Sequence record: ON286972
Direction: 5' to 3' (one strand)
Source of the DNA: Escherichia phage A4
Length of the DNA: 64,000 nt
Shown: in pieces, positions 1 to 64,000 of the stretch
How positions within the stretch are numbered: the first letter of the stretch is position 1
Layout: the number at the start of each line of letters is the position of its first letter
The notes under the pieces: generated by a model
The model's input: only the letters and a program-made list of their open reading frames with translations
What the model was told of the DNA's origin: nothing
Databases searched by the model: none
Translations under genes and position numbers: made by a program

Positions 1-48
1 ATTTCCTCCTTTATTCATTATACTATATTTAATCAAAAAAGAAAACCC

Positions 49-77
49 TTGACACCCTTTCAGTACTGATGTACTAT
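49..77 (+). promoter_or_regulatory. sigma70-like promoter ahead of family A array
   Basis: TTGACA 49-54, 17-bp spacer, TACTAT 72-77; AAGGAGA SD 89-95 before ATG 103. Confidence 0.5.
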
Positions 78-102
78 ATAAGAAATATAAGGAGAATCGT
101 AC

Positions 103-330
103 ATGCCATATGCTCTAAAGTACTACATCAATGAACTAAATGAACTAGAGTACGCAAAGGTTCTCTCTGACCAATCGTGGCTAATTGAACTAAAAAATAA
201 GAAGAGCACTGGGTGTAACCTTATGCTTGGTAGTGCACTGAACACCCTTACTGTGAGCATTGTACACAATACACTATTAGGGGATACCCGTAAACAATTT
301 TTAAACATCTTAGTACTAGTGGCTATATGA
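103..330 (+). CDS. hypothetical small protein, tandem paralog family A
   Basis: 75-aa ORF after strong SD; N-term ALKYYINEL resembles family A KE[YF]Y start. Confidence 0.6.
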   Translation: MPYALKYYINELNELEYAKVLSDQSWLIELKNKKSTGCNLMLGSALNTLTVSIVHNTLLGDTRKQFLNILVLVAI

Positions 331-527
331 ACATTAACCCGTACTACATCAATGCATTGCACCCTGGGCTACAAGATGCAATGAAGAACCAAAAAACAGT
401 ACTGAAAAATGCTAAACGCACTCCAGGACTCCTGAACTCAAACAGGAATAACCTCATCTGGAATGCAATAGAAGGTAACGAAAGTATGCAGTACTATTTC
501 ATCTTAACACTACTATTGGAGTACTAA
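327..527 (+). CDS. hypothetical small protein, family A
   Basis: 66-aa ORF, ATGA start/stop overlap with upstream gene; C-terminal Leu/Tyr tail. Confidence 0.6.
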   Translation: MNINPYYINALHPGLQDAMKNQKTVLKNAKRTPGLLNSNRNNLIWNAIEGNESMQYYFILTLLLEY

Positions 528-528
528 T

Positions 529-738
529 ATGAAAACTGAACATAAAGAATTCTACACCAAATATCTCAGCAACGAAGAACAAATGTTTCTAAGGAGTGTA
601 CCACCTGTAAGTATAGACACACCCAACACAAGGAATTGCTTTAATAATTGTATACGTAGTACTCTAGAAGCTATTGAATACAATAACAAAAATATGCAGT
701 ACTCAAGTTTAATCGGACTAATATACTTCTATGAATAA
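529..738 (+). CDS. hypothetical small protein, family A
   Basis: 69-aa ORF; N-term HKEFYTKYLS; starts 2 nt after previous stop. Confidence 0.65.
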   Translation: MKTEHKEFYTKYLSNEEQMFLRSVPPVSIDTPNTRNCFNNCIRSTLEAIEYNNKNMQYSSLIGLIYFYE

Positions 739-922
739 TCATAAAGATTTCTACTGTAGTAAACTACACGAACAATACAGGGACTCATTCCCTCAAGAAC
801 CTATGAGAAAGAATAGTCCCTTTTATAATTACGATTTCAGGTTGGAGACACGTTATGCAATAGAACAACCATTTACTTCAACTAAGTACCGCTCTATCCT
901 GAACCTCATCTTTAAGTTCTAA
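731..922 (+). CDS. hypothetical small protein, family A
   Basis: 63-aa ORF; N-term NNHKDFY; overlaps previous stop. Confidence 0.6.
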   Translation: MNNHKDFYCSKLHEQYRDSFPQEPMRKNSPFYNYDFRLETRYAIEQPFTSTKYRSILNLIFKF

Positions 923-933
923 AAAGGTACTAT

Positions 934-1143
934 ATGAAAATTACAAACATTCATCAGTACTACATAGATATTCTACCTAAAGATGTACAGTTCATCCTTA
1001 AACAAGAATTCAGTACTTTTAAAAAACTAAAAAGAACCGCACCTAATGTACTCATCCAGCACCAAAAAAATGTAGTTGATAATATTCTACAAGGTGCAAC
1101 AGGGACCGAGTACTTTAATATAGTAAGGCTAATTACATTATAA
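934..1143 (+). CDS. hypothetical small protein, family A
   Basis: 69-aa ORF; N-term IHQYYIDILP. Confidence 0.6.
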   Translation: MKITNIHQYYIDILPKDVQFILKQEFSTFKKLKRTAPNVLIQHQKNVVDNILQGATGTEYFNIVRLITL

Positions 1144-1328
1144 TGAATCATATAAGCTACTATTACCAACAACTATCCGACAGGGACAAGTACAGCCACA
1201 ACTCCCATGTATGGTACTACAAACGCGGTAGTATAAGGGACAAACAACATTACTTCTGTACTGCTATAAAAGAAGTACTAACAACTAAGTACACGTACAG
1301 AGCAGTACTTAAACTTATTGAAATGTAG
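1143..1328 (+). CDS. hypothetical small protein, family A
   Basis: 61-aa ORF; C-term YTYRAVLKLIEM shared with the next three members. Confidence 0.6.
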   Translation: MNHISYYYQQLSDRDKYSHNSHVWYYKRGSIRDKQHYFCTAIKEVLTTKYTYRAVLKLIEM

Positions 1329-1336
1329 AGAATACA

Positions 1337-1516
1337 ATGCTAGAATACTACCTAAGCGTAATTTACCCAGAAGATAGATACGGCTTCAATTACTTCTCAA
1401 TGAGCTATCATTGTAGTTCGCAAAGAAAACAAAGAAAATTACTCCTGAATTGTACTAAATTGGCACAGGACGAAATGTTCACATATAATGAAGTACTGAA
1501 ACTAATTTCTATCTAA
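1337..1516 (+). CDS. hypothetical small protein, family A
   Basis: 59-aa ORF translated by hand (MLEYYLSV...YNEVLKLISI); below the ORF-track length cut-off. Confidence 0.55.
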   Translation: MLEYYLSVIYPEDRYGFNYFSMSYHCSSQRKQRKLLLNCTKLAQDEMFTYNEVLKLISI

Positions 1517-1524
1517 GGTACACT

Positions 1525-1704
1525 ATGCAAGAATTCTATATCTATAAACTCCAGAACAAAGATAGATATATCTATAATCAATTCCAAAGGTACTACACAG
1601 TAGGGAACAAAAGAGATAAAAAACGATACCTGCTATCATGTACAGTAGAAGCACAAAACGAAAAGTACACGTACAGAGAAGTACTGAAACTAATCTCTAT
1701 ATAA
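1525..1704 (+). CDS. hypothetical small protein, family A
   Basis: 59-aa ORF translated by hand (MQEFYIYKL...YREVLKLISI). Confidence 0.55.
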   Translation: MQEFYIYKLQNKDRYIYNQFQRYYTVGNKRDKKRYLLSCTVEAQNEKYTYREVLKLISI

Positions 1705-1714
1705 GGAATAAACT

Positions 1715-1894
1715 ATGCTAGAGTACTACACCGATAATCTCAGTACTAAGGATCGTTTCATGTACGACACCTTCGTGAAGTACTACAACCTGGGAACAAA
1801 AAGTACTAAAACTATTAATCTCAATAGCTGTATTCATCACGTCCTGACAAAAAATAACCCATACAGAGAAATAATCTCGCTTGTAACAGTATAA
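1715..1894 (+). CDS. hypothetical small protein, family A
   Basis: 59-aa ORF translated by hand (MLEYYTDNL...YREIISLVTV). Confidence 0.55.
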   Translation: MLEYYTDNLSTKDRFMYDTFVKYYNLGTKSTKTINLNSCIHHVLTKNNPYREIISLVTV

Positions 1895-1913
1895 GCAATT
1901 TAAGGAGACTAAA

Positions 1914-2585
1914 ATGAAACTCAATCCACAAAGCAAACGATACCTACAGCACTTTAAGTACCTGCAATCAATCCAGGCTGAATCTACCACTAATGCATAT
2001 ACTTATCATCCTAATGTACTAAAGAACCTAAAGAAAAGTAAAAAAACCAGTACAAATGGAGTTAACGTATCAAAGAACCTTGAATTGTACATGAAGAAAA
2101 ATAATATAGCTGTTCATTATATGAATATCTATAATACTGATTTAAAAGTATTGAGTACTAATACGAGCATGAAGGTACTAAAGAACGCATCCTTCATCAT
2201 CCATATGCAGTTGGATAATACCCCGTGCACTTTAATGCTATACTTCGGGAATACATACTTCTTCGGGAATTGTAACACCTCCCACGATGTCAATACAGCA
2301 CAATTCCAAATGGGTGGCATATACAGTATGGGTTCAGAAGAAATACACGATAACATGCATTTCTTCCAACAGCAACGTACAGAAGAAACTAAATCAATTG
2401 TAGAATTCCTCAAAGAACTACAAGGCAAAGAATTATCAGAAGAAGAACTATTCATGTACAGTACTGTAATCAATAATCCTGTACTGTACAAAAACGCGTA
2501 CAATCTAACAAAACATGTACATGAACTTATCAGTACTAATAAGAAAATTCATCACCTCATTACGTATATTACAAACTATGTATAA
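1914..2585 (+). CDS. hypothetical protein with family C-like motif, inside family A array
   Basis: 223-aa ORF after TAAGGAGA SD; carries SEEELFMYSTV, a variant of the family C FQxS motif. Confidence 0.65.
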   Translation: MKLNPQSKRYLQHFKYLQSIQAESTTNAYTYHPNVLKNLKKSKKTSTNGVNVSKNLELYMKKNNIAVHYMNIYNTDLKVLSTNTSMKVLKNASFIIHMQLDNTPCTLMLYFGNTYFFGNCNTSHDVNTAQFQMGGIYSMGSEEIHDNMHFFQQQRTEETKSIVEFLKELQGKELSEEELFMYSTVINNPVLYKNAYNLTKHVHELISTNKKIHHLITYITNYV

Positions 2586-2760
2586 AGAATACTACATAAG
2601 TTTTCTTAGTATTGATCTACAAAAGCTTATTCCCCAAAAACCTGTAGATTTCAAAGATAAGAGCCAAACTATATTCTACCGATATCAAACAGAATCTGCA
2701 ATAAATGAAGATGATATCTATAACCTGTACAATGTACTAACACTTATATACAGGTACTAA
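2578..2760 (+). CDS. hypothetical small protein, family A
   Basis: Internal ATG 2578 gives MYKEYYISFLS start; ORF-track start 2515 judged an upstream extension. Confidence 0.6.
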   Translation: MYKEYYISFLSIDLQKLIPQKPVDFKDKSQTIFYRYQTESAINEDDIYNLYNVLTLIYRY

Positions 2761-2761
2761 T

Positions 2762-2950
2762 ATGCATAAAGAATACTACACAAAATATTTCCCAATGTAC
2801 CTCAGAACTAATCTATTAGATAAACCTCGCGGTATCAATACACAAAACGATAAAAAGTACTTTACTATGTGCACTAAAGCATGTATACAAGATTATGATA
2901 GCTATCATCGAGTACTGTACCACACCCTGTACCTCGCATTCGTGTACTAA
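2762..2950 (+). CDS. hypothetical small protein, family A
   Basis: 62-aa ORF, MHKEYYTKYFP...LYHTLYLAFVY. Confidence 0.65.
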   Translation: MHKEYYTKYFPMYLRTNLLDKPRGINTQNDKKYFTMCTKACIQDYDSYHRVLYHTLYLAFVY

Positions 2951-2959
2951 GGAAATCAT

Positions 2960-3160
2960 ATGCATAAAGAATACTACATAAAAGAACTACCAAAGTTTCT
3001 ACAAGGCAATCTATTAGATGATGAACCTCGCGACATTAACTGTATATACGAAGCTGATTACTTCCGTACATGTACTGAACAAGTACTTAATGAAGAAGTT
3101 AATGAAAACAATTCTCAAGTACAACTGTACCACACTCTGTATCTCGCGTTCCAGTACTAA
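2960..3160 (+). CDS. hypothetical small protein, family A
   Basis: 66-aa ORF, MHKEYYIKELP...LYHTLYLAFQY. Confidence 0.65.
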   Translation: MHKEYYIKELPKFLQGNLLDDEPRDINCIYEADYFRTCTEQVLNEEVNENNSQVQLYHTLYLAFQY

Positions 3161-3168
3161 GGACTAAT

Positions 3169-3351
3169 ATGTATAAAGAATTTTATAAAGATCATCTCCC
3201 AATGCATCTCCAACACCTTGTACCAACAGAACCAATAGGAATAAAAGATCACGCAAAGATAATGTTCCAACAATGTACTAAGTACACCCTAATATATGAT
3301 GACAATCCATATATGCTGTACTACATGGTAATGCTAACATTCAGGTACTAA
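3169..3351 (+). CDS. hypothetical small protein, family A
   Basis: 60-aa ORF, MYKEFYKDHLP...MVMLTFRY. Confidence 0.65.
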   Translation: MYKEFYKDHLPMHLQHLVPTEPIGIKDHAKIMFQQCTKYTLIYDDNPYMLYYMVMLTFRY

Positions 3352-3352
3352 T

Positions 3353-3553
3353 ATGTATAAAGAATACTATATGAGTAAACTATCAACCACCGAAAGAATC
3401 TGGTGCGGAGCCGCCGCCCCCGTTAATCCAAAAAGTGCATACGCAAAAATGTGCTTTAGGAAAGCTACAACGAACTCAATTGAAGCTCTAGAACAAGATA
3501 ACACTAAAGCACTATACTCTAACCTAATGTTGCTAGTATATATCTATGGATAA
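3353..3553 (+). CDS. hypothetical small protein, family A
   Basis: 66-aa ORF, MYKEYYMSKLS. Confidence 0.65.
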   Translation: MYKEYYMSKLSTTERIWCGAAAPVNPKSAYAKMCFRKATTNSIEALEQDNTKALYSNLMLLVYIYG

Positions 3554-3734
3554 TTATAAAGAATTCTACTTAAGTACTCTCCCTACAGTACTATCACTTA
3601 GTGCTCAATATAAAGTTCCCCTGGATAATGCATACTCCAAGTATAACTACTCCCTAACTGTTAAACGCTGTATAGAGAATCTTAGCAGTACTAATCAGTA
3701 CTATAACATCGTACTACTTATATTCAGGTACTAA
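3546..3734 (+). CDS. hypothetical small protein, family A
   Basis: 62-aa ORF, MDNYKEFYLSTLP...LLIFRY; 8-nt overlap with previous gene. Confidence 0.65.
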   Translation: MDNYKEFYLSTLPTVLSLSAQYKVPLDNAYSKYNYSLTVKRCIENLSSTNQYYNIVLLIFRY

Positions 3735-3735
3735 T

Positions 3736-3921
3736 ATGTATAAAGAATACTATAAACAATTTGTTAAAGAGAACTACAAACATGCCGTCCCCGTAATCCC
3801 TTTAAATTCCCATGACCCAAGTTCTATATTCTTGTTTAAGGACGCAATACGTACAGTACTCAATACTAAAGATGAACAGGTGCAGTACGTATTCTTACTA
3901 TTACTTATATACAGACACTAA
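3736..3921 (+). CDS. hypothetical small protein, family A
   Basis: 61-aa ORF, MYKEYYKQFV...LLLIYRH. Confidence 0.65.
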   Translation: MYKEYYKQFVKENYKHAVPVIPLNSHDPSSIFLFKDAIRTVLNTKDEQVQYVFLLLLIYRH

Positions 3922-3938
3922 AGCACTAAGGCACTAAT

Positions 3939-4139
3939 ATGAATAAAGAACATAAAGACTTCTATATAAGAGAACTCAAAGAGAATGAACAAGTATGGAT
4001 TAAATCTCTCATAGAACTACCCTTTAATAGATATGAATTGTATAGATGTACTAATATAGCAATAGACCCTCCTCCTTTTGAAGAGAATGTAGAGTACAAA
4101 CAGTACTACTATATCTTAATGCTTATATATAGGAAGTAA
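3939..4139 (+). CDS. hypothetical small protein, family A
   Basis: 66-aa ORF, MNKEHKDFYIREL...LMLIYRK; last member before the non-coding hub. Confidence 0.65.
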   Translation: MNKEHKDFYIRELKENEQVWIKSLIELPFNRYELYRCTNIAIDPPPFEENVEYKQYYYILMLIYRK

Positions 4140-4800
4140 TATAGCTAGGGGAAGCTCCATAGTGCAAGCATTATACAGGCTTTAACATATGTTGCATATG
4201 TTAAAATTCAGCCTGGACAAATGCGATCACTAGGATTCTCCCCAGGCTAAACCCCGTAATCATAGGTAGTCATAAGTAATCATATATAAACATTTAAGTA
4301 ATCATTTATAATCATGGTAGTGATTAGTATTGAGTACTAGAGTGTAATAGAGTACAGGAAAGTATTCAGTACTGAAGGATTACCCCTATATGATTCAGTA
4401 CTGATATCCCACTAAGTAGGCAAATGAAGTCGCCCAAAATTTACATAATTTTACAGTACTGAACAATTGCAAAACAAATCATTTCCAATCAAAAGTAATC
4501 ACGGAATGACCAGTACTGAAAACTCCCAATCACCTATTCAAAAAAGTTCAATTTACCCTTCGTCAAAAATCCCGAATACCCATTGGGGAAAATTCCGAAT
4601 ACCCCTTGAGGCTCCAGCAAAAAGTTGGTTAGTACTCCATCGTAAATCTGGATCGTAAAAATTTTGGAGTACCTATGAAATAAAAGTTGGATCTTCGAAA
4701 GTTGAAATTTACATTGGGACATATAGGATTAGTGGGATATAATGAGTTTTGAAGAGATACAGAGTATACGATTTCAGTACTGAATGGTGAAAGAAAGTTA

Positions 4801-4828
4801 TTGACTTTATGATTCAGTACTGTATAAT
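4801..4828 (+). promoter_or_regulatory. sigma70-like promoter with no downstream ORF
   Basis: TTGACT 4801-4806, 16-bp spacer, TATAAT 4823-4828; no ORF of 60 aa or more follows. Confidence 0.35.
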
Positions 4829-5204
4829 GTTCTACATAGAGTGATGGATTGCCGCAAACAATTCAGAGCCTTAACCCTCCTGTCGTGAGACAGTACAGAA
4901 GAGATTGAATCCTCCTATGCAGTGGTTCATCTTTGACAACCTCTTTTTTCGTAATATAAACAGTACTGTTATTAACAGAATGGTAGCAGTACTGATATTA
5001 ATCTAATATAATGTTACCATGCAATGTGGTGAATTCCCCTTAACAGTATTCAGTACTACATGATAGTCTTCATCCTCCTAGGGTAACATAGTGAGGGCTA
5101 TGATGGCAGTACTGAATACTCCCTTCTTAAAGATAGATCTATGGTATAGTACTGACGGATTTTGGGCGTAGTAACCCTGGGTGGATTTTGGACGTAGAGA
5201 TGTC

Positions 5205-5350
5205 TAGACCTCCAGATGGCTGGAAGTAAAGATGGCTATCCCTCTAGACGGCTAGACGGCTGGATGGCTAGATTTCTAGATGGCTGTACTGCTAGACGTT
5301 TGGACGGCTAAACGGCTAGATGGTTACACGTCTGGATGTATAGACGGCTA
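5205..5350. repeat. iteron-like array of about 14 contiguous 8-9-bp repeats (consensus RGAYGGCT)
   Basis: tagacggct / agatggct / ggatggct / ggacggct units run head to tail through 5205-5350. Confidence 0.7.
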
Positions 5351-5534
5351 AATCAAAATTTTATACTGTTTTTTTCCATTAGTTCCCCTACCGCGTGGGG
5401 ATGGTTTCCCCGCAGTATCTGGAGTTAGATTTTTCTGAATCTGGAATCATTATCTAATAAACTGGGGGCAATGTCAACCGCCTGGATGAATATTTTTAAA
5501 AAATAATCTAGTACTGAATTTTGGGCGTAACTAT

Positions 5535-5590
5535 GCACCCGGTGGGCTAGAGTCTTTCTCGACTTGATGAAATAATTATAGCAGTACTGG
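5535..5590. repeat. 56-bp dispersed repeat, copy 1
   Basis: gcacccggtgggctag...cttgatgaaataattatagcagtactgg; about 80 percent identical to copy at 9830-9885. Confidence 0.55.
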
Positions 5591-6053
5591 AAAAATAAAG
5601 CAATACCCTGGATGCAAAAAGTTTTAATTAATTTGCTTGCCATCCTGGGGCGTACTATGGTACTATGATTCAGTACTGAGAAAGTGCTTTGACCTGCTAG
5701 GGTGCGGGAGTGTATCCTTTTTAAATTTTATGAATTTTGGACGGATCTTCCCACCCCCTGGGGTATCCGCTTTCTCGCGTCTATGTAGTAATTATACGCT
5801 TTTTTAGTACTGAGTCAATAGCTAAAAACAAAATAATTGAAAATAATTTAACGCGTTTAAACGGCCCGTAAAGCCCTGGATTGGTGGGAGTGGTGCAAAT
5901 GTATAGCTTAGGTGTATTAATGCGTTAGAACGCGATTGAGGCCGTTTTAATGGTATAGTACTGAATAATTGTACTCACTGGATTGATTCAGTACTGAATG
6001 ATAGTACTCCTATATAGAAAGAAAACTATTTTAAAAGTATTTGTAGAAAGTAC

Positions 6054-6081
6054 TTGCATACTATGTTTAACGGCGTATAAT
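6054..6081 (+). promoter_or_regulatory. class A early promoter
   Basis: AGTACTTGCAT -35 region and TATAAT 6076-6081, 16-bp spacer; followed by G-rich leader and ATG 6138. Confidence 0.55.
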
Positions 6082-6137
6082 GTTTTACATCGAGACGGGG
6101 GAAACGCTCCTAACTCACTTTAATAGGAATTAAAACG

Positions 6138-6500
6138 ATGGCGACTCAAATCACTAAAATCATTGCTAACCTGGTTAACTTTCGCGAAGAGATGAAAGAT
6201 CTTCCGGCTGAGACTGTAAAGATTCATATTTCAGCTTATCGGGAATTGATTGCAATGTTGCCGCTTAAGCGTGAACAATACGCCGCTACTGTGATGCTTG
6301 ATGCGATGATCCACAAGATGATTGCCAGTGATTTAACGATGGCTTATCAGTACATGGGCGAACTATTTGCGGTGTATAGTAAACCAGTGCCTGGGATGGA
6401 AAGTACCGAAGTATTGCACGGCTTAAACTTAAAACAAGATGCATGGGATAATATGCCTCGTTTCCTGGTATGGGCTGACAGTGGCAAGATTTACGAATAA
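6138..6500 (+). CDS. hypothetical protein
   Basis: 120-aa ORF downstream of promoter and purine-rich SD. Confidence 0.7.
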   Translation: MATQITKIIANLVNFREEMKDLPAETVKIHISAYRELIAMLPLKREQYAATVMLDAMIHKMIASDLTMAYQYMGELFAVYSKPVPGMESTEVLHGLNLKQDAWDNMPRFLVWADSGKIYE

Positions 6501-6514
6501 GTTTTAAAAAGTAC

Positions 6515-6573
6515 TTGCATACTAAGTTTAAAAGCGTATAATACTTTCTATCAGGTGGGGAATAGTTCCCCAC
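6515..6573 (+). promoter_or_regulatory. class A promoter plus 5'-UTR hairpin
   Basis: TTGCAT 6515-6520, TATAAT 6537-6542; hairpin GTGGGGAA-tag-TTCCCCAC 6555-6573. Confidence 0.6.
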
Positions 6574-6594
6574 TATAATTAAGAGATTAATTTT

Positions 6595-6828
6595 ATGAGT
6601 ACTATCTTAACTGTTTCTCAATCCGTTGCACTGGCTGAATTGATGGAAGCTCTGAGCCGTTGCACTGAGGTTGGCTTGTTTGATGTGGTTGACGTTGCAC
6701 CGGACGTTATTAATCATTTTTGTGATGCAATGGAAGAGTGCAAGGAAGATGATAGCCGTATGATGGCGGCCACCTTTGAGGAAGTACAGCCAGGTGAGAT
6801 CAAAGGTTTACCAGTACTGAAAAAATAG
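6595..6828 (+). CDS. hypothetical acidic protein
   Basis: 77-aa ORF after promoter, hairpin and SD (AAGAGA). Confidence 0.7.
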   Translation: MSTILTVSQSVALAELMEALSRCTEVGLFDVVDVAPDVINHFCDAMEECKEDDSRMMAATFEEVQPGEIKGLPVLKK

Positions 6829-6831
6829 TAC

Positions 6832-6892
6832 TTGCAAACTAAGTTTAAAAGCGTATAATACTTTACATCGAGGCGGGGGAATGGTTCCCCGC
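6832..6892 (+). promoter_or_regulatory. class A promoter plus 5'-UTR hairpin
   Basis: TTGCAA 6832-6837, TATAAT 6854-6859; hairpin GCGGGGGAATGGTTCCCCGC 6873-6892. Confidence 0.6.
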
Positions 6893-6914
6893 TCAATCAA
6901 ACGAGGATTTAAAA

Positions 6915-7154
6915 ATGGCTAAATCAAAAATGTTCTTAGGTCACAAAAACAAAACTCAATGGAATGTAAGCCTTTGGATTAATAACGATGAATCATTATA
7001 CCGGTTGGCCCAGGACTTTATTGCCGCTAACACTAATCGCAATGATGCGGCCCGTCATATGATGCTATTTTTAGAACAGACTGGACAAGATAAAACGCCG
7101 GACGGATTCAAGTACAGTACTACGGCGATCCGTGCGGCGATGGTTGGAATGTAA
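6915..7154 (+). CDS. hypothetical protein
   Basis: 79-aa ORF; SD GAGGA 8 nt upstream. Confidence 0.7.
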   Translation: MAKSKMFLGHKNKTQWNVSLWINNDESLYRLAQDFIAANTNRNDAARHMMLFLEQTGQDKTPDGFKYSTTAIRAAMVGM

Positions 7155-7236
7155 TAGAATAGATTTAAAGTACTATTGCACGGTGATAGTACTTTATAAT
7201 AGGATTTTATTCATACATCAACGATGGGGTAACAGC

Positions 7237-7500
7237 ATGAATATTATATACTTTGCAACGCGTGAACAAGCTCGGATCGCCGCTCGCCAGGACGGGGCAA
7301 CGTTTAAAGATATGGGCGTGCAATCGGAACGTGGTAAACGTTGGGCGGTAGTAAAGCAAAGTACAGCCAGATCCTTACAGTACTGGTTAGCGGCGTTAAA
7401 AAGTCCTGCTAGTGTATCGCGTCGAGTGGTAGAAATAAAGCACGACCGCAAGGGCAACCGTGTTACTGTGTACAGTACTAAAAAGATAGCAGTACTATAA
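7237..7500 (+). CDS. hypothetical protein, paralog of gene at 19204
   Basis: Start MNIIYFATREQARIAARQ; C-term HDRKGNRVTVYS shared with 19204..19599; ORF-track start 7132 judged an extension. Confidence 0.65.
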   Translation: MNIIYFATREQARIAARQDGATFKDMGVQSERGKRWAVVKQSTARSLQYWLAALKSPASVSRRVVEIKHDRKGNRVTVYSTKKIAVL

Positions 7501-7509
7501 AAAAAGTAC

Positions 7510-7568
7510 TTGCAAAGTAATTAGATTAATGTATAATACTTTCTATCAGGTGGGGAATACTTCCCCAC
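7510..7568 (+). promoter_or_regulatory. class A promoter plus 5'-UTR hairpin
   Basis: TTGCAA 7510-7515, TATAAT 7532-7537; hairpin GTGGGGAATACTTCCCCAC 7550-7568. Confidence 0.6.
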
Positions 7569-7589
7569 TACAATGAAGAGGATTTTAAA

Positions 7590-7820
7590 ATGGCTATTAT
7601 GTATATGACCGAAGTTAAAACCGTAAAAGATACTACCACTAATAAAACTACTTACTTACAGCGGGTATGCGGTGTATGGCAACGTATTAGTAAAGCAAAG
7701 TACTATAAATTAACTTCATATGCTAATCGTTCGGATTCATTCAGTACTGAAATAAAAGGTAATAAATTACACCAATACGGCACTTATTATTATTATAGCC
7801 TGGACGCGATTGCAGTCTAA
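7590..7820 (+). CDS. hypothetical protein
   Basis: 76-aa ORF after promoter, hairpin and SD. Confidence 0.7.
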   Translation: MAIMYMTEVKTVKDTTTNKTTYLQRVCGVWQRISKAKYYKLTSYANRSDSFSTEIKGNKLHQYGTYYYYSLDAIAV

Positions 7821-8070
7821 GCAGTTTACAAATCTTTACAATTGCCAGTATTGACTTATTTTGTCAGTACTGGCATAATGTATCTATTGAAACGAACAAT
7901 TTGGCCCACGGGGTGCGGGAGTGTATCTATAGAAAAAGTAGTTTAGTACAGTTACAATTGTGCACCCTATGGGTTAGCTGTTGTCATGGGGTATATTATA
8001 CCAGTACTGGATAGTGCTGTCAATACCTTTTTTTTACTATTCAGTACTGAAAACTATTTTTAAAAAGTAC

Positions 8071-8098
8071 TTGCAAACTATGTTTAAAGGCGTATAAT
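8071..8098 (+). promoter_or_regulatory. class A promoter (first of a tandem pair)
   Basis: TTGCAA 8071-8076, TATAAT 8093-8098; exact TTCAGTACTGAA palindrome at 8040-8051 upstream. Confidence 0.55.
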
Positions 8099-8106
8099 GT
8101 TTTACA

Positions 8107-8185
8107 TCAGGACGGGGAACGAAATAAGTAACTCCCCATTAAGTAGCCCAGGAGTAAGGCACACGAAAAACTCCCCTGATAAAAT
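8107..8185 (+). other. conserved ~80-nt structured leader / candidate small RNA (copy 1)
   Basis: caggacggggaacgaaataagtaactcccc...ctcccctgat, near-identical to 18008-18085; internal GGGGA/UCCCC and AUCAGG/CCUGAU pairings. Confidence 0.4.
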
Positions 8186-8188
8186 AGT

Positions 8189-8216
8189 TTGAAAATTGTT
8201 TTTAAAAGCGTATAAT
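8189..8216 (+). promoter_or_regulatory. second promoter of tandem pair
   Basis: TTGAAA 8189-8194, 16-bp spacer, TATAAT 8211-8216; ATG 8249 follows. Confidence 0.5.
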
Positions 8217-8248
8217 ACTTACATCAACTACTGAATGAGGGTTACAAA

Positions 8249-8860
8249 ATGAAAACTATCACTACTACTACTTTCGTTATGGATTTTTCTGAATTGAACG
8301 CAGAACAAAAAACGTCAGCTATCGAACTGGTTCGGGAACGTGAAAAAAACTCAAACGACAATTATTTTTCTGAAAGTGAAATTGAATACTATAAAGAAAC
8401 AGTACTACCGGAATATGGCATTAATGACGCTGAAATACAATTCAGTGGTTTTTGGTCCCAGGGTGACGGTGCATCAATCAGTACTGACCACGTTGACGCA
8501 GTGAAGTTTTTACGCAAGGTAAGAGCATTAACTAAGTATCGCTCAATCCGTCACCTGCTGAATGAAGATGATTTGGCGATGAGTGTAAAGCGTTCGCACT
8601 CCCACTACTCGCATGAGAATACTGTAAGCGGGTACATTGAATCGGCTTACACTGATTTAACCGCAAAACAAGAAACGTTAGTTAATGAGCTTGAGGAACT
8701 ACTCACTGAAACTATTCGTGAATTATCCCGCAAGTTGTACCGTGATTTAGAGAATGCATATGAGGATCAATTCACTACTGAAAACATTACGGCACTGATT
8801 GAGGGTAACGAATATCAATTCAATGTTATTGATGGCGTAGTAGAATCAATCGAATATTAA
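8249..8860 (+). CDS. hypothetical acidic protein
   Basis: 203-aa ORF; SD GAGGG upstream; no family recognised by eye. Confidence 0.7.
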   Translation: MKTITTTTFVMDFSELNAEQKTSAIELVREREKNSNDNYFSESEIEYYKETVLPEYGINDAEIQFSGFWSQGDGASISTDHVDAVKFLRKVRALTKYRSIRHLLNEDDLAMSVKRSHSHYSHENTVSGYIESAYTDLTAKQETLVNELEELLTETIRELSRKLYRDLENAYEDQFTTENITALIEGNEYQFNVIDGVVESIEY

Positions 8861-8872
8861 TTTAAAAAGTAC

Positions 8873-8932
8873 TTGCATTGTAGTTAGATTAACGTATAAT
8901 ACTTTACATCGAGGCGGGGAATGGTTCCCGCC
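8873..8932 (+). promoter_or_regulatory. class A promoter plus 5'-UTR hairpin
   Basis: TTGCAT 8873-8878, TATAAT 8895-8900; hairpin GGCGGGGAATGGTTCCCGCC 8913-8932. Confidence 0.6.
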
Positions 8933-8950
8933 TTTACTGAGGGTTATCTA

Positions 8951-9232
8951 ATGAGCAAAGTAATTAACTATACAGTGTTAAGCAAGTCATTGTCTATTAG
9001 CCAATGTACTGATGGTTATTGGCTTTATGATGAAACGCGTGGCATGAATTTAGCTATGCAGGAGAAAACTACTGATGCGGCATATCTTAAAGCACTGGAA
9101 TACTACCAGAAGCGTTTAAAGGAAGTAGAAAACGATTATAATAACCTGAAAGCGAAAGTAGATAATTTCGTTGGTCAATTCGTTGACGATGACGAGGGGC
9201 ACTACTGCGACCGTTGCGGATCTTACAGTTAA
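8951..9232 (+). CDS. hypothetical protein
   Basis: ATG 8951 after GAGGG SD; ORF-track start 8921 lies in the leader hairpin. Confidence 0.65.
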   Translation: MSKVINYTVLSKSLSISQCTDGYWLYDETRGMNLAMQEKTTDAAYLKALEYYQKRLKEVENDYNNLKAKVDNFVGQFVDDDEGHYCDRCGSYS

Positions 9233-9249
9233 GTACTGAGGATTATCTA

Positions 9250-9453
9250 ATGAGTGATTTAATTGAACGTATCAAAGAGCTTGAAGAAAAAGAATTGCAG
9301 TTAATCGGCTTACAGAATAAAATCTATCATGATTTGGGGAGTTTTATCAATGCTTGGGATAGTGGCGATCCTGATGCGTTACCTGCTAACCGCCAGGCGA
9401 TGATCAATGATGTGCGTAGTGTCTTTGAGTATGTTTTAAAGCAATTAAATTAA
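9250..9453 (+). CDS. hypothetical protein
   Basis: ATG 9250 with GAGGA SD 8 nt upstream; no own promoter, likely co-transcribed. Confidence 0.6.
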   Translation: MSDLIERIKELEEKELQLIGLQNKIYHDLGSFINAWDSGDPDALPANRQAMINDVRSVFEYVLKQLN

Positions 9454-9462
9454 AAAAAGTAC

Positions 9463-9490
9463 TTGCAATTAGTTTTTAGTACTGTATAAT
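9463..9490 (+). promoter_or_regulatory. class A promoter
   Basis: TTGCAA 9463-9468, AGTACTG then TATAAT 9485-9490; G-rich hairpin follows. Confidence 0.55.
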
Positions 9491-9541
9491 GGTTTACATA
9501 GAGGGGGGGAAATGGTTCTCCCTGGTAATGAGGAAAATACA

Positions 9542-9763
9542 ATGGCTAATATCACTACTCTTTCCCAACTGGAAGCACTGGTTAAATCTATGCGGGAACA
9601 TGCCGACAATATCGGCGTAAAAGATCCAGCCGTTTGCTTCTGCGACGAATTGAATGATGATACCCTGGTAATAGCAGAAGTCCAGGACGTTTCTAACTAT
9701 TCCTCGCGTTACACTGGCGGTGTAGCAAATAAAGGTGACTTCTGTTTATACCTTACAAAATAA
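9542..9763 (+). CDS. hypothetical protein
   Basis: ATG 9542 after GAGGAAAA SD. Confidence 0.65.
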   Translation: MANITTLSQLEALVKSMREHADNIGVKDPAVCFCDELNDDTLVIAEVQDVSNYSSRYTGGVANKGDFCLYLTK

Positions 9764-9766
9764 CAA

Positions 9767-9798
9767 CGCGGGGAGATAATAACTCCCCGTTACTTTTT
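9767..9798 (+). terminator. rho-independent terminator
   Basis: Stem CGGGGAG/CTCCCCG with 7-nt loop, then TTTTT. Confidence 0.6.
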
Positions 9799-9829
9799 CA
9801 GTACTGAATCATTTAATAGACGGATCTCG

Positions 9830-9885
9830 GCACCCGGTGGGTTAGTGACTGTTTCGTCTTGATGTAGTAATTATGCCAGTACTGG
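9830..9885. repeat. 56-bp dispersed repeat, copy 2
   Basis: gcacccggtgggttag...cttgatgtagtaattatgccagtactgg; weaker relatives near 5745 and 7963. Confidence 0.55.
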
Positions 9886-9931
9886 ATGCACTTGTCAACA
9901 ATTATTTTTCAAATACTTTTTATTAAAATAC

Positions 9932-9959
9932 TTGCAATTAGTTTTTAAACGCGTATAAT
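9932..9959 (+). promoter_or_regulatory. class A promoter
   Basis: TTGCAA 9932-9937, TATAAT 9954-9959; GGGGGAGCGGTTCCCC hairpin follows. Confidence 0.55.
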
Positions 9960-10006
9960 GTTTTGCATAGGGGGAGCGGTTCCCCTGGTAACTAAGGAAT
10001 AAGAAA

Positions 10007-10243
10007 ATGGTCGAACAAATCAAATCAACGTCTTCGAATGTAACGGGAACGGTAGCACACTTTACTAGTGATGAATCGCGGGGCGTTCCCTATTGTGCTG
10101 TACATGTAAACACTGAGGGTAACTACTGGTTTACGGTTTACGGATCATATTCATTTGGACGGCCAGGGCATCAAAAAATTCTGGATAAAGTACAGCCAAC
10201 GGGTAAAAATATCACTGCTGAAATGTTTTATAAAAAATCATAA
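10007..10243 (+). CDS. hypothetical protein
   Basis: 78-aa ORF; SD TAAGGAA. Confidence 0.7.
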   Translation: MVEQIKSTSSNVTGTVAHFTSDESRGVPYCAVHVNTEGNYWFTVYGSYSFGRPGHQKILDKVQPTGKNITAEMFYKKS

Positions 10244-10328
10244 AGTACTTGATAATAGTTTTTAGTACTGTATAATATTTTACATCGCAAGGGGGGAGCG
10301 GTTCCCCCTGGTAACTAAGGATAATCAA

Positions 10329-10628
10329 ATGAAAATTGCAATCATCGCCCTGGCTTTATCTGTTTCCTCTTTCGCTGTTAATGCGTCGTTAGATGTAAGT
10401 AGTGAAAAATTCATTCAGTGCACCGTAGCAATGACAGATGAAAGTACTGGCGAGATTGTTTTAAAGGATTTAGAGATCCAGCCAGAAGCATTTAAAAACG
10501 GGCCGTTCCATGAAGAAGACGAAAAAGGTAGCACGACAATTTATTACGATGCAAGTACTAAACGCGGTTCGGTCACTGTTATGGATACTGAGAAAGTAAC
10601 TCATACTGGCGTTATTAATTGCCGTTGA
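10329..10628 (+). CDS. small secreted/periplasmic protein (predicted signal peptide)
   Basis: N-term MKIAIIALALSVSSFAVNA has positive-hydrophobic-AxA signal-peptide shape. Confidence 0.65.
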   Translation: MKIAIIALALSVSSFAVNASLDVSSEKFIQCTVAMTDESTGEIVLKDLEIQPEAFKNGPFHEEDEKGSTTIYYDASTKRGSVTVMDTEKVTHTGVINCR

Positions 10629-10649
10629 TAGATACTACGGGGTAACATC

Positions 10650-10880
10650 ATGACTAAGCGAATTGTTTTACTTAACGAAAGCAGTACTACACAACTACTT
10701 AACGCCGTGCATTATGATATTGAAACGAGCGTTAATCTTATCAGTACTGTAGTACTGTTGGACACTGGAAAGGTCGCCAATGATAAAGCGATTGCAGGTA
10801 TACTAACGGATCTTGAGCCTGGTAGCAGTGCACCAATAACGTTAAATGGTAAAGTGTTTAACATTTTACTTACTGATTAA
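10650..10880 (+). CDS. hypothetical protein
   Basis: 76-aa ORF 20 nt after previous stop. Confidence 0.6.
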   Translation: MTKRIVLLNESSTTQLLNAVHYDIETSVNLISTVVLLDTGKVANDKAIAGILTDLEPGSSAPITLNGKVFNILLTD

Positions 10881-10886
10881 GTACAT

Positions 10887-10909
10887 AGCCCACCTGGTGG
10901 GCTTTTTTG
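10887..10909 (+). terminator. rho-independent terminator
   Basis: Stem AGCCCAC/GTGGGCT, loop CTG, then TTTTTT. Confidence 0.7.
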
Positions 10910-10962
10910 TTTTTGTAGTATCGTAGTACTGAGATACTTTGAAAATAGTTTTAAAAAAGTAG

Positions 10963-10990
10963 TTGACATTACCGCAGAAAAGCGTAGAAT
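10963..10990 (+). promoter_or_regulatory. sigma70-like promoter
   Basis: TTGACA 10963-10968, 16-bp spacer, TAGAAT 10985-10990. Confidence 0.5.
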
Positions 10991-11113
10991 GTATTACATC
11001 AAGACGGGGAGCACTAAGTAGACCGCCAGTAAGTCGAACGAAAAACTGGACACGTCGAGAAAACTTTGATACACTAATAAACGTAAACTAAACTTTAATT
11101 GAGGATTTATAAA

Positions 11114-11596
11114 ATGGCTAATGTAAAATCATTCATCAAAGCACTGGTAGCAAATGAAACTAACGTAGCGGCAGAGATCCTGGCTGAACTGGATAACGAT
11201 ACCATGAAAGCGGTACGCAATAATTTTAACATCGCTTACAGTACTGCGAAAGAACTACAAGCAAATAAAGCGGCGGCACTTGAAGCTGAGAAGGCAGCAC
11301 GCGAAGCAGAATTGCAGAAAACGATTGAAGATATTAACGCCGCCGTCGCTGGGCTTGATCTGGAAGTAGTTACCGAAATGGCACGTAAAGCCCTGGCAGC
11401 GAAATACGGGGAAGACAAGCCAGAAGTAAAAGCTAAAAAATGGATTCAAGAACGTGTGACGGTTGTACTGGATAATGGCGAGGAATACACTGTACCAGTA
11501 CGCGGTAACTGCATTGCCGTAGTACTGGATGCTATCAAAGAAAGCGGTTTGACCCGTGAGGAATGGATCGAAGCTCATCGCAAAGTTGAAGCATAA
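11114..11596 (+). CDS. hypothetical Ala-rich protein
   Basis: ATG 11114 after GAGGA SD; 160 aa. Confidence 0.7.
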   Translation: MANVKSFIKALVANETNVAAEILAELDNDTMKAVRNNFNIAYSTAKELQANKAAALEAEKAAREAELQKTIEDINAAVAGLDLEVVTEMARKALAAKYGEDKPEVKAKKWIQERVTVVLDNGEEYTVPVRGNCIAVVLDAIKESGLTREEWIEAHRKVEA

Positions 11597-11617
11597 CAAT
11601 TAAAGTACTGAATCACT

Positions 11618-11645
11618 AGCCCACCTTAAACAGTGGGCTTTTTTG
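11618..11645 (+). terminator. rho-independent terminator
   Basis: Stem AGCCCAC/GTGGGCT, 8-nt loop, then TTTTT. Confidence 0.7.
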
Positions 11646-11798
11646 TGTCTATAGTATTCCAGTCCACTAGCACCGCCTAGAATCGATTCTAACGCATTAA
11701 ACTGATTATCTGATGTATCGCCCTAGCTGGTGGCGTTAAGGTCGTTAGAACGCGATTGAGGGCGATTAAAGTATTTTATAAAAACTAATAAAAAGTAC

Positions 11799-11826
11799 TT
11801 GCACGATTAAGAGATTAGCGTATAAT
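11799..11826 (+). promoter_or_regulatory. class A promoter
   Basis: AGTACTTGCAC -35 region, TATAAT 11821-11826. Confidence 0.5.
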
Positions 11827-11871
11827 TAATTACATCAAGGCGAGACACCTTAACTAACTGAGGATATAAAG

Positions 11872-12024
11872 ATGAATACTTATGAACTGGATTGTTTCAC
11901 TTTACAAGTAATGTCAGTATGCAGCAAGAAAGATTGGTCATCAAAGGAATTTAAAGCAGTTATCGCGTGTGCAAAACACGGCAAGACTATCAATGAAACG
12001 GCATCAATCATTGATAAACTTTAA
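11872..12024 (+). CDS. hypothetical small protein (50 aa)
   Basis: Hand-translated MNTYELDCFTLQV...; SD TGAGGA upstream. Confidence 0.5.
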   Translation: MNTYELDCFTLQVMSVCSKKDWSSKEFKAVIACAKHGKTINETASIIDKL

Positions 12025-12032
12025 AAAATAGT

Positions 12033-12061
12033 TTGACAATAGTTTTAAGTACTGACATAAT
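12033..12061 (+). promoter_or_regulatory. sigma70-like promoter
   Basis: TTGACA 12033-12038, 17-bp spacer with AGTACTG, CATAAT 12056-12061. Confidence 0.55.
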
Positions 12062-12094
12062 ACATACATCAACTACTGAATAGGAATCAAAACA

Positions 12095-12322
12095 ATGGCT
12101 ATCGTAATCACTCGCGTAACTGGTACTACTGGCACTGCTTCAACTGTTGCTGTAATTACTAATAAGAAAGGTGCGGAATTACATTTTGCAATGAATACCT
12201 GGGCGGTGAATGAGTTCGGTCAGTGGGCAAGTGTAGAATACATTGAAACCTATCAAGTGCCATCGATTAGCTTAACTGATTTAGGTGTAGAACGTATCCT
12301 TTGCCTGGATGAATTAAATTAA
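12095..12322 (+). CDS. hypothetical protein
   Basis: 75-aa ORF; SD AGGAA. Confidence 0.7.
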   Translation: MAIVITRVTGTTGTASTVAVITNKKGAELHFAMNTWAVNEFGQWASVEYIETYQVPSISLTDLGVERILCLDELN

Positions 12323-12330
12323 AAAAGTAC

Positions 12331-12358
12331 TTGCAAAGTAAATCGGATAAAGTATAAT
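12331..12358 (+). promoter_or_regulatory. class A promoter plus hairpin
   Basis: TTGCAA 12331-12336, TATAAT 12353-12358; hairpin GGGGAGAAATGATTCTCCCC follows. Confidence 0.55.
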
Positions 12359-12408
12359 ACATTACATCAAGGGGAGAAATGATTCTCCCCACTAAGAGGA
12401 AACTAAAA

Positions 12409-12552
12409 ATGAAAACTTGTCAATGTGGTAAAAAATCTATTACTGGTTTAAAGCGGGGCGTTGCTCTTTGCCAGTATCATTATAATGCTCAAGTATGGGG
12501 TAAAGAGTGGGCCGACCAGGTTGAAGCATCAAAGAAAGCAAAAAGTAAGTAA
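12409..12552 (+). CDS. small Cys-rich protein (47 aa), possible zinc ribbon
   Basis: Hand-translated MKTCQCGKK...CQYHYNAQ; CxC...CxxH spacing. Confidence 0.5.
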   Translation: MKTCQCGKKSITGLKRGVALCQYHYNAQVWGKEWADQVEASKKAKSK

Positions 12553-12571
12553 AAATATTATCACAGTACTA

Positions 12572-12600
12572 TTGACATAGTTTGATAGTACTGGCATAAT
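12572..12600 (+). promoter_or_regulatory. class B promoter flanked by inverted AGTACT half-sites
   Basis: CAGTACTAT-TTGACA-17 bp-CATAAT, with ATAGTACTG inside the spacer. Confidence 0.6.
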
Positions 12601-12633
12601 AGATTTTATCAAGACAACTAAGAGGAAACAAAA

Positions 12634-12846
12634 ATGGCTATCATTACTAAAATCAAAGTAAACAAAACACTGGTTAAGCTGGAACAAGTGAAAGCAGGTT
12701 ATAAAGTATCTTGGTGCGGTATGTATCGGACGTTCGCAGAGGTTGACGATGCAATCAAGTACTACACTGATACGGTTGCTAACTTTGTTCGTGCTGATGT
12801 AGTAATGGCAGTGGCAACACATAAAGCAGCGAAAGAAAGTAAGTAA
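12634..12846 (+). CDS. hypothetical protein
   Basis: 70-aa ORF; SD AGAGGAAA. Confidence 0.7.
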   Translation: MAIITKIKVNKTLVKLEQVKAGYKVSWCGMYRTFAEVDDAIKYYTDTVANFVRADVVMAVATHKAAKESK

Positions 12847-12865
12847 AATTATTATCACAGTACTA

Positions 12866-12894
12866 TTGACATAGATTGATAGTACTGGCATAAT
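12866..12894 (+). promoter_or_regulatory. class B promoter
   Basis: Near-identical copy of the 12572 cassette. Confidence 0.6.
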
Positions 12895-12937
12895 AGATTT
12901 TATCAAAACAACACATATTAATTTAAGGAATACTAAA

Positions 12938-13282
12938 ATGGCTAACATCAACACTATCGCATCACAAAATATCAACCTGTCTTCTGTTGAAGTTGTACAT
13001 ATTGCCGCTCGGCGTTGGTTCCAGGCTTCATATGGTAACACTTATTTCTCTTTAAGTGTAGACGTTGAAATTGATGGTAATTTTATTGAAGTAGTAAACG
13101 TGCCGTTCCAATATGGATACGGGGATCACTTTGACACTGTAGCAATGGAAGAATTTAGCAAGGTTATTAATATGGAAGGTAAAGAGTTTTTACGCGGTTC
13201 TTATCTTTCCCGTTTTTGCCGTGACAATAATATCACTGTTTACAGTTCGGTAACTGATGTTAAACGCAAAAAAGATCTTTAA
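12938..13282 (+). CDS. hypothetical protein, paralog of gene at 18785
   Basis: 114 aa; shares GNTY...YGYG and C-terminal DVKRKKD with 18785..19108. Confidence 0.7.
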   Translation: MANINTIASQNINLSSVEVVHIAARRWFQASYGNTYFSLSVDVEIDGNFIEVVNVPFQYGYGDHFDTVAMEEFSKVINMEGKEFLRGSYLSRFCRDNNITVYSSVTDVKRKKDL

Positions 13283-13362
13283 TTAGCTTTACTTTATGCA
13301 GATACTTTGATATAGTGTCTGCATAGGGGAAAGAAATTAAATTAACTTAAGAGGATAGTATA

Positions 13363-13632
13363 ATGAAAAATATCAGTACTTTAATCGATGCAGGTACGCA
13401 TGTTCGTCGGTCTATGGTTGCAACCAGCACTACAAAACAAGTAGCAAGCGGTTATCTTGTATTTGTACACGATGGAAAACTCCTGGAACGTTCAATCAAT
13501 TTTGATGTTAAGAACAATTGTCGTTTTATTATCTTTAAGCGTGAGCAATATAAAATTGATTTACCAGCGAAGCCCATTAGCGGGGCGTACAACGTGCAAT
13601 CATTGTTTGAGCGTCAACCATACACCTATTAA
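13363..13632 (+). CDS. hypothetical protein
   Basis: 89-aa ORF; SD AAGAGGA. Confidence 0.65.
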   Translation: MKNISTLIDAGTHVRRSMVATSTTKQVASGYLVFVHDGKLLERSINFDVKNNCRFIIFKREQYKIDLPAKPISGAYNVQSLFERQPYTY

Positions 13633-13683
13633 TCAAAACAACGTTAGCGGTTGATTTGGGCCGCTAATTTTGAGGATAATACT

Positions 13684-13854
13684 ATGAATGTTAATCAAGT
13701 ACTAAATGAAGTTGAAAGCATCATTAAACCAATGAAACGTATTGATGCTATTCCTACGCCGGAAGAATGCAGACTATACGAACAATACAGCGTAGAACAA
13801 GCCCAGGCGATGGCCCGTATCCGTCCGGTTGCTAGTACTGATAAGGCGGCGTAA
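13684..13854 (+). CDS. hypothetical small protein
   Basis: ATG 13684 after GAGGA SD. Confidence 0.55.
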   Translation: MNVNQVLNEVESIIKPMKRIDAIPTPEECRLYEQYSVEQAQAMARIRPVASTDKAA

Positions 13855-13897
13855 TATTCTTACTGTACAGGATAAGATCGACATCTTAAAGGTTAAT

Positions 13898-14065
13898 ATG
13901 TATGTGATTGATGCCGTACCTGGTAAAGTATTTGCATACGATGATTCTAATCGCAGTCCTTTCTATTGTAGTCATGTAGTTGGATACGTGCCGTTAGCGT
14001 ATGTTATTGAAAGAGTGGTTGATGCAGCATACAATCATTTTTTAGAAAATAATACTTGCAATTAG
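13898..14065 (+). CDS. hypothetical small protein
   Basis: ATG 13898 after AAAGG. Confidence 0.5.
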   Translation: MYVIDAVPGKVFAYDDSNRSPFYCSHVVGYVPLAYVIERVVDAAYNHFLENNTCN

Positions 14066-14083
14066 TTTTTAGTACTGTATAAT
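14056..14083 (+). promoter_or_regulatory. class A promoter
   Basis: TTGCAA 14056-14061, TATAAT 14078-14083. Confidence 0.55.
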
Positions 14084-14137
14084 GTTTTACATCGAGGGGG
14101 GGGGAAATGGTTCTCCCCACTAATTAAGGAATATGAA

Positions 14138-14284
14138 ATGAAAGCATCAAAAAAGAGTAATACTAAGAAAGCATGTTCACCTTTCGCTGGGGTATTCCCT
14201 TTACGTTTCGTTGATGAAGTGGTTTCCTACCCGCCGGGCCTTACTCCTGAGATGGTAGAAAGTTTGCGTAAATCTAAAAAATAG
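14138..14284 (+). CDS. hypothetical small basic protein (48 aa)
   Basis: Hand-translated MKASKKSNTKKACSPFAG...; SD TAAGGAA. Confidence 0.5.
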   Translation: MKASKKSNTKKACSPFAGVFPLRFVDEVVSYPPGLTPEMVESLRKSKK

Positions 14285-14287
14285 TAC

Positions 14288-14315
14288 TTGCAATTAGTTT
14301 TTAGTACTGTATAAT
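14288..14315 (+). promoter_or_regulatory. class A promoter
   Basis: TTGCAA 14288-14293, TATAAT 14310-14315; GCGGGAACTATTCCCGC hairpin follows. Confidence 0.55.
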
Positions 14316-14369
14316 GTTTTACATCGAGTGCGGGAACTATTCCCGCCTAACTCAAAGAGAGAAAATATA

Positions 14370-14612
14370 ATGGAAACCATTTTAATCAAAGACACTGCTA
14401 CTACTGTAACTTATGATAATGATTGTATTATCCCTGGCACTGATTACGGCGAACGTGTACCCGTTCAAGTCGAGATTGATACTACATACATTGACCAGGC
14501 TGAAAAGTGTATCACTATTGTTATTGGTGAATATCGTTTTCTACCAGAAGAGATCCAAAAATGGCAGTATATGATTGACCGTGCGAAATTAGTCGCACAA
14601 AGTTTAAAATAA
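14370..14612 (+). CDS. hypothetical protein
   Basis: ATG 14370 after AAAGAGAGA SD. Confidence 0.65.
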   Translation: METILIKDTATTVTYDNDCIIPGTDYGERVPVQVEIDTTYIDQAEKCITIVIGEYRFLPEEIQKWQYMIDRAKLVAQSLK

Positions 14613-14693
14613 TACTTGCAATTAGTTTTCAGTACTGTATAATGTTTTACATAGAGGGGGGAAATGGTTCTCCCCGATACTAGGAGAATCAAA

Positions 14694-14846
14694 ATGAAAC
14701 AATATAATGCTCGGTTTGATGTTACTATCGGCAACGGCAAAGGTCAATTTTCTTTCAGTACTCGCCGCAGTTATACAGAAAACTTCCTGCGTAATTGTGC
14801 ATTGACCGCCGCACAAATTAAACATTACTTCCAGGCTAAAAAATGA
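14694..14846 (+). CDS. hypothetical small protein
   Basis: ATG 14694 after TAGGAGA SD. Confidence 0.6.
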   Translation: MKQYNARFDVTIGNGKGQFSFSTRRSYTENFLRNCALTAAQIKHYFQAKK

Positions 14847-14932
14847 AATCATTGGCTTATTACAGTTCGGCGGTGATCGGTGCATTGATCGCGGCATTGT
14901 TAGTAACCTATCTATTCTTTATGGTGATTTAA
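14843..14932 (+). CDS. 29-aa hydrophobic peptide (single predicted TM helix)
   Basis: ATGA overlap with upstream stop; MKSLAYYSSAVIGALIAALLVTYLFFMVI. Confidence 0.45.
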   Translation: MKSLAYYSSAVIGALIAALLVTYLFFMVI

Positions 14933-15070
14933 ATGAATCCTAACGGTTTAATTTACAGTACTCCTAAAACGAAAGCAGATAAAGCGAAAGCACGTAAAGC
15001 GAAAGTAAAGGAGTACATCAAGCAAGGCATGACGCGAAAAGCAGCAGTACTAAAAGCTAAAAATAAATGA
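14933..15070 (+). CDS. hypothetical small Lys-rich protein (45 aa)
   Basis: ATG immediately after TAA of the upstream peptide; MNPNGLIYSTPKTKADKAKARKAK... Confidence 0.45.
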   Translation: MNPNGLIYSTPKTKADKAKARKAKVKEYIKQGMTRKAAVLKAKNK

Positions 15071-15155
15071 AAAAAGTGGTTGACTTCGGTCAGCCATTTT
15101 GCTATTATATATTCATTGAGAGATAGCTCACTAGCCCACAGGGTGCGGAAGTGTA
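15071..15155 (+). repeat. composite hairpin/promoter/conserved-box module, copy 1
   Basis: A-run, hairpin with TTGACT -35 in its arm, 17 bp, TATTAT; then box AGCCCACAGGGTGCGGAAGTGTA. Confidence 0.55.
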
Positions 15156-15189
15156 AATAAAATATATCAATCTAATAAGGAGTACTACA

Positions 15190-15372
15190 ATGTTTAAACC
15201 AATCGAACTAGCGGCATCACATATCATCGGTAAACCTGCCGTTATCATACGCCAGGAAGACGTAAACCTATGGATCATCTATCTAGACATGAAAGAGATT
15301 GAGCGTCACGATGATTTCAAATCAGCGTCAATTGCGTATGATATGGCGTTATGTGAGTATCAAAGAGATTAA
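15190..15372 (+). CDS. hypothetical protein
   Basis: 60-aa ORF; SD TAAGGAG. Confidence 0.65.
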   Translation: MFKPIELAASHIIGKPAVIIRQEDVNLWIIYLDMKEIERHDDFKSASIAYDMALCEYQRD

Positions 15373-15392
15373 AAGTATTTTGCAAAAAGTAC

Positions 15393-15420
15393 TTGCATTG
15401 TACTTAGAATCAAGTATAAT
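15393..15420 (+). promoter_or_regulatory. class A promoter
   Basis: TTGCAT 15393-15398, TATAAT 15415-15420; GGGGAAACGGTTTCCCC hairpin follows. Confidence 0.55.
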
Positions 15421-15472
15421 GTTTTACATAGCAAGGGGAAACGGTTTCCCCTGGTAACTAAGGAAACATATC

Positions 15473-15814
15473 ATGACTATTGCAATTGCTCAATCTAACT
15501 TTGAAAACGAATTCATCGCTCAGGCACTGCGTTTAAATGATGGTCGGGCCGAAATCAATTACGGTTTCAATTCAGGCGGTTGTGAAAACTATCAGTACTT
15601 TATAACTGCTGATGGCGGTGTCCTGGGTATCAATACAGTTATTGTAAACATTCAGAAAATTAATTTCAATGATCCAGACGATAGCCAGTTTTACATTGTA
15701 GGCGTTGACGTGAACTATGAGGATGACTCACTAACTGATGATTGCACTGGAGAGAAGTTAGAAAGTGCATACGGTGAAGATGATTATCAGTCCGGTCCAG
15801 AAGATTTCGAATAA
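15473..15814 (+). CDS. hypothetical acidic protein
   Basis: 113-aa ORF; SD TAAGGAAA. Confidence 0.7.
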   Translation: MTIAIAQSNFENEFIAQALRLNDGRAEINYGFNSGGCENYQYFITADGGVLGINTVIVNIQKINFNDPDDSQFYIVGVDVNYEDDSLTDDCTGEKLESAYGEDDYQSGPEDFE

Positions 15815-15827
15815 TATTAAAAAATAG

Positions 15828-15855
15828 TTTGACAATAGATTATAGTACTGTATAA
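15828..15855 (+). promoter_or_regulatory. sigma70-like promoter
   Basis: TTGACA 15828-15833, TATAAT 15850-15855; hairpin GGGAAGTACCAGTACTTCCC follows. Confidence 0.55.
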
Positions 15856-15916
15856 TAGTTTACATCAAGGCACGGGAAGTACCAGTACTTCCCTACTAAC
15901 AAAGAGAGAAAACAAA

Positions 15917-16129
15917 ATGGCTAATATCCGCACTGTACTGAAAAATGCAAAACAAGTTTTATTTTCTGATCATGAAAATTTCAACAAGGATATCACAGGC
16001 GTTCGGAATATCAAAGATGTAAAAAATGTTATGGGTATCTATTGCAATATGAAACGTGTTGGTACTTTCGGCGACAAGGTACTATACCAGGCAGGGGATT
16101 ACAATTTTACACTGACTATCATTAACTAA
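15917..16129 (+). CDS. hypothetical protein
   Basis: 70-aa ORF; SD AAGAGAGA. Confidence 0.7.
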   Translation: MANIRTVLKNAKQVLFSDHENFNKDITGVRNIKDVKNVMGIYCNMKRVGTFGDKVLYQAGDYNFTLTIIN

Positions 16130-16148
16130 AAATATTATCACAGTACTA

Positions 16149-16177
16149 TTGACAAAGATTGATAGTACTGACATAAT
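16149..16177 (+). promoter_or_regulatory. class B promoter
   Basis: CAGTACTAT-TTGACA 16149-16154, CATAAT 16172-16177. Confidence 0.6.
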
Positions 16178-16220
16178 AACTTTTATCAAGACAACGCATA
16201 TTAACTTAAGGAATACTAAA

Positions 16221-16400
16221 ATGGCTATTATCGCAAAAACTGAAATCATCGGTCTGGATTCTATCATCATGACGTTTGAAGAACAAAAAGGTATGTATGT
16301 AGTTTCCTATGGTGATTATGTTCGGGAGTATGAAACGGTAGACGAAGCCTTTGAAAGTTACATTCGCCAGGTGAATAAAGCATACGACGACTACCGCTAA
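16221..16400 (+). CDS. hypothetical small protein
   Basis: ATG 16221 after TAAGGAA SD; weak resemblance to 12634 gene (MAII...). Confidence 0.6.
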   Translation: MAIIAKTEIIGLDSIIMTFEEQKGMYVVSYGDYVREYETVDEAFESYIRQVNKAYDDYR

Positions 16401-16427
16401 AATATATTACCAGTACTATTAAAGATA

Positions 16428-16455
16428 TTGACAACGTTTGATAGTACTGTATAAT
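16428..16455 (+). promoter_or_regulatory. class B-like promoter
   Basis: TTGACA 16428-16433, 16-bp spacer, TATAAT 16450-16455. Confidence 0.5.
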
Positions 16456-16499
16456 AAGTTTTATAAACAGTAGTTAACTTAACCTAAGAGAGAAACAAA

Positions 16500-16643
16500 A
16501 TGATCGCACTGGATTCATTCATCGACGCAGTACTGGCAAAAACTGGCGAAGATCTGACCGCAGAACAATACGCAATGATCGAACAATGCCAGCAAGACGG
16601 TAAATCGGTGAAAGATACTGTTAAGATTATCCGCAAGATGTAA
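16500..16643 (+). CDS. hypothetical small protein (47 aa)
   Basis: Hand-translated MIALDSFIDAVLAKTGEDL...; SD AAGAGAGA. Confidence 0.5.
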   Translation: MIALDSFIDAVLAKTGEDLTAEQYAMIEQCQQDGKSVKDTVKIIRKM

Positions 16644-16649
16644 GATTAT

Positions 16650-16680
16650 AGCCCACTGGTTAACGCTGGTGGGCTTTTTA
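16650..16680 (+). terminator. rho-independent terminator
   Basis: Stem AGCCCAC/GTGGGCT then TTTTT. Confidence 0.65.
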
Positions 16681-16763
16681 GTATATACCTATCCGATAGT
16701 ACTACAAAATAGATTAGCTCGTTAGAATGCGATTGAGAGCGTTTAAATAAGTACTAAAAAGTA

Positions 16764-16791
16764 TTGACAGTACTGAAAGATAGTGTATAAT
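16764..16791 (+). promoter_or_regulatory. sigma70-like promoter
   Basis: TTGACA 16764-16769, TATAAT 16786-16791. Confidence 0.55.
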
Positions 16792-16840
16792 GTTTTATAT
16801 CAAGGGGAGGATAACCCTTCCCAGTACTGAGGAAAACAAA

Positions 16841-17029
16841 ATGGAACAATTATCAAGTATTTTAGTACAAGATGAATACGGCAATCCAGGAAGTGCTATC
16901 ATTGTTCGGGGTAATAAGGCAACATTTGTTATTGCTGGTGGACCTGTACAGCGTAGCATTAAAAACAATGCCGTTACTATTAATAATGTACGCTATCGTT
17001 TAGATAAAGAATTAATTCATAAACTTTAA
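16841..17029 (+). CDS. hypothetical protein
   Basis: ATG 16841 after TGAGGAAAA SD. Confidence 0.65.
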   Translation: MEQLSSILVQDEYGNPGSAIIVRGNKATFVIAGGPVQRSIKNNAVTINNVRYRLDKELIHKL

Positions 17030-17115
17030 AAAAGTACTGGACAATAGATTATAGTACTGTATAATAGTTTACATGAAGGGGAGAAATGATTCTCCCCAGT
17101 ACTGAGGAAAGAAAA

Positions 17116-17328
17116 ATGCAAGGTCAACTAATCGTTCGTAAATGGTCTGATACTAACGAAAAACCGTGGGATGTACAATACATCGCCCCCAATGGTGAAT
17201 CCAGATATCAACCTGGCGTAACGCATAGTACTGAGCAATTCGCCGCTGCTCACCGTGAACGCCTGTTACAATCCATGCAGCAAGGCTTCGGTGAAAAATT
17301 CATCCAAGATCATTGGCTGAAAGATTAA
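17116..17328 (+). CDS. hypothetical protein
   Basis: ATG 17116 after TGAGGAAAGAAAA. Confidence 0.65.
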   Translation: MQGQLIVRKWSDTNEKPWDVQYIAPNGESRYQPGVTHSTEQFAAAHRERLLQSMQQGFGEKFIQDHWLKD

Positions 17329-17336
17329 AAAAGTAT

Positions 17337-17364
17337 TTGACAAAGTATCACAGTACTGTATAAT
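17337..17364 (+). promoter_or_regulatory. sigma70-like promoter
   Basis: TTGACA 17337-17342, TATAAT 17359-17364; hairpin GGGGAGAAGTTTTCTCCCC follows. Confidence 0.55.
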
Positions 17365-17415
17365 TAATTACATCAAGGGGAGAAGTTTTCTCCCCACCAT
17401 ATAAGGGTAACAGTT

Positions 17416-17505
17416 ATGCACATGAATCCGTTCATAGTAGTAATTGCAATCATTATGGCAGTACAGGCCGTATTAGTTTACTTAAGCAAAGCAGGAGTTA
17501 TCTAA
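17416..17505 (+). CDS. 29-aa hydrophobic peptide (single predicted TM helix)
   Basis: MHMNPFIVVIAIIMAVQAVLVYLSKAGVI; SD TAAGGG upstream. Confidence 0.45.
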   Translation: MHMNPFIVVIAIIMAVQAVLVYLSKAGVI

Positions 17506-17506
17506 A

Positions 17507-17680
17507 ATGATCCATGTAGAATTGTCAGTACTGAAAGATCTGTTTTATCGGATGGGTACTACTGGCGAATATCCGAAGGGTGATACCGCAAAACTTTTTG
17601 TATCACTCGACTTATGGCAACGCGAACAATTAGTAACGTCCTGGCGTAAAGGTAAAGCCGACAAGGGGGTCGTAGCATGA
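17507..17680 (+). CDS. hypothetical small protein (57 aa)
   Basis: ATG 1 nt after upstream stop; MIHVELSVLKDLFYRMG... Confidence 0.45.
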   Translation: MIHVELSVLKDLFYRMGTTGEYPKGDTAKLFVSLDLWQREQLVTSWRKGKADKGVVA

Positions 17681-17826
17681 AAGAATACATTTTCGAAGTT
17701 ACGTTTTTGGGTAAAGGTATGCATCAACTGATACGGTCCAGCGGATACAGTGTTAACCAGGCGTGGAATAACTTAAAACAAATGTACCCGAACGCTATCA
17801 CATATCGCAACCCTCGCGAGGCATAA
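17677..17826 (+). CDS. hypothetical small protein (49 aa)
   Basis: ATGA overlap; MKEYIFEVTFLGKGMHQL... Confidence 0.45.
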   Translation: MKEYIFEVTFLGKGMHQLIRSSGYSVNQAWNNLKQMYPNAITYRNPREA

Positions 17827-17835
17827 AATAAATTG

Positions 17836-17918
17836 AAAAAAGGGATTGACTCCGGTCAGTCCCTTTGCTATTATATACGCATAGACAAAAACTAGCCCAC
17901 CGGGTGCATAAATGTATC
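17836..17918 (+). repeat. composite hairpin/promoter/conserved-box module, copy 2
   Basis: Hairpin GGGATTGACTCCGGTCAGTCCC 17842-17863 (TTGACT 17846-17851), TATTAT 17869-17874, box AGCCCACCGGGTGC. Confidence 0.55.
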
Positions 17919-17974
17919 TATTGTTTGCTGGTGGCCTGTATTGTCTAGTACTGAAAACTATTTTAAAAAAGTAC

Positions 17975-18002
17975 TTGCATTGTACTTAGAATCAAGTATA
18001 AT
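17975..18002 (+). promoter_or_regulatory. class A promoter (first of tandem pair)
   Basis: TTGCAT 17975-17980, TATAAT 17997-18002. Confidence 0.55.
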
Positions 18003-18007
18003 GTTTT

Positions 18008-18085
18008 ACATCAGGACGGGGAATGAAACAAGTAACCCCGTTAAGTAGTCCAGGAGTAAGACATACGAAAACCTCCCCTGATAAA
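18008..18085 (+). other. conserved ~80-nt structured leader / candidate small RNA (copy 2)
   Basis: Near-identical to 8107-8185, with compensatory-looking changes. Confidence 0.4.
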
Positions 18086-18090
18086 ATAGT

Positions 18091-18118
18091 TTGACAATAG
18101 AAAGTAAACGAGTATAAT
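18091..18118 (+). promoter_or_regulatory. second promoter of tandem pair
   Basis: TTGACA 18091-18096, TATAAT 18113-18118. Confidence 0.55.
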
Positions 18119-18150
18119 ACTTACATCAACCACTGATAAGGAAACATAAA

Positions 18151-18426
18151 ATGCGGATTCTACTGACAGCTAACGAAATCGAACAAGTACTGACTACTAA
18201 CCTGCAAGACTGGAAACGTGAAGCAGATATCCAGGCGGTTCAATGGCTTAACGATAAGTTAACGCCGGATGACTTAAGCAAGATTGTAGATCCTCAATTC
18301 TACGAAGATATTCACGACACCGCGTTAAGCGTCGAGGATGTACTTGATAAGCACTACATTGATACTGATTTACAGGTTTACGGTCGTAAAAACTTTATCA
18401 CTATTCACGACATTTACAATACTTAA
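18151..18426 (+). CDS. hypothetical acidic protein
   Basis: 91-aa ORF; SD TAAGGAAA. Confidence 0.7.
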   Translation: MRILLTANEIEQVLTTNLQDWKREADIQAVQWLNDKLTPDDLSKIVDPQFYEDIHDTALSVEDVLDKHYIDTDLQVYGRKNFITIHDIYNT

Positions 18427-18513
18427 GTATTGACAAAGTATCTTAGTACTGTATAATAGTTTACATCAAGGCGGGGAAATGGTTCCCCTCCTAACTAAAA
18501 GAGAGAAATTAAA

Positions 18514-18696
18514 ATGGCTAAGTGCACTATCTGTAAGAAAGAAATCGTATTAGTTCCAAGTGCCCGTGAACGTGCCGCTCGGTTCGGTGGCAAAGCGTCA
18601 GACTATACAAAAATGTTTACTGCCCATGCAGATTGCCAGGTAGCAAAACGTTCACAAGAAAGCGTAGAATTAATGCGTAAACTTTCCAAAAAATAA
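18514..18696 (+). CDS. small Cys-containing protein, possible zinc ribbon
   Basis: MAKCTICKK...HADCQ; own promoter and GGCGGGGAAATGGTTCCCC hairpin upstream. Confidence 0.65.
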   Translation: MAKCTICKKEIVLVPSARERAARFGGKASDYTKMFTAHADCQVAKRSQESVELMRKLSKK

Positions 18697-18784
18697 GTAT
18701 TGACAAAGTATCTTAGTACTGTATAATAGTTTACATCGAGTGAGGGGAAACGGTTCCCCTCCTAACAAAGAGAGAGAAATAAAA

Positions 18785-19108
18785 ATGGCTATGATCCTTA
18801 CCCAGAAAGTAGAACTGAAAATTGTAACCTCCTTTGACATTAAAGTTAATCGGTGGACTGATTCACACGGCAATACTTACCACTCTTGCTACGTGTCTGC
18901 TTTGATTGGTGATCGCTGGGAGGATTTAGGACATGAAACCTTTACTTACGGTTACGGCACACAAGGCGAATACACGGGCTTGGAGATCATTAAAGAAACG
19001 GTTATAGGTTTCAACCCGAAAGAAAAAGTTATTCATCAAATAGAAAAAGAGATCAACAAAGAAATAACAGTTCGCTACAACGATGTAAAACGTAAGAAAG
19101 ATATGTAA
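18785..19108 (+). CDS. hypothetical protein, paralog of gene at 12938
   Basis: ATG 18785; shares GNTY, YGYG and terminal DVKRKKD with 12938..13282. Confidence 0.65.
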   Translation: MAMILTQKVELKIVTSFDIKVNRWTDSHGNTYHSCYVSALIGDRWEDLGHETFTYGYGTQGEYTGLEIIKETVIGFNPKEKVIHQIEKEINKEITVRYNDVKRKKDM

Positions 19109-19130
19109 TAGAATCCATTTAAAGTACTAT

Positions 19131-19159
19131 TTGACATTGCCCAGATAGTACTTTATAAT
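19131..19159 (+). promoter_or_regulatory. class B promoter
   Basis: AGTACTAT-TTGACA 19131-19136, 17 bp, TATAAT 19154-19159; the paralogous site near 7176 has a 13-bp spacer. Confidence 0.5.
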
Positions 19160-19203
19160 AGACTCTCGCTTGTAGTACTAACTTAACTAATAGGATGTAT
19201 ACC

Positions 19204-19599
19204 ATGATTACTAAATTCTACGCTACCCGTGAAGCTGCCCGTATTGTTGCACGCGAGGAAGGAGCAGCATTTAAAGACATGGGCACGACCGCACCGAAAG
19301 GTCAACGCTGGGCCGTACAGTTCAAAGAAATCTCTGATATTGTGAATTCACCTGAGCCAGTACTGACAGCAGCAGAACAGAAGAAAGCTGATGAACTGTC
19401 AGCAGTACTTAACGCTCAAGATGAATTTATCGCTGGTTCTGATATTAAAGTACAGGTAAATTCGAATGCATGGACTCACGCGGATCACCTGGCTAACCTG
19501 AAGCGTCCAAGTGAACTGATTCGCAACAAACGAGAGATCCGTCATGACCGCAAGGGAAACCGTGTTACCGTATACAGTAAACGCCGCCAGGTTATCTAA
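19204..19599 (+). CDS. hypothetical protein, paralog of gene at 7237
   Basis: MITKFYATREAARIVAREEGAAFKDMG...HDRKGNRVTVYS. Confidence 0.65.
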   Translation: MITKFYATREAARIVAREEGAAFKDMGTTAPKGQRWAVQFKEISDIVNSPEPVLTAAEQKKADELSAVLNAQDEFIAGSDIKVQVNSNAWTHADHLANLKRPSELIRNKREIRHDRKGNRVTVYSKRRQVI

Positions 19600-19621
19600 T
19601 AACTTGCAGTACTAACAACAC

Positions 19622-19646
19622 GGCGGGATCAGTTCCCGCCTTTTTT
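19622..19646 (+). terminator. rho-independent terminator
   Basis: Stem GGCGGGA/TCCCGCC, loop TCAGT, then TTTTTT. Confidence 0.7.
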
Positions 19647-19661
19647 ATAGGATAAACTAAA

Positions 19662-19916
19662 ATGATTAAGGTACAACTATCTAAAGATAATATCTTGCGG
19701 GTACACTATAAAGCCCCACAGAGAATCATCACAAAGGCCGTACAGCTTGCTAATGAGTTTATTAATGGTAATCTATTACCGAGGAAGTTAAGCAACGGAA
19801 AACTGCGTGTAATCGACGTGGACACCAACAACAGAATAGTAATCGAGAATACCGGAAAGATAAACCTATATGAACACCAACAATATAATAAGAAAATAAA
19901 ACTAATATCACGTTGA
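19662..19916 (+). CDS. hypothetical protein
   Basis: 84-aa ORF; SD TAGGA. Confidence 0.65.
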   Translation: MIKVQLSKDNILRVHYKAPQRIITKAVQLANEFINGNLLPRKLSNGKLRVIDVDTNNRIVIENTGKINLYEHQQYNKKIKLISR

Positions 19917-19970
19917 CAGTACTCAAATGTTTTAGTACTATGTATCTATACCAACACGGGGAGTAACAAA

Positions 19971-20189
19971 ATGAATTTATCTAAAGTCGAAAAGAAAACT
20001 ATTGATGTAGCTATCCAACATGGTTACACCTTTCGTAATGATTCACATTTTACCAATTTTCAACAAGGCCAACGAACTATTAAAAAACTAATTGACAAAG
20101 GTTTATTAGTTAAAGTAGATAACGGTAACGGCGTGGAGTATCAGCCAACACAAGACGCATTATCTTTAAAGAAATATGCAATTATCTAA
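19971..20189 (+). CDS. hypothetical protein
   Basis: 72-aa ORF; TTGACAGTACT promoter element and SD GGGGAG upstream. Confidence 0.65.
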   Translation: MNLSKVEKKTIDVAIQHGYTFRNDSHFTNFQQGQRTIKKLIDKGLLVKVDNGNGVEYQPTQDALSLKKYAII

Positions 20190-20254
20190 TTGACAGTACT
20201 CAAATGTTTTAGTACTATATGTACATACCAACACGGAATAACTGGAGAAACAAA

Positions 20255-20482
20255 ATGATTAATATCTTAGAACGCATCAAAGAAACTACTACGCTGGTGG
20301 ATCTACTCAATGTACTGACTTTTAAAGTAACTCGGTTTAGTACTCCTGAATTTATCAACCTCATTGATAGTAAAGGTGAATACCGCATCACTATTGAAAA
20401 TGGTCGTGCTAATGTATTCAGTACTAAATCAGGTAAAACCGCAATTCATTCAGTAATTGCAAATAAAACTGTTGCAATCTAA
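20255..20482 (+). CDS. hypothetical protein
   Basis: ATG 20255 after TGGAGAAA SD; upstream region duplicates that of 19971. Confidence 0.6.
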   Translation: MINILERIKETTTLVDLLNVLTFKVTRFSTPEFINLIDSKGEYRITIENGRANVFSTKSGKTAIHSVIANKTVAI

Positions 20483-20551
20483 TTAGTACTAACATATAAT
20501 AGTCACATCAAGGCAGGGAATACCTCCCTGCTATCTTAAAGAGTAAATGCA

Positions 20552-21136
20552 ATGCGTAATTATACTAAATTCATCCGTACACTGGGAGAAATGGAAACTA
20601 ACAAAGAGATCCTTACAGCTTGTCGGTTGGCTGGTCTGGAGATCATCGGGGCCGGATCATCCCGTATCGTATTCGCTTTAAATGATCGGTTAGTGATTAA
20701 GGTCGCTAATTGTGACGCTGGCGTAGAACAAAATGAAACAGAATGTAAGGTATGGAATTTTTTAGATTATGACCGCCCTCACCTTAAACAGTACTTTGCA
20801 AAGGTGCATATGCATTTATGCGATCCTGATAATATGTTTATCGTTATGGATCGGTTGAGTACTGCAAGTAAAGGCAGTGTAAAGCACGTAAACGCGTGCA
20901 ATGAATTAAAGTACAATATTAAACGTAATGCCATTGAACGCCAGCACCGCTTTGCTGATGCACTACAACACGTTGATGATACATTATCAACACTAACGAT
21001 AAGAGATATCAGAAAACAGAATATCGGCCAGGATCGTAATGGCCTTATTAAAGTACTTGATTACGGTTTAACCCGCAATATCTGGAATCAGTACTATAAA
21101 AAGCGTGATGTAGAAGCAAGTAAGGTAACACGATAA
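20552..21136 (+). CDS. putative protein kinase-like protein (minimal kinase fold)
   Basis: IGAGSSRIVF (Gly loop), VIKV (Lys), DIRKQN (catalytic-loop-like), DYG (DFG-like) in kinase order. Confidence 0.45.
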   Translation: MRNYTKFIRTLGEMETNKEILTACRLAGLEIIGAGSSRIVFALNDRLVIKVANCDAGVEQNETECKVWNFLDYDRPHLKQYFAKVHMHLCDPDNMFIVMDRLSTASKGSVKHVNACNELKYNIKRNAIERQHRFADALQHVDDTLSTLTIRDIRKQNIGQDRNGLIKVLDYGLTRNIWNQYYKKRDVEASKVTR

Positions 21137-21145
21137 AAAAGATTA

Positions 21146-21231
21146 AAAAAGGGATTGACTCCGGTCAGTCCCTTTGCTATTATATATTCATTGAGAGATA
21201 ACTCACTGACCCATAGGGTGCGGAAGTGTAT
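21146..21231 (+). repeat. composite hairpin/promoter/conserved-box module, copy 3
   Basis: Hairpin GGGATTGACTCCGGTCAGTCCC 21151-21172, TATTAT, box CCCATAGGGTGCGGAAGTGTATC. Confidence 0.55.
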
Positions 21232-21359
21232 CTATTATATAAGTATTCAGTACTGAAAACTATTTGATAAAAAGTACTTGCATTGTACTTAGAATCAAGT
21301 ATAATGTTTTATATCGAGAGGGGGAAATGGTTCTCCCTGGTACATTAAGGAATAAAATC

Positions 21360-21581
21360 ATGACTACAATGACTTGCATTCACGCTTCAAACCTGCTTAA
21401 TGATGCGGCCTTTAATGTTGATTCAGAATATCAATGTTATCGGGATGAAAATAAAAAAGTTTTTGTAGTTGATAATAATGGTTTCCATATTGAATTACAA
21501 TCCGGTTTCACTGGTGTTGATGGTAAATCAGTGTGGGGCGTACAGGATGATAAAGGCACATATCATTTTAAACGTAATTAA
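21360..21581 (+). CDS. hypothetical protein
   Basis: ATG 21360 after TAAGGAATAAA; class A promoter and hairpin upstream. Confidence 0.65.
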   Translation: MTTMTCIHASNLLNDAAFNVDSEYQCYRDENKKVFVVDNNGFHIELQSGFTGVDGKSVWGVQDDKGTYHFKRN

Positions 21582-21667
21582 GTATTGACAAAGTATATCA
21601 TCAGTACTGTATAATAGTTTACATCAAGGGGAGAATAGTTCTCCCCAATACAATAAGGAATAAAATC

Positions 21668-22075
21668 ATGTCTACTACTACTAATCTCGCTCGGAACATC
21701 ACTAACGATAAAAATCATGCTGCAATGGTTGTAGCTTACATTGAAGCTATGCAATTCAGTACTGTACATAATGATAACGGCGATTACCTGGAAGATTATG
21801 AGTTATCTGATGAAGCACGTCAAGCGGCGGTGATTGCATGTTCTCGCTTCATTGAGAAACACGGTAATGATCTGGAAGTAGTTCGCGGTATGTTTATTGA
21901 TTACGGTTATGAGCAAGCTGGTCATGATCTGTTCCTTACCCGCGAAGGTCACGGAACTGGTTTTTGGGATCGTGGTTTAGGTCACTATGGCGATGTATTC
22001 ACGAAGTACTGCGAAGAAATCAACGTTTGCGATCCCTATGTAGGCGATGATAACTTAATCTATATGGGCGAATAA
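21668..22075 (+). CDS. hypothetical protein
   Basis: 135-aa ORF; promoter and GGGGAGAATAGTTCTCCCC hairpin upstream. Confidence 0.7.
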   Translation: MSTTTNLARNITNDKNHAAMVVAYIEAMQFSTVHNDNGDYLEDYELSDEARQAAVIACSRFIEKHGNDLEVVRGMFIDYGYEQAGHDLFLTREGHGTGFWDRGLGHYGDVFTKYCEEINVCDPYVGDDNLIYMGE

Positions 22076-22164
22076 AAGTATTTGACAAAGTATATCAGTA
22101 CTGTATAATAGTTTACATCAAGGGGAGAATAGTTCTCCCCACACCAATAAAAGGAAACAAAATT

Positions 22165-22437
22165 ATGTCCAGCTACTCCGCTACTATGATCATTAAAGAT
22201 ATGAACGGTAATCCTACTTCTGCTGGTGGATCATTTGGAAACATTAATTTAGATGGTCGGTTATCCATGCAATCAGCCATCGATGCAGCGAAAGAAGTTT
22301 TTAAGAATGAATGTACTGTTAGTAAGCTGGATTATATGGGATTCGCTATCGAGAAAACTAATCGTTTTGTGAACTACAAAAATCCACTGATGATTGATAC
22401 TAACCTGAAAGCTAACGAAGTGGGGTACTTATTATGA
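22165..22437 (+). CDS. hypothetical protein
   Basis: 90-aa ORF; SD AAAGGAAA. Confidence 0.7.
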   Translation: MSSYSATMIIKDMNGNPTSAGGSFGNINLDGRLSMQSAIDAAKEVFKNECTVSKLDYMGFAIEKTNRFVNYKNPLMIDTNLKANEVGYLL

Positions 22438-22625
22438 CAGTAGAAGAAGTTAAAAAAGTACTGGCAGTACTACGCTATCATAATCATTGCAAGGTGAAGA
22501 ATGATCCTGATTATGTTGATTCATCCCTGGAGGAAGACACATTAAACGCAATAAGCCATATGCAAACATTAGCAAAGCGTATGACCGAAAAGAATAGACC
22601 GGACTATATCGGAAATAAAATTTAA
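22434..22625 (+). CDS. hypothetical protein
   Basis: ATGA overlap with upstream gene; 63 aa. Confidence 0.6.
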   Translation: MTVEEVKKVLAVLRYHNHCKVKNDPDYVDSSLEEDTLNAISHMQTLAKRMTEKNRPDYIGNKI

Positions 22626-22711
22626 AAAGTACTTGCATTGTAGTTAGATTAACGTATAATGTTTTACATAGAGCGGGGGAATAGTTCTCCCGCCAGTCCA
22701 GGAGATACACC

Positions 22712-22975
22712 ATGAACACTATCGAAATCACTATCAATGCACACGTATACGACAACGTAGCACTGCAAACTACTATGACCGCTAATGATACCAGTACTTT
22801 GCGGAATACTGTTATTAGTGCCGTATGTGCTGCAATCGGTGATGTCGCCCTGGAAAATGCAAAACACGTAAACGATGGTTTCACTATGTGCAAACGTGAT
22901 AACGCAAAACATATCATCGTGGAAGGTTACGGCGGTGTAGAATTTAATGTTTATATGAAAAAAGTACTTGCATAA
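22712..22975 (+). CDS. hypothetical protein
   Basis: 87-aa ORF; promoter and GCGGGGGAATAGTTCTCCCGC hairpin upstream. Confidence 0.7.
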   Translation: MNTIEITINAHVYDNVALQTTMTANDTSTLRNTVISAVCAAIGDVALENAKHVNDGFTMCKRDNAKHIIVEGYGGVEFNVYMKKVLA

Positions 22976-23042
22976 TAACTAAAACAAAGTATAATGTTTT
23001 GCATAGGGGGAGATATCCTCCCCCACTAAAAGGAGTAATAAA

Positions 23043-23267
23043 ATGGCTAACTTTGATGAACTGATGCGGGAAGTAGCTAACCTGGCAGAAGAGAAGAAAT
23101 CATTCGATTCTATCTATAACACCGCTCACCGTGATTCAGTACTGGCATGTAACCAGGATCAAAAAGATGAACTAATCGCCACCTATCATGAAGCATGGAA
23201 GTACTACCGACAATGGGAGAAAGAAGAAAGAGAGTCTACCATTGACGGCCTCAATAATCTAATCTAA
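23043..23267 (+). CDS. hypothetical protein
   Basis: 74-aa ORF; hairpin GGGGGAGATATCCTCCCCC upstream. Confidence 0.7.
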   Translation: MANFDELMREVANLAEEKKSFDSIYNTAHRDSVLACNQDQKDELIATYHEAWKYYRQWEKEERESTIDGLNNLI

Positions 23268-23343
23268 AAGTTTTATTTCAGTACTATTGACATAGCTTGA
23301 TAGTACTGATGTAATAACTTTACTAACTACAAGGGGAAACATA

Positions 23344-23601
23344 ATGGATCAATTCACACAATATCGGGTAAATCCTCAAGCTATGGCCTACGTAGAAGAC
23401 CATAAAACGTTACCAGTACTGCAACCAGTTAAAGGCCATATCTATCGTGCAATGTCGTGGAGTGCGGCCCAGGATGGCTATAAAACCGTAGCCGTGGGTA
23501 TGTATTGCGGTAATGGTGAATGGTTTGATCCAAATAATCCGGTAGCCATTGACAGTACTGAAAAAATGAAATGGGCCGACTACATCGAAGATATTTCATA
23601 A
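23344..23601 (+). CDS. hypothetical protein
   Basis: 85-aa ORF; class B-type promoter at 23287-23315. Confidence 0.65.
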   Translation: MDQFTQYRVNPQAMAYVEDHKTLPVLQPVKGHIYRAMSWSAAQDGYKTVAVGMYCGNGEWFDPNNPVAIDSTEKMKWADYIEDIS

Positions 23602-23691
23602 AAACTATTTGACAGTACTACAAGATAATGTATAATGTTTTACATAGAGCGGGGGAATAGTTCTCCCGCCAATAGTTTGGAGTTAAACATT

Positions 23692-23892
23692 ATGTCTATC
23701 GCTATCGCCCTGGTTGAAGTACTGAAAGAAGCTAAAGCCAACCTTATCGATGTACAGATTAAGGAATTGCAAAACGGCTTAATCGGCTGTACTTGTACCG
23801 CTGGTGGAGCGGCAGACTATCGAGAACACGAATCACTCGAATCACTGGTTCGGTATCTTACCATGATCGTTGATGATTGGAGAATCATCTAA
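23692..23892 (+). CDS. hypothetical protein
   Basis: ATG 23692 after TGGAG SD. Confidence 0.6.
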   Translation: MSIAIALVEVLKEAKANLIDVQIKELQNGLIGCTCTAGGAADYREHESLESLVRYLTMIVDDWRII

Positions 23893-23904
23893 CAAAAAAG
23901 AATA

Positions 23905-23986
23905 AAAAAGGGATTGACTCCGGTCAGTCCCTTTGCTATTATATACGCATAGACAAAAACTAGCCCACAGGGTGCATAGGTGTATC
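23905..23986 (+). repeat. composite hairpin/promoter/conserved-box module, copy 4
   Basis: Hairpin GGGATTGACTCCGGTCAGTCCC 23910-23931, TATTAT, box AGCCCACAGGGTGCATAGGTGTATC. Confidence 0.55.
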
Positions 23987-24137
23987 CAAAATATATAGTT
24001 AATAACGGTGAGTAACTATCTGCTGGTGGGGTGAAAACTATTAATAAAAAAAGTATTGACAAAGTATATCAGTACTGCAATAATGTATCTCGTAGGGCGG
24101 CAATGGTGCGACGGCCCACAAAGTTAGGAGATTCAAA

Positions 24138-24470
24138 ATGACTACTTCAATCGCTATCGTTAAAGCTTTCATCCGTACTAATGTTTCCTCTGTATTCATC
24201 GACGGCCTCGACCGTAACGTAGAATACTCAATCATTATCGCACAAACGGCAAACGGTTCTCGGTACATCCTGAATGATAGTGAAGCAAATCACTACTACT
24301 TCACTAAAGCCACTGGCTTTAAACGCATCGATGCTGATGTAGTATACGCTAAGATGAATAAGCTGGTAGATAAGATTAACGCTAAAGGTACTATAGATTT
24401 ACAGTACTGGACCGAAACCGATCCAGAATATGGATCTCACCGCTACCTGAATCCAGGTGTTAAAATGTAA
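24138..24470 (+). CDS. hypothetical protein
   Basis: 110-aa ORF; SD TAGGAGA. Confidence 0.7.
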   Translation: MTTSIAIVKAFIRTNVSSVFIDGLDRNVEYSIIIAQTANGSRYILNDSEANHYYFTKATGFKRIDADVVYAKMNKLVDKINAKGTIDLQYWTETDPEYGSHRYLNPGVKM

Positions 24471-24559
24471 AAAGTACTTGCATAGTACTTAGATTCAAGT
24501 ATAATGTTTTTCATAGAGAGGGGGAAATGGTTCTCCCTCCTAAATTAAGGAGTTTTATC

Positions 24560-24961
24560 ATGACCTTCTCAATCACTTCCTTCGCTGACGTTTTAGTACT
24601 GGCTCGGACTTTTGGTAAAGATGCACTGGAGTACGCTGTAAGTAATGGCACTATCCAACCGGAACAGTGCCGCATCATTGGAAACTGCAAACGTTGGGCG
24701 GTATCCAATACTATTGCACTGGAAAACTTCAACGATGGTAACAATGAGTATTCAGTTGATGCAGTATTCGAAGCCGTTGATCTTGGCGGTATCTATAACA
24801 CTAACCTAAATGATGTGCGTATCGTTCGCACGGGGTTCGGTGCTTATGATGTATCTATCCGTGAAGCTATGAACACCGGATACATTAGTAAGGACTTACT
24901 TGCTCACATCATGCAGCTATGGACGGAACGTAACGAAGCACGCACTATCTTAGGGCTGTAA
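24560..24961 (+). CDS. hypothetical protein
   Basis: ATG 24560 after TAAGGAG. Confidence 0.65.
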   Translation: MTFSITSFADVLVLARTFGKDALEYAVSNGTIQPEQCRIIGNCKRWAVSNTIALENFNDGNNEYSVDAVFEAVDLGGIYNTNLNDVRIVRTGFGAYDVSIREAMNTGYISKDLLAHIMQLWTERNEARTILGL

Positions 24962-25029
24962 GCAATACACATCACCAAACATCATAGGCCGCTCTCTAGC
25001 GGCCTTAACTATATCAGGAGTACACACAC

Positions 25030-25239
25030 ATGATCTATACAGTATACAGCGTTCTAGGTACTATTGCAGGCGTACACGATAACGTCGATGATGCTATGCG
25101 TACAGTACTGCAACAGGTTCCACTAAAGCCTAAGACTATTAAGCAGATGACAGCACGACTAACCAGGGCAAAGGCTGGCGGTGAAGTCTGGCAGGACTAC
25201 GCGGATACGCAGATTATCATTGCAGTAAGTAATGATTAA
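25030..25239 (+). CDS. hypothetical protein
   Basis: 69-aa ORF; SD CAGGAG. Confidence 0.65.
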   Translation: MIYTVYSVLGTIAGVHDNVDDAMRTVLQQVPLKPKTIKQMTARLTRAKAGGEVWQDYADTQIIIAVSND

Positions 25240-25278
25240 TGAATTAAATGATTCAGTACTAAAACTATTAGTCAGAAA

Positions 25279-25309
25279 ATAATTGAGTCAAAAAATAATT
25301 GACTCAATT
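25279..25309. promoter_or_regulatory. 11-bp perfect inverted repeat, operator-like
   Basis: TAATTGAGTCA-9 nt-TGACTCAATTA, about 130 bp upstream of a TATAAT at 25444-25449. Confidence 0.45.
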
Positions 25310-25479
25310 AAAAAATGAACCAATACCTTATAACCCCAGTGATAATAACGACCTGTTATTATAACTTAGGGCAACTAGGGGCGGGTAATTGCTTAGCTCG
25401 TGTGAAGGGGTTCGTGGGTGGGACAAAAATGTTTCGTATGCTATAATCATATCGAATATGAACATAGCTAGGAGACACT

Positions 25480-26298
25480 ATGCAGATTACCCGTTGTGGA
25501 AGAACCTTCCACTACATGGAGCCTAAAGATGTACAGATGATATACACTGTTCATAATAAGAAAACTCCAAACTTTTATATAAATGAAATTAAGAATAAAC
25601 ATAAAGATTTAAAAATATACGGTTATAACATAACATCATCTAATGAGTTCAACGGTAACAAAACACTTGTTCTTTATGAATTAAAAGGTGTATTACTTAC
25701 AGCTTCAGCAAATCAATTGATGAAGTCAAAGGATATATCAAGAATTCGTTACCGAGATGATGATATCGTTTACGTCACTAATTGTATATTGTTAAACGAA
25801 GGAAAAAATATTAGGTGTACTGGTTTTACACCAGGAAAACAAACTAAAAATACAACATATGGAAATCATGAATGTCATTTGGTGTGTGATGATTGTAATA
25901 GGGAATGGTCAAAACTTATTACAAATATTGTATCAGATGACAGAGAAACCTTTTGTTATTGTGCACAAAGAATATCTTTTAAGGGTAAATGTGCAGCTTA
26001 CTTTTATGTTAATAAATTCACTTATAATGGTGAAACTGTTTACAAATATGGAATAGCTCACAACACAATCAAAAGACGCACACTGTTCAAAAACAATAAT
26101 GGATTAGACTCTGAAGAAATCATAGCTGTACTGTTTGAAAACTCATTGGAAGCTGCTGATCTTGAAGACATGTTGAAGTATACTAATTTAATTAATCATA
26201 TGCGTCATGTTAAAATAAAAGATGGCTGTACTGAACTCACCGATGAAGCTGGACTAAAATTTATTATGGAAGAACTTACTTACATGGGTAAGCTTTAA
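25480..26298 (+). CDS. hypothetical protein with Cys/His cluster and possible GIY-YIG-like segment
   Basis: 272 aa; HECHLVCDDC...FCYC cluster; FYVNK...YKYGIAHNTIKRR loosely resembles GIY-(10-11)-YIG...R. Confidence 0.6.
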   Translation: MQITRCGRTFHYMEPKDVQMIYTVHNKKTPNFYINEIKNKHKDLKIYGYNITSSNEFNGNKTLVLYELKGVLLTASANQLMKSKDISRIRYRDDDIVYVTNCILLNEGKNIRCTGFTPGKQTKNTTYGNHECHLVCDDCNREWSKLITNIVSDDRETFCYCAQRISFKGKCAAYFYVNKFTYNGETVYKYGIAHNTIKRRTLFKNNNGLDSEEIIAVLFENSLEAADLEDMLKYTNLINHMRHVKIKDGCTELTDEAGLKFIMEELTYMGKL

Positions 26299-26301
26299 CA
26301 C

Positions 26302-26330
26302 TTGACATCATGCCTCGTATGGGGTATGAT
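26302..26330 (+). promoter_or_regulatory. sigma70-like promoter at head of family B array
   Basis: TTGACA 26302-26307, 17 bp, TATGAT 26325-26330. Confidence 0.6.
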
Positions 26331-26364
26331 GTTTTTTCATATATGAACCTATGGAATTTGCCCT

Positions 26365-26562
26365 ATGCGTATTTTAACACAAGAAGAGCATCACGAAAGA
26401 CTTATCAATAACATGGCTATGATAATGTATAAGTCTCATAAACGTGGTAATGCCTATAAACGTGAATTAGTTATGGAACTATTCTTAGGAACTAACTTAC
26501 AAAATGAATATGTTAAACTATATGTAAAAGAGTTATGTTTAGAGATAAATGGTAAACTATGA
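26365..26562 (+). CDS. hypothetical small protein, paralog family B
   Basis: motif FLGTNLQNEY. Confidence 0.65.
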   Translation: MRILTQEEHHERLINNMAMIMYKSHKRGNAYKRELVMELFLGTNLQNEYVKLYVKELCLEINGKL

Positions 26563-26759
26563 AAATGCGTACATTAACCCAAGATGAATATCATCATATA
26601 CTACGTAAAAACACGGCAAGGATTTACCAAAGCAATGTGCATTTAGAAAGAGTTGAGTTGTACCTGTTGATTACGATGGGAACCAACTATCAGGAAGTGT
26701 GGGTAACTCACTATTTGGAATCTTTGAAAGCTGACATACGAGCGAGGTGCAAACATTGA
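26559..26759 (+). CDS. hypothetical small protein, family B
   Basis: ATGA overlap; motif TMGTNYQEVW. Confidence 0.65.
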   Translation: MKMRTLTQDEYHHILRKNTARIYQSNVHLERVELYLLITMGTNYQEVWVTHYLESLKADIRARCKH

Positions 26760-26965
26760 AAATCATAACACAGACACAAGCATTTGGTCGTATATTGAAA
26801 TACCTTGATGACATGATAGATATACATAGTGACCTCCCTAAAACTGTAATCTACGCCAAAAGAGCAGAATATCGCATGATGGCTGTACTGAACACAAACT
26901 TTCAGGAAGAGTATGTAAATGATTGGATTGGATTTTTAATTGAAGATATAAAGAGTAAACTATGA
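26756..26965 (+). CDS. hypothetical small protein, family B
   Basis: Probable TTG start (GTG at 26747 possible); motif VLNTNFQEEY. Confidence 0.5.
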   Translation: MKIITQTQAFGRILKYLDDMIDIHSDLPKTVIYAKRAEYRMMAVLNTNFQEEYVNDWIGFLIEDIKSKL

Positions 26966-27174
26966 TTATATTAACACCAGAGCAATATAGGAAACGTTAC
27001 AATTCTAAGCAGATTGAAATCTTGCTGATATATGCAGACAGGGATGATGTATACTTATCAAAAGTTATGGAAAAAGAATTACTTATGGGTGTCTTCTTAG
27101 GAACTGACCACCAGAAATCTTATGTCCAAGAGTATCTAATAGCTCTTGAGAAATACATCAGGAGTAAACTATGA
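26962..27174 (+). CDS. hypothetical small protein, family B
   Basis: ATGA overlap; motif FLGTDHQKSY. Confidence 0.65.
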   Translation: MIILTPEQYRKRYNSKQIEILLIYADRDDVYLSKVMEKELLMGVFLGTDHQKSYVQEYLIALEKYIRSKL

Positions 27175-27395
27175 ACTGCATTAATAACTTTGAATACGAG
27201 GCTCGCTCAAGGTGTGCATCTCAAAAAGAGAACCACATTTACTTCACTATGATGTACTTATCTTGGAATGAAATTGAAGAAATGGTTGCTGAAGTATGGC
27301 TGTTTGAATTCATGGGGACGCAGTATCAGAATAGGTTTGTGGGTGAGTATCTTAATGTTCTTATGAAACATATAGAAAGAAAGGGAATGAACTAA
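27171..27395 (+). CDS. hypothetical small protein, family B
   Basis: ATGA overlap; motif FMGTQYQNRF. Confidence 0.65.
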   Translation: MNCINNFEYEARSRCASQKENHIYFTMMYLSWNEIEEMVAEVWLFEFMGTQYQNRFVGEYLNVLMKHIERKGMN

Positions 27396-27646
27396 TGAAA
27401 GTATTATCAAGCACTGAGTATCAATCTGCCCTATTCTCTTTACTAAACACCCTTCGCAAGAACAATGAACTTTATCCTTCCCCTGAGAATGATGTAGTTA
27501 ATGGTGACGTGTTTCTTCTTAAATTCATTGGAACTAATAAACAAGATACCTTTACTGATCGTTATATCAATGCACTAAGAAACCTTGTAGCGTATAAAAC
27601 CCGCCAGGCCAAAAGAGAATGGAAGAGACAATGCGATCCAGAATAA
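27395..27646 (+). CDS. hypothetical small protein, family B
   Basis: motif FIGTNKQDTF. Confidence 0.65.
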   Translation: MKVLSSTEYQSALFSLLNTLRKNNELYPSPENDVVNGDVFLLKFIGTNKQDTFTDRYINALRNLVAYKTRQAKREWKRQCDPE

Positions 27647-27879
27647 ATCACATTATGTACGTTAAACTATTTCAGAAACTAATCCACAAACACTATGATA
27701 CAGTATCTGATAAACTCACTAATGATATCAGCAGACTTATACACTGTGAAGCAGAGATGCTTGTACTGATGACGGGAGACGATACACAAACAATCTCTAA
27801 GGCAATAGAGAACTATCTGGAAGCATATCAACAACATATAAGAACGGAAGTCTGGAGACGAGAGAATGAAAATCCTTAG
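27631..27879 (+). CDS. hypothetical small protein, divergent family B member
   Basis: ATG 27631 after GGAAGAG; motif degraded to LMTGDDTQ. Confidence 0.5.
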   Translation: MRSRINHIMYVKLFQKLIHKHYDTVSDKLTNDISRLIHCEAEMLVLMTGDDTQTISKAIENYLEAYQQHIRTEVWRRENENP

Positions 27880-28081
27880 TGGGTATGAATATTACAGTCT
27901 GTTGCGAACTATACAAGCAAAAGTTTCTAGTATTTCTTTAGACAAATCTATTGCACAAGTGGACAAATGTGTTATAATAACTGAAATGAAGCTATCTATC
28001 TTCATTGGGACAAACTATCAAAGCATCTACACTGACGCATGGTTAGCAAGTCTACGTAACAAGGTGATATCCAGAGAATGA
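27866..28081 (+). CDS. hypothetical small protein, family B
   Basis: motif FIGTNYQSIY. Confidence 0.65.
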   Translation: MKILSGYEYYSLLRTIQAKVSSISLDKSIAQVDKCVIITEMKLSIFIGTNYQSIYTDAWLASLRNKVISRE

Positions 28082-28296
28082 AAAAATTACAAGGTTTTGA
28101 ATATATTAAGCTTCTTCAAACCTGTGAAATCCAAAGAAGAAAGATTCAAAAGGCTAAAAGAATTACCGCAGAACGAAAGTTTACACTGATAACTGAAGTC
28201 TATGTATTAAAACTCTTAGGCACAAACCATCAACACAAGTATGTAGACCTATGGATTGATGCACTCCAGAAAGAGGTTAAAAGTAAATGCAAATGA
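28078..28296 (+). CDS. hypothetical small protein, family B
   Basis: ATGA overlap; motif LLGTNHQHKY. Confidence 0.65.
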   Translation: MKKLQGFEYIKLLQTCEIQRRKIQKAKRITAERKFTLITEVYVLKLLGTNHQHKYVDLWIDALQKEVKSKCK

Positions 28297-28511
28297 TTAA
28301 TTTAAGTAAAGATGAATATTATGTACGTCTTGCAAAAACTTATTCATTACGCAAGGCCATTTATGAAAGTCACATTATTGAACAATCAAATAAGTGGATT
28401 GTAGTAAATGAGATCAAGATGCTTTCAGTCTTAGGAACAAACTATCAAGCGAGTGCTGTACTGAAGGTCATTAATGCACTTCAAAATGAGGTCCAAAGTA
28501 AATGCAAATGA
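28293..28511 (+). CDS. hypothetical small protein, family B
   Basis: ATGA overlap (alternative ATG 28287); motif VLGTNYQASA. Confidence 0.6.
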   Translation: MINLSKDEYYVRLAKTYSLRKAIYESHIIEQSNKWIVVNEIKMLSVLGTNYQASAVLKVINALQNEVQSKCK

Positions 28512-28765
28512 TTAATTTAAGTAAAGATGAATATAACGAGCGACTAGCAAAAATCTCACCTAAACGTAATGCAATCTATCACAGCCAAGAAATTCAACAC
28601 AGTAAGAAGATGATTATGTTTCGTGAGTTAAAGATGGGTGTCTTCTTAGGAACAAACTATCAAGAGACAGAAGTAAATCGCGTCATAACCGAGTTACTCA
28701 TGGAAATCAGAGGTAAGCTGTACTTTCATCAAATGACCCAACCACTGAGGTGTAATGAGAAATGA
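28508..28765 (+). CDS. hypothetical small protein, family B
   Basis: Start junction identical to that of gene 28293 (recent duplication); motif FLGTNYQETE. Confidence 0.6.
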   Translation: MINLSKDEYNERLAKISPKRNAIYHSQEIQHSKKMIMFRELKMGVFLGTNYQETEVNRVITELLMEIRGKLYFHQMTQPLRCNEK

Positions 28766-28998
28766 ATAAAATTAATAACATCAACTTAGCAGAAAGATTT
28801 GATAGAATTGGGGAAGCTCTGAGAAGATACGATAAAGCATATGGTCATTTAAGCTTTACCATAGAAACGAGATATGCCCTTGAAGAAGAGTTTAAAATGC
28901 ATAGTCTCTTAGGCACACAGTATCAAAAACAATATGTTCAAAAATGGATTGAATGTTTAATCCAAACAATTCATGTGAGGAACATAAAATGCAAATGA
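28762..28998 (+). CDS. hypothetical small protein, family B
   Basis: ATGA overlap; motif LLGTQYQKQY. Confidence 0.65.
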   Translation: MNKINNINLAERFDRIGEALRRYDKAYGHLSFTIETRYALEEEFKMHSLLGTQYQKQYVQKWIECLIQTIHVRNIKCK

Positions 28999-29243
28999 TA
29001 TACTTAACAGACGATGAAATAAAAGAAAGAATAATTAAATCCAGAAAACATACAAATCAACTTCCAAAAGACCCAAACCAAACCCCTGCTGCAAGGAGTG
29101 CAGAAGTATTATATCAACAACTCCTGTACTTTCTTGGAACTGATAGACAGGATTATTATGTTCGATCGATTCTTAGATATCTTAAAATGACTATTCAGGA
29201 AAAGATACATGACCAAATATATAAAAATCTTAACAGTCAATGA
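28995..29243 (+). CDS. hypothetical small protein, family B
   Basis: ATGA overlap (alternative ATG 28989); motif FLGTDRQDYY. Confidence 0.6.
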   Translation: MIYLTDDEIKERIIKSRKHTNQLPKDPNQTPAARSAEVLYQQLLYFLGTDRQDYYVRSILRYLKMTIQEKIHDQIYKNLNSQ

Positions 29244-29460
29244 ATATCATAAGATTATCATGAAGACTAATAGTGCAATTTCTAAAAAATCAAACCCCAA
29301 GTACATTCTGGAACACACATTTGAAGAACGACAATTAGCTTTAGTTGAAGCAAAACTTCTTGCACTATTAGGGACTAACTATCAAGACGAGTACGTAAGA
29401 AAACTAATATACCTTTTAACTAAACACATCAGGAAAAGAAATGCTGCACTTGACAAATGA
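29209..29460 (+). CDS. hypothetical small protein, family B
   Basis: motif LLGTNYQDEY. Confidence 0.6.
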   Translation: MTKYIKILTVNEYHKIIMKTNSAISKKSNPKYILEHTFEERQLALVEAKLLALLGTNYQDEYVRKLIYLLTKHIRKRNAALDK

Positions 29461-29671
29461 CGAATACGGTGTTATCATCCTTGATGTTATCAATAAAGAA
29501 TACCATAGGAAACAACGATACGCTTGTTATGAAGATAAACAGCTTTCTATAGCTGAACAACAATTAGTTCATTTATTAGGAACAAACTATCAAGAACAAT
29601 GCACTGAACGTTACCTGTACCTACTGTCGAGGAAAGCAAAAAGAGATTATGAAAATTTTAAACGAAGGTGA
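29441..29671 (+). CDS. hypothetical small protein, family B
   Basis: motif LLGTNYQEQC. Confidence 0.6.
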   Translation: MLHLTNDEYGVIILDVINKEYHRKQRYACYEDKQLSIAEQQLVHLLGTNYQEQCTERYLYLLSRKAKRDYENFKRR

Positions 29672-29864
29672 TGAAGTAATATTACTTATAGAGAATTCAA
29701 GTAAATTCTTAAACATATCACTGTCTGATATAGATGAAGATGACAAAGAAGTACTGAGAGCAGATTTAAGAGTACTGTTACATCTCGGAACAAACCTACA
29801 AGAACAATTTGTTGAGGACTACATCGATGAACTTAAAGAATCAGTACTGAGAAGATGTAAATGA
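29649..29864 (+). CDS. hypothetical small protein, family B
   Basis: motif HLGTNLQEQF. Confidence 0.6.
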   Translation: MKILNEGDEVILLIENSSKFLNISLSDIDEDDKEVLRADLRVLLHLGTNLQEQFVEDYIDELKESVLRRCK

Positions 29865-30103
29865 AAATGAAAATCCTTTCAAGCACAGAATACAACCAAC
29901 TATTAAGTAGTTTAATTCCAAAGTTGCATCGTAGCTGGTCAGCAGAATTATCACAGGATGAAAAAAATATTCTAATAAGTGAAATCTATGTTCTAGCTAC
30001 TATAGGAACTAACTATCAAGAACACATCATAGTGGATTATATTAATACACTCAAAAGGGTAATACAATTAAAATGCACAGACAGCACATACACAAACCCC
30101 TAG
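29861..30103 (+). CDS. hypothetical small protein, family B
   Basis: ATGA overlap; motif TIGTNYQEHI. Confidence 0.65.
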   Translation: MKMKILSSTEYNQLLSSLIPKLHRSWSAELSQDEKNILISEIYVLATIGTNYQEHIIVDYINTLKRVIQLKCTDSTYTNP

Positions 30104-30303
30104 GAACAGCAGAATACATTGAACTAATGGCAGCAAACTTCTCATCCTTTCAGAAACTGAGGCAAGAATCAAATAATGATTTAGAATATCATATCAAAAG
30201 TTCAGATTTAAGATTGTTACTCACTCTAGGAACAGACAGTCAGTACAAATTCGTACAGGAGCATATTAGAGCACTTTTAAATGGCATCAGGAATAAACTA
30301 TGA
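30073..30303 (+). CDS. hypothetical small protein, family B
   Basis: motif TLGTDSQYKF. Confidence 0.6.
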   Translation: MHRQHIHKPLGTAEYIELMAANFSSFQKLRQESNNDLEYHIKSSDLRLLLTLGTDSQYKFVQEHIRALLNGIRNKL

Positions 30304-30515
30304 AGGAAATATCAAACCAAGAGTACTTAGAACTATTCAGAAAAAATAAGAACGAATATATGGCACTTGATACAAGAACTGATATAGGGGAACTTGAAAA
30401 AAATCTTTTGCGTTCAGAGATGATAGTACTGACACTCTTAGGAACACAGCACCAAGAGAGAACTGTTAATTCACACATAGAAATACTTAAGAAGCTTATA
30501 CAGGAAAAGATATGA
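30300..30515 (+). CDS. hypothetical small protein, family B
   Basis: ATGA overlap; motif LLGTQHQERT. Confidence 0.65.
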   Translation: MKEISNQEYLELFRKNKNEYMALDTRTDIGELEKNLLRSEMIVLTLLGTQHQERTVNSHIEILKKLIQEKI

Positions 30516-30733
30516 GAATCATAACACAACAAGATATTCTTAAGTTCACAAGGGTTCATGCATCTGAATTTGATGCTATATTATCAAAAAGTTACAACAA
30601 CCCTTATACAGAAGATGTACACTACAGTGAATTATGGGTGTATATACTTTTAGGTACAGATCATCAAGAGCAAGCAGTACAGAAGTATTTGTTAGCTTTA
30701 CGTGATGCTACTGCTAATGGAGTAGGTGTTTAA
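30512..30733 (+). CDS. hypothetical small protein, family B
   Basis: ATGA overlap; motif LLGTDHQEQA. Confidence 0.65.
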   Translation: MRIITQQDILKFTRVHASEFDAILSKSYNNPYTEDVHYSELWVYILLGTDHQEQAVQKYLLALRDATANGVGV

Positions 30734-30735
30734 AA

Positions 30736-31077
30736 ATGAAAACTAATATTCAACTCAAGGTATACATATCGTATGAAAATATATACATCAAAAGTAGTCT
30801 ATGTAAAGATGTAATGGACTACAAAGGTAAGCCATTCACAGTTACTTACAGTTCTACAGGAGGTTTATATATATCTTTTGCTAATTACGAAAATAATATG
30901 TACGAACACATTGACATTGAAGATTTAAGTACTTTATCAGAAGAGGAATACTTTCAGGAATCATTAGTCTGGGATTTAGAGTTTCCTATGCCATTAGTAC
31001 ATAAAATGATAGTACTAATAAAAGAAACTAAACAGGAGCCTCGTGATAATTATGAAGAACACATTATTGAGTATTAA
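30736..31077 (+). CDS. hypothetical acidic protein, paralog family C
   Basis: motif EEEYFQESLVWD. Confidence 0.65.
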   Translation: MKTNIQLKVYISYENIYIKSSLCKDVMDYKGKPFTVTYSSTGGLYISFANYENNMYEHIDIEDLSTLSEEEYFQESLVWDLEFPMPLVHKMIVLIKETKQEPRDNYEEHIIEY

Positions 31078-31089
31078 GAGTACTGAACC

Positions 31090-31320
31090 ATGAAAAGATT
31101 ATCATTCGAAGAGTACTGCAAGCTTATTAATACTTTACAACCACAAATACAACAAATAAATTCTCTTCCTATACCCCAAGAAGAACGTGCAGTACTGAAA
31201 GATGAGTTAATTTTAAAATGCACAGTAGGTACTAACTATCAAGCTGATAGTGTTCGTTATCTAATTTGGGGTTTAATGTGCATAATAGAGAACAAAGCAG
31301 TTGACAGTACTCTAATGTAG
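31090..31320 (+). CDS. hypothetical small protein, family B
   Basis: motif TVGTNYQADS. Confidence 0.65.
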   Translation: MKRLSFEEYCKLINTLQPQIQQINSLPIPQEERAVLKDELILKCTVGTNYQADSVRYLIWGLMCIIENKAVDSTLM

Positions 31321-31359
31321 TGCTATAGTACTTCTACGTTCTAATATAGGGTACAGATT

Positions 31360-31605
31360 ATGTTAAAATTTTTAAATTTCCTTATCGTCTTGTGTATTGT
31401 TCTTGGGATTGCACCGTTTGTATTAGCGTATCTGGATTCAGATGAAATGCACAAGATGAATTGCACAAAGACAGGACAGAGTAGAAAAGAGACGGTTATG
31501 ATGCCCGTAACGGTTATTGTGAATAATATGCCGATTACGAACATGATTCCTACCCTAACGACAACGTATCAGTACTCTTGCGATGACGGAGAGAGGTGGA
31601 GATGA
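31360..31605 (+). CDS. small predicted membrane protein
   Basis: N-term LKFLNFLIVLCIVLGIAPFVLAYL hydrophobic helix; 81 aa. Confidence 0.55.
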   Translation: MLKFLNFLIVLCIVLGIAPFVLAYLDSDEMHKMNCTKTGQSRKETVMMPVTVIVNNMPITNMIPTLTTTYQYSCDDGERWR

Positions 31606-31931
31606 CACGTAAATTCAATTGTATTGTCAGAGATAAAATCTGTTTCATTGCGTTGTCCAATTTCCAGAGCAATTCTGGGGTTAAGGTATTTGAGTACAAT
31701 AAAGTTGATAATTGTTTCTATTGGGTAGACGGTGTAAAATCCACAGGAAACAAGATTGCAGTACCGAATCTAGTTGATATCTCTGAAGAAGAAGAGTTTC
31801 AGTACAGTTTAGTACATGATGATTCTTTTGGATTTACGTTCAATGAAATGAAGGAAGTACAAAGGCAGATGATATCGTATAGTAATCTTCCAAAGCATTT
31901 CATACAAGATGTGCATAGAATTGTAATATAG
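31596..31931 (+). CDS. hypothetical acidic protein, family C
   Basis: motif EEEEFQYSLVHD. Confidence 0.65.
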   Translation: MEMTRKFNCIVRDKICFIALSNFQSNSGVKVFEYNKVDNCFYWVDGVKSTGNKIAVPNLVDISEEEEFQYSLVHDDSFGFTFNEMKEVQRQMISYSNLPKHFIQDVHRIVI

Positions 31932-31938
31932 GGGATAT

Positions 31939-32274
31939 ATGAAATTCAACATTCACCGAATTAATTCCGGTTGTATATTTGCTTATACGCATGAGAATTA
32001 CAAGAAGTACATGAATCATGAAGTACATTATGTTTTCGAGGACGGTAAAGAATATTTTGCTTATTTGAGTCCCAGGAGTTTAGGTAAGTACGAGTTGCTT
32101 CAGGATCTTTCTCTTATGCAGGAAGATGAATTATTTCAGTACAGTCTAATTCATGACCCTTATATGTTTGATATAGATATTATGTGCAGTTTACAGAAGA
32201 GGATGAAAGAAGTTTGGGATTCGATTAAAAGAGGTGATTGTATAGAATATGATAGTATACAAGAAGATGCCTAA
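31939..32274 (+). CDS. hypothetical acidic protein, family C
   Basis: motif EDELFQYSLIHD. Confidence 0.65.
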   Translation: MKFNIHRINSGCIFAYTHENYKKYMNHEVHYVFEDGKEYFAYLSPRSLGKYELLQDLSLMQEDELFQYSLIHDPYMFDIDIMCSLQKRMKEVWDSIKRGDCIEYDSIQEDA

Positions 32275-32467
32275 CGGATATGAATTGAAGTACAGACATT
32301 TTATTCGAAATGTAGAATCAGATCCTTTTAATGTTAAAATGGCAGAGTTCGATTTATTATTTTATCTAGGAACGAGAGCACAGCCACAATTCGTTGATGC
32401 ATACATAAGGGCTTTACGAACAGAGATAGTATGCACACCAAAGGAGTCTAAATGTACAAAAATGTAA
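32249..32467 (+). CDS. hypothetical small protein, family B
   Basis: motif YLGTRAQPQF. Confidence 0.6.
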   Translation: MIVYKKMPNGYELKYRHFIRNVESDPFNVKMAEFDLLFYLGTRAQPQFVDAYIRALRTEIVCTPKESKCTKM

Positions 32468-32709
32468 ACCATCATTTGTACGCATCAAAGTACAGGGATT
32501 TTTGTTTACAAGGGGGCGATGAAGATTTTGCTTTGCGATTATCGGAATTTAATATGTTATTTTATCTTGGTACATCAGTACAAGAAGAAATGGTACAGAA
32601 ATTTATCAAGCACCTTGAACGAAAAATTCATACGCAAATTTTGGTTGTTAAGTTACAGAATGAGATAAATGAATACAATGCAGAATCTAACAGTAGTACA
32701 GGATCTTAG
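32452..32709 (+). CDS. hypothetical small protein, family B
   Basis: motif YLGTSVQEEM. Confidence 0.6.
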   Translation: MYKNVNHHLYASKYRDFCLQGGDEDFALRLSEFNMLFYLGTSVQEEMVQKFIKHLERKIHTQILVVKLQNEINEYNAESNSSTGS

Positions 32710-33070
32710 ACCAGTAATAATGATGTTAAATGCAAGACGAGATTTATGGCACGAAATGCATAACAACAAGGATTCATTTGCACAAATCAATTTAGTCTTT
32801 CAGGAGTTAATCCAGAGTGCATTGGATGTTATAGTACCAAAATACAAAGATGGTATATTCTGTGTAAAGAATGCAGTTCGTCCTCATGCAATTCCAAGGA
32901 AAATTAAGTTAGCCAGATTAACATTTGACGAGAGGGATTTCTTCAGTTATAATCCCAGTACAGCTTTATATTTTATTCCTGATTCAGACAAATATCATCC
33001 TATCCATTACGGATGGATTATGTCGTATGTAGTGAATGAAACGGAATACCCTATTAAATGGGAAAGATGA
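32669..33070 (+). CDS. hypothetical protein
   Basis: 133-aa ORF; only weak LVFQELIQS resemblance to family C. Confidence 0.5.
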   Translation: MNTMQNLTVVQDLRPVIMMLNARRDLWHEMHNNKDSFAQINLVFQELIQSALDVIVPKYKDGIFCVKNAVRPHAIPRKIKLARLTFDERDFFSYNPSTALYFIPDSDKYHPIHYGWIMSYVVNETEYPIKWER

Positions 33071-33255
33071 TGATAGATGCAAAGACATTAAATGCATTAA
33101 ATGCATTACAGGATTCATTATTAGATAGTATTAAGCTGTATTACAATATGCATTTGAGGGGTGGTATCAATGATTACAATTATTATTTGAGTGTAATTAT
33201 ATTTGAGCATCTTTCAGTACAGGATAGAATTTTACACAAGTACAAACATTATTGA
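33067..33255 (+). CDS. hypothetical small protein
   Basis: ATGA overlap; 62 aa. Confidence 0.5.
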   Translation: MMIDAKTLNALNALQDSLLDSIKLYYNMHLRGGINDYNYYLSVIIFEHLSVQDRILHKYKHY

Positions 33256-33266
33256 GGAAACAAAAT

Positions 33267-33617
33267 ATGTTCAATAAAATCATGTTCATTTTAACATTTG
33301 TGTTTTTATCATTTATAAACACCGCACATACAGCACAGGCATCATCGGATGTACCGTTATATGAAACATACAAATTTGATTGCAGATTACAGAATAATGA
33401 AATAATCAATATCTTTTTACACAATACAGAAGTACCTTATTTGCAGATTGAAGCAACGAAGTACATGTATTATGGTACGAATTCAGTACAGGAATTTTTA
33501 TTCAAACACACCAATCAGGATGTAATTATATCATTGCAGTACGTTGATAGTTCATTGTCTTTAATGCATTTCAAGAATGCAGAGGGATTAGTTACAGTGC
33601 TCAAATGCTATAGGTAA
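33267..33617 (+). CDS. predicted secreted protein (signal peptide) with family B-like GTNxxQ segment
   Basis: MFNKIMFILTFVFLSFINTAHTAQA signal-like N-term; YYGTNSVQEF echoes family B motif. Confidence 0.6.
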   Translation: MFNKIMFILTFVFLSFINTAHTAQASSDVPLYETYKFDCRLQNNEIINIFLHNTEVPYLQIEATKYMYYGTNSVQEFLFKHTNQDVIISLQYVDSSLSLMHFKNAEGLVTVLKCYR

Positions 33618-33623
33618 TAATAT

Positions 33624-34139
33624 ATGAATGAAATTGAATTATTAACGCACAAGATTAGTACAATAATGCTTATGCTCAAAAATAATCATCCTATACATAA
33701 GTACATTGATATAGATGAATTACGCATAGAAGATAGGCATGGTAAATTATCGTTTATGTTTCACAATGCAAATAATGCAGGGAATGTTAACGTTTGTATT
33801 GCAGCATTTACCCAAGCCAATCCAGTACAAACATCTCCTGTTGTATACGAAAATAAAGAAGGGTATTTGTGGGTAAACACAAACGATTATTTCTTTTATG
33901 ATTTGAAACAAGATGATGAAGTAGAAGAACGAATTGATTTAATTGATATTAGTACAGATTGTAGTGCTGAATTATTTCAGAAATCGTTATTATATAGTCC
34001 TCGTCAAATGCATTATCTAAAGTTATTCAGTTCATTGTACGCGAATCCTTTAATTAAGGGTTTTAAATTTTATATAAAAGTTCCTGACATTCAAGCAGTT
34101 TATGATATTTTGATGCAAGGATATAGTTATGAAGTATAA
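33624..34139 (+). CDS. hypothetical acidic protein, family C
   Basis: motif AELFQKSLLY. Confidence 0.65.
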   Translation: MNEIELLTHKISTIMLMLKNNHPIHKYIDIDELRIEDRHGKLSFMFHNANNAGNVNVCIAAFTQANPVQTSPVVYENKEGYLWVNTNDYFFYDLKQDDEVEERIDLIDISTDCSAELFQKSLLYSPRQMHYLKLFSSLYANPLIKGFKFYIKVPDIQAVYDILMQGYSYEV

Positions 34140-34437
34140 AATGCTTTATACAAAAGATATGATTTATGTTGAATTAGAAGGCGATGAAGACGGTTGGAAT
34201 TTGATTTATTCAAGTAGTTCAGGTTGGTACATGGCACATTTAAATGATAACGAAGTTACAGATTATTTTGTAGATTTCAATACATTATCAGACGAAGAAT
34301 TGTTTCAACAGCAATTAGTGATTGACACGGGTGGTTATGATGTGTTATTATTAAAAAAGATACAGAAAGCTGTTATGAATTTTAATGCCCAAGTATCCGA
34401 ATGGGAAAGGAAATATTATGACCTCGAAGTACAATAA
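34129..34437 (+). CDS. hypothetical acidic protein, family C
   Basis: motif DEELFQQQLVID. Confidence 0.6.
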   Translation: MKYKMLYTKDMIYVELEGDEDGWNLIYSSSSGWYMAHLNDNEVTDYFVDFNTLSDEELFQQQLVIDTGGYDVLLLKKIQKAVMNFNAQVSEWERKYYDLEVQ

Positions 34438-34786
34438 TACATTTGATATTAATAAGTTAACAGAATGGTTTTATAATATTGAAATTGAAGCTATTCCGTA
34501 TCACAAGTACGAACAACGTGATTTGCGTAGTATAGATATTCGTGAGTTGTACGAGTATTATCAGAGTGCATTAGAGATGCATAAGATATTTTTGAGTACA
34601 GAATACATGACACGTTGTAATGATGCGTTTGATGAATTCAAGAAGAATGATAATTTAGTACAGAAATATGTAATAGCAAAGTACATGTACCTTCAGGGAA
34701 TTACAAGTATAGTGGAATTCAATACAGTTCTTGCTTTAGTTGAGATTATTTTATTATGCAAAAATGTAAAGTGGAATTTAGTTTAG
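34418..34786 (+). CDS. hypothetical protein
   Basis: ATG 34418 after AAAGGAAA SD; no family motif. Confidence 0.55.
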   Translation: MTSKYNNTFDINKLTEWFYNIEIEAIPYHKYEQRDLRSIDIRELYEYYQSALEMHKIFLSTEYMTRCNDAFDEFKKNDNLVQKYVIAKYMYLQGITSIVEFNTVLALVEIILLCKNVKWNLV

Positions 34787-35253
34787 AGAGTGCTGTACAG
34801 TACGTTAAGTACATTGAAGGTGTATACAATATAATGAAAGCATATGAAGGAAAAGGATATGCTTCAATAAATCACAAATATGATTACATCAACAATCAGT
34901 TAGAAGAATCAAATTCAGGTAAAGTGCTTTTTAGTTTTTTATATTTTGCTCCTGACAATGTATATCCTGATGAAGATGATCTTCGTCTGGATAGAGATGA
35001 CCTGTGGTATATGTATCCAGGACGTGATAAGCCAATGGATGATGCTTTGTTGGAAATCAAATACAGTACAGAACCATTGACACCGGAGTTGTGGTTCCAG
35101 TACAGTACAATACATGAAGAAATTGATATCTTTTTCTACGCAATATACAAGATGCTTTATGAGAATGGTGTGCTTAAGAATCATGTATATTTTTATTTCC
35201 AGCAAATGAAAAATGTATATGAGTCCTTTTACCCAACCGAGCCTGTATCGTAA
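34756..35253 (+). CDS. hypothetical acidic protein, family C
   Basis: motif PELWFQYSTIHEE. Confidence 0.6.
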   Translation: MQKCKVEFSLESAVQYVKYIEGVYNIMKAYEGKGYASINHKYDYINNQLEESNSGKVLFSFLYFAPDNVYPDEDDLRLDRDDLWYMYPGRDKPMDDALLEIKYSTEPLTPELWFQYSTIHEEIDIFFYAIYKMLYENGVLKNHVYFYFQQMKNVYESFYPTEPVS

Positions 35254-35278
35254 GATATGGGCTTTTTTCGTTTTGGTA

Positions 35279-35307
35279 TTGACATAGAAGACCAAAGCTG
35301 TTATCAT
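35279..35307 (+). promoter_or_regulatory. sigma70-like internal promoter in family C array
   Basis: TTGACA 35279-35284, 17 bp, TATCAT 35302-35307; AAAGGAGA SD then ATG 35334. Confidence 0.55.
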
Positions 35308-35333
35308 GTGTATTCATTTTAAAGGAGACATTT

Positions 35334-35858
35334 ATGGCGAGTTTCATGATCCCAAGTACATACGAAGATGCATCAAGTGCAGTGTATAAGGTTCATTATA
35401 TTTTTAATTTAATTATTAGTGCATCAAAAAATAAAATGTATGCACCTCTTGTGAAATATGATAAAAATGAGGAAATTTTTGTTAGCACAGAACAAACGAT
35501 TTTTCCATATTTCAAAGAAGATAGATTGTGGTTCATGCATTCAGTCGTATTACAAAGATATAATATAACAAGGTCCAATGAGCATGATTATTTGGATATA
35601 CAATTAGATCAACCCGATATTGGAGAGGATGAATATTTTCAGTACAGCACAGTACACCACCATGAAGATATCTTTGCTGCTATGCTTATTGCTAAATTGA
35701 ACACCGTTGATTTGGAGCAGCACAAATACAATAATAAATCATGTAAGATCATAATCCCTGCATTCATTGCTCTTTATGATTACATTGTGCATAACAAAAA
35801 AGATGATACCTATGCTTTCAATGAAGAGTATTTGGATTTTTTTAAGGAGAACATATGA
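35334..35858 (+). CDS. hypothetical acidic protein, family C
   Basis: motif EDEYFQYSTVHHHED. Confidence 0.7.
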   Translation: MASFMIPSTYEDASSAVYKVHYIFNLIISASKNKMYAPLVKYDKNEEIFVSTEQTIFPYFKEDRLWFMHSVVLQRYNITRSNEHDYLDIQLDQPDIGEDEYFQYSTVHHHEDIFAAMLIAKLNTVDLEQHKYNNKSCKIIIPAFIALYDYIVHNKKDDTYAFNEEYLDFFKENI

Positions 35859-36379
35859 GCAGTTCAACAATACAGAAAGCAATGACATTCAATGAAATTG
35901 GTGCATTTAAAGATAAGATTATTGATTGTATTGAATACGCGATTTGTAGTAATATCAAAAGTATAGAGGTATTTAACAAGTCAAATCGCTCTTACCATAT
36001 GATGTACATTGCAAACAATAATGGTATCATTCCATTTGTTTCGGATAGTACAATATGGTTCGCTTGCGATGTGAAAAAATACACAATAGGTTCATATGTC
36101 TTCGGTAAACATGGTGATCTAATTATTCCTGAGCATTGTATGCAAGAAGAAGAATATTTTCAAAAGCAATGTGTACATGAACCATTAGAGATGGTTGCTT
36201 TATATATGATACCTTATATCTCTAAATGTGTTCATGAGAATAAAGCTCCGTGGAATCATGAATTTGTATCGTTGAAGTTATTGTATAATGTTTTAGTACA
36301 ATATTATGATTACAGGCACAATGGTACAATCAGTGATGTATGGGATTTCGAAAATTTAAGGGTAAGTACATATGCATAA
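35855..36379 (+). CDS. hypothetical acidic protein, family C
   Basis: ATGA overlap; motif EEEYFQKQCVHE. Confidence 0.65.
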   Translation: MSSSTIQKAMTFNEIGAFKDKIIDCIEYAICSNIKSIEVFNKSNRSYHMMYIANNNGIIPFVSDSTIWFACDVKKYTIGSYVFGKHGDLIIPEHCMQEEEYFQKQCVHEPLEMVALYMIPYISKCVHENKAPWNHEFVSLKLLYNVLVQYYDYRHNGTISDVWDFENLRVSTYA

Positions 36380-37010
36380 TTTTCCCAGAAATGCTTCACC
36401 GTATGAGGTGATGAAGTTCATGGAGCCTCATGTTCCTTATATGTTTGAAATGCTAAAGAAGTTCAATGCTATTTTCCCTGAGAATTCAAAATTGGAGATT
36501 CCATTTGATTCCGCATCCAGATACAGTGCATCCTGTGGTAAATTAGTTTTAGTTATCGGTAGTGACAGAATTGGTTTCAGGGAAGTATTTGACACGTCAT
36601 TAGCATTTGGTATATTCGATAACAACAATAACATCACATACATTGACAAGTACATTTGCGACATAGCAGGTTCCTCTAAGCCTGATTCCTTTGTGGATTC
36701 AGTTGCAGATTATGGTGTTTCAAAAGATGGTAATGTAATAAGTACAAAGACGTTCATATCATTATCGTTAGAAGATGACATATGTTACATTGCAGGTCAA
36801 GAGTACGAGGGTGTAGAGGAAGTGCTTTTTCAAATGTCCTTAGTACAGAAGGATATGGTGGACCCTACCGAAATCCTGAAGTTGTGCAAATATGCGAATG
36901 AGTACAAGAAATTGATTGAACCTGGGTTTAGTTTCAGTGCACAGAGTCCACATTTTCAGATAAAAGTATATGAAGATTTCATTTTGAAGTTAAAAGAGAT
37001 TGTGTTATAA
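36372..37010 (+). CDS. hypothetical acidic protein, family C
   Basis: motif EEVLFQMSLVQKD. Confidence 0.65.
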   Translation: MHNFPRNASPYEVMKFMEPHVPYMFEMLKKFNAIFPENSKLEIPFDSASRYSASCGKLVLVIGSDRIGFREVFDTSLAFGIFDNNNNITYIDKYICDIAGSSKPDSFVDSVADYGVSKDGNVISTKTFISLSLEDDICYIAGQEYEGVEEVLFQMSLVQKDMVDPTEILKLCKYANEYKKLIEPGFSFSAQSPHFQIKVYEDFILKLKEIVL

Positions 37011-37062
37011 TACGCTATAACATGCAATAACACACAATACAACAAAGACGGGAGTGATTGAT

Positions 37063-37599
37063 ATGATCCAGCACAAACATTTTGAGTACGAGTTCGCTGA
37101 CAATTTAGTAAAAATCGTACAGGCGTTTGAGGCTGGGGATTTTGACCACATCTATCCTAAGCACAAGGAAGGATGGCTTGAGCCTAAGAGCGATATTGAA
37201 CAGTATCCCTCTATTGTGTATTACAGGAGAGATACGGTAATGCACGCTGTAGGTGAGAAGATGCAGTTAGAGTATTGTCTTTTGTTCAATGCTATTACAT
37301 CGGCTACATCAGCATCTGAAGAGTTCGCTCCAGTGAATTGGATTCGTTATTTGGATATGAGCAAGAGAGAGGAAGAAACCTTTTTTGGTTTAACAAAGCA
37401 CGTTGATATTGCAACCTTAAATCCTAACATCCTGAGTCCTGAAGAATATTTTCAGGAGTCCTTAGTACAAGATCCTTATGTTTTACAGGTGCAGCAAGTA
37501 TATAATGTATTACGTGCTAATGTGAAAACGAATTTCTTTTTAGCTTTAACGTGGTACGATAGGTTAGTAAAAGATCTCAAAGAGATTAAGGGGGAGTAA
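37063..37599 (+). CDS. hypothetical acidic protein, family C
   Basis: ATG 37063 after GGGAG SD (GTG 37054 alternative); motif PEEYFQESLVQD. Confidence 0.6.
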   Translation: MIQHKHFEYEFADNLVKIVQAFEAGDFDHIYPKHKEGWLEPKSDIEQYPSIVYYRRDTVMHAVGEKMQLEYCLLFNAITSATSASEEFAPVNWIRYLDMSKREEETFFGLTKHVDIATLNPNILSPEEYFQESLVQDPYVLQVQQVYNVLRANVKTNFFLALTWYDRLVKDLKEIKGE

Positions 37600-38165
37600 T
37601 GCTGGACCTTCAGGACATAGAAAGTACATGCAAAGTGATAGAAGATGATTTAGAATACATCAAGGGGTTGTATTTAATTGTAGATAGGATTTACAAAAAT
37701 CCGAATGCGTTTCAGGAAACGTACCAGCATGATAAATTTCGTCACGATGCAATCATTACGCTTATGTCGGATTTATCGATTTACGAAAGAAAATCCAACA
37801 AATCACATAGTGTATTATTTGTGAGTACAGATAGATTTTACAGTACAACATCAATTTGTTCAGATGTATCATGTGCATGGTTCAGTTCAAATGAATATAT
37901 AACAGTTAAAAATAATGGCGAAAATGAGAAATTAAAAGTAAGTGAGCTTATTGATTTGATGCCATATAGTCCTGATGTAGTGTTTCAGTACAGTACATTG
38001 CACGATTATAATTCAATACGATATCGTTATTTTGTTAAGCATTATTATGATACCTTCGGGGAGTTAACGGAGAAGTTAACGTTGAGATTTGACAGAGATA
38101 TCGATCTCGTTGCATTGAATCAGTACCTTCAGGAAGTGTTTGATATAAACGCGGAAAAGGGGTAA
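37599..38165 (+). CDS. hypothetical acidic protein, family C
   Basis: motif PDVVFQYSTLHD. Confidence 0.65.
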   Translation: MLDLQDIESTCKVIEDDLEYIKGLYLIVDRIYKNPNAFQETYQHDKFRHDAIITLMSDLSIYERKSNKSHSVLFVSTDRFYSTTSICSDVSCAWFSSNEYITVKNNGENEKLKVSELIDLMPYSPDVVFQYSTLHDYNSIRYRYFVKHYYDTFGELTEKLTLRFDRDIDLVALNQYLQEVFDINAEKG

Positions 38166-38379
38166 TTTTAAAATGATAAATATAGGCTTGTTTTTGGGGG
38201 CGTTTTGGGGGGTCAAAAAAATTTTCGCTGAAAAACATGTTAAGGTATATGTTTAATATAAAATTTTATATTGTGTTTTTCAGAGTACAGTTCATGTTTC
38301 CTTAAACAAAAAATACCCCCCGCCGCCGAACGTGCTCCTTATATTGGAGTTTACCTTATTAATTATAGTAGAGGTTATT

Positions 38380-38736
38380 ATGAGCAATGATTTTGCTATT
38401 CACAGTTTTTTCTACAAAAAGGTTGAGTTCTATTGTAATCTCGTTAAGGGTGATACCAATCATTCGTTGGACCAATATATTAAGTACACCTCAAATGGAT
38501 TTTCTTTTGTTGATTACGGTCGAGTTGGTGGTGGTGTTAATGAACCTATGCTGGACTATACAGAAATGGATGAGGCTACTCTATTTCAGGAATCATTAGT
38601 GTTCGATAAGAAATATATTTGTACACTAGATGAAGTTATTGGTATTCAGAATATCATGAAAGAATACTCTGCGAAGTGCATGATGGAATTAACTCAAGAT
38701 AAGCACAAGACTGTTCAGTGCTATTTCAATCTTTAG
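38380..38736 (+). CDS. hypothetical acidic protein, family C
   Basis: ATG 38380 after AGAGG; motif EATLFQESLVFD. Confidence 0.6.
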   Translation: MSNDFAIHSFFYKKVEFYCNLVKGDTNHSLDQYIKYTSNGFSFVDYGRVGGGVNEPMLDYTEMDEATLFQESLVFDKKYICTLDEVIGIQNIMKEYSAKCMMELTQDKHKTVQCYFNL

Positions 38737-38747
38737 GGGTCTTAACT

Positions 38748-39092
38748 ATGACATACAATGAATACCGTGAAATAGATCTTCTCCAGAATACATTATATGA
38801 AATTGAAGATTTAATGCACGGATGGACAAGTCTTTCTTTCTTTAATGAAATGTTCGAAGAAATAAAAGTAGTACTACAGAAAAAACATAATGGTACTAAA
38901 ATTAAAATAAAGACTTTCACTGGAGAAGTCTGGTGCGGAGAAATTGTGAAATACATTATAACTCGCAATAACGCATCATTCTGTTTGAATACTGGTCATT
39001 ACAGAAATCATTTCAACAATAGCAGTACTCAAGTTATTTCCGAGGAAGAATACAATGAGCACTGTAATAAACTTCTTAAGAGTAGATTCTAA
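38748..39092 (+). CDS. hypothetical protein, divergent family C-like
   Basis: Acidic EEEY stretch present but the FQ dyad is missing. Confidence 0.5.
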   Translation: MTYNEYREIDLLQNTLYEIEDLMHGWTSLSFFNEMFEEIKVVLQKKHNGTKIKIKTFTGEVWCGEIVKYIITRNNASFCLNTGHYRNHFNNSSTQVISEEEYNEHCNKLLKSRF

Positions 39093-39418
39093 TGAATACT
39101 AAAATATATGTTTCTTCAAGTACAATGGGAAGTGGTTTTACTTATACGTGCTTTTTTACTACATTGAATAAAACACCTATATTGATTATTCGTGATTTCA
39201 ATGAATGTAATATTGAGTACGTATCCAAAACAGATAAGCTTCCTAATTACATCGAATGTGAATACATGGAGAACTATGAAAGTTTTATATTTCAGGAATC
39301 ATTAGTATGGGATAAAGAAATCGATTTCTTTATGTACCTTGCATTACAAAAGTACTACAGAGATAACAAGGACAAAATAGTTCGTTCTTGCATTTATTCT
39401 ATTAATCTGGAGTACTGA
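39092..39418 (+). CDS. hypothetical acidic protein, family C
   Basis: motif ESFIFQESLVWD. Confidence 0.65.
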   Translation: MNTKIYVSSSTMGSGFTYTCFFTTLNKTPILIIRDFNECNIEYVSKTDKLPNYIECEYMENYESFIFQESLVWDKEIDFFMYLALQKYYRDNKDKIVRSCIYSINLEY

Positions 39419-39588
39419 TGCTTAAAAAAGAACAAATGGAATCATTAATGAATGCAGTTATTCGTCGTTTTGTTAAAGACATTAGTCATAAAAACTGTAT
39501 TACAAATGACAGGTACGGTATAGAATTGTATATAGCTAATATTCACATGGCGTACAGAGAATATATTAAGACACGTCACAGGGGTTGA
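39418..39588 (+). CDS. hypothetical small protein (56 aa)
   Basis: ATGA overlap; hand-translated MLKKEQMESLMNAVIRRF...TRHRG. Confidence 0.45.
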   Translation: MLKKEQMESLMNAVIRRFVKDISHKNCITNDRYGIELYIANIHMAYREYIKTRHRG

Positions 39589-39589
39589 A

Positions 39590-40072
39590 ATGAGTTTAGA
39601 AAGTGCATTGAAAGAAGCAAAGAAGATTCATGAGTACATGAATATGGCAAAAGAAGGTTCAGTTTACGGTATTTTCAAAGACACAAGTACTCAATATTAT
39701 GTCTCTGATAACCTCATTGATAATGACTTCCCAGATACAGAAACGTGCGTACTAGATACCGACCCTAATGATTATGAATGTTTCATTGATATGCATAATG
39801 AGTACATGGTCTATGTTAATGATGGAGATATTACCATCTACAGTACTGTCCACGATACCGATGACATTATAATTCCGTGTGCAGTACTGGATGGTCCTTG
39901 GGATAGTGAAGAGTATTACTTCCAACAAAGTACTGTATACAATGAAGAAGAACTTGATTGTATTGTAATTATGTGGTACTTTAAAAGTATTGGTTCTGAG
40001 AACTTCTATTTCGATTACAGATACGTAAAGAAAACTGTAGATAACGGTATTAATAAACTTCACAGGGGTTGA
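39590..40072 (+). CDS. hypothetical acidic protein, family C (subfamily MSLxSAL, copy 1)
   Basis: motif SEEYYFQQSTVYNEEE; closely related to next three genes. Confidence 0.7.
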   Translation: MSLESALKEAKKIHEYMNMAKEGSVYGIFKDTSTQYYVSDNLIDNDFPDTETCVLDTDPNDYECFIDMHNEYMVYVNDGDITIYSTVHDTDDIIIPCAVLDGPWDSEEYYFQQSTVYNEEELDCIVIMWYFKSIGSENFYFDYRYVKKTVDNGINKLHRG

Positions 40073-40073
40073 A

Positions 40074-40544
40074 ATGAGTTTAGAAAGAGCATTAGAGATT
40101 GCGAAGTTAATTGATTTATGCAGCAAAGAAATTGTATCAAATTGTCTCAATGGATATCTATTCAAGGAAGGTAAATCATATTGTCGAATGATATACGATG
40201 ACAGTAGTGAATATATTCATATGTATGAAGAAAATTTAGATTCTTCTGAAACAACACTCATTGGATGTGATGTTAATTTGGAAGATAATTACATGTACTT
40301 CTGTCGTGATGCTGATATTTTAATCCAAGATTCATTTATTCAAACAGGTGCACCAGAGGTATATATTCCGTATTCAGTACTGGATAATGACTGGGGAAGT
40401 GAAGAGTTCTACTTCCAGCAGAATACTATCTACGAGGAAGATGTGCTTGACAAGCTTGTCATTCTGTGGTACTTTAACAACACTGATTGTCCTAGCTTCT
40501 ATATGGACTTGGATCTATTACGAGTTATAAAAGAGGATATATGA
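40074..40544 (+). CDS. hypothetical acidic protein, family C (copy 2)
   Basis: motif SEEFYFQQNTIYEED; upstream junction cacaggggttgaaatgagtttagaa duplicated. Confidence 0.7.
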   Translation: MSLERALEIAKLIDLCSKEIVSNCLNGYLFKEGKSYCRMIYDDSSEYIHMYEENLDSSETTLIGCDVNLEDNYMYFCRDADILIQDSFIQTGAPEVYIPYSVLDNDWGSEEFYFQQNTIYEEDVLDKLVILWYFNNTDCPSFYMDLDLLRVIKEDI

Positions 40545-40984
40545 GTTTAGTAAGTGCACTTGAACTGGCACACAAAATACATCACTTCCACGATAACATA
40601 AAAAGTGGGTTCTATGGTGATAAAGTAAGTGCTTTTGGTAATGAGTATTATCTATCAGGTATAAAGACATACTCTGCTGATATTTTACTTATGGGTCATG
40701 ATAAAGACAATACTATACAGTACTCTTCATGTAGTCAATATACTAGTTTTATGGTATATATTCCAGGTACTAAGATTACTTTTGACACATCAAATTCACC
40801 TGTTGACTTCGGGGTACTTGATGGCCCGTGGGGTACTGAAGAGTATTACTTCCAACAGAGTCTCATTTTTAACCAAGAAATGCTTGATTCCTTGGTTGTG
40901 TTGTGGTACTTTAAGGAATTGAATTTTGAACCATTCTTTCTTGACTGGGGAGCATGTGAATATTTAAGTACAGGGGATTTGTAA
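40541..40984 (+). CDS. hypothetical acidic protein, family C (copy 3)
   Basis: motif TEEYYFQQSLIFNQE. Confidence 0.7.
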   Translation: MSLVSALELAHKIHHFHDNIKSGFYGDKVSAFGNEYYLSGIKTYSADILLMGHDKDNTIQYSSCSQYTSFMVYIPGTKITFDTSNSPVDFGVLDGPWGTEEYYFQQSLIFNQEMLDSLVVLWYFKELNFEPFFLDWGACEYLSTGDL

Positions 40985-41439
40985 TGTCGTTACAAAGTGC
41001 ATTGAAAGAAGCAAAGAAGATTCATGAGTACATGATTAAGGTCAAAGGTGGAGAAATTCCAGGTATCTTCAAAATGTCAGAGACTGAATATTGCACGAAG
41101 AATATTGAGGATTTTGATGGTTCTGATACATTAGTACTGCAATGTGATGATTATGATCATGATAATTGTGGTTATAACCCTTTGTACTACTTTATCAATT
41201 ACTACCCAGGGTCAGATATAACCGTATACAACCCTGATTATTATGCTAAAGATTTGACAATTCCGTTTTCAGTACTGGATGGTCCGTGGGATAGTGAAGA
41301 GTATTACTTTCAGCAAAGTACTGTATATACTGAACATGAACTCGATACTCTGGTCATTATGTGGTACTTTAAAAGTATAGATTCAACATGTTTCTATATG
41401 GATTATGAATACATAGAGACACAGAAATATAAGAGGTAA
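40984..41439 (+). CDS. hypothetical acidic protein, family C (copy 4)
   Basis: motif SEEYYFQQSTVYTEHE. Confidence 0.7.
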   Translation: MSLQSALKEAKKIHEYMIKVKGGEIPGIFKMSETEYCTKNIEDFDGSDTLVLQCDDYDHDNCGYNPLYYFINYYPGSDITVYNPDYYAKDLTIPFSVLDGPWDSEEYYFQQSTVYTEHELDTLVIMWYFKSIDSTCFYMDYEYIETQKYKR

Positions 41440-41444
41440 TTGTA

Positions 41445-41891
41445 ATGTTTTTTTATTATTATGAAGTAAATGATAAGTTGGTTCAGGATATTGTACAAAT
41501 AATCAAGTACTTCAATGATAATCCTAACGTATTGGGTAGTGAGCTTGAATACGAGAAAGGTGGGTGTGTATATTTTACTTTCTGTGGTGGGTGCTCGGAA
41601 GAGCAATCATTTTTCAATTCTTATTCAAATTACATCTCCTATAATGCACTTGCAGACGAGTTGATTGTGGTACGTGACAGTAGTGATGACCGTACAGTGT
41701 ATACCAGAGAGACAATACAAAGTGTAGGTAATGAAGAAGGATACTTTCAATTGAGTACAGTACTGAATCATGAAGAACTACATGTATTACGTTTGTTTTA
41801 TCTTATTAGTACTATGAACTTGAAGCACGATCAGGTATACATTGATTTAGATTACTTTGAGTACTTACGTAAGATTAGTTCTAAAAAATAA
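41445..41891 (+). CDS. hypothetical acidic protein, family C
   Basis: motif EEGYFQLSTVLNHEE. Confidence 0.65.
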   Translation: MFFYYYEVNDKLVQDIVQIIKYFNDNPNVLGSELEYEKGGCVYFTFCGGCSEEQSFFNSYSNYISYNALADELIVVRDSSDDRTVYTRETIQSVGNEEGYFQLSTVLNHEELHVLRLFYLISTMNLKHDQVYIDLDYFEYLRKISSKK

Positions 41892-41901
41892 GTTCATGCT
41901 A

Positions 41902-41929
41902 TTGACAAGAGCCTGTACTGTGTTACAAT
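41902..41929 (+). promoter_or_regulatory. sigma70-like internal promoter
   Basis: TTGACA 41902-41907, 16 bp, TACAAT 41924-41929. Confidence 0.5.
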
Positions 41930-41963
41930 GCACAGTAATATTAATTAAAAAGGTGCACATGAA

Positions 41964-42497
41964 ATGATTATTAATGCTTACAATGCTGAGGAAATGCAGG
42001 AATTATCTCGTAAAATCAACATTATAGTTCCTTTGCTTAAGGATTGCAGTACTGGTTTGATTCCATCACGAGACATTATTAAAGAAGGATACTACCTACA
42101 GGCAGTCTATAAGGGTGGTACATTTCATCGTTGTCGTGTATTACGTGATGGCCTTCCTGCACTTACACTCATTGGTATTGGTATTGCCGTATGCGGTACG
42201 AACCGTTTGTACTTGAATGAAAAAAATCAAATCATGAATTTGTTTTATACAGGAAAAAGTACTGAATTATATTTTGGTATTCAGAACTGGTGGGATACCG
42301 TAAAGAGTAGTACTATTGAAATCCCGAAATACAATTACAACTCATTTGAAGAGCAGATGTTTCAATTGTCATGTACTGATGACATGTACATGATTCTACG
42401 TCTCTATATGGAGATGCAAATGAACTTCAGAAGTAATTTATACATTGATACTTCAACATTTGAATTCGAAGATGTATTCGTTGATGGTATATTATGA
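41964..42497 (+). CDS. hypothetical protein, family C
   Basis: motif EEQMFQLSCTDD. Confidence 0.65.
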   Translation: MIINAYNAEEMQELSRKINIIVPLLKDCSTGLIPSRDIIKEGYYLQAVYKGGTFHRCRVLRDGLPALTLIGIGIAVCGTNRLYLNEKNQIMNLFYTGKSTELYFGIQNWWDTVKSSTIEIPKYNYNSFEEQMFQLSCTDDMYMILRLYMEMQMNFRSNLYIDTSTFEFEDVFVDGIL

Positions 42498-42721
42498 AGT
42501 ATATTCCAAAACACCAGTACTACAGGATGTGTTCTGACATTTACACAAAATGGAATACATTTCATCCCCTTTTGAAGAAGAGGCGTCCATATCATGATTA
42601 TAAGTTGAATCATTTTCTTGGAACTAATTATCAAGAGGTTGTAATGAAAGATTACATTTTTAACCTTCAGAAATTAATTCAGAATAAAGTTCAAGGAAAG
42701 GGGGAGTCCACGTGGGTATAA
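42494..42721 (+). CDS. hypothetical small protein, family B (inside family C array)
   Basis: ATGA overlap; motif FLGTNYQEVV. Confidence 0.65.
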   Translation: MKYIPKHQYYRMCSDIYTKWNTFHPLLKKRRPYHDYKLNHFLGTNYQEVVMKDYIFNLQKLIQNKVQGKGESTWV

Positions 42722-42918
42722 GACACAGAGACATGCAAGATATTCTTAACCAATACAGTGCTCAAATGTTCACTGCAATCAGGTCTTCCAATCAAAATGA
42801 CGTGTCGGAATTACAGTTACTGATGTACATAGGGACACAATACCAGGAGGCTTCAGTTGAGACGTATATTAAGTACCTATTGGGTATTATAAGGATGAAA
42901 AATGGACAATACTTTTGA
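42712..42918 (+). CDS. hypothetical small protein, family B
   Basis: motif YIGTQYQEAS. Confidence 0.6.
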   Translation: MGIRHRDMQDILNQYSAQMFTAIRSSNQNDVSELQLLMYIGTQYQEASVETYIKYLLGIIRMKNGQYF

Positions 42919-43138
42919 ACAAGCACCAGCATCGGATTTTAGTTATGGGTTTATTATAGATATATTTTCTGGTACTGAAGCATCTGATATACCTCTTTAT
43001 ATCTTTGCTAATATGCGTTATATTTTTCGTATTGCAGAGGACAGTGATAAATCTGATATGTCTTTTATGATTAAAAAAATCATATACTTATCGTGCTATG
43101 AATATATGAATGAAATGAGCGAACACTATGACCTATGA
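42902..43138 (+). CDS. hypothetical protein
   Basis: 78-aa ORF; no family motif. Confidence 0.5.
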   Translation: MDNTFEQAPASDFSYGFIIDIFSGTEASDIPLYIFANMRYIFRIAEDSDKSDMSFMIKKIIYLSCYEYMNEMSEHYDL

Positions 43139-43676
43139 TGAGATAATTTCTTTTGCAAATAAGTTAAGTACACTAACCAAATTGACGGAAGTAGTACTGC
43201 AAGATGAGCGTATACTTTCTAGGAGTGAGCTAATTGTTTCACAAAACGATTCCATGACGTATATGTCTTTCAGATCGTCAGGCCGAACAATTATTAAGTT
43301 CGGTTCTGTTCCTGAAACAAATGGAAAATTATCTATGTGCACACATAATAATGGGGAATTGTATGGATTAGTGTACAGAAAAGATTCGACAGTACTGAAT
43401 ACTTTCAATGCAGGTGCGAGTGCAGTTGATGTTACATCATTGAGTGATGTTGACAAATACATAGATTTACCACACCTTGAAATTAATGAAGAAAGTGTTT
43501 TTCAGTTAAGTACAGTGCACAATGATATTGAAGTGTTTGGTATTTCTTTATGGAATATCCTTCGTTTAAGGGATGATGCTCCTGTATTTGTATATGCAAA
43601 TTATGAAGACATTGATACTTGTATTGATGAAATGGAGAAATACATTGATCAATTTAAACAAAACTTCCACATTTGA
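43128..43676 (+). CDS. hypothetical acidic protein, family C
   Basis: motif EESVFQLSTVHND. Confidence 0.65.
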   Translation: MTYDEIISFANKLSTLTKLTEVVLQDERILSRSELIVSQNDSMTYMSFRSSGRTIIKFGSVPETNGKLSMCTHNNGELYGLVYRKDSTVLNTFNAGASAVDVTSLSDVDKYIDLPHLEINEESVFQLSTVHNDIEVFGISLWNILRLRDDAPVFVYANYEDIDTCIDEMEKYIDQFKQNFHI

Positions 43677-44223
43677 TATTCACGAGAAAGCTAAGCTACT
43701 TATCAGTACTGCTGAATATTATTACGATACAGTACTGAGTCAATCACCTTCTACATTTCGTGATTTAGTTAAATCATTTAATAAAACACAAAAAGATTGT
43801 GAGCTTTCATATAATGGTGTGAACTTTATGTATATTAAACCATATATGTCAAAGCGTGATTTGATTAAATGCAATGATGATTTCAAGATTGATCGTGATT
43901 TAAATCGTTTCTTCTACGATGTAAGAAGCAATCTGTATCAACTTACATTAAATTCCAGTACTTCTTTCATTATTGGATTGGGTAAGAATTTAGGTACTGG
44001 TACTTCATTTTATAATAAAGGTGAAGTACAAGATGTGGATCTCAATCCAAGTACTGATGTTGCATTCCAACAGGATTTGATTATGGATGTGGATTCAGCA
44101 GCTACATACAGTTCTAATGTTCTGTGCAAGGAATTTCAGAATTCCAAAATTCTTGAGTTATTGTACATTGCGGATTGCAATATACTGTACAAATTTTGTA
44201 CTCATCTGAAGGAGATTTTATGA
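43645..44223 (+). CDS. hypothetical protein, family C
   Basis: Probable TTG start 43645 after GGAGA (ORF-track start 43573); motif TDVAFQQDLIMD. Confidence 0.5.
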   Translation: MINLNKTSTFDIHEKAKLLISTAEYYYDTVLSQSPSTFRDLVKSFNKTQKDCELSYNGVNFMYIKPYMSKRDLIKCNDDFKIDRDLNRFFYDVRSNLYQLTLNSSTSFIIGLGKNLGTGTSFYNKGEVQDVDLNPSTDVAFQQDLIMDVDSAATYSSNVLCKEFQNSKILELLYIADCNILYKFCTHLKEIL

Positions 44224-44588
44224 AAAAAGAAATTAGAATCCAATTCGGTATGAGGAAAAAAGAGGTCATTTGCACACTGAATCATGCGGTCGTGGAAAGG
44301 TTTGATGCATTACAAAAATTCTCCCATTTTGTTCTTGTACTATATGAAAATGGGTCTTTTAAAATCTTCACTTATGATGATTCAAAAAATTATCGTAATG
44401 ATTTTGTAAATCTTACAGTACTGTCAGAAGAGGAATTCTTTCAGGAAAGTACAGTCTGGGATTTACCAGGAGCACCAATTGAATACGTCCGTGCTACACA
44501 GGCAGAAATGATCAAAGCAATGCAGAACTATCCAGAAGATCATATGACTAAGTTTCCTGAATCTATTCATGTAGAGGTTGAGTACTGA
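44220..44588 (+). CDS. hypothetical acidic protein, family C
   Basis: ATG 44220 after GGAG, ATGA overlap; motif SEEEFFQESTVWD. Confidence 0.65.
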   Translation: MKKEIRIQFGMRKKEVICTLNHAVVERFDALQKFSHFVLVLYENGSFKIFTYDDSKNYRNDFVNLTVLSEEEFFQESTVWDLPGAPIEYVRATQAEMIKAMQNYPEDHMTKFPESIHVEVEY

Positions 44589-44926
44589 TGGATTTAGTAA
44601 AAGTTACTATAGCCAAACATCAGTACTATGTAATGATTGAGTTAGGTTATAACCACAAGAAAGAACATTTTTATTATCTTACATATGAAAAGAATATGTT
44701 CAAGATAATCACTAATAATTTAGCACGAGATGTATTTCATATTTTTGATTACAGTGATTATAGTGAGGAAGAGTTATTTCAGGAATCATTAGTATGGGAG
44801 TACAATAGAATTGTAGATATTGAAAAGTTAATTAAGTATCAACAACTAATGAAAGATATAATGAATAACTATCCATGTGAACTACAAAGAGAACTGGAAT
44901 TTATTGTCCAATACAAAGAGGTTTAA
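44588..44926 (+). CDS. hypothetical acidic protein, family C
   Basis: motif SEEELFQESLVWEY. Confidence 0.65.
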   Translation: MDLVKVTIAKHQYYVMIELGYNHKKEHFYYLTYEKNMFKIITNNLARDVFHIFDYSDYSEEELFQESLVWEYNRIVDIEKLIKYQQLMKDIMNNYPCELQRELEFIVQYKEV

Positions 44927-44928
44927 TT

Positions 44929-45465
44929 ATGTTAGATTATGACAGAATAGAGAAAGATGATTGGGACGGTACTCACCATTTAAAGGTTGACACTTTTGAA
45001 CACGCTCGCAGTACTGCTCAAGATCTTATGCAAATCCATGAGTTCATTTGTAATAACAGAGAGACTTCTATTTGGGTAAAATCTGACAGATTTATTGATT
45101 CAAGTTATGATTACTTCAGTATTCGTTCAAGAGGTCTGGATGATGACGGGTACAGTGTTGATATGTTCAATATCAACAAATTTAATGACCCTGAATATGA
45201 TCCAAAATACAGCGGTGGCTTTTTAAGTTATTCACCTGACTATGACAGAATAAAGTTCTTTTATGAAGAGGCAGACATTGTTATACCATTTATAGAAGAA
45301 GAACTTACCGAAGAACTGTTCTTTCAGATGAGTACTGTTGACGACCCGTACATAGTTGGTGTACAATTCATGTTCTCTTGGCTTAAACAGAATAACTTCC
45401 CTCCTTTTTATGTTGACCTTACTTTTTACGATCTAATTTGGAATTTTGTTCGTAATCCATCTTGA
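44929..45465 (+). CDS. hypothetical acidic protein, family C
   Basis: motif TEELFFQMSTVDDP. Confidence 0.65.
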   Translation: MLDYDRIEKDDWDGTHHLKVDTFEHARSTAQDLMQIHEFICNNRETSIWVKSDRFIDSSYDYFSIRSRGLDDDGYSVDMFNINKFNDPEYDPKYSGGFLSYSPDYDRIKFFYEEADIVIPFIEEELTEELFFQMSTVDDPYIVGVQFMFSWLKQNNFPPFYVDLTFYDLIWNFVRNPS

Positions 45466-45490
45466 CACCTCCTTCTGTGCATGATATAAT
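45462..45490 (+). promoter_or_regulatory. sigma70-like internal promoter
   Basis: TTGACA 45462-45467, 17 bp, TATAAT 45485-45490. Confidence 0.6.
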
Positions 45491-45521
45491 CTTTTTCATC
45501 TAATACGAAAAGGATCATATC

Positions 45522-46019
45522 ATGCAATTCAATCCTGAACTCTCATACAGTAATGCTATAACTTTTGCAGACAATTTAATTCGCATTCATAACTTTTTAA
45601 GAGATGTTGAAACTAATTTTGACGTTACATATGTGGACCCCAAAAGTGGAGAGATGTTTACCGATACAGTACAGGTATCCAGTATTCTGTCATTTCGTAT
45701 GCATATGCTATACAGCAAAGTTGAAGCACATAATAATGTAAGAATTCTTGGTTCGTCATTCTTTGGATTCAATGCGAAAGCGAAAGGTACACTTCGTTTT
45801 TATAAAGAATTTTTGGAGTGCGAAGAGATAGATCTCATTGATATCAATGATGAGTGTGAATACTTTCAGTACTGCACAATCTATTCAGAAGATGTGGTTT
45901 TTGCATTAACTGCAATATCTGAATTGCATAAAAAATTACCACCAGATGCCCAATTTTACTTTGACCTTAGTGATTATGATATCATGTTGGATCATATTAA
46001 TCGTGTAGGAGAATTGTAA
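45522..46019 (+). CDS. hypothetical acidic protein, family C
   Basis: motif ECEYFQYCTIYSED. Confidence 0.7.
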   Translation: MQFNPELSYSNAITFADNLIRIHNFLRDVETNFDVTYVDPKSGEMFTDTVQVSSILSFRMHMLYSKVEAHNNVRILGSSFFGFNAKAKGTLRFYKEFLECEEIDLIDINDECEYFQYCTIYSEDVVFALTAISELHKKLPPDAQFYFDLSDYDIMLDHINRVGEL

Positions 46020-46522
46020 TGCCTGATATTAGCAAACTTAATTACGATGAGATTGAACAGTACGCAAAAGATATCTACGAAATCTATGATGAATTCAAGA
46101 ACAATACTACAGCATTTGGTTCAATGTATTCTCGAAAAAAGAGTCTTAACAGGGATAGGAAAAGTTGTTTAACATATACACAGAAATCAGGCGAAATGAT
46201 GGAAATCTTCTGTGAATCATTTGATGATAGTGAATATAGTGTAGGCATGAATTACCTATCTTACTCAAAAGAAGGTGAAGTTGTAGTAGATTTACGTGAT
46301 GAAAAGGGTCGTAATAAAAAGAGTAGTATCAAGGAAGAAGATGTAAAACTAATTTCTGAAGAAGATTACTTTCAGTTAAGTACTACTATGAATATGTTGG
46401 TATTGAATGTCATAACACTCTACGGTTTCCTCCGATATAAGCATGAAATTGAAACTGACTTCTATTTTGATTTGAATGATTTTGAAGTATGCAAGGGATA
46501 TCTAAATGGGAAAAGTAGTTGA
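46019..46522 (+). CDS. hypothetical protein, family C
   Basis: motif EEDYFQLSTTMN. Confidence 0.65.
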   Translation: MPDISKLNYDEIEQYAKDIYEIYDEFKNNTTAFGSMYSRKKSLNRDRKSCLTYTQKSGEMMEIFCESFDDSEYSVGMNYLSYSKEGEVVVDLRDEKGRNKKSSIKEEDVKLISEEDYFQLSTTMNMLVLNVITLYGFLRYKHEIETDFYFDLNDFEVCKGYLNGKSS

Positions 46523-46844
46523 TATTGAGTACATGCACGATGGTGATGAAATTTTTATTGTCCAAAAAGAATGCAAGGCTGGACATTGGGTTATCTTCTC
46601 TGTAGAAGAGGATGAATCCATTGTATCTTTTATTTCTACTAAACATAAAGATACGAATTTGGAACTTCTTTACAATTTAAGTGAAGAAGAACTATTTCAA
46701 ATGAGCACTACATTTGAATATGATGTATACGAATTATTAGATGTACAGAATATTTTGTTGGAGTCTCTTCAGAAACTAAAACACAAAGATTTATTTCTGG
46801 TTAAATCATTTATGATGCACAAATTTACACTTGAGGTGGATTAA
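46506..46844 (+). CDS. hypothetical acidic protein, family C
   Basis: motif EEELFQMSTTFEYD. Confidence 0.6.
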   Translation: MGKVVDIEYMHDGDEIFIVQKECKAGHWVIFSVEEDESIVSFISTKHKDTNLELLYNLSEEELFQMSTTFEYDVYELLDVQNILLESLQKLKHKDLFLVKSFMMHKFTLEVD

Positions 46845-47275
46845 TGTATTTTGAAATTATAAAAGTTAAATCAAAGGCTTTACTTAATACAAGATTTCAA
46901 ACGTATGGTTGCACTCATAGTGTAATGCTGGATGATAATAACGAATTGTATTATTCTAAAGTAACACAACCAGTACCGGAGAATAAATTCTATATCTATT
47001 CTCACAAAGATAACTCACAATATGACATTGAGAATCTCGCTGTAATGCCACCTGACGAGCTATTTCAGTACAGCTTAGTATGTCCTTACCGTGGTGATAT
47101 TGACCTTCTCAAGAAGATTCAGGAGGGTTTAATGGACTTTGTGCCTAAGTCTAACCCTGAATATTTTTCAACTAATGTAGAGTTTTTAAAGATCGAAAGA
47201 GAAATTCCTGATTATATGCTTAGTGATGATGAGTTCTACGATAAGCATTTCCCAGGAAAAAAATGGAGAGATTAA
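46844..47275 (+). CDS. hypothetical protein, family C
   Basis: motif PDELFQYSLVCPY. Confidence 0.65.
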   Translation: MYFEIIKVKSKALLNTRFQTYGCTHSVMLDDNNELYYSKVTQPVPENKFYIYSHKDNSQYDIENLAVMPPDELFQYSLVCPYRGDIDLLKKIQEGLMDFVPKSNPEYFSTNVEFLKIEREIPDYMLSDDEFYDKHFPGKKWRD

Positions 47276-47745
47276 TGACATTCCAGGAAGATATTGATTT
47301 TGCAAAAAAGATTTACAAAATTCATCTTATAATGGAAAGTACTGAGTTCCAAAAGCGTTCATATGTCGATAAGATTAAAAGCTGTGATAAAAGTTCATTT
47401 GTCATAAAACTACCCACATTCAAATCCAAAAGAGAGGCCATCTACGCTACGATTTATGATGATTCAGAATACAATCTAATGGATTTGTACATGACCTTTA
47501 CCCCTGGGAATACACTTGTATGTTACTTCCAATGGGAGGAAGAGACAATTGTACTTGATAATATAGGTTCTTATAAGCCTACTGAAGAGACGCACTTTCA
47601 GTTATCTTTGATCTATACAGAAGAAACAGTTCGTGCTATAATGTTGTATTCATATCTCAATAGTGTAAATGCCAGTGCTTTCTATCTGGATTTAGTACAT
47701 CTTGAACTTATTGAGGAATTACTTGCAGAGGAACTTTCTCTATGA
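47263..47745 (+). CDS. hypothetical protein, family C
   Basis: motif EETHFQLSLIYTEE. Confidence 0.6.
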   Translation: MERLMTFQEDIDFAKKIYKIHLIMESTEFQKRSYVDKIKSCDKSSFVIKLPTFKSKREAIYATIYDDSEYNLMDLYMTFTPGNTLVCYFQWEEETIVLDNIGSYKPTEETHFQLSLIYTEETVRAIMLYSYLNSVNASAFYLDLVHLELIEELLAEELSL

Positions 47746-48212
47746 TAGAATCCGAAGAGTTAGTACTGGATGGTCACGTTATCCGATACGATTCATATGC
47801 GGCGTGTATTGATTTTGCAAAGATTTTGATGAAGATTTATCATGCTGGTAATAATGGTAAATTTGACAAAGTGTTTGGAAAATCATTTACTCATAATGCA
47901 TGGTATTACGCTGGTACTGAAGTTTTAAACATAGGGGAATCAGTGTGTGATGATGAATCATTCATGAGCTTTGATTACTATTATATTCAGTACCATTCAT
48001 ACCTTGATAAAATTTGTGTTCATGACAGTGATTTTAAAGTATTACCTTCATATATTGAAATATGTAATGAAGAGATGTACTTTCAAAACTCATTATTATA
48101 TACAAGTAATATACTTTTACTATCTGTGATTGTGACATACTTAAGAAGCGAAGGACTTAATTCCTTTTATATTGATTTGGATTTCTTTAATACATTTTTG
48201 GAACATTTATAA
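47742..48212 (+). CDS. hypothetical protein, family C
   Basis: ATGA overlap; motif NEEMYFQNSLLYTS. Confidence 0.65.
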   Translation: MIESEELVLDGHVIRYDSYAACIDFAKILMKIYHAGNNGKFDKVFGKSFTHNAWYYAGTEVLNIGESVCDDESFMSFDYYYIQYHSYLDKICVHDSDFKVLPSYIEICNEEMYFQNSLLYTSNILLLSVIVTYLRSEGLNSFYIDLDFFNTFLEHL

Positions 48213-48221
48213 AGGTGCTAT

Positions 48222-48728
48222 ATGTCGAGGAAACTATCAGAACTAATAAAGTTCGCAAAGGATTGTCTTGATACAATAACTTATTTGTACGTTAATGAAG
48301 TTAATTTGCATAGATATTTCGCTATCCATCACAGTACTGAATCGTCTTTCAATATTCGTCACGGTGCTCATAGTATATATTTTCATACTAAAGCTGAAGA
48401 TCGTCTGGCTCATTCTATGTTTGAGAAAGGTAAAACAGACTATATTCTATTTCGTTCAGATGGTTCTGATATAAAATATATTTCACACCAAAGAGGAAAA
48501 GCACAATTTATTAATCATATACTTCCGTACATTACGGATTTAACGGATGAAAATTATTTCCAAAATTCATTAATTTACAATGACTCTGAACTTAAAGCTA
48601 TGTTTATTCTATCGTACTTTAAAAAATATAGTGAGTTTCAGAGAATTAGTTTTGAATTTGCTTCAATGAAGCACTTTATTAAACAGGTAAGGATTTTAAA
48701 AAATGCTGACAAACGAAACAATAGATAA
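48222..48728 (+). CDS. hypothetical protein, family C
   Basis: motif DENYFQNSLIYNDS. Confidence 0.65.
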   Translation: MSRKLSELIKFAKDCLDTITYLYVNEVNLHRYFAIHHSTESSFNIRHGAHSIYFHTKAEDRLAHSMFEKGKTDYILFRSDGSDIKYISHQRGKAQFINHILPYITDLTDENYFQNSLIYNDSELKAMFILSYFKKYSEFQRISFEFASMKHFIKQVRILKNADKRNNR

Positions 48729-49317
48729 AATTAGTCAGATAAGTTTAGAACTAATTCGTATTCATGAATTTGCATGGCGTCTAACAAATCGTGTTATTTC
48801 ATTTCATACCAGTACTGAACAAAATTCTACATACAAATTTGACCGTGGTGACAAATGGTTTGATTTAATGGATGAAAATGATAAATGTATCATCTGCGTA
48901 AGAACTGAATTGACCGACCGCAACAGTGCAAGAGATTTAGATATATATATGCCCGGTTCTTATATTTGTATCTCAAGAAGCGATGGTATTTTTATTAGTT
49001 CATCTGGACTTAATTATCTTAATAAAGTCTACATTGATATGGATGAAGAAGAAGAATACTATGTTACAACACATGAACCTGAATTTCTGGATATTCCAGA
49101 TGATGATGTACTCGACGAAACATTGTTTCAGTACTCATTAATTCACAATGCCTGTGTTATTGATGCTATTAAATTTTGTAAAAATCTATCCCCTAAATTA
49201 CCATTAACAAAGTATATCAAATTAGAACCTGAAATATTCAAAGAACAGGACTGGGATGGGTTATTACTTAAATTAAAAAGTATTACTGAAGAAAACATAT
49301 GTACAATTGAGGATTAA
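48703..49317 (+). CDS. hypothetical acidic protein, family C
   Basis: motif DETLFQYSLIHNAC; 26-nt overlap with upstream gene. Confidence 0.55.
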   Translation: MLTNETIDKISQISLELIRIHEFAWRLTNRVISFHTSTEQNSTYKFDRGDKWFDLMDENDKCIICVRTELTDRNSARDLDIYMPGSYICISRSDGIFISSSGLNYLNKVYIDMDEEEEYYVTTHEPEFLDIPDDDVLDETLFQYSLIHNACVIDAIKFCKNLSPKLPLTKYIKLEPEIFKEQDWDGLLLKLKSITEENICTIED

Positions 49318-49321
49318 TTGA

Positions 49322-49954
49322 ATGAGTTCAAAAAGAAAACCAATTTCAAAGTACGTTTTTCATCGCCTAGAATATAAGCACTGCATTGCGTATGCACGAG
49401 CCTTAACGGACATATTACCACGTCTGAAAGATGATAAGTTCCTTGAATGTTATGACATGCGTTTTCATAACAATGTTCTTGAGTACATAGAATCAGATGA
49501 TAGTGAGTTGAATGAAGTATGGCTTGATTTCAGTCCTAGTGGTTTAGATAAAAATAGAGTTGGTAATTTGGGACCATTTTTTACGCACTGCTTGAACTTC
49601 GATTTGTCAGATAAAACATTAGTACTGGACAGTAATGAGGTACTTAGATTAAACCTCAATGATATGGATTATTCAGAAGAATCATTCTTTCAATATAGTT
49701 TATTATATGAACCGAATGATTTATTATATACTATTGTTTTCCCATATCTACATGAGCACCTTAAAGGTACTAAAGTTCAAAGAGCAGACATTGCCTTTAG
49801 TTTAGTAAATTTATTCAAGTACAGTGATGTGTTCAAAGAAATATGTATTGAAGGTGGTTACTTCGATGACCTTGCTGATTTGAATAACATGGCGTTTGAA
49901 AATGATAATTATTTTAACGATACCTATATAGGCGGTTCGAGGATAATGAAATGA
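49322..49954 (+). CDS. hypothetical acidic protein, family C
   Basis: motif SEESFFQYSLLYEPN. Confidence 0.65.
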   Translation: MSSKRKPISKYVFHRLEYKHCIAYARALTDILPRLKDDKFLECYDMRFHNNVLEYIESDDSELNEVWLDFSPSGLDKNRVGNLGPFFTHCLNFDLSDKTLVLDSNEVLRLNLNDMDYSEESFFQYSLLYEPNDLLYTIVFPYLHEHLKGTKVQRADIAFSLVNLFKYSDVFKEICIEGGYFDDLADLNNMAFENDNYFNDTYIGGSRIMK

Positions 49955-50502
49955 GTCTCCCATTAACAATAAACCCAGTACTAAAAGATCTATCTAAAGT
50001 TATTATGAACTTTTTTCCTATTGTACTACAAGATATAAAACCTATATCAAATCTTGGTTCATGTTATATTCGACACAGTAATAATAAAAACGGTTCTATA
50101 GGTACTTTGTACATTAGTGATAGTTCATTGTTTCTTTTGCACCCTGAGTTATCAGATGAAGAAATACAAGATGGATGCTCGGAGGCACAGAATCGTGTAC
50201 TCACACGTTATCCATATGTGTACATAAGCAGCATTAAACATAAAAATCTTGCTAATAACTTTTGCCAATGCAATCACGGTGATAACTTAATAGATTTAAA
50301 TGTTGACGATGGGGTGCTTTTCCAGTACAGTACTCTATATGATCAGTTAACAATGGATATCATTGAGTTGGATAAGTTAGTGCGTGATTACATCCCTGAT
50401 GGTTTCTATCTTACAATGGATCTTAATGTACTGAATTCCGTAATGGAACAAGGCACTCTACCAAACATTCTGAGAGACTTACGAGCATTTAAAAGACCCT
50501 GA
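49951..50502 (+). CDS. hypothetical protein, family C
   Basis: ATGA overlap; motif DGVLFQYSTLYDQL. Confidence 0.65.
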   Translation: MSLPLTINPVLKDLSKVIMNFFPIVLQDIKPISNLGSCYIRHSNNKNGSIGTLYISDSSLFLLHPELSDEEIQDGCSEAQNRVLTRYPYVYISSIKHKNLANNFCQCNHGDNLIDLNVDDGVLFQYSTLYDQLTMDIIELDKLVRDYIPDGFYLTMDLNVLNSVMEQGTLPNILRDLRAFKRP

Positions 50503-50515
50503 TGGGTCTTTTTTC
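50494..50515 (+). terminator. rho-independent terminator
   Basis: Stem AGACCC/GGGTCT, loop TGAT, then TTTTT. Confidence 0.65.
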
Positions 50516-50524
50516 GTTTATAGG

Positions 50525-50553
50525 TTGACATTAGTAATGTAGAATGTTAGAAT
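50525..50553 (+). promoter_or_regulatory. sigma70-like promoter upstream of the chemoreceptor-like gene pair
   Basis: TTGACA 50525-50530, 17 bp, TAGAAT 50548-50553. Confidence 0.55.
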
Positions 50554-50584
50554 ATTGTAACCTATTTAAAAGAGAGCGTATTTT

Positions 50585-51133
50585 ATGGACAGCATTGTAA
50601 ATATTATTGAATGCATGATTTATATTTTTAAAAACAGTCCTGATAATGAGACTGTTAATTTTGAGTTAGGTGAATTAAATATCAACCCAAAAGAATCTCC
50701 ATCAGTATATTCTAATATTACATTGTTCATTAGTGGTTTAGGTTATGTCGTAAAGATCATTAATGCAACACAACGTAGACAAGAATACAAGATGGAAATT
50801 CTACGCGGAGATAGTGAAATTCGTCTATATAATGTATCACGCTACACTAAGATACTGGTAAAACATTCTTATGAAGATGACGAGAAGTTAGCTGTAGCTA
50901 AAATTGATTCAAACACTTTCAAAGAACAAATGTTCATGGCTGCTATGTCATATGATCAATTAACTTATAATAAGCTAGAAATGGGTTATAAATTACTTAG
51001 GTTATTAGAAGATCATTATGAAATTACAATTATGGACAAATTGCTTACCAAAAGCCAAGAGGAACTAGAGAAAATGCATTTGTTATTAAAAAAATATATT
51101 GATGATAATTTAAATTATGGAGAAGTACGTTGA
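50585..51133 (+). CDS. hypothetical protein, divergent family C member
   Basis: 182 aa; motif degraded to [15 protein letters not shown]. Confidence 0.6.
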
Positions 51134-52542
51134 AAAGTAATTTAGAAAATATACGCAAAAAAGCCGATAATTTAGTACTATGTTGTATAGGGGCTTTATT
51201 TGCTGTTACTTTAGTTTCCGGTGTTGTTCATGGTAGTTTTATTATTGCACTTATCGGTGCAGTTTTATTATTAGTAATGCTAACTCCTTTACTATTTGTT
51301 GAAAGTAATGCATTCACTCGAACGTTATTAAGTATAAATGTGATGTGCTGGAGTGCGTTACTAATACATCTTGGCTTAGGGATGGTGGAATGGCACTTTA
51401 CAGTTTTTGTCTTTTTAAGTTTATTGATTGTATGGCGTGACTGGCGTTGTGTATTAGCAGGTTCAGTACTGATAGCAATACATCATTTATTATTTGGATT
51501 GTTGCAGGGTGCTGGAATTCCAATATTATTCGTGTTTTCTTTTCACCATATTTCGTTATGGCACATTATAGAGCACGCAATATATGTAGTAGTACAGGCA
51601 ATAGTTCTGATGTACGTTGCGTACATTATGGAGAAAGATGCAAATGAAGCAGATGAAATTCAACGAATTGCAAGATCAGTGAATTCTGAAGACGGCAATA
51701 TTACTTTAGAAATACAAAATAATCATTTCAACTCCGAATTTGCACAGACTTTTAGTAAAACAATATCAGCTATGCGTGAGGCAATTGAACAAGTACAAAT
51801 TACAGTTCAGTCAATGAAAAGCAACTCCTATCATCTCGAAAGTAAAAGTAATGATTTAGCTTTCAGAACTGAAACACAAGGACAGGCACTCACTCAAATC
51901 GCTGCTGCTATGGAAGAATTAAGTGCTACATCTGCAAATACATCTGATAACTCCAATACTGCAAAAAGTATGGTTAAAACTACAAAAGAATCCAGTACTA
52001 ATGCAATTGAAAGTATTAATAATTGCAAAGAGCAGATGAATAGAATTAAGGAAGATTCTAATGCTATAGTTGCTATACTCAAAAATATAGAAACTATTGC
52101 TTTCCAGACTAATATTCTTTCTTTAAATGCAAGCATTGAGGCTGCTAAAGCGGGTGAACATGGACGTGGATTCTCTGTTGTTGCACAGGAAGTTCGTAAC
52201 TTAGCAATGAAATGTGATACATGTAGTAAAGAAATTAAAGAAATCGTTGATAACTCCGTAAAAAACAACAACCAAGGAATTGAACAAATCAACGAGACAG
52301 CAAGTGATATTGATTCTATTGTAAAAAATGTTGATTCTCTCTTGCAGTTCATTGATGATTTAGCTATAATGGCTGAACAACAAAGTATTGCAATCCTTCA
52401 GGTCACTGAGAGTGTTAATATGATGGACCGTTCAGTACAGCAAAATGCGGAGCATGTCAAGGACACAATGCTGATGGTAGACAATCAACAGTCTGAAGTA
52501 CATGCTTTACAAAAAGCCACTTCGATTTTTAACGTGAAATAA
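51130..52542 (+). CDS. methyl-accepting chemotaxis protein-like polytopic membrane protein
   Basis: About 6 hydrophobic helices N-terminally; C-terminal [37 protein letters not shown] (nt ~52096-52206) matches the MCP signalling-domain core; TTG start with GGAGA SD. Confidence 0.8.
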
Positions 52543-52549
52543 TTTTAAA

Positions 52550-52576
52550 GCCAGGGTATTGACTCTGGCTTTTTTC
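52550..52576 (+). terminator. terminator hairpin overlapping next promoter
   Basis: Stem GCCAGGG/CTCTGGC then TTTTTT; TTGACT 52559-52564 lies in the hairpin. Confidence 0.55.
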
Positions 52577-52587
52577 TTTGCTATTAT
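52559..52587 (+). promoter_or_regulatory. sigma70-like promoter embedded in terminator hairpin
   Basis: TTGACT 52559-52564, 17 bp, TATTAT 52582-52587; same architecture as the four composite modules. Confidence 0.5.
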
Positions 52588-52615
52588 TTTAATATTATTT
52601 AACCGAGGATATCAT

Positions 52616-53170
52616 ATGGACAATTACCTATTAATCTTACAAATTTACAACGAACTGGGAAAACTTCTTGAAACGTGTAATTCACCGGGACGTAAATTAA
52701 GAATCGGTTTCGATTATGAAATTGAATACACAGGAGAGGGTATTGCAACGCAGCAGATGTTCACAGAAGAAAATAAAACTATTCTGTGCATTTACCCACA
52801 TGAAGGTGATGAGGAAGACTGTGTTGTTGATTTTTCATATGACAGTTCTTGGGCTTTTATTTCACGTAATCCTCGAATGAAAGAGGCAGTGGATTACAAA
52901 GAACCATCATATGATCCTATTGCGTTGTTCAGTACTGAGAATTTAGAAGAACAAAATTTCCAGAGTTCTGTAACTCACGATAAATTAATCACTGATGCAC
53001 TTACGATTGAAGCTTTAGCACGTAACTATAAATTTGATTTCAATCTCAATAATTATTATATGTCATATAGTGCAACAGCATCATTACTCACTGATGATCA
53101 ATTAGTAGTATTACTCAAGGACTTGAAAAACTACGCACAAACGAGAAAAGAACATGAAAACACTAATTGA
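52616..53170 (+). CDS. hypothetical acidic protein, family C
   Basis: ATG 52616 after GAGGAT; motif EEQNFQSSVTHDKL. Confidence 0.65.
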   Translation: MDNYLLILQIYNELGKLLETCNSPGRKLRIGFDYEIEYTGEGIATQQMFTEENKTILCIYPHEGDEEDCVVDFSYDSSWAFISRNPRMKEAVDYKEPSYDPIALFSTENLEEQNFQSSVTHDKLITDALTIEALARNYKFDFNLNNYYMSYSATASLLTDDQLVVLLKDLKNYAQTRKEHENTN

Positions 53171-53726
53171 TATTTTTAAAGTACTAGAAGAACTTACTCA
53201 TAAGTTAGATGAACAAAAAAGAACTGAGAATATTTTTCATTACTTCAACAATCCAATGTACCGATTAGTTTTTGATTGCAGTACTTTGTATCGTTATGCT
53301 AATATCCAAATACAACACTGCATTCAACATAAAACCAAAAATATATGGTCAGTTGATGCTTCTTATGTGGCATCAGGCAGAGAGAGTAAATTTCTGGGTT
53401 CAGTTTCTGATTGTAGTCTTACGGTTAATAAACTTAAAGAAACTAACGAATTAATCGTCAGAAATTTGTACGATGATTATTATGATGATGAAGAATATCT
53501 TCATATTGCACCTGAGCTACAAAATCCAGAAGAGCGAGAAGCATATCTTTTCCAGTTGTCGTTGCTTCCTGGTTATGATATGATAGCTAAAGCTGATTTT
53601 GTATATCAACTATCAATGCAACTTGGTAGTGGGGAGTGTTCTGCTTTCAATAATCTATACAATGAAAGTACTGAAACACAAGAAGAATTATTGGAGGAAT
53701 TAAATGCATTTCTCAAATCTTTATAA
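53154..53726 (+). CDS. hypothetical protein, family C
   Basis: motif EAYLFQLSLLPGYD. Confidence 0.6.
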   Translation: MKTLIDIFKVLEELTHKLDEQKRTENIFHYFNNPMYRLVFDCSTLYRYANIQIQHCIQHKTKNIWSVDASYVASGRESKFLGSVSDCSLTVNKLKETNELIVRNLYDDYYDDEEYLHIAPELQNPEEREAYLFQLSLLPGYDMIAKADFVYQLSMQLGSGECSAFNNLYNESTETQEELLEELNAFLKSL

Positions 53727-54282
53727 TTACATGTCCGAAGAGTATCAATATTACACTAAGATGGTTTTGAAAGTGAATGCTATTCTTAATAGTGATTTAT
53801 GTAAAACTAAAAAGACATTTAATCTCCCATATATGCGTTTGGCGATTACTAAAGACCAGGAAGGTATGTATGATCATGCAGTAGTTTTGATGAATGATCT
53901 ACGTGTCTTTCTGATAATTAAGTACAATAAAGAAGATTTAACCAATAACGATGGGTACATTAACTACGATTATATTATTGGAGGAAATGCTGAAGTTCCA
54001 GGGACAAGTGAATTTGCAGGGATTGTTATTTCAGGTAAAAAAATTCCAAAGATTAATCTTAACAGTAGTACTATAGAAGAAGAACTATTCCAGTTAAGTA
54101 CTATGTACAGTACTAACGAATTGGATTTATTACTTTTCAGTACAATCGTCAATCATGAACTGGATAAGAAAGACAAATACTGTCCATTACAACAAATTGT
54201 TCATCGTTTTAAACGTAGTGAATTTAAAAGAATTCATGAAGGTCTGGACAGTCTTATCAACAATACTGGGGAGTTCTCATGA
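53704..54282 (+). CDS. hypothetical protein, family C
   Basis: motif EEELFQLSTMYSTNE. Confidence 0.6.
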   Translation: MHFSNLYNYMSEEYQYYTKMVLKVNAILNSDLCKTKKTFNLPYMRLAITKDQEGMYDHAVVLMNDLRVFLIIKYNKEDLTNNDGYINYDYIIGGNAEVPGTSEFAGIVISGKKIPKINLNSSTIEEELFQLSTMYSTNELDLLLFSTIVNHELDKKDKYCPLQQIVHRFKRSEFKRIHEGLDSLINNTGEFS

Positions 54283-54839
54283 AATATAGTCTTTACAGTA
54301 GAGGAAAGTTTCTTGAGAAGTTCATTGAAGATTGTGTAGCTGCACTGAGTTTAATTCGTGAAGGTGAATACATTAAAGTCAATCACACTGTACTAAGAGA
54401 TCTTAATTTTTTTCTGAGTGGTGATTTGAATAATGATATGCACTTCACAATAACGTACAACCACAAAGATATCATTGAAATCAATACACAACAACGACAC
54501 ATAAAAGAATACACCCGATTACGCAATACCAAGACAAAGCGTGTAGTAATCAAAAAAGGTGATGTAGAGTTGATGTGTAAAGATAGTACTGCAATAGATA
54601 TCAGTACTTACTTCGATAATGAAGAAGATATGGATTGTGATTGCTTCCAGAAGAGTTTAATTATTGATGATCCGTATGTACTGTACGGTGCAGTACTGGC
54701 TCCGTTCTGTCAGAAGAACTTACCAGATGGATGTACGGTTGAATTGAACTTGACAGAACTCATGAATGATGATATATTTGAGTACATGAGTACTAACTCC
54801 AAGGCAATGATTGAACATATTAAGGCAATCCAATGTTAA
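54279..54839 (+). CDS. hypothetical protein, family C
   Basis: ATGA overlap; motif DCDCFQKSLIIDDP. Confidence 0.65.
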   Translation: MKYSLYSRGKFLEKFIEDCVAALSLIREGEYIKVNHTVLRDLNFFLSGDLNNDMHFTITYNHKDIIEINTQQRHIKEYTRLRNTKTKRVVIKKGDVELMCKDSTAIDISTYFDNEEDMDCDCFQKSLIIDDPYVLYGAVLAPFCQKNLPDGCTVELNLTELMNDDIFEYMSTNSKAMIEHIKAIQC

Positions 54840-55318
54840 ATCCAGCAGACGTTATTAAATTTTGTAAAATTCTTGAGAAGTATTCTCATAAATTTGTGCA
54901 CGAAGTACAGATAATGATTGATGGCATTCCCTTTAACTTCGTGAAAAACAACGACATTATATCTGTGTTCTGTGGCTCATGGACATTTTGTGAACTCAAC
55001 TGTCAAGAATCTCAAAATGTTATTGTGAAACGAAACATGATCCTATCAAGGGAAAGTTCAGTATTCATTGAACCAAGTGGTGAAATCATATACGAGAAAA
55101 AGAACGGCGACAGAACTTTAGATGATTTTATGGCTGAATTGAGCCTTGATAATGAGTTTCATAGAAATGCAGTTCTGATACATAGTGCTATGGTGCATGA
55201 AACTAATTTAAATTCTATATCAATTAATTTCGGTGTTTATTCTTATTACAAATTTACATTTGATATGATATTTCAAACACTTAACAAACATCCTATATTC
55301 TGGAAATGCAATGAATAA
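54833..55318 (+). CDS. hypothetical protein
   Basis: 161-aa ORF; family motif not recognisable. Confidence 0.55.
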   Translation: MLNPADVIKFCKILEKYSHKFVHEVQIMIDGIPFNFVKNNDIISVFCGSWTFCELNCQESQNVIVKRNMILSRESSVFIEPSGEIIYEKKNGDRTLDDFMAELSLDNEFHRNAVLIHSAMVHETNLNSISINFGVYSYYKFTFDMIFQTLNKHPIFWKCNE

Positions 55319-55769
55319 AGACGATTACGAATTACTGAAAAAGTTAATCCAGTACTGCCTCAATGAACTGGATAATGGTAAAGCTCGAAAATCAGGTTCA
55401 TGGTTTGATGTAAGCTATCCATCAGACGGCGATGATATGATGACATTATGGTCAAATGAAAGATACATTGATTATAGTGTAATGGATAATACTACTATAG
55501 ATTATGTCAATGACAATGTATGGTATTTCAATACACAGTTAATCATTGATATTAAAAGTATAGATTTAAGTACTGAGATTGATGAAGCAACCATATTTCA
55601 ATTAAGTACTTTGTATTCTGATGAAGTGATATATCCGTTATTACTTCTCCTACAGTTGAGAGCCATTGCAGCGGAACGTGGTTTCACATCCATATCATTT
55701 GCTCATGACATTGATGTACGAAGAGCAGAAATTACAAAATTAGTTGAGGGATATGATGGAACACTTTAG
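55311..55769 (+). CDS. hypothetical acidic protein, family C
   Basis: motif DEATIFQLSTLYSDE. Confidence 0.65.
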   Translation: MNKDDYELLKKLIQYCLNELDNGKARKSGSWFDVSYPSDGDDMMTLWSNERYIDYSVMDNTTIDYVNDNVWYFNTQLIIDIKSIDLSTEIDEATIFQLSTLYSDEVIYPLLLLLQLRAIAAERGFTSISFAHDIDVRRAEITKLVEGYDGTL

Positions 55770-56247
55770 TACTAAAGACTTTGTGGAATTGCATAAAATT
55801 CTTGAAGAAAAATATATCAATGAACAATATGGTCGATTCGAACTGGCTCCAGATATTATTCTTAAAATACAAAAAGATGGTATGATCAGAGTTGTATTTG
55901 AGCAGAAAAGAGGTTTAGACCATGACATTTTCATGCTCTTTGATAGCAATAGTCCTATCTATGATGCACCAAGTTTCGATACAAGCACCATTGGTTCACA
56001 ATCCGCAGTCTTTCATCCAGGAACTACTGTTGTAAAAATCGATGGTGTAGATTGCAACATGCGACCTGTATCATTGGGTGAAATTGATGAAGTTGAATTT
56101 CAGAACAGTACTGTGAATAATTATAGTGCAATGTTCACCTACATGTGCTATCTTAACAGTACTTGTTGCAAATTTCTTATGTACACATCGTATGTAAATG
56201 AAGATGAAGTACTACACTATGTATTGAAAAAACTAAGAGAATTATGA
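55756..56247 (+). CDS. hypothetical protein, family C
   Basis: ATG 55756 after GAGGG; motif DEVEFQNSTVNNYS. Confidence 0.6.
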   Translation: MEHFSTKDFVELHKILEEKYINEQYGRFELAPDIILKIQKDGMIRVVFEQKRGLDHDIFMLFDSNSPIYDAPSFDTSTIGSQSAVFHPGTTVVKIDGVDCNMRPVSLGEIDEVEFQNSTVNNYSAMFTYMCYLNSTCCKFLMYTSYVNEDEVLHYVLKKLREL

Positions 56248-56248
56248 T

Positions 56249-56851
56249 ATGATCATTGACATGCCTATTCTTAATAAAATGCTTAACCCTGTCATTACGT
56301 TAGCTAAAAGTATTTCTAATAATGAAAAGTTGCATCTCCCATACTCTATGTTAACGTATGCAACTGATTTTTACAGGATTGAAATCTCGGCATGTGAACA
56401 ACGAATTACACTAGCATTCAAACGCCTTGGTGCTGGACTTGCAAATGATTTTGATATTTCACTGATACTTCATGGTGAATTAGAAGATAGTAAAATTCTG
56501 TCCTATGAAAGAATTCTTCGCAGTACAAATGAAATAAAATTATTCAAAACATTTTCACATTATAATGGTTCTGATGTTTCATATTATTTTGATAAGGATT
56601 CATTTAAGAATATCAAAAGTGTTGAAGTGAAAGATTTCAGCGAAGAATGGTATTTTCAAAATACATTAATTCATTCTTTACCTTCATATGAAGAAATGAA
56701 GATGAACATTGATCTTTATGAAAAATTAAAATCAGAACTGAAATGTAATTTTCTATTATCAATGAACTACAAAAAGATCAGTACTGATGTGGTATTAGAA
56801 GATGAACTAATGAAACGAATTTGGTCTGCTATACCAGTTATTAAGGAATAA
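56249..56851 (+). CDS. hypothetical protein, family C
   Basis: motif SEEWYFQNTLIHSLP. Confidence 0.65.
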   Translation: MIIDMPILNKMLNPVITLAKSISNNEKLHLPYSMLTYATDFYRIEISACEQRITLAFKRLGAGLANDFDISLILHGELEDSKILSYERILRSTNEIKLFKTFSHYNGSDVSYYFDKDSFKNIKSVEVKDFSEEWYFQNTLIHSLPSYEEMKMNIDLYEKLKSELKCNFLLSMNYKKISTDVVLEDELMKRIWSAIPVIKE

Positions 56852-56853
56852 TA

Positions 56854-57393
56854 ATGCACATTGCAACATTATCAAATACTAAAGAATTTGAGCTATGGCC
56901 TGAGAAAGTTAACAGCTTACGTCAGCGTTATGTTAATTTCTGCCGTGGCATCAGGAAAGCCAGTAGAATGTCACATTCACTAAGCATGTCAATTGATGGT
57001 TGTGTTATGAATGCAGATAAGAACCGTTTGTACGTTGAATCATACAGTTCGCAAGCTCTGTACATTATGCTTCATGCTGGTACACAAATCCCACAGAATT
57101 CGATTGGTTGTTATTCAATTACATGGTCTGGACGAAAGTCTACTAAATTATATCCGTGCAAAAGAAACGACCAATCGTTCAGTGTTGATATTAATTACTG
57201 TGAGTACACTGAAGAAGAACACTTTCAGCACAGTACTCTTCATGATATCATTGAGTACAATGAATGCATCAATGTACTGGATAAATGTTATGATTTAGAA
57301 CATAATACTGGTATCGTTGTAGTTAATAATTGCTTTTTTGATAGTGATGTACTTGATACATTAGATTATTTTTTAGAGGGTTACAATGACTAA
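56854..57393 (+). CDS. hypothetical protein, family C
   Basis: motif TEEEHFQHSTLHDII. Confidence 0.65.
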   Translation: MHIATLSNTKEFELWPEKVNSLRQRYVNFCRGIRKASRMSHSLSMSIDGCVMNADKNRLYVESYSSQALYIMLHAGTQIPQNSIGCYSITWSGRKSTKLYPCKRNDQSFSVDINYCEYTEEEHFQHSTLHDIIEYNECINVLDKCYDLEHNTGIVVVNNCFFDSDVLDTLDYFLEGYND

Positions 57394-58003
57394 CATTAGA
57401 ACAGAGTATGTTAAGTACGAGAAAGCACTACGTGATTTACTAAACATTGCACCGGATTTAATTAGAGCTAAACAAACACTATTTGACAAGTACGGTCCGA
57501 AAAGTGAACTCAAGCTATCAAAAAAGGGAAAACCCACACAATATACAACGCTGTATAATAGATATAGCGTTGGGATTTGTAATATCTATACAGATGAATT
57601 AGTACTGGAATTAACCCAAGACGATGATGAAGAAGCACATGATTTATTTCCTGAATTTGAAGAGTGCATGTTTAGTCCAGGTAATCCAGTGTTTTTAACC
57701 TTAAATGATGGAAGAAAAACGCTAAAAGAATCGTTCATCACATATGATGCCAAAACTAAAACACTAATGGATATTGAATCTGGGTATAAGACTGATCTGA
57801 AATCACTTGAAGATTGTAAGGGTGCATTGTTTCAGATGGGTGTAATCACAGAGGTTACCACTACACCAGAAGAATTATGGCTTATGGTTTCAGTACTGAA
57901 TGATTGGTACAAAGTGAAGAGTCTACGAAATATGTTCATTTATATCAAGCCTGATTGCATCAAGAAAGAAACACTAATTAACAATATGGTAATACCTGAA
58001 TGA
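57386..58003 (+). CDS. hypothetical protein, family C
   Basis: motif KGALFQMGVITEV. Confidence 0.6.
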   Translation: MTNIRTEYVKYEKALRDLLNIAPDLIRAKQTLFDKYGPKSELKLSKKGKPTQYTTLYNRYSVGICNIYTDELVLELTQDDDEEAHDLFPEFEECMFSPGNPVFLTLNDGRKTLKESFITYDAKTKTLMDIESGYKTDLKSLEDCKGALFQMGVITEVTTTPEELWLMVSVLNDWYKVKSLRNMFIYIKPDCIKKETLINNMVIPE

Positions 58004-58599
58004 AAAAAGATCCCAATGAAGACTTAATCAATTCTTTAAGTACTATCAAAGATTTGTGGTTACGATATCGTGGATTGTATAGTGTTAAAGATACAGAAAA
58101 TAACATACTCCAAAGTCTTAAAATCACGATTCGAATGCAATTCAAAAATGGAATGGCAGTTGATGTTGAGATGAACAAAACTGGAGTTTATGTATATGAT
58201 GGTTCTCGAACTGCAATCTTTATGGCAGAATTCATAGATGAAGACTGTAATCTATATTGTTCATACGACATTGAAAGTGGTGATATCGAAATGTTCGCTA
58301 ATGAACCTATCCTGCTCCGTTTCACTAAATCATGGAATGAAGATTACATTATATATCAAAATGGAGGCTTCTTAAATTCCGATGAGGAACCCATCGATAA
58401 CATAGAAGAAATGGCATTCCAGAGCAGTACTGTTAACGATGATGCATTATCTTATCAAGAAATCCTTGACACAGTGAATGGTTATGATAAAATACAGGCT
58501 GCAATGAAAGAGAACGGTATCTGTTATCTTACAGTACTGGACAAACTCTTCTACGATGAACTGTGTTCGTACCTGAACTGTATTCTCACTGAGGATTGA
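58000..58599 (+). CDS. hypothetical acidic protein, family C
   Basis: ATGA overlap; motif IEEMAFQSSTVNDD. Confidence 0.65.
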   Translation: MKKDPNEDLINSLSTIKDLWLRYRGLYSVKDTENNILQSLKITIRMQFKNGMAVDVEMNKTGVYVYDGSRTAIFMAEFIDEDCNLYCSYDIESGDIEMFANEPILLRFTKSWNEDYIIYQNGGFLNSDEEPIDNIEEMAFQSSTVNDDALSYQEILDTVNGYDKIQAAMKENGICYLTVLDKLFYDELCSYLNCILTED

Positions 58600-59015
58600 T
58601 GATGATTCTATACCATGCAAGTACTGTTAAAATTGACAACTTCTACATTCCTTATGGTGGTTTACATATGGGAGGGAAGCATAGTGCTCTTGAGGCTGCG
58701 TTACGCAAGCTGAGAAGCCCACTGAACGTTGTTGATGCTGACATGGTGTACTTGCATACCTTAGAAGTTGACGTTGATAACGTGCTTCTGTGTGAGGATA
58801 TGGGTAGTGATGACGAATGGCGTTCACTTATTGAGTATTGTGATACTGAAGGTTACGATGCAGTTCAGTACAAGAATGAATACGAGCCGGACAATGTTCC
58901 TAGTTATATGATTTGGGATACATCTAAAGTTCGTATTGTTGAAGTTGATACTATGCATATGGATGAAGCTGAAATGATTATCGAAGATTTTCTTGATGAA
59001 TATGAAGGTGTATAA
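58596..59015 (+). CDS. hypothetical acidic protein, not family C
   Basis: 139 aa; ILYHASTVKIDNFYIPYGGLHMGG N-term; no FQxS motif. Confidence 0.6.
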   Translation: MMMILYHASTVKIDNFYIPYGGLHMGGKHSALEAALRKLRSPLNVVDADMVYLHTLEVDVDNVLLCEDMGSDDEWRSLIEYCDTEGYDAVQYKNEYEPDNVPSYMIWDTSKVRIVEVDTMHMDEAEMIIEDFLDEYEGV

Positions 59016-59539
59016 TGACTGATCCAATGACAGTACTGGTACGTACTAAGTTACTATTGAAGATTGGTGAGATTTTCACAGATCTTATGCACAATCAAAT
59101 TGATATTACAGAACTAGATATTAAGCAACCGTGGGAAATTACAAGGTTCTCGGCGTTCCACCGATTGTCATATAAAGGTGAAACTGTTCTTGATTTTAAT
59201 CACAAAGCACAATTCCTGGATTATGCCGCGTTGTACCGAAATAATTATTCAGGTTGTATAACCAATAACTTCAAAGAAATAAAAGTACAGATTGAATCAA
59301 TTGAATTTAACGAATTACTATATCCAGAATTTAAGTTAACTGAAGAATCTATGTTTCAGTACTCACTAATTCTAAAAGATCTAGAAACTCTAGAGTACTA
59401 CAGAGAGTTAGTAGATATTTTTATGAATGTTCGTCTTTCAAAAGATATTGTGATATTCTGGTATACAGAGCGTATTACAGAGGAAGTACTTGAAGAATTT
59501 CTCGTAAATATGACAGCTATTAAGGAGAATTTATGTTAG
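59015..59539 (+). CDS. hypothetical protein, family C
   Basis: motif TEESMFQYSLILKD. Confidence 0.65.
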   Translation: MTDPMTVLVRTKLLLKIGEIFTDLMHNQIDITELDIKQPWEITRFSAFHRLSYKGETVLDFNHKAQFLDYAALYRNNYSGCITNNFKEIKVQIESIEFNELLYPEFKLTEESMFQYSLILKDLETLEYYRELVDIFMNVRLSKDIVIFWYTERITEEVLEEFLVNMTAIKENLC

Positions 59540-59997
59540 ACATTTTAGGAAACATTGATACGGTAAACTTTTTTATTCAAGACGCTATTATCAATATCAC
59601 ATCAAAGCCAATCCAAGTTAGAAGTAACTTTTATAGTGGTGATGGTTATATGGTTGATATTGTTGAAGTTAAGAAAAATGTTTTCCAAATCAATATTCTC
59701 ACCCAAACGAGAACACAGATTTCTCGTATCATCATTAATAAAGATGAAGCCGTCATTCGTTATAATTCAAAATTTATGATGTTCTTTAAAAAGAAAACTG
59801 GTATGTTCAGTACTAATCTCTTTGATGAATCATTTTATTCAACCGATGTGGAATCTACCTTCTTCACACAAAGTACATTTATCAAATTTGATAGTATTGA
59901 GTTCGATTCAAATATCATGTCAGAAACATTACAATGCCTAAAGGTATTACATAATGAATTTACCAACTTTATCGATAGCCGAAACAAGATTAACTAA
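59533..59997 (+). CDS. hypothetical protein, divergent family C
   Basis: AAGGAGA SD; motif ESTFFTQSTFIKFD. Confidence 0.6.
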   Translation: MLDILGNIDTVNFFIQDAIINITSKPIQVRSNFYSGDGYMVDIVEVKKNVFQINILTQTRTQISRIIINKDEAVIRYNSKFMMFFKKKTGMFSTNLFDESFYSTDVESTFFTQSTFIKFDSIEFDSNIMSETLQCLKVLHNEFTNFIDSRNKIN

Positions 59998-60412
59998 TAT
60001 AAATGAATTAGTTAATGCTATCTTATCATGCAAATTAAAAATTGATACCAAATGTAAGTACAATGGTATTAATTTATACAAATTAAAATATTCACGAATA
60101 CATAATTCAGTAAAATACATTTACGGTACTAGTCAAATCATCTTTGAAACGGTTACAGTGAACAGTAAATTACTTATTGATGTTTATATCAGTAATAAGA
60201 TTAAAAATTCACAAAAAGTGTTGACAGTTTCTTCTGATAATGTTACTATGTTTGATACCAACAATAAGAAGTTAGATATTGATTTAGATGTTATTCTTGA
60301 TGGTGACTTATTCCAGTACGAGTGTATTGGTCTAAATAATCCATTTGATAAATCAGTACTAGTCAATTTAATCAAACATATTAAGGGTATTTTAGATGAA
60401 ACTAACAACTGA
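59954..60412 (+). CDS. hypothetical protein, family C
   Basis: motif GDLFQYECIGLNNP; 44-nt overlap with upstream gene. Confidence 0.55.
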   Translation: MNLPTLSIAETRLTNINELVNAILSCKLKIDTKCKYNGINLYKLKYSRIHNSVKYIYGTSQIIFETVTVNSKLLIDVYISNKIKNSQKVLTVSSDNVTMFDTNNKKLDIDLDVILDGDLFQYECIGLNNPFDKSVLVNLIKHIKGILDETNN

Positions 60413-60896
60413 TATGAAACTTTGCATTTCTTTGATTATGCGTTCATTCGATGACAAAAGGACAAGTAAAGTTACTATCACCAATGACCATTTACAATGC
60501 AGTACACTCAATAGTACTGTAGTTTTCGGATTACATAGCCTCCGTTTGACGATAGTAAATAATATTGACAATACGGCGATGTGTATTACCCCCTGCCACG
60601 TTCAGGATGAACATGGTGTTTATCTTCACCACATGGGGACTTCGTATTTCATTTTCAATGAAGAAAAGGGAGTACAAAAAGACTTTAACACGTTGTGCGT
60701 AGACGGCGGTGAATTGTTCCAGATGGGAACTTTATATCAGTGTGATTTTACTGATACATCTGAAGTACTTCCATTATTTCTTGATCTCATTAAGAATTTA
60801 GGTTCATTTACTGGTCGCTATAACAAATCATTAAAGGCACAGGCAATTCAAAATATCTCGGAAGCAATAGAATATTACGAAAACGCTGTGTCGTAA
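60396..60896 (+). CDS. hypothetical protein, family C
   Basis: motif GELFQMGTLYQCDF. Confidence 0.6.
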   Translation: MKLTTDMKLCISLIMRSFDDKRTSKVTITNDHLQCSTLNSTVVFGLHSLRLTIVNNIDNTAMCITPCHVQDEHGVYLHHMGTSYFIFNEEKGVQKDFNTLCVDGGELFQMGTLYQCDFTDTSEVLPLFLDLIKNLGSFTGRYNKSLKAQAIQNISEAIEYYENAVS

Positions 60897-60936
60897 CACC
60901 AGCACATGGATGTGCGATGACGATCAAGGATAGATC

Positions 60937-61410
60937 ATGGAGATTAAAACTGTTGAAAACGGAAAGATTGATGACATTTTAGAGTTGGACGCTTTCAAAG
61001 TGCATGATATAATGTTTAACGTAAGAGACATTATCCAATGCCTTTTCTTGTGCAGCAAGTCAATGTATGAACATTTCCATTGCCCACGTACTAATATTTT
61101 TATACTAACTATCAGTACTGAAAACTCATTTATCATGGGTATTCCAATGAATACAAATGAAGAATATATTGATTGTGTTGTTCGTAATGATCCTTCTATC
61201 ACACCACAGAGTGAAGTGCATAAGAAGAAAAATACATATACTATTAAAGACGATAAAATTATGTTGTGCGTGACCAAGGGTTTTCTACTTGACAACTTCA
61301 TAATCAAAGATAGTTATCATGACTTTAAAGTATCTGAGAAGCAAGTCAATGTAGTTCTATATGCAAGTGATATCGAGAGCCTTACAGTGAAAGATCCAGA
61401 CCTGGAGTAA
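60937..61410 (+). CDS. hypothetical protein
   Basis: 157-aa ORF; SD AAGGA. Confidence 0.6.
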   Translation: MEIKTVENGKIDDILELDAFKVHDIMFNVRDIIQCLFLCSKSMYEHFHCPRTNIFILTISTENSFIMGIPMNTNEEYIDCVVRNDPSITPQSEVHKKKNTYTIKDDKIMLCVTKGFLLDNFIIKDSYHDFKVSEKQVNVVLYASDIESLTVKDPDLE

Positions 61411-61412
61411 TT

Positions 61413-61550
61413 ATGGCTAAGAAATCTAAAGTAAACAACTTTGTTGCAAAGCACTGTAATGAGTTTAATAAGGCTCAAGTGCACGTGGACCGCAAGAAAG
61501 CTGCAAAAAATGGAAAAATTAAACACCAGTCGAGATTTTATCTCGACTAA
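61413..61550 (+). CDS. hypothetical small basic protein (45 aa)
   Basis: Hand-translated MAKKSKVNNFVAKHCNEFNKAQVHVDRKK... Confidence 0.45.
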   Translation: MAKKSKVNNFVAKHCNEFNKAQVHVDRKKAAKNGKIKHQSRFYLD

Positions 61551-61557
61551 TTTTTTT
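61529..61557 (+). terminator. putative rho-independent terminator
   Basis: Stem GTCGAGA/TCTCGAC, loop TTTTA, then TAATTTTTTT. Confidence 0.5.
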
Positions 61558-61567
61558 GAGGTAAAAT

Positions 61568-62214
61568 ATGGTATTCAATTTTGGAATAAATGATTCTAAT
61601 GGTGATTCTTCAAGAAAACATAAAGATAACAATATCTATAATTCATGGTATAATATGTTAAAACGATGCTATTCACCATCATTTCACAAAATTGAACCAT
61701 CGTATATTGATATAACCGTTTGTGATGATTGGAAACATTATTCTAATTACAAACAATGGTTCAAGGAAAATTACATACAAGGATATGAAATTGACAAAGA
61801 TATAGCACATGGATATTCAAAAATATATTCACCAAGAACTTGTTTTTTTGTTCCCAAATTAATTAACAATTGTATTTTAGAAGGTACGAAAAAATATCAA
61901 AATATCCCATTGGTGTATCGTATAAAAATAAAAGTTCAAGTATGATTAATGAATACAAAAAACCATATTCTTCACATATTACACGTTATGGTAAACTAAA
62001 AAATAATGGCTATTATCATACACCTGAAGAAGCACATAAAGTTTGGCAAATGTCAAAAAAAGAATATATAGAAGAACTTATAGATATATACAAAAATGAT
62101 GTTTCTATACAAATCATATCAGGTTTACAAAACATAGTTGATATGTTAGATTATGATATACAAAATAATTTAATCACAAAATCGTTAAAATTTAATATAT
62201 GGTGTTCAAAATGA
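61568..62214 (+). pseudogene. HNH-type homing endonuclease, split by a frameshift near 61865-61872
   Basis: Frame 2 has NSWYNMLKRCYSP...ITVCDDW...YSPRTCFFVP nuclease module; frame 1 continues with the IGVSYKNK...GYYHTPEEAHKVWQ AP2-like module. Confidence 0.55.
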
Positions 62215-63050
62215 TGTTCTTAAACTTCAAAGAGTATTCAGTACTTGATCATATCAAGATTCTATCTGAGAATCCTGAAACATTTGGTGCAGTAAAAACA
62301 GCAAATGGAGAATCTTATGATGTTTATAACATTACAGGACATACTGTTTCTGTAAAAAACAATATCCGTCCTTCGACACTAGATATTAATATTCGTAATA
62401 ATGAAACTTATGAAACTTCACTATCATACGAATATGATTCAGATCTTAAGTCTGAAATATTCAACACACCATCAGTCCATTATTACAAGTCAGAAGATAC
62501 AATTCGTTACCGAGATACCACGATTAATGATATAGTTTTTAATCGTAGAATTAATGCCAGTGGTATAGTTTCAGTTCGTAGTACTGATAGATTTGCAAAA
62601 TATACTGTCGAAAATAATGTACGATCATTTGAAACAACTTTCCGTCTAACACAAGGTACAGAAGAAAGCAACATCACACTCCAAGAACGTTTGTCATCAG
62701 ACGGGATTATTATGCGTAGTGTTGCTTTTTTCAGATATAACACCGAAGATGGGCGTCCAGTGATGTGTGATTTGGATATCACTCGTACAGGTGATAAAAC
62801 AATCGCCACTATAACCTCTGGATACCGACATTCGTTTACATTAGAACTGGATGTACCTGATGCATCATTACTTGGTATTTTTGATCCGCTGGCAGCATTT
62901 CAAGCAGAGTTAGTGCTGAACCCTAAGCAGTACGAGATTCTTGATATCTTACGTAAAGGCATAGTTAATAAGTTGAAAACTTACCAACAGTTAGGTGGTA
63001 AGATGAGTATAGTTAATACTATTCTCGAAAATATTGAAAGAGTAAGTTAA
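62211..63050 (+). CDS. hypothetical protein
   Basis: About 280-aa ORF; start taken at ATG overlapping the endonuclease stop. Confidence 0.6.
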   Translation: MMFLNFKEYSVLDHIKILSENPETFGAVKTANGESYDVYNITGHTVSVKNNIRPSTLDINIRNNETYETSLSYEYDSDLKSEIFNTPSVHYYKSEDTIRYRDTTINDIVFNRRINASGIVSVRSTDRFAKYTVENNVRSFETTFRLTQGTEESNITLQERLSSDGIIMRSVAFFRYNTEDGRPVMCDLDITRTGDKTIATITSGYRHSFTLELDVPDASLLGIFDPLAAFQAELVLNPKQYEILDILRKGIVNKLKTYQQLGGKMSIVNTILENIERVS

Positions 63051-63070
63051 TACATGGAGATAGATTTAGT

Positions 63071-63373
63071 ATGGATACTAAATTTGAAATTAAATTCTTG
63101 ACACAACCATATACTCCTAATACTGGGAAACGTTTTATTCCTGAAGGAGCAGTAGAGGTTGTTCACCCTGATGGTACTAAATTGTATTTGAATCCATGTT
63201 CATATGAGCGTGCTGTTGAAATGCTTATCATGAACTGCAAGCACAATACAAAGACAGAGGACAGTAAGTACATCAGTTATCTATATAGCGAGCACATCCT
63301 CGACTTCCAAGACGAGAATATGTTCATTCTTGCAATTCAAGACTTTGAAAATTGGATTGAAAATATTGTCTAA
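63071..63373 (+). CDS. hypothetical protein
   Basis: 100-aa ORF. Confidence 0.6.
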   Translation: MDTKFEIKFLTQPYTPNTGKRFIPEGAVEVVHPDGTKLYLNPCSYERAVEMLIMNCKHNTKTEDSKYISYLYSEHILDFQDENMFILAIQDFENWIENIV

Positions 63374-63439
63374 AATCATCTGGACATATGACAATTCAAT
63401 GATATAATGTTCGCATCTTTTTGATAAACGGAGATAAAG

Positions 63440-63826
63440 ATGAATACAAGTTCTATTCTAAAAGCAATTGGTGGTGTACTTCTCATCGAAGTACAAGGTG
63501 AACCAAAACTATGTTGTTTAGAAGATATGAAACAAACTAAATTCTTTGGTACTGGTCAGATTTTCAATGCAATTCGCGTTTTGAATGATAAAACAGTAGG
63601 TGACTACGGTCGTGCATGGCCTAACTATCGCAATGACGAAGGTGAAATCAGTACTGACTGGAAAACAATTGAAGCTGTTCGTCAGAATTGTGATTCAGAT
63701 TGGGATTTCATTGTTGAAGTGTGTAATCAACTTCAAGAAGAAGTACCAGAGATTGTTGAACGTAAAGAAGTACTATCACAGCTAGAGAAGTTCCGTCACG
63801 GAACACTACAATACGAAGTACTGTAA
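63440..63826 (+). CDS. hypothetical protein
   Basis: 128-aa ORF; TGGACA-17-TATAAT promoter and GGAGA SD upstream. Confidence 0.65.
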   Translation: MNTSSILKAIGGVLLIEVQGEPKLCCLEDMKQTKFFGTGQIFNAIRVLNDKTVGDYGRAWPNYRNDEGEISTDWKTIEAVRQNCDSDWDFIVEVCNQLQEEVPEIVERKEVLSQLEKFRHGTLQYEVL

Positions 63827-63880
63827 TATCTCCGATTATTAAAACAAACTAATTAAACATTATATAAAAAGGAATTTAAA

Positions 63881-64000
63881 ATGGAAGACAACGGAATGAA
63901 ATTTGATATGTTTGAAGGTGTACCAGAGTTTGATTTCAACAAGCTTGAAAATGGCGAAGAAGCAGAACTCGTAAGTGTTACCTTAAAATCGGATACTAAG
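63881..64000 (+). CDS. hypothetical protein, 5' fragment (runs off window end)
   Basis: ATG 63881 after AAAGGAA; MEDNGMKFDMFEGVPEF... with no stop before base 64000. Confidence 0.5.
   Translation, partial: MEDNGMKFDMFEGVPEFDFNKLENGEEAELVSVTLKSDTK

Follow-up and report, generated by a model that had tools for sequence, protein, structure and literature searches.

A minimal protein-kinase-like gene in the putative early region of Escherichia phage A4

The closest described system is the gp0.7 kinase of phage T7 (T7K), a proven promiscuous Ser/Thr/Tyr kinase with an anti-defence role. Its purified, active kinase domain comprises residues 1-242, with DPV at 213-215 as the DFG equivalent; distant T7K homologues have been reported in the jumbo phages G17 and Munch (PMC13645617, PMC11895373). 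A different gene of the same group of phages is mentioned in a 2025 paper on phage Sharanji, where WNN14351.1 is described as "another protein kinase ... function unknown" (PMC11895373).

The window analysed here is a 64,000-nucleotide stretch of Escherichia phage A4 (sequence record ON286972), in which all sizeable ORFs lie on the + strand. The 2 kb around the gene under study is 88-96% identical to the ~350-kb Asteriusvirus jumbo coliphages (121Q, PBECO4, G17, Sharanji and phAPEC6), and tblastn finds the protein in 53 phage records. Orthologues from Escherichia and Salmonella phages are mostly 91-98% identical, with CMSTMSU (77%) as the exception; those from RaK2-like phages (Klebsiella RaK2, K64-1 and Muenster; Salmonella Munch and 7t3; phages of Erwinia and Xanthomonas) are 36-42% identical. 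Most records carry the label "hypothetical"; a protein kinase or putative protein kinase is annotated in K64-1, Munch, Muenster, ph0011, fEgEco12, Turkey3 and Turkey5. WNN14351.1 of Sharanji is a 98.5%-identical orthologue of the window protein. The kinase call for this ORF is already public, in GenBank records and in the Sharanji paper, and novelty at the level of the gene is low. What is added here is evidence from sequence comparison and structural modelling that the protein belongs to a large, uncurated phage family of autonomous kinase-fold modules of ~180 aa, which is distinct from T7K and co-resident with it.

The gene and its motifs are located as follows:

20552..21136, + strand: kinase-like coding sequence with ATG start, 194 aa plus stop, 22.5 kDa, pI 9.2 (ORF list and raw sequence).
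20645..20674, + strand: Gly-rich loop IGAGSSRIVF, residues 32-41; the family signature is GxGSSRxVF, with R38 near-invariant.
20699..20701, + strand: K50, the beta3 'VAIK' lysine, within VIKV; invariant in 207/207 domains.
20729..20743, + strand: helix C, Q60-N61-x-x-E64 (family alignment; helix 55-73 in the model).
21005..21022, + strand: catalytic-loop equivalent DIRKQN (D152...N157), residues 152-157, followed by the invariant G159; aligns to RDIKPSN of MKK4.
21059..21067, + strand: DYG, residues 170-172, the DFG-equivalent metal-binding motif (family alignment).
21068..21097, + strand: short terminal helix LTRNIWNQYY, modelled as helix 175-182; the conserved domain ends here, at Y182.

Past Y182 the window protein has a variable basic tail. 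The start codon is supported by the homologues, all of which start with MRNY or MKHY. Synonymous codon differences outnumber non-synonymous ones in comparisons with four close orthologues (8-22 against 1-5); the gene is under purifying selection. A salt bridge between E64 and K50 is predicted, and the QN of the same helix is specific to the family. A sequence-only reading of this DNA had described four kinase motifs in canonical order (Gly-rich loop, lysine, catalytic-loop-like segment, DYG) in a protein that stops soon after DYG. Both parts of the description are accurate: the motifs occur in that order in the ORF list and raw sequence, and 22 residues remain after DYG.

The window protein has much in common with the T7K domain and with gp144 of Sharanji (WNN14432.1), a 224-aa protein that carries DIHSSN ... 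ITDPL and ends 18 aa after DPL. All are phage-encoded and sit in an early region, a putative one in the case of the window gene, and have N-terminal helices, a G-loop, a Lys, a D-x4-N loop and a DFG equivalent; in all, the domain ends 18-27 residues after the DFG equivalent and there is no regulatory activation loop. They differ in the metal-binding motif, which is DPV in T7K and DPL in gp144 as opposed to DYG. In addition, the GxGSSR and QNxxE motifs of the window-protein family are absent from T7K, and the window protein does not have the shutoff/DNA-binding domain of T7K. Since T7K itself is of this kind, a kinase core that ends soon after its DFG equivalent can be a potent protein kinase.

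Matches to known protein kinases are weak and consistent. The Pfam Pkinase model (PF00069) matches the window protein with E=0.0018 and 18.2 bits, below the gathering threshold of 31.7; PK_Tyr_Ser-Thr (PF07714) is also matched by the single sequence, again below its threshold. A protein-kinase profile search, proposed in the sequence-only reading, hence gives a hit in the expected family that stays under the curated cut-off. The RIO and Kdo models proposed alongside it gave nothing: no Pfam RIO, Kdo, APH or choline-kinase model is matched by the window protein. NCBIfam yields nothing specific (PknB_PASTA, E=0.051), as does PADLOC, where there are weak generic matches to PD-T4-6 kinase models. 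The weak Pfam and PDB matches are all to protein kinases, and in each the motifs fall in register (RDIRKQN opposite RDIKPSN, DYG opposite DFG). A profile built from 11 homologues matches MKK4 with E=1.8e-4 and MKK7 with E=3e-4 to 5e-4; the match runs from profile position 29 to 182, equivalent to kinase residues 21-171, or from the Gly-rich loop to just past DFG. The top sequence-level matches (MKK4/7, PKC and BTK) are all bona fide protein kinases. Because the Pfam and PDB matches are all in-register protein kinases, and because family-profile and fold matches agree with them, the order of the motifs is more than chance.

The predicted structure points in the same direction. An AlphaFold2 model based on 35 homologous sequences is compact and confident (pLDDT 94.1, pTM 0.90). 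It has two N-terminal helices, beta1-beta3 (30-52), helix C (55-73), beta5 (96-100), helix D (109-120) and helix E (130-145), followed by the catalytic loop, two short strands, DYG and a helix at 175-182. The core of the protein-kinase-like (PKL) fold is found in the model: a five-strand N-lobe with helix C, a hinge, and catalytic and metal-binding loops on a beta-hairpin. Foldseek matches include the Legionella kinase Lpg2603, MEK1, APH(2''), NEK7 and Rio2 with E-values of 1e-4 to 1e-3 and modest TM-scores of 0.36-0.46; kinase-like folds alone are found among the structural matches listed. Structural matches in BFVD include T7-type kinases with a TMq of 0.51-0.57, above the solved cellular kinases. 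The activation segment, APE motif, P+1 loop and helices F-I are absent; a single helix (175-182) follows DYG in the model. On this combined sequence and model evidence the window protein is assigned to the PKL fold superfamily, with its catalytic residues kept. The kinase-like reading made from the letters of the DNA is thereby supported by the in-register matches, the family profile and the predicted fold.

Eukaryotic-type kinases (PF00069/PF07714; best matches MKK4 and MKK7) are collinear with the window family from the G-loop to DFG and share with it the beta3 Lys, the helix-C Glu, the catalytic Asp and the DFG Asp. Where their catalytic loop reads HRD-x-K-x-x-N, the window protein has IRDIRKQN, with the D and the N. 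In contrast to the eukaryotic-type kinases, the family does not conserve the H and R of HRD or the Asn of the catalytic loop; since D alone of HRD is kept, the family is of the non-RD type. The activation segment, APE and helices F-I of these kinases are missing from the window protein.

Other PKL proteins are more remote. Aminoglycoside phosphotransferases have the motif HxDxxxxN. Unlike APH(2''), the window protein has neither an APH Pfam match nor the His of this motif; APH enzymes also have a large helical substrate-binding C-lobe and are ~300 aa overall. Bud32, Rio1/Rio2 and the archaeal RNA kinases Ark1/TkArkI score below APH and the protein kinases; all are housekeeping enzymes of cells and not phage proteins, and there is no RIO1 Pfam match here. 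YrbL (PF10707), a 210-aa enterobacterial PKL protein, is similar in size and has a GxGxxR Gly-rich loop. PF10707 does not match the window protein; a distant family member (P0053) scores 29.4 bits against it, just below the cut-off of 31.5. Membership of the YrbL family was rejected, as the family profile and E. coli YrbL are matched by hhalign with an insignificant E-value of 0.27. Pseudomonas syringae has a minimal atypical effector kinase, HopBF1, which belongs to the type III effectors and acts on eukaryotic hosts; the top 50-60 structural matches listed do not include it, and no sequence relationship to it was detected.

Conservation was determined from 207 full-length domains, taken from 182 fetched proteins and aligned to the family HMM. 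Divergence among the members is large, with a mean column identity of 13%. K50, E64, the catalytic Asp, D170 and G172 are nevertheless kept in 95-100% of the domains; conservation of the catalytic residues in homologues, one of the two points on which the sequence-only reading had staked its kinase call, is thus observed. K50 is present in 100%, D170 in 99.5%, G172 in 99% and E64 in 98.6%; R38, Q60 and G159 are present in 98%, N61 in 97%, G35 in 95% and S36 in 90%. The catalytic Asp lies at -7 or -8 from G159 in 197/207 domains (95%). Position 157 is more variable (N 38%, H 30%, S 15%, Q 11%), and its N is replaced in most distant members; the family also lacks a conserved Lys at D+2, a typical residue of Ser/Thr kinases. 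Position 171 is Y in 71% and F in 17%, so that D[YF]G is found in 88% of family domains. Y182 is conserved in 154/207 domains, and position 174 is S or T in 63%. The resulting signature is GxGSSRxVF ... V[IL]KxA ... GxxQNxxE ... D-x5-6-[NHSQ]-x-G ... D[YF]G[LF][TS]xxVxxx[YH]Y.

The family is large and almost without curation. A word-indexed search gave 38 homologues; an exhaustive HMM search extended the family to 2,088 cluster representatives at E<=1e-3, of which 254 reach E<=1e-10. In PHROGs, the window protein matches only phrog_4301, annotated "unknown function" (E=1.1e-41; residues 7-187 against profile positions 17-184 of 225). There is no Pfam model for the family: 98 diverse members gave four weak Pkinase matches (E<=0.01) and two matches to ABC1. 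No description of the family as such was found in literature searches. The shared module is ~180 aa long and ends ~12 residues after D[YF]G, without an activation segment and without C-lobe helices. The tail after DxG has a median length of 23 residues and a 95th percentile of 42 among 119 single-domain members, and tails are net positive in 75% of members. Among the 182 fetched proteins, 153 are single-domain and 22 contain 2-4 complete tandem copies of the module. The small domain is an autonomous unit: tails are short family-wide and tandem copies are intact, which shows that the domain is short by nature and has not been truncated.

As sampled so far, the family is confined to phages, with phage-type contexts wherever these were checked. 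One distant member (P0035) is encoded just downstream of the major capsid gene on a 189-kb T4-like contig, with a second paralogue 4 kb away; another (P0038) adjoins a tandem paralogue. In a protein of 3,248 aa, two copies of the module are fused to a phage minor-tail (tape-measure-type) domain; in a polyvalent protein of 2,130 aa (P0133), three copies accompany 2H-phosphoesterase and CCA-adding/poly(A)-polymerase domains. Distant copies also occur in cultured phages (Xanthomonas XacN1 and Xoo-sp13, Alishewanella phages and Rhodothermus RM378), in all cases annotated "hypothetical". Expansion into paralogues and fusion to proteins that are likely to be injected is the pattern that would be expected of host-directed effector modules, and the tail and polyvalent fusions would fit such a role.

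The gene appears to have its own transcription signals, which are located as follows:

20472..20500, + strand: sigma-70-type promoter-like TTGCAA-17-TATAAT with AGTACT in the spacer, found by promoter scan; a variant of a repeated early-promoter cassette.
20513..20531, + strand: 5'-UTR stem-loop GCAGGGA-ATACC-TCCCTGC with a 7-bp stem, between promoter and ribosome-binding site (read from the sequence).
20538..20543, + strand: Shine-Dalgarno-like AAAGAG, 8 nt before the ATG (read from the sequence).
21148..21175, + strand: hairpin with a 12-bp stem, 12 nt past the stop codon; overlaps the -35 of the next promoter-like site.
21155-21183: next promoter-like site, TTGACT-17-TATTAT (promoter scan).

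A repeat search of the window shows that the promoter cassette is repeated in more than 20 copies, in the order A-rich tract, -35, spacer with AGTACTG, -10, GC hairpin, Shine-Dalgarno and ATG. Hairpins analogous to the 5'-UTR stem-loop are found in cassette copies (D3/D5/D8); three related phages lack the stem-loop in front of their orthologues. The hairpin past the stop codon occurs in three identical copies in the window (17839, 21148 and 23907) and probably marks the end of the transcription unit. Perfect TTGACA-N16-18-TATAAT sites number 12 in the window, against 0.16 expected; 10/12 of these consensus promoters are + strand sites within 15.8-23.6 kb, an interval that includes the kinase-like gene. 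Rfam has no match within 15-26 kb.

The orthologous gene of the related phage vB_Ec-M-J lies inside a direct terminal repeat annotated as 21.5 kb long. Promoters of RpoD-like type are clustered in front of short ORFs in the RaK2-like phage CBB, in part within the terminal repeat, and these clusters have been interpreted as an early host-takeover region (PMC5259590). Given a sigma-70-type cassette of its own, the terminal-repeat position in a relative and the CBB precedent, it is reasonable to suppose that the gene is expressed early by host RNA polymerase. The phAPEC6 orthologue, gp500c, was not found in the text on the virion proteome or in the part of the mass-spectrometry table (62 virion proteins) that was covered, in keeping with an early, host-directed gene.

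On balance, the gene probably encodes a complete minimal PKL kinase that is made early from its own promoter and acts as a constitutive Ser/Thr(/Tyr) kinase on host proteins; this reading draws on sequence, model and analogy with T7K, and we infer from them the enzymatic activity, the protein substrate, the timing and the biological role. The core would consist of an N-terminal helical hairpin, an N-lobe (Gly-rich loop, K50 and helix C with E64), a hinge, helices D and E, the D152 loop, DYG and the closing helix. Transcription would start early from a dedicated promoter read by host RNA polymerase. Mg-ATP would be held between the GxGSSR loop, the K50-E64 pair and D170, with D152 as the catalytic base. 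Constitutive activity is proposed because there is no activation loop and no RD arginine. The enzyme would phosphorylate host proteins early in infection for takeover or counter-defence, and would work as a second kinase in parallel with the T7-gp0.7-type kinase of the same phage. More speculatively, the basic tail might steer it toward nucleic-acid-associated targets, comparable to the DNA-binding domain of T7K.

The similarity to T7K raises the question of whether the window protein is an orthologue or divergent member of that family, as a published record of T7K homologues in G17 and Munch, the shared architecture, the local motif similarity (AGL..G.G...VIKV, DIHxxN...D) and the T7-type kinases among the BFVD matches would suggest. 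This is very improbable. The PHROG assignments differ (phrog_4301 as opposed to phrog_15752/phrog_2828 for T7K), as does the DFG-equivalent motif. Comparisons by hhalign with T7 gp0.7, gp144 and a T7K-family profile give local matches that are not significant (E 0.004-0.017, probability 3-8%); for family profile against T7K-family profile the probability is 8%, over the N-lobe only. A tblastn search with the window protein finds no Autographiviridae record, whereas one with gp144 finds ~680 Autographiviridae kinases, including that of T3, together with a Munch protein at 326 kb. The true T7K homologue of this lineage is a different gene that lies outside the window: gp144 matches the T7K PHROG phrog_15752 at 1e-97, and the 64-kb window contains no T7K-type gene and no second member of the phrog_4301 family. 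Judging by the DPx motif and the tblastn results, the T7K homologues reported for G17 and Munch are likely to be of the gp144 type. PHROG, profile-profile, motif and tblastn evidence together rule out membership of the T7K family; by sequence, the phrog_4301 kinase family and T7K are separate families, co-resident as distinct genes in the same phages. The parallel with T7 gp0.7 drawn in the sequence-only reading consequently stands as one of architecture and function, with no detectable family relationship. The same reading had allowed for a truncated protein, and canonical kinase domains do continue for ~100 more residues after the DFG region, where the window protein has only 22. That the gene is what is left of a longer kinase gene, cut short or in decay, is still less probable, however, and is ruled out by the length distribution of the family. 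All 38 close homologues are 191-227 aa long, and tails throughout the single-domain members are as short as that of the window protein; the module is repeated intact 2-4 times in larger proteins. Purifying selection and the confident, compact model (pLDDT 94) also argue against decay, as does the hairpin after the stop codon, past which no in-frame continuation is seen.

Questions about the chemistry of a complete module carry more weight. The peptide-binding platform (activation segment, P+1 loop and helix G) is absent, which speaks against an active protein kinase and would suit a PKL phosphotransferase that acts on a non-protein substrate, such as a small molecule, a nucleotide or signalling molecule, a lipid or sugar, or RNA (compare aminoglycoside phosphotransferases and Ark1). 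The variable residues at D+2 and N157 and the basic C-terminal tails would also suit such an enzyme, and so would P0133, in which three copies are joined to RNA-repair enzyme domains; as one set of fusion partners, these would fit a nucleic-acid substrate. Polyvalent proteins typically combine effector domains that are unrelated in function, however, and the best sequence matches are bona fide protein kinases, even if all of them stay under curated thresholds. The Pfam APH, choline-kinase, RIO and Kdo models remain unmatched, and T7K, with the same short architecture, phosphorylates proteins; a non-protein substrate is accordingly considered rather unlikely. The PKL fold can also be put to other uses, as in SelO, where it serves for AMPylation. 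A pseudokinase, nucleotide-binding scaffold or enzyme of other chemistry (e.g. AMPylation) could modulate a host or phage partner without phosphotransfer. The missing C-lobe is in keeping with this, as is N157, a metal-binding residue in canonical kinases that is H, S or Q in most distant members; in addition, the family-specific R38, Q60 and N61, which canonical kinases lack, could place the nucleotide differently. On the other side, K50, E64, D152 and D170-x-G172 are kept at 95-100% in very divergent members, which is unusual for pseudokinases and makes this alternative improbable.

A wider proposal can be made for the family, and only tentatively: the GxGSSR / QNxxE / D[YF]G module may represent an undescribed and very widespread class of minimal kinases that phages use in modular fashion, and may provide a second takeover or anti-defence arm independent of T7K, or else act on a non-protein target (RNA or an immune signalling nucleotide). 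The hypothesis of an active kinase is directly testable, since the carrier E. coli phages G17, Sharanji and phAPEC6 are in culture. If the wider proposal holds, the module would be among the smallest autonomous kinase-fold units and would be present in more than 2,000 protein clusters, used as a single early gene, in paralogue clusters, in tandem arrays and in fusions to tail or polyvalent injected proteins. Phage kinases are broad anti-defence weapons, as T7K demonstrates (PMC13645617), and have been studied for the T7K lineage only. Jumbo phages of the RaK2/Asteriusvirus type carry a second, unrelated kinase-fold enzyme besides their T7K homologue. If active, the family would widen the known repertoire of phage phosphorylation systems, and structural studies and protein engineering would gain a kinase scaffold of very small size.

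In the region 15300-24600 of the window, nearly all small plus-strand genes are preceded by a modular early-promoter cassette, which a repeat search finds in more than 20 copies across this region. Each cassette runs from an A-rich UP-like tract through TTGACA (or TTGCAT), an AGTACTG-containing spacer and TATAAT to 'AGTTTACATCAAGG'; a 5' hairpin rich in GC comes next, followed by the Shine-Dalgarno site and the ATG. Perfect sigma-70 consensus sites number 12 in the window against 0.16 expected. A consensus scan places two of these promoters outside the main cluster. The promoter at 7995-8023 lies on the minus strand; almost all coding capacity of the window is on the plus strand.

Repeated and promoter elements in the window
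15817-15870, 17325-17378, 18418-18471, 18688-18741, 22070-22123: cassette copies, examples
21268-21364, 24468-24564: cassette copies, further examples
7995-8023 (-): perfect sigma-70 consensus promoter outside the main cluster
45462-45490 (+): perfect sigma-70 consensus promoter outside the main cluster
19881-19959 and 20158-20236: 79-nt direct repeat, copies 76% identical
17836-17918, 21145-21227, 23904-23986: 83-nt element, three copies

Directly 5' of the kinase gene are two small genes, 19971-20189 and 20219-20482, each preceded by a copy of the 79-nt repeat; promoter and repeat searches show that these copies contain promoter-like sites (TTGACAGTACTC...TACTAT). The stretch leading up to the kinase gene, 20440-20551, is mosaic relative to the loci of the related phages fEgEco12, Sharanji and vB_Ec-M-J (L001, L002 and L009); a different upstream ORF and an additional 5'-UTR hairpin distinguish the window phage from these three. 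The kinase coding sequence and the region downstream are collinear in all four phages.

On the 3' side, the first 146 or so nucleotides after the kinase stop codon are near-invariant among the four phages compared, while the coding sequence differs by about 4%. The 83-nt element found here opens with a perfect 12-bp-stem hairpin, AAAGGGATTGACTCCGGTCAGTCCCTTT, which holds a -35 sequence (TTGACT) and is followed by TATTAT. RNA folding gives z=-3.5; an Rfam search of 15-26 kb returned no match. A terminator-promoter module and a small RNA are both possible identities for the element.

Distant members of the kinase-like family occur as paralogue pairs in two contigs. In the T4-like contig, one copy directly follows the gene for the major capsid protein, Gp23; the other is 4 kb beyond, close to gp13. 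In the other contig, the two copies lie side by side.

Distant paralogue pairs
L006:6001-6684 and L006:10384-10896: 189-kb T4-like contig
L007:5326-5979 and L007:6001-6615: 38-kb contig

The kinase-like module of ~180 aa is also found in tandem and in very large proteins. Six metagenomic proteins of 600-970 aa (P0044, P0045, P0051, P0052, P0055 and P0058) consist of three to four complete tandem modules, and the K/E/D/D residues are kept in every copy. P0157 (3,248 aa) has two modules fused to a PhageMin_Tail (tape-measure-type) domain. P0133 (2,130 aa) combines three modules and a weak GNAT match with 2'-5' RNA ligase/2H phosphoesterase and poly(A) polymerase/CCA-adding domains; it looks like a polyvalent protein.

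No T7 gp0.7-type kinase gene is present within the 64-kb window. One is found outside it, in Sharanji.

Kinase of T7 gp0.7 type
L004:4183-4857 (-): Sharanji gp144, outside the window

This 224-aa protein has a DPL motif, is without the shutoff domain and matches phrog_15752 at 1e-97; tblastn retrieves about 680 Autographiviridae records. It is a true T7 gp0.7-type kinase, which the phage lineage carries in addition.

Follow-up and report, generated by a model that had tools for sequence, protein, structure and literature searches.

A gene of Escherichia phage A4, a 121Q/PBECO4-like jumbo phage of the genus Asteriusvirus, lies just past the predicted inner end of a direct terminal repeat of ~21 kb and raises two questions: what its product does, and whether a striking palindrome upstream belongs to it. 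The gene, A4_316 (272 aa, positions 25480-26298, + strand), carries only the annotation 'hypothetical protein' in the 64,000-nt stretch of A4 DNA analysed here, which we call the window. A preliminary description had placed it at the boundary between an early block and an array of small paralogues. This is correct and can be sharpened to the inner terminal-repeat end, the 'early block' being predicted, from homology to related genomes, to be the repeat itself. We found no paralogue of A4_316 elsewhere in the window, and neither Rfam nor tRNA scans, run on 24900-26500 and 24000-27000, returned a match. The spacer ahead of the gene carries GATTCAGTACT, kept in all aligned loci across Asteriusvirus and Alcyoneusvirus; within it lies one copy (25253-25260, unstranded) of the TCAGTACT motif, of which the window has 117 copies where 2.5 would be expected.

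The A4_316 protein can be divided into three parts. The GIY-YIG-like motif seen earlier is present and conserved, with FYV (175-177), YKYG (188-191) and R199 falling in a C-terminal nuclease domain of T5orf172 type (aa 166-272; 25975-26295, + strand) that is marked by Y176, Y188-K189-x-G191, R199, E229 and G249-x-T-E252. Y176, Y188-K189-Y190-G191, R199 and E229 are invariant in the immediate family and conserved at 90% or more in 102 relatives, among which C136, C159, Y176, K189, G191, R199, E229, G249 and E252 are all nearly invariant. In an AF2 model (pLDDT 74.8) this domain has the beta-beta-alpha-beta-alpha order of the GIY-YIG core fold. Ahead of it, module 2 (aa 96-165; 25765-25974, + strand) contains the zinc module C136-x2-C139...C159-x-C161 and varies more than any other part of A4_316, with a mean pairwise identity of 32%. 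The cluster had been described as one of cysteines and histidines; the cysteines (C132, C136, C139, C159 and C161, with C136, C139 and C159 family-invariant) hold up, while H130 and H133 are not conserved in the family, which leaves a Cys4 site. Its form, C136-DD-C139...C159-Y-C161 with modelled flanking strands at 131-136 and 142-146, is that of the CxxC...CxC signature of CapR, for which a spacing of 24-26 residues has been reported (PMC8096241); the spacing in A4_316 is 19 residues. The cluster is a treble-clef/zinc-ribbon module of CapR/DUF4379 type, predicted to bind zinc and DNA. Module 1 (~aa 28-95; 25561-25764, + strand) is a cysteine-free repeat of CapR/DUF723-like character with a presumed role in DNA contact; it is modelled at pLDDT 73-85, and in a homologue, P0007, the corresponding region (38-85) matches Pfam CapR weakly.

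A direct check of the protein against Pfam GIY-YIG and zinc-finger models, as the preliminary description had suggested, was negative, so that the assignment had to draw on a family profile, a modelled structure and transitive evidence. Searches of Pfam (E up to 10), NCBIfam and PADLOC gave no useful match: PF10544, PF13455 and PF01541 did not reach their gathering thresholds and did not match even at E 10, PF21817, PF14311 and PF05265 also stayed below threshold, and the sole direct Pfam match of the zinc region was to the PhnA Zn-ribbon (E 0.094). On the other hand, phrog_681, labelled 'endonuclease', matched aa 6-267 with an E of 3e-10, and a family profile run against 1.8 billion proteins yielded 103 matches. 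In 102 scanned relatives we detected DUF4379 (60/102), CapR (51/102), MUG113 (22/102), T5orf172 (17/102) and GIY-YIG (1/102). The closest outgroups, P0007 and P0015, have MUG113, T5orf172 or CapR above the Pfam threshold at matching positions: P0007, which matches the family profile with an E of 1e-17, reaches 29.5 bits for MUG113 and 21.7 bits for T5orf172, both above cut-off, and P0015 has CapR at 105-160, which corresponds to query residues of about 108-163. A profile of A4_316 with 101 distant relatives found UPF0213 GIY-YIG proteins (E 0.002) and DUF4379 proteins (E 6e-7) in the PDB, and the best Foldseek matches in BFVD were full-length phage proteins labelled 'CapR homology domain' and 'T5 Orf172', with E from 1e-12 to 1e-8. 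Moreover, the broad 102-sequence profile aligned by hhalign to the ICP1 nuclease Odn with 91.7% probability (E 7.7e-7), pairing Y176 with Y127, K189-x-G191 with K138-x-G140, R199 with R148 and E229 with E180; a narrow six-sequence family profile gave an insignificant 3% in the same comparison. The last of these pairs is of interest in that the E180A change abolishes cleavage by Odn (PMC8263062). CapR/DUF723/DUF4379 modules joined to T5orf172 are the described architecture of T5orf172 homing endonucleases (PMC10448857), and A4_316 is probably a divergent member of this known class, that is, a candidate free-standing T5orf172 homing endonuclease with CapR/DUF4379-type modules. In the interpretation first offered for this locus, the GIY-YIG superfamily domain (T5orf172/MUG113 branch) at the C-terminus and the zinc module stand in substance; the operator, discussed below, is not supported. 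The family relationship and the conserved catalytic residues are shown here, and nuclease activity, DNA binding and homing are what we infer.

The closest described counterparts are the T5orf172 homing endonucleases of Vibrio phage ICP1 and other phages (Gp53, Gp121, Gp130, Gp165, Gp174; Barth et al. 2023, PMC10448857). Like A4_316, they string N-terminal zinc-finger DNA-binding modules of CapR, DUF723 or DUF4379 type as 'beads on a string' before a C-terminal T5orf172 domain, are free-standing, are variably present in close isolates, lie at boundaries of genetic exchange and have a shuffled or highly divergent DNA-binding part. A4_316 differs from them in being too divergent for direct Pfam matches to CapR, DUF4379 and T5orf172, in its first module without cysteines and shorter CxxC-to-CxC distance (19 rather than 24-26 residues), and in its setting, beside the boundary of the terminal repeat and ahead of an array of tiny paralogues instead of next to an essential gene for structure or replication. 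The origin-directed T5orf172 nuclease of ICP1, Odn (Gp88; PMC8263062), shares with A4_316 the Y, K-x-G, R and catalytic E, and a first helix without His or Tyr, but it binds DNA through a RepA_N domain and serves as an anti-satellite weapon, whereas A4_316 has CapR-type modules and no satellite link was seen. The capsid-operon repressor CapR of PLE (PMC8096241) has a CxxC...CxC zinc module of the same family as that of A4_316, but it is a repressor without a functional nuclease domain, while A4_316 keeps the full set of nuclease motifs. In I-TevI and the T4 Seg proteins, which are canonical GIY-YIG homing endonucleases, the nuclease is N-terminal rather than C-terminal; A4_316 also differs from these in belonging to the T5orf172 subfamily rather than PF01541 and in having no intron. 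Within the same phage genus, the 'endonuclease' gp604 of 121Q, encoded beside the major capsid gene, has a homologous C-terminal domain (hhalign 96.5%) and the same DUF4379/DUF723 plus T5orf172 architecture, but it is longer (365 aa), has more zinc modules, sits at another locus and is just ~30% identical in the nuclease domain.

The position of the gene can be fixed through the genome ends of its relatives. The terminal repeat of fEgEco12 was determined by PhageTerm as 20,993 bp and confirmed with restriction digests (PMC13070987); it ends in ...GGGCGGGTAACCT|TAGCG; the records of G17, E9.1 and WPEC3 have the same end base, and the PhageTerm repeat end of Muenster reads ...TTAGGCT|TAGCAC. In A4 the corresponding motif is GGGGCGGGTAATTGCT|TAGC (25378-25397, + strand), found in 11 of the 11 compared loci and once in the window, and at the left end position 1 of fEgEco12 and E9.1 (AGTAGGCAGAGG...) aligns to window position 4415. 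This boundary homology predicts an A4 direct terminal repeat of 20,979 bp (4415-25393, + strand) with its right boundary at 25393|25394, the conserved …GCT|TAGC sitting in the GC-rich spacer. We considered the nuclease as the maker of these ends and rejected this, as fEgEco12, G17, E9.1, WPEC3 and Muenster, all without the gene, end at the same motif. A T4 MotA box at TGCTTA (25390-25395) was likewise rejected by eye, TAnnnT being missing at the required distance.

Inside the repeat, about 83-85 nt from its predicted end, 40 nt past the stop codon of its last gene and 170-200 nt upstream of A4_316, lies the perfect palindrome TAATTGAGTCAA-AAAATAA-TTGACTCAATTA (25280-25310, unstranded). Its arms (25280-25291 and 25299-25310) are 12 nt each and 100% complementary across a 7-nt spacer, so that the 11-bp repeat with a 9-nt spacer described before is real but a subset of a fuller one. 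The GC-richer spacer in which it had been placed exists as a patch of 59% GC at 25370-25425, ~60 nt downstream; the palindrome itself, with 19% GC, is AT-rich and adjoins the patch rather than lying in it. It is the sole perfect inverted repeat in the window with arms of at least 12 nt and a spacer of 3-20 nt, where first-order Markov simulations give 0.12 per 64-kb window, so that its occurrence is unusual, though not overwhelmingly, and the window holds no second copy of its arm. A second, imperfect inverted repeat, AGTGATAATAAC / GTTATTATAACT (25338-25366, unstranded; 11/12 matches), folds at -11.7 kcal/mol (z -3.5).

The full palindrome is unique to A4, and an exact search for its 25-nt centre in IMG/VR and JGI metagenome contigs gave no match. 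Its core, AGTCAAAAAATAATTGACT, is common to KP13-7, RaK2 and Muenster, and AGTCAA-N7-TTGACT is conserved between two phage genera; these 19 nt are identical in both genera within a stretch of 75-90 nt otherwise about 80% identical. A search for the 19-nt core in IMG/VR returned 10 contigs, of which the one from RaK2 was examined and is homologous; the other nine are assumed to be chance AT-rich matches. The three Asteriusvirus loci with an orthologous gene (L007, L009 and L011) have other sequence in place of the palindrome. In L009, a sister allele, another hairpin, its 7-nt AT spacer similar to that in A4, occupies the identical position, and there it is a canonical terminator (a 10-bp stem, then U6AU4); no comparable hairpin was found at this position in L007, KP13-7 or 121Q, nor any hairpin in L011. 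Sequence divergence starts at or beside the palindrome in both genera. The palindrome is most likely a quasi-palindrome perfected in one lineage, in a spacer prone to recombination, and at most a weak RNA or DNA hairpin. It is probably without function, although its rarity, the cross-genus core, the start of divergence and the L009 hairpin leave room for some function it may have.

One such function would be at the RNA level, with the hairpin acting as a terminator or a stabilising structure at the 3' ends of early transcripts from the terminal repeat. The predicted fold (-14.6 kcal/mol, z -7.3), the distance of 40 nt from the repeat's last stop codon and the canonical terminator at the identical position in L009 are consistent with this. 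At the same time, the stem has just 3 G-C pairs among its 12 and is followed on the + strand by AAAAAA and not by a U-tract, the terminator scan calls it on the minus strand only, where there are no genes, and L007, KP13-7 and 121Q do without a comparable hairpin, so that we regard this role as unlikely. Perfection of a quasi-palindrome in the A4 lineage remains our preferred account of the repeat.

The gene itself has the marks of a mobile cassette. The preliminary description had noticed a TATAAT, and it is indeed there (25442-25447), preceded by TG and with GGGACA at 16-nt spacing, which makes up a predicted sigma-70-type promoter, GGGACA-16-TGcTATAAT (25420-25447, + strand; 10/12 matches, extended -10), for the nuclease gene; TGnTATAAT is kept in L007 and L009, and in 121Q, a phage without A4_316, the homologous position holds the promoter of the first array gene. 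The RBS, AGGAG (25470-25474, + strand), read from the sequence, is 5 nt before the ATG. Downstream, an overlapping intrinsic terminator and promoter (26302-26339, + strand; -18.6 kcal/mol, z -4.7) would restart transcription into the array: the terminator has a 13-bp stem (26304-26333) followed by TTTTTT, as intrinsic terminators do, and the promoter TTGACA-17-TATGAT has 11/12 matches. In PBECO4 the same module follows an unrelated 121-aa ORF; 121Q and EC.P1 do not have the module. Alignment with genomes lacking the gene delimits an 885-bp insert between direct repeats C(A/C)CTATGC, namely CACTATGC at 25476-25483 and CCCTATGC at 26361-26368 (+ strand); homology with 121Q resumes at 26361, and the first array gene has its ATG at 26365. 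The gene thus sits in a self-contained intergenic cassette with its own promoter, RBS and terminator/promoter module.

Its presence is sporadic. The gene is missing at this locus from each of the 41 Asteriusvirus-type records that were matched in the phage collection, and the spacer was read directly in 121Q, PBECO4 and EC.P1 and in the separately obtained fEgEco12; in PBECO4 the slot is filled by the 121-aa ORF, which has no recognisable domain. A few other contigs have the gene (L007/L008, L009/L010 and L011), alleles 55-65% identical to A4_316 occupying the same slot in L007, L009/L010 and L011; Klebsiella phage KP13-7 has a 45% homologue, and RaK2 and Muenster have no gene, so that close relatives are polymorphic for its presence at one locus. 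Mosaic boundaries are clearest between A4 and its sister locus L010, where the flanks are 98-100% identical (100% until the palindrome) and 25280-26100 is 54-70% identical; this differing, hypervariable block of ~850 bp, opened by the palindrome, takes in the spacer together with the DNA-binding portion of the nuclease. The alleles of the upstream spacer are shuffled independently of the nuclease gene, and for this reason a clean insertion event is not reconstructable.

We propose that the two tandem CapR/DUF4379-like modules would recognise a DNA site, the first having lost its cysteines and the second holding zinc through C136, C139, C159 and C161, and that the C-terminal GIY-YIG-type domain would cut nearby by means of Y176, R199 and E229. 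With A4 and a relative without the gene in one cell, the break would be repaired from the A4 copy, and the gene would spread together with its flanks. A4_316 has probably taken over the promoter, RBS and ATG which, in genomes lacking it, serve the gene at the start of the small-paralogue array, and the terminator-plus-promoter module brought by the cassette would let transcription of the array start again. All known alleles are found at a single locus, with 35-45% divergence, and this could reflect long residence or domestication instead of active homing. A4_316 might not be selfish at all but a domesticated DNA-binding regulator like CapR, or a nuclease against satellites or competitors, like Odn, kept for the benefit of the phage. 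Both fates are documented for its family (PMC8096241, PMC8263062), its alleles are old and confined to one locus, and as the head of the paralogue array it could regulate that array; yet the catalytic Tyr, Arg and Glu are retained in all alleles, which speaks against a pure repressor, the gene is missing from most relatives with no visible replacement, and no satellite-derived domain was detected. We judge this quite improbable and favour a homing endonuclease.

Whether the palindrome belongs to the gene can be asked with both in view. It had been called operator-like, but its centre (25295) lies ~125 nt upstream of the -35 (25420-25425), where an operator would overlap or abut the promoter, and the predicted genome end falls between the two; we found no promoter over the palindrome on the + strand. 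Its TTGACT was tried as a -35 and rejected, since the + strand offers no acceptable -10 at a distance of 16-18 nt and the minus strand just 9/12 matches. Nor is it inherited together with the gene, as would be expected of an operator and its regulator: the gene carriers L007, L009 and L011 lack it, and RaK2 and Muenster have the core without the gene. A role as operator of A4_316 is therefore unlikely, the palindrome being restricted to A4, far from the promoter, replaced in gene carriers and present as a core in Klebsiella phages without the gene. A related idea, very improbable in our view, is that the nuclease itself binds the palindrome, repressing its own gene as I-TevI does, or that the palindrome is an allele-specific recognition or 'immunity' site varying together with the hypervariable zinc module. 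Autorepression by I-TevI is a precedent cited in PMC10448857 and PMC8096241. The palindrome also opens the block that separates A4 from the otherwise 98-100% identical L010, and L009 has its own hairpin there, with a comparable AT spacer of 7 nt. Against this, besides the 125 nt that part the palindrome from the -35 and the core in RaK2 and Muenster, the gene carriers L007 and L011 have no hairpin there. GIY-YIG homing enzymes such as I-TevI act as monomers on asymmetric sites, and a symmetric site is not expected for them. A part for the palindrome in genome-end biology, whether in terminase recognition, in priming the duplication of the repeat by a hairpin as proposed for T7, or in halting injection close to where the repeat ends on its inner side, by analogy with T5, agrees with its place 83 nt inside the predicted boundary and with the AGTCAA-N7-TTGACT core kept in two genera, but is likewise very improbable, as 121Q-type phages with the same mapped end have neither palindrome nor core and the GGGTAA-N-CT|TAGC motif is the only element conserved in all.

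These results do not overturn current understanding. They give A4_316 a predicted function, and the …GGGTAA-N-CT|TAGC motif at the inner repeat end lets the unmapped ends of Asteriusvirus and Alcyoneusvirus genomes, A4 included, be predicted from sequence. As a speculation to which we attach very little probability, the nuclease has colonised the conserved genome-end region and may home on the region of that indispensable cis-site, with the A4 and L009 hairpins as cognate recognition or immunity sites co-evolving with the zinc module; if true, the specificity module and the DNA site of a homing element would be diversifying together beside the packaging end of the phage. A4 and L010, near-identical apart from the ~850-bp block, offer a clean natural case of the pattern of a nuclease at a boundary of genetic exchange. 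The CapR-zinc-finger/T5orf172 class, known mainly from ICP1, T5-like and Vibrio phages, would with this candidate extend to a branch in the jumbo phages of E. coli and Klebsiella, one so divergent that standard domain models miss it.

The ORF at 25480-26298 (+), which has an AGGAG ribosome-binding site, encodes a 272-aa protein with 100% identity to 'hypothetical protein A4_316 [Escherichia phage A4]', and the ORF, its cysteine cluster and its FYV...YKYG...R motif all read as in the preliminary description. The DNA around it shares 86-95% identity with 121Q, PBECO4, EC.P1 and some 40 further jumbo phages of Asteriusvirus. The close family of A4_316 is tiny: it has six clusters, every one of which comes either from Asteriusvirus-like contigs or from a jumbo phage of Klebsiella. 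The suspected GIY-YIG and zinc-finger domains did not emerge directly, as the sole Pfam match of A4_316 was a Zn-ribbon (E 0.094) and NCBIfam and PADLOC gave none, but they were recovered through the family profile, outgroup homologues and structure. Among PHROGs, A4_316 matched phrog_681 'endonuclease' over nearly its full length (E 3e-10). Searching 1.8 billion representatives with the close-family profile yielded 103 proteins; DUF4379 (a treble-clef zinc finger) was found in 60/102 relatives scanned, the CapR homology domain in 51/102, MUG113 in 22/102, T5orf172 in 17/102 and GIY-YIG in 1/102. The nearest outgroup homologues exceeded Pfam thresholds at positions corresponding to A4_316: P0015 for CapR (105-160) and MUG113/T5orf172 (170-232), and P0007 for MUG113/T5orf172 (167-231).

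Across all 102 proteins there is little or no variation at C136, C159, Y176, K189, G191, R199, E229, G249 and E252. The broad profile matched the T5orf172 domain of ICP1 Odn (91.7% probability, E 7.7e-7), aligning Y176, K189, G191, R199 and E229 of A4_316 with Odn Y127, K138, G140, R148 and E180; Odn cleavage is lost in E180A both in vitro and in vivo (PMC8263062). Upstream of these residues, C136-x2-C139...C159-x-C161 corresponds to the CxxC...CxC signature required for DNA binding by CapR (PMC8096241), although the spacing between CxxC and CxC is 19 residues rather than the 24-26 of CapR. The two histidines of the proposed Cys/His cluster lack conservation within the family. A second module of CapR/DUF723 type, now devoid of cysteines, seems to occupy residues ~28-95, since P0007 has a weak CapR match at the matching place; such a two-module layout resembles the 'beads on a string' reported for T5orf172 homing endonucleases (PMC10448857). 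Within A4_316 the zinc module varies most (mean pairwise identity 32%) and the C-terminal half of the nuclease least (74%). The AlphaFold model (pLDDT 74.8) has a beta-beta-alpha-beta-alpha C-terminal domain, a Foldseek search of viral models found full-length similarity to proteins from RaK2, K64-1, UB, AS-szw and others labelled 'CapR homology domain' or 'T5 Orf172', and in the PDB the broad profile matched DUF4379 proteins at E 6e-7 and GIY-YIG proteins of the UPF0213 type at E 0.002; this modelled and profile-based evidence agrees with the family placement from sequence. We conclude that A4_316, a predicted T5orf172/CapR-type endonuclease, adds a divergent new member to a kind already known.

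The gap between the 69-aa gene and the 65-aa gene that opens the paralogue array is ~250 bp in 121Q, EC.P1 and fEgEco12, as against 1126 bp in A4. Relative to these phages A4 has an 885-bp insert bordered by C(A/C)CTATGC at 25476-25483 and 26361-26368, so that the nuclease ORF begins where the array gene has its own ATG in those genomes and is served by the homologous promoter and ribosome-binding site. That promoter, GGGACA-16-TGcTATAAT (+), has a good extended -10, and the TATAAT noted ahead of the gene lies at 25442-25447. A strong terminator (26304-26333; -18.6 kcal/mol, then T6) closes the insert and overlaps a near-consensus promoter, TTGACA-17-TATGAT. In PBECO4 the slot holds an unrelated 121-aa ORF (2524-2889 of its locus) with no recognisable domain, followed by the same terminator/promoter 3' module; this ORF apparently occupies the slot in BF17 too. 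In the KP13-7 locus an extra 62-aa ORF (3975-4163) adjoins the nuclease gene. This slot looks like a hot spot for insertions in general. The array itself (26365-30100 and beyond; 'family B' of the preliminary description) consists of tandem 63-96-aa paralogues with an LGTNYQ-like motif, gained and lost between phages; its identity to relatives is 62-77%, compared with 90-95% for the terminal repeat of the same relatives.

The inverted repeat upstream of the gene is real and slightly larger than first noted, with 12-nt arms (25280-25291 and 25299-25310), 100% complementary, around a 7-nt spacer. It is the window's only perfect repeat with arms of at least 12 nt and a spacer of 3-20 nt (0.12 expected per 64 kb in Markov simulations), its arm sequence has no further copy in the window, and exact searches of IMG/VR and JGI metagenome contigs found no copy of its 25-nt centre. 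The GC-richer spacer said to contain it exists as a patch at 25370-25425 (59% GC), but this lies downstream, and the palindrome is AT-rich (19% GC). Within the phage collection, only Klebsiella Alcyoneusviruses gave similar sequences (78-80% identity over 74-90 nt); these phages share with A4 a 19-nt core, AGTCAAAAAATAATTGACT, within an imperfect palindrome.

A terminator-like hairpin is an unlikely role for this repeat: it folds well as RNA (-14.6 kcal/mol, z -7.3), and L009, an Asteriusvirus contig with the orthologous gene, has in its place another hairpin, which with a U-tract makes a canonical terminator, but the + strand continues with A6 rather than U, the stem has three G-C pairs, and the terminator scan called it on the minus strand only, where there are no genes. 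Two other such contigs have no hairpin there (L007) or are of 121Q type (L011). The proposed operator function is unsupported and very improbable, because the palindrome centre lies 125 nt upstream of the -35; moreover, the arms are unconserved in every Asteriusvirus locus with the nuclease gene in our alignment of upstream regions, and the core occurs in Alcyoneusviruses with the nuclease (KP13-7) or without it (RaK2, Muenster). A small doubt over this dismissal comes from the divergence block between A4 and its sister locus L010, which starts exactly at the palindrome, and from the KP13-7/RaK2 indel, which starts immediately past the quasi-palindrome. About as improbable is a part in end biology. 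The palindrome lies 83 nt inside the predicted terminal repeat. Otherwise, it is probably neutral.

The 8-mer TCAGTACT occurs 117 times in the whole window against 2.5 expected (for example at 4366-4404, 5957-5995, 23278-23309 and 25253-25260), often in the self-complementary form TCAGTACTGA and in pairs 12-19 nt apart, which make up most of the window's surplus of 10-11-nt inverted repeats; there are zero copies within 25261-29749 and 31577-39410. Candidate roles for this 8-mer are a promoter or regulator site particular to the phage, or a motif connected with DNA modification; its massive excess merits separate follow-up.

Several longer records matched the window DNA twice, one match falling under a 'terminal repeat region predicted by PhageTerm'. 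Right ends from five relatives (Muenster, G17, E9.1, WPEC3 and fEgEco12) are concordant. The Muenster repeat (1-20030) ends at ...TTAGGCT|TAGCAC; the G17, E9.1 and WPEC3 records all terminate ...GGGCGGGTAACCT, and the fEgEco12 repeat, 20,993 bp by PhageTerm and confirmed by restriction digests (PMC13070987), stops at the same base (...AACCT|TAGCG). TAA-N(1-4)-CT|TAG(C/T) is present in 11/11 loci compared and is the sole block kept across all spacer alleles; its form GGGTAA-N-CT|TAGC is kept across two genera. The A4 motif, GGGGCGGGTAATTGCT|TAGC, would place the right boundary at 25393|25394. On the left, the end (AGTAGGC...) falls at 4415 by alignment, where A4 reads CCCACTA|AGTAGGC (4414|4415), and the two ends together predict, by homology to the relatives' mapped ends, a direct terminal repeat of 20,979 bp. 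The nuclease gene does sit at the boundary of the 'early block', as the first gene outside the predicted repeat; on these ends the early block would be the terminal repeat and the 'GC-richer spacer' the end site. We rejected the nuclease as maker of the genome ends because phages without it end alike. The boundary motif also merits its own follow-up.

Around this boundary, the spacer (25240-25480) compared with loci L001, L005 (KP13-7), L007, L009, L011 and L019 (RaK2) falls into two allelic types, AACCA(A/G)TAC..TAT and TAGGTA(A/G)TCCC. Both types occur in both genera, with or without the nuclease gene, which indicates that jumbo phages of Escherichia and Klebsiella have recombined repeatedly within this short stretch. 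Just outside the repeat boundary, RaK2 (6630-6730) and Muenster (1665-1765) carry tandem ~38-nt units (…ATCATTCTGTGCACTATTCTGTACTG…), with none in A4 or 121Q. A G+C-rich hairpin (AGGCCGCTCTCTAGCGGCCT, 24986-25005) follows the 144-aa gene and is called as a terminator on the minus strand only; in the Klebsiella phages the equivalent site holds a canonical terminator on the + strand. In 121Q, gp604 (1742-2839 of its locus), a 365-aa paralogous DUF4379/DUF723 and T5orf172 nuclease, directly follows the major capsid gene, with the small GIY-YIG protein gp606 (3253-3561) two genes beyond, a typical homing-endonuclease neighbourhood.

At the A4 nuclease locus, none of the records in the phage collection carries an orthologue; alleles in the same slot (55-65% identity) come from three metagenome- or assembly-derived Asteriusvirus contigs, and a 45% homologue is present in KP13-7 and absent from RaK2 and Muenster. 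Between A4 and L010 the flanks are 98-100% identical, compared with only 54-70% from 25280 to ~26100, and against gene-less relatives identity is ~90-95% left of the gene and only ~73-77% to its right. This behaviour matches the published view of T5orf172 nucleases as variably present, recombining genes at boundaries of genetic exchange (PMC10448857).

Follow-up and report, generated by a model that had tools for sequence, protein, structure and literature searches.

A clade-specific tandem family of diverged small proteins with a predicted common four-helix fold, starting inside the terminal repeat of a jumbo coliphage

We analysed a stretch of 64,000 nucleotides from Escherichia phage A4 (sequence record ON286972), called the window below. 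Its source is an Asteriusvirus-like jumbo coliphage with 121Q and PBECO4 among its relatives, and the window shares about 81% nucleotide identity with 121Q, PBECO4 and SP27. An earlier note on this DNA had described a tandem array of about 25 small paralogs at 26365-32709. The dense series of + strand genes (65-87 aa) was confirmed, but a profile built from the family members finds 23 of them there, 22 robust and one divergent, and four unrelated ORFs break up the region. Two further family genes at 42494-42918 bring the number in the window to 25. In the following list, overlaps are with the preceding gene, and E-values are from leave-one-out profiles unless labelled otherwise.

26365-26562, +, member 1: 65 aa, FLGTNLQ; E 7.6e-10; PHROG 4148 E 6e-15
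26559-26759, +, member 2: 66 aa, TMGTNYQ, ATGA overlap; E 2e-16
26747-26965, +, member 3: 72 aa, VLNTNFQ, GTG start, 13-nt overlap; E 5e-10
26962-27174, +, member 4: 70 aa, FLGTDHQ, ATGA overlap; E 1e-12
27171-27395, +, member 5: 74 aa, FMGTQYQ, ATGA overlap; E 9e-12; PHROG 4148 E 9e-22
27395-27646, +, member 6: 83 aa, FIGTNKQ, TAATG overlap; E 6e-10
27631-27879, +, member 7, divergent: 82 aa, MTGDDTQ here and MTGTDK in orthologs
27866-28081, +, member 8: 71 aa, FIGTNYQ; E 3e-16
28078-28296, +, member 9: 72 aa, LLGTNHQ, ATGA overlap; E 9e-19; PHROG 4148 E 5e-20
28293-28511, +, member 10: 72 aa, VLGTNYQ, ATGA overlap; E 1e-19; PHROG 4148 E 7e-23
28508-28765, +, member 11, the modelled protein: 85 aa, FLGTNYQ, ATGA overlap; E 6e-21; PHROG 4148 E 3e-27
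28762-28998, +, member 12: 78 aa, LLGTQYQ, ATGA overlap; E 1e-12
28995-29243, +, member 13: 82 aa, FLGTDRQ, ATGA overlap; E 3e-9
29209-29460, +, member 14: 83 aa, LLGTNYQ, 35-nt overlap; E 3e-15
29441-29671, +, member 15: 76 aa, LLGTNYQ, holding an internal promoter-like site; E 3e-12
29649-29864, +, member 16: 71 aa, HLGTNLQ, acidic (pI 4.4); E 2e-15
29861-30103, +, member 17: 80 aa, TIGTNYQ, ATGA overlap; E 6e-17; PHROG 4148 E 1e-18
30073-30303, +, member 18: 76 aa, TLGTDSQ; E 1e-12
30300-30515, +, member 19: 71 aa, LLGTQHQ, ATGA overlap; E 9e-18
30512-30733, +, member 20: 73 aa, LLGTDHQ, ATGA overlap, end of the uninterrupted run; E 1e-13
30736-31077, +, interrupting ORF, not a member: 113 aa, PHROG 13866
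31090-31320, +, member 21: 76 aa, TVGTNYQ; E 2e-11; ortholog absent from all four compared phages
31360-31605, +, interrupting ORF, not a member: 81 aa, PHROG 8826
31596-31931 and 31939-32274, +, interrupting ORFs, not members: 111 aa each, PHROG 13866
32267-32467, +, member 22: 66 aa, YLGTRAQ; E 1e-9
32452-32709, +, member 23: 85 aa, YLGTSVQ; E 5e-10; PHROG 4148 E 1e-5
42494-42721, +, distal member 24: 75 aa, FLGTNYQ, ATGA overlap with a 177-aa ORF upstream; non-training E 3.5e-10; PHROG 4148 E 1.5e-11
42712-42918, +, distal member 25: 68 aa, YIGTQYQ, GTG start; non-training E 1.9e-10

Run on the 743 ORFs in the six reading frames of the window, the family profile matched both distal genes, previously proposed as extra members, through ORFs outside its training set (42485-42721 and 42688-42918, E about 1e-10 each), and no other match was better than E 0.7. 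Leave-one-out profiles recovered 24 of the 25 members (E 1e-9 to 6e-21). The PHROG 4148 profile matched all ten members tested, mostly over their full length (E 1e-5 to 3e-27), and the family has no Pfam match. By profile comparison, the family is PHROG 4148, annotated as function unknown, a sequence cluster without recorded function, structure, array organisation or genomic position. Member 7 lacks the motif and reads TGDDTQ; it escapes both its leave-one-out profile (E 0.82) and the PHROG 4148 profile. We counted it as a divergent member because the alignment of its ortholog group with the rest of the family stays in register from end to end (hhalign, 67%, E 5e-5). The four ORFs inside the array are not members by the family profile, and three of them are PHROG 13866. 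A signal-peptide ORF at 33252-33617, formerly taken for a variant carrying GTNSVQ, proved not to be a member: it matches neither the family profile, even at E 10, nor PHROG 4148.

The positional conservation claimed for the G-[T/S]-x-x-Q motif was borne out by the 25-sequence alignment, in which it occupies a fixed column; T49 is the same in every sequence, and conservation reaches at least 90% at G48, Q52 and L63. Among 141 members from five phages, column entropies are 0.06 bits for T49, 0.22 for Q52, 0.31 for L63 and 0.68 for G48, and the motif is retained in all three lineages. The N-terminal L-(S/T)-x-x-E-Y pattern is conserved too (L4, E8 and Y9), as had been noticed. The suggestion of a common small fold gained support from a confident AlphaFold model of member 11 with four helices (AF2, pLDDT 94.9), computed from only 25 sequences of one genome; the model of member 7 has three long helices (pLDDT 86). 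The members are predicted to share the four-helix fold, which has no solved or viral structural relative outside the family. In the model, a short N-terminal strand (M-x-x-L-S/T) is predicted to pair with the invariant G-[T/S]-x-x-Q turn, which can be read as a helix stop at Gly and, after it, an S/T-x-x-Q capping box at the start of the long C-terminal helix. Read in this way, the motif would be fold-determining and not catalytic. The other conserved positions make up a heptad-like buried stripe (56, 59/60, 63 and 67), and the polar positions kept across the family (E8, E40, T49, Q52 and K70) could together form a functional site common to the paralogs, in which case their role is not structural alone.

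Such a site is central to one explanation of the family, in which a conserved face (E8, E40, G-T-x-x-Q and K70) docks all paralogs on one common partner, for example the host RNA polymerase, a protease or a phage enzyme, and a variable face or a fused C-terminal domain recruits different substrates. Several polar residues are indeed near-invariant across the 141 sequences and three lineages, the domain is found joined to unrelated C-terminal domains, and all copies appear to be co-expressed from one unit. However, the helix-stop and capping-box turn together with the buried stripe make structural conservation a sufficient explanation, and the partner protein remains hypothetical. Moreover, constraint from the ribosome-binding site and ATGA start of the next gene, and not protein function, may explain K70 and the C-terminal K-L or K-C-K. 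We regard an adaptor family with a shared hub as unlikely, although worth keeping in view.

The family proteins, about 70 aa long, are soluble as judged from their hydropathy; the maximum of the 19-residue Kyte-Doolittle window is at most 1.26 in every member. Their pI ranges from 4.4 to 9.9 and their net charge from -8 to +10. About 12 of the 25 members have a pI of at least 9, which would suit small DNA- or RNA-binding proteins tuning phage or host transcription, and the array lies in an early region where many promoters are available to regulate. Expansions of transcription factors in jumbo phage lineages also have precedent: Bacillus phage G carries about 35 zinc-ribbon genes and expansions of Myb-type helix-turn-helix factors (PMC7824862), likewise a large expansion of one small domain in a single jumbo-phage lineage. 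The phage G domains, however, have recognisable nucleic-acid-binding folds, whereas the family here is without a detectable relative. In eight members the pI is acidic or neutral, with minima of pI 4.4 and a net charge of -8, and each helix-turn-helix or other DNA-binding Pfam family drew at most one member, even with E values up to 10 allowed. These observations leave nucleic-acid-binding regulators a rather improbable explanation.

The first 20 genes are packed without a single intergenic gap or non-coding base between them. Chaining by ATGA overlaps, which the earlier note had described throughout, holds for 11 of their 19 junctions, but one junction is TAATG and seven are overlaps of 13-35 nt. 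Shine-Dalgarno pairing of -4 kcal/mol or stronger was found at 15 of 24 start codons compared with 16% of random positions, and the Shine-Dalgarno sequence of most members sits within the preceding gene. Packing, ATGA overlaps and Shine-Dalgarno sequences support the proposal that the diversified small paralogs form a dense polycistron, probably with translational coupling. The following transcription signals were located.

26302-26330, +, head promoter-like site: TTGACA-17-TATGAT, 35 nt 5' of member 1
26304-26343, +, terminator-like hairpin: 13-bp stem followed by a T-run
29450-29478, +, internal promoter-like site: TTGACA-17-TATCAT, within member 15
31301-31329, +, third promoter-like site: TTGACA-17-TATAGT, 5' of ORF 31360, kept in all five phages
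35239-35274, +, first strong terminator-like hairpin 3' of the array: 11-bp stem and T-run

The head site, put forward as a single strong promoter, is real and matches 11 of 12 positions of the sigma-70 consensus, but it is not the only one, as the array holds two others with 11/12 matches. The head element is identical in PBECO4, and 121Q, ELP-22 and G17 have TTGACT-16-TATTAT at the equivalent place; its -35 and -10 hexamers lie in the arms of the hairpin at 26304-26343. At the internal site, TTGACA with its 17-nt spacing recurs in 121Q, ELP-22, PBECO4 and G17, always 171 nt 5' of the start of the next member. Near-consensus sigma-70 sites number 34 on the + strand and 4 on the - strand, with an expectation of 2.5. 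No convincing + strand terminator was found between 26334 and 35239, and the hairpin at 35239-35274 is the probable end of the transcription unit. Member ORFs are all intact in five phages. Taken together, the gapless packing, the Shine-Dalgarno sequences, the lack of an internal terminator, the intact ORFs and dN/dS below 1 speak indirectly for the expression of all members.

The ends of the G17 record form an exact 20,668-bp repeat, with the first family gene about 100 bp in from its boundary. In fEgEco12, a 20,993-bp repeat was confirmed by restriction digests (PMC13070987), and a family member is found at 23.9 kb of the record. The array thus begins about 100 bp inside a direct terminal repeat of about 20.7 kb, and its position and promoters suggest that it is probably immediate-early, among the first genes switched on after infection. 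None of the corresponding phAPEC6 products (gp461c-485c) is among the 62 virion proteins identified by mass spectrometry in the one virion proteome available, a method that can miss small, low-abundance proteins. An inner body is present in 121Q (PMC5646251) and phAPEC6 (PMC7247149), and the conserved M-x-x-L-(S/T)-x-x-E-Y N-terminus might be imagined as a capsid-targeting signal of packaged proteins, either inner-body or injected, like the internal proteins of T4. We consider this extremely improbable: the array products are absent from the phAPEC6 virion proteome, which did reveal a 4.7-kDa protein, the promoters belong to the sigma-70 early type, and in the modelled fold the N-terminus forms an integral strand.

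The family is clade-specific and restricted to this phage group. The five compared Asteriusvirus-type phages carry 23, 25, 29, 31 and 31 copies in the array (25 in 121Q, 31 each in PBECO4 and G17), a divergent 101-kb metagenomic contig at least 16, and RaK2 about 5. PHROG 4148 is also matched by a 121-aa protein of RaK2/K64-1 and a fusion protein of phage UB; the domain is fused to others in this UB protein of 269 aa and in forms of 115-133 aa from RaK2 and the metagenomic contig. Gene order is conserved for about 18 ortholog groups throughout the five phages. Identity between closest paralogs in the window is 30-53%, and the mean identity is about 27%; the tandem duplications are old, since even the closest paralogs do not exceed 53%. 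Orthologs are under purifying but relaxed selection: the median ω is 0.37, most ortholog pairs have a dN/dS under 1, and in comparison with 40 small genes of the terminal repeat alongside, ω is 0.37 versus 0.13 (Mann-Whitney p 3e-6), dN 0.216 versus 0.026, an eightfold difference (p 3e-8), and dS 0.47 versus 0.21 (p 1e-3). From sequence comparison, the intact colinear ortholog groups with ω below 1 mark real genes with separate roles.

This pattern bears on the view that a large capsid merely tolerates tandem duplicates as near-neutral filler, single copies having no specific function. Tandem arrays in 121Q were named as a route of genome expansion (Hua et al. 2017, PMC5646251), copy number differs among phages, and ω is threefold that of neighbouring genes. 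Nevertheless, every copy retains an intact ORF, the fold-defining residues and a ribosome-binding site, orthologs are colinear across phages although paralogs are only about 30% identical, ω is well under 1, and the family is maintained in three diverged lineages. Genome filler is accordingly very unlikely. Hua et al. devote one sentence, without coordinates, to "very similar" tandem genes in the same genus. With a mean identity of about 27%, the genes described here do not fit that wording, which may instead have meant the roughly 41-kDa "DNA condensation" paralogs (phAPEC6 gp003-010, 549 and 551).

The function, earlier given as unknown, can be narrowed to that of apparently soluble, fast-evolving and clade-restricted proteins, probably immediate-early and absent from one virion proteome. 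The best reading, which we hold tentatively and at somewhat less than even chances, is that they are immediate-early soluble binders on a shared scaffold, serving host takeover or anti-defence. Host RNA polymerase would transcribe the array immediately upon DNA entry, and the genes would then be translated as a coupled chain. The common scaffold would let each paralog present a different surface (pI 4.4 to 9.9) and so bind and neutralise a different host protein, either a takeover target or a component of anti-phage defence. If so, the rise in copy number between RaK2-like Klebsiella phages (about 5) and the coliphages (23-31) would mean a wider target repertoire. Against such binders, the paralogs are mostly old and retained in every phage compared, with ω below 1, a pattern less like a fast-turnover anti-defence island and more like stable housekeeping early functions; the domain fusions, too, suit a module docking to a common partner.

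The MGF110, MGF360 and MGF505 families of ASFV and the Bcl-2-like and ankyrin families of poxviruses are terminal multigene families with a demonstrated role in immune evasion. Like them, the phage family is an array of diverged paralogs beside terminal repeats, varies in copy number between isolates, evolves faster than its neighbours and puts varied surfaces on a small, here predicted, helical scaffold. Unlike them, it belongs to another virus realm, has another fold and shows no kinship to them in sequence or structure, and a role comparable to immune evasion is only inferred. The pre-early genes of T5, the host-takeover module of SPO1 and the Tre genes of Kayvirus are early takeover blocks in or beside terminal repeats. 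They share with the array small genes packed in operons, strong host-type promoters and a location at the genome end that enters first. Those blocks consist mostly of unrelated genes, whereas here one predicted fold is multiplied 25-31 times.

The plus strand of the window between 26365 and 32709 is packed with ORFs of 65-96 aa. The earlier note had read them as a family of small paralogs (family B) with two distant members, and this finding is real and largely as described, with details corrected. A profile built from 23 of the ORFs recovered each of them and added 42485-42721 and 42688-42918, neither of which was used for training, both at E about 1e-10; the next-best score among 743 six-frame ORFs was E 0.7. 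When each member was left out in turn, 24 of the 25 were recovered by the profile of the others (E 1e-9 to 6e-21). The exception, member 7 (27631-27879), carries the sequence TGDDTQ, with MTGTDK in its orthologs in four other phages. An in-register alignment of 67 columns was obtained between the profile of its ortholog group and the remaining family (hhalign 67%, E 5e-5), and we counted member 7 as a divergent member. The profile of PHROG 4148 matched all ten members tested (E 1e-5 to 3e-27); member 7 did not match it. The positional conservation claimed for the [LFIM]-[LIM]-G-T-x-x-Q motif is borne out by the window alignment, where T49 never varies and conservation is 90% or higher at G48, Q52 and L63. 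The same positions have the lowest column entropies (0.06-0.68 bits) among 141 members from five phages, and G-[T/S]-x-x-Q is kept in all three lineages examined, with the two middle residues varying freely. A signal-peptide ORF (33252-33617) previously listed as a variant was ruled out as a member: it was absent from the family-profile matches even at a cut-off of E 10 and did not match PHROG 4148. Within the array span, the ORFs 30736-31077, 31360-31605, 31596-31931 and 31939-32274 do not belong to family B. A second paralog family, comprising PHROG 13866 and related groups, is interleaved with family B and follows it:

30736-31077, 31596-31931, 31939-32274 and 34129-34437, more weakly 33624-34139: PHROG 13866-type paralogs of ~100-115 aa with an EE(E/L)FQxSL(V/I)xD motif

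PHROG 4148, annotated as of unknown function, is the sole catalogue entry for family B. The literature searchable here describes neither the function nor the organisation of the family and offers generic remarks on paralogs and tandem duplication. A published remark on tandem arrays in 121Q (PMC5646251) may concern another family, and the RaK2 paper states that ~10% of RaK2 genes are paralogues, with no more on the topic.

The genes of the array are tightly packed. The first 20 genes overlap at each of their 19 junctions; the ATGA chaining noticed earlier accounts for 11 of the 19 junctions in this uninterrupted run, and the remainder are TAATG (one) or overlaps of 13-35 nt. Pairing with the anti-Shine-Dalgarno sequence of -4 kcal/mol or stronger was found at 15 of 24 start codons, as against 16% of random positions. 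No convincing plus-strand terminator was found upstream of 35239. Sigma-70 sites matching at least 11 of 12 consensus positions number 34 on the plus strand of the window and 4 on the minus strand, with 2.5 expected from shuffled sequence. Three promoter-like sites concern the array:

26302-26330, plus strand: head promoter-like site, hexamers within the arms of a terminator-like hairpin
29450-29478, plus strand: second promoter-like site, inside member 15
31301-31329, plus strand: third promoter-like site, sigma-70 consensus match

The second and third sites are held at orthologous positions in 121Q, ELP-22, PBECO4 and G17 despite diverged surroundings, but the TTGACA of the internal site also codes for a conserved Leu-Thr, so that protein constraint confounds the promoter argument there. 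The coupled polycistron proposed earlier is thus retained in its overlaps, its ribosome-binding sites within upstream genes and its lack of a predicted internal terminator, and loses its single promoter, since two of the three predicted sites lie beyond the array head. These sequence features support a putative tightly coupled early operon. At 26302-26343, the -35 and -10 hexamers are carried on the arms of a 13-bp hairpin with a T-run behind it, so one sequence could both end upstream transcripts and begin the array transcript. This arrangement also occurs in PBECO4; other relatives have a different promoter there.

A megablast search of 26000-33000 against phage genomes returned 35 records, all Escherichia or Salmonella jumbo phages of the Asteriusvirus group (121Q, PBECO4, SP27, G17 and others). 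Because these matches reach 80-84% identity over at most 76% of the query, the window represents a new, fairly divergent relative of these ~350-kb phages. All genes beneath the matches are labelled 'hypothetical protein'. The closest protein in a large collection, 99% identical, is encoded by a contig of 359 kb in an assembly labelled 'E. coli'; complete E. coli genomes gave no match to the array. With tblastn, no record outside the 35 of Asteriusvirus type contained the family. When 1.84 billion cluster representatives were searched exhaustively with the profile, just 97 clusters matched, nearly all of 52-96 aa, and those traced came from Asteriusvirus-like contigs, phage JNE01 and RaK2/K64-1-type Klebsiella phages. 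No sequence or structural relatives were detectable beyond this phage clade. RaK2 has ~5 scattered copies, just downstream of a promoter-dense stretch, and a much more divergent 101-kb metagenomic contig (L009) has 16, 12 of them in tandem. The array itself holds 23 copies in the window, 25 in 121Q, 29 in ELP-22 and 31 in both PBECO4 and G17, with ~18 ortholog groups colinear in all five phages and ~8 variably present. Copy number therefore changes between lineages, in a family that is real, old and clade-restricted, with a compact and probably coupled gene arrangement.

The closest paralogs within the window share 28-53% identity, indicating that the duplications are old. Recent amplification of the 'genomic accordion' type was rejected, as near-identical tandem copies are lacking and no two paralogs exceed 53% identity. 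Array orthologs compared with G17 have median dN 0.216, dS 0.47 and ω 0.37, as against 0.026, 0.21 and 0.13 for 40 similar-sized genes of the adjacent terminal repeat (Mann-Whitney p = 3e-8, 1e-3 and 3e-6, respectively), a non-synonymous rate ~8x that of the neighbouring early genes. Selection on the array is purifying yet clearly relaxed; neutral filler, for which the relaxation might speak and the purifying component would not, is among the less likely explanations. Among adjacent array genes, dS against G17 ranges ~70-fold, from 0.03 to 2.2, and G17 shares three genes of the terminal repeat (21668-22622) at 100% identity, which indicates recent mosaic exchange by recombination among these phages.

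The ends of the G17 record form an exact direct repeat of 20,668 bp. The family B genes of G17 begin ~100 bp inside the boundary of this repeat, the first of them pointing away from it. A terminal repeat of 20,993 bp in phage fEgEco12 is confirmed by restriction digests (PMC13070987), and the fEgEco12 record has a family member at 23.9 kb. The window counterpart of the G17 repeat spans ~4414-25390 at 92-95% identity. The position of the array is immediately inside the terminal repeat, among host-type promoters. Between the repeat end and the array, a 272-aa endonuclease-like ORF (25480-26298) matches PHROG 681 'endonuclease' (E 3e-10). It has the look of a mobile homing endonuclease that inserted here, and G17, 121Q and ELP-22 lack it at the corresponding place. 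The array lies where host-takeover or anti-defence genes would be expected, and one fold occupies 6 kb of this prime early-gene space. T5, SPO1 and Kayvirus have early host-takeover blocks within their terminal repeats or next to them. Together with these blocks, the terminal multigene families of ASFV and poxviruses provide the closest functional analogy: in those multigene families, as in the array, tandem diverged paralogs lie by a terminal repeat, with copy-number polymorphism and an elevated evolutionary rate. We claim no homology in either case.

No Pfam family matched more than one member, even at E 10, and a PDB sequence search with the family profile gave nothing below E 1. AlphaFold2 modelling of member 11 (28508-28765), with an alignment of the 25 window paralogs only, gave pLDDT 94.9 and pTM 0.77 for four helices (6-15, 17-24, 31-45 and 52-77), with an N-terminal residue bridging to T49. 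The model of the divergent member 7 (pLDDT 86) has long helices as in member 11. The fold predicted by these models is confident and without a known relative. From what is known of helix capping, G-[T/S]-x-x-Q is consistent with a helix stop at Gly and, next to it, an N-capping box S/T-x-x-Q. The conserved last-helix positions 56, 59/60, 63 and 67 form a buried heptad-like stripe, and variation among orthologs is greatest on the face opposite and in the loop at 25-27. Homology to Hha/YmoA, suggested by the LTKTDYLMRL-like N-terminus (pattern L-T-x-x-D/E-Y-x-x-R-L), was rejected (hhalign probability 3.7% over 16 residues; no PF05321 match). A helix-turn-helix reading of L-G-T-x-x-Q, or any other DNA-binding fold, found no Pfam or structural support. 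Nucleic-acid binding is among the less likely functions. Members span pI 4.4-9.9 and net charges of -8 to +10, and none contains a hydrophobic segment. The array products of the related phage phAPEC6 (gp461c-485c) are absent from its 62 virion proteins in literature data. The proteins are soluble and not detected in virions; that they are packaged is likewise a less likely explanation, and the phAPEC6 proteome lends no support to a virion or inner-body role. PADLOC produced single-member, chance-level matches only.

The finding is a viral lineage-specific expansion, for which we only infer a function. We tentatively propose, as a reading with a reasonable though less than even prospect, that the paralogs would share one scaffold and present differing surfaces, and that each would bind its own host protein as an immediate-early product serving host takeover or anti-defence. 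The strongest competitor is an adaptor family whose conserved polar face would dock on one common partner; in its favour are the conserved polar residues and the fusions of the family B domain to other domains. One such fusion is a 269-aa protein of phage UB, also present on 13 contigs, with a C-terminal region of 200 aa, for which we found no informative family and no relative in the window. The other fused form, of 115-133 aa, has a ~50-aa extension that is alike between two RaK2 proteins and a metagenomic protein:

RaK2 (L008) 11956-12366 and 15639-15992: fused forms
Metagenomic contig L009 12370-12771: fused form

Returning to the binding of different host proteins, its most specific form appears rather unlikely: a counter-immune repertoire in which a previously unseen four-helix scaffold occurs in 25-31 copies and every copy would, during the first minutes of infection, disable a target of its own among the E. 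coli defence or housekeeping proteins. If true, bacterial viruses would here have a counterpart to the terminal multigene families known from ASFV and poxviruses, and the rise in copy number, from ~5 in Klebsiella phages to ~30 in coliphages, would follow host-defence diversity. Phage families of 25-31 paralogs are rare, and this one permits testing whether expansion of paralogs gives phages an immune-evasion repertoire in the manner of large eukaryotic viruses. For screening, each phage supplies a compact, well-defined set of ~30 small proteins, natural variants of which are available from more than 35 sequenced genomes; the set could yield novel inhibitors that act on E. coli proteins or on defence systems. 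Should the members be ordinary regulators, the result would still be a clean annotation of ~5% of the genes in phages used for phage therapy.

Several observations concern the remainder of the window. The physical genome end of G17 maps to ~4414, and the GC skew changes sign near 4000; from the mapped end, the window comes from a collapsed or circularly permuted assembly and runs across the genome terminus. Before this terminus, eight small plus-strand ORFs of 69-83 aa, linked by BLASTP, lie in tandem at 508-4139 as a third small-gene family. The stretch ~4400-25400 contains ~20 perfect or near-perfect TTGACA-N16/17-TATAAT sites, all on the plus strand and densest at 8000-24000. Many have a GC-rich hairpin 5-15 nt downstream (e.g. 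after 16791, 17364, 18457 and 22109), as if each small gene of the repeat had its own promoter and 5' stem-loop. Within the repeat, 19662-19913 aligns to L009 3046-3297 at 74% nucleotide identity, and the precomputed Pfam ParE_like match of the L009 gene hints at a toxin-like small gene. Farther downstream, ~45 plus-strand ORFs of 140-210 aa form a long run at 35300-61400; BLASTP joins only small subsets of them, e.g. 39536-41439 with 47245-48212, and they may form larger families at the profile level.
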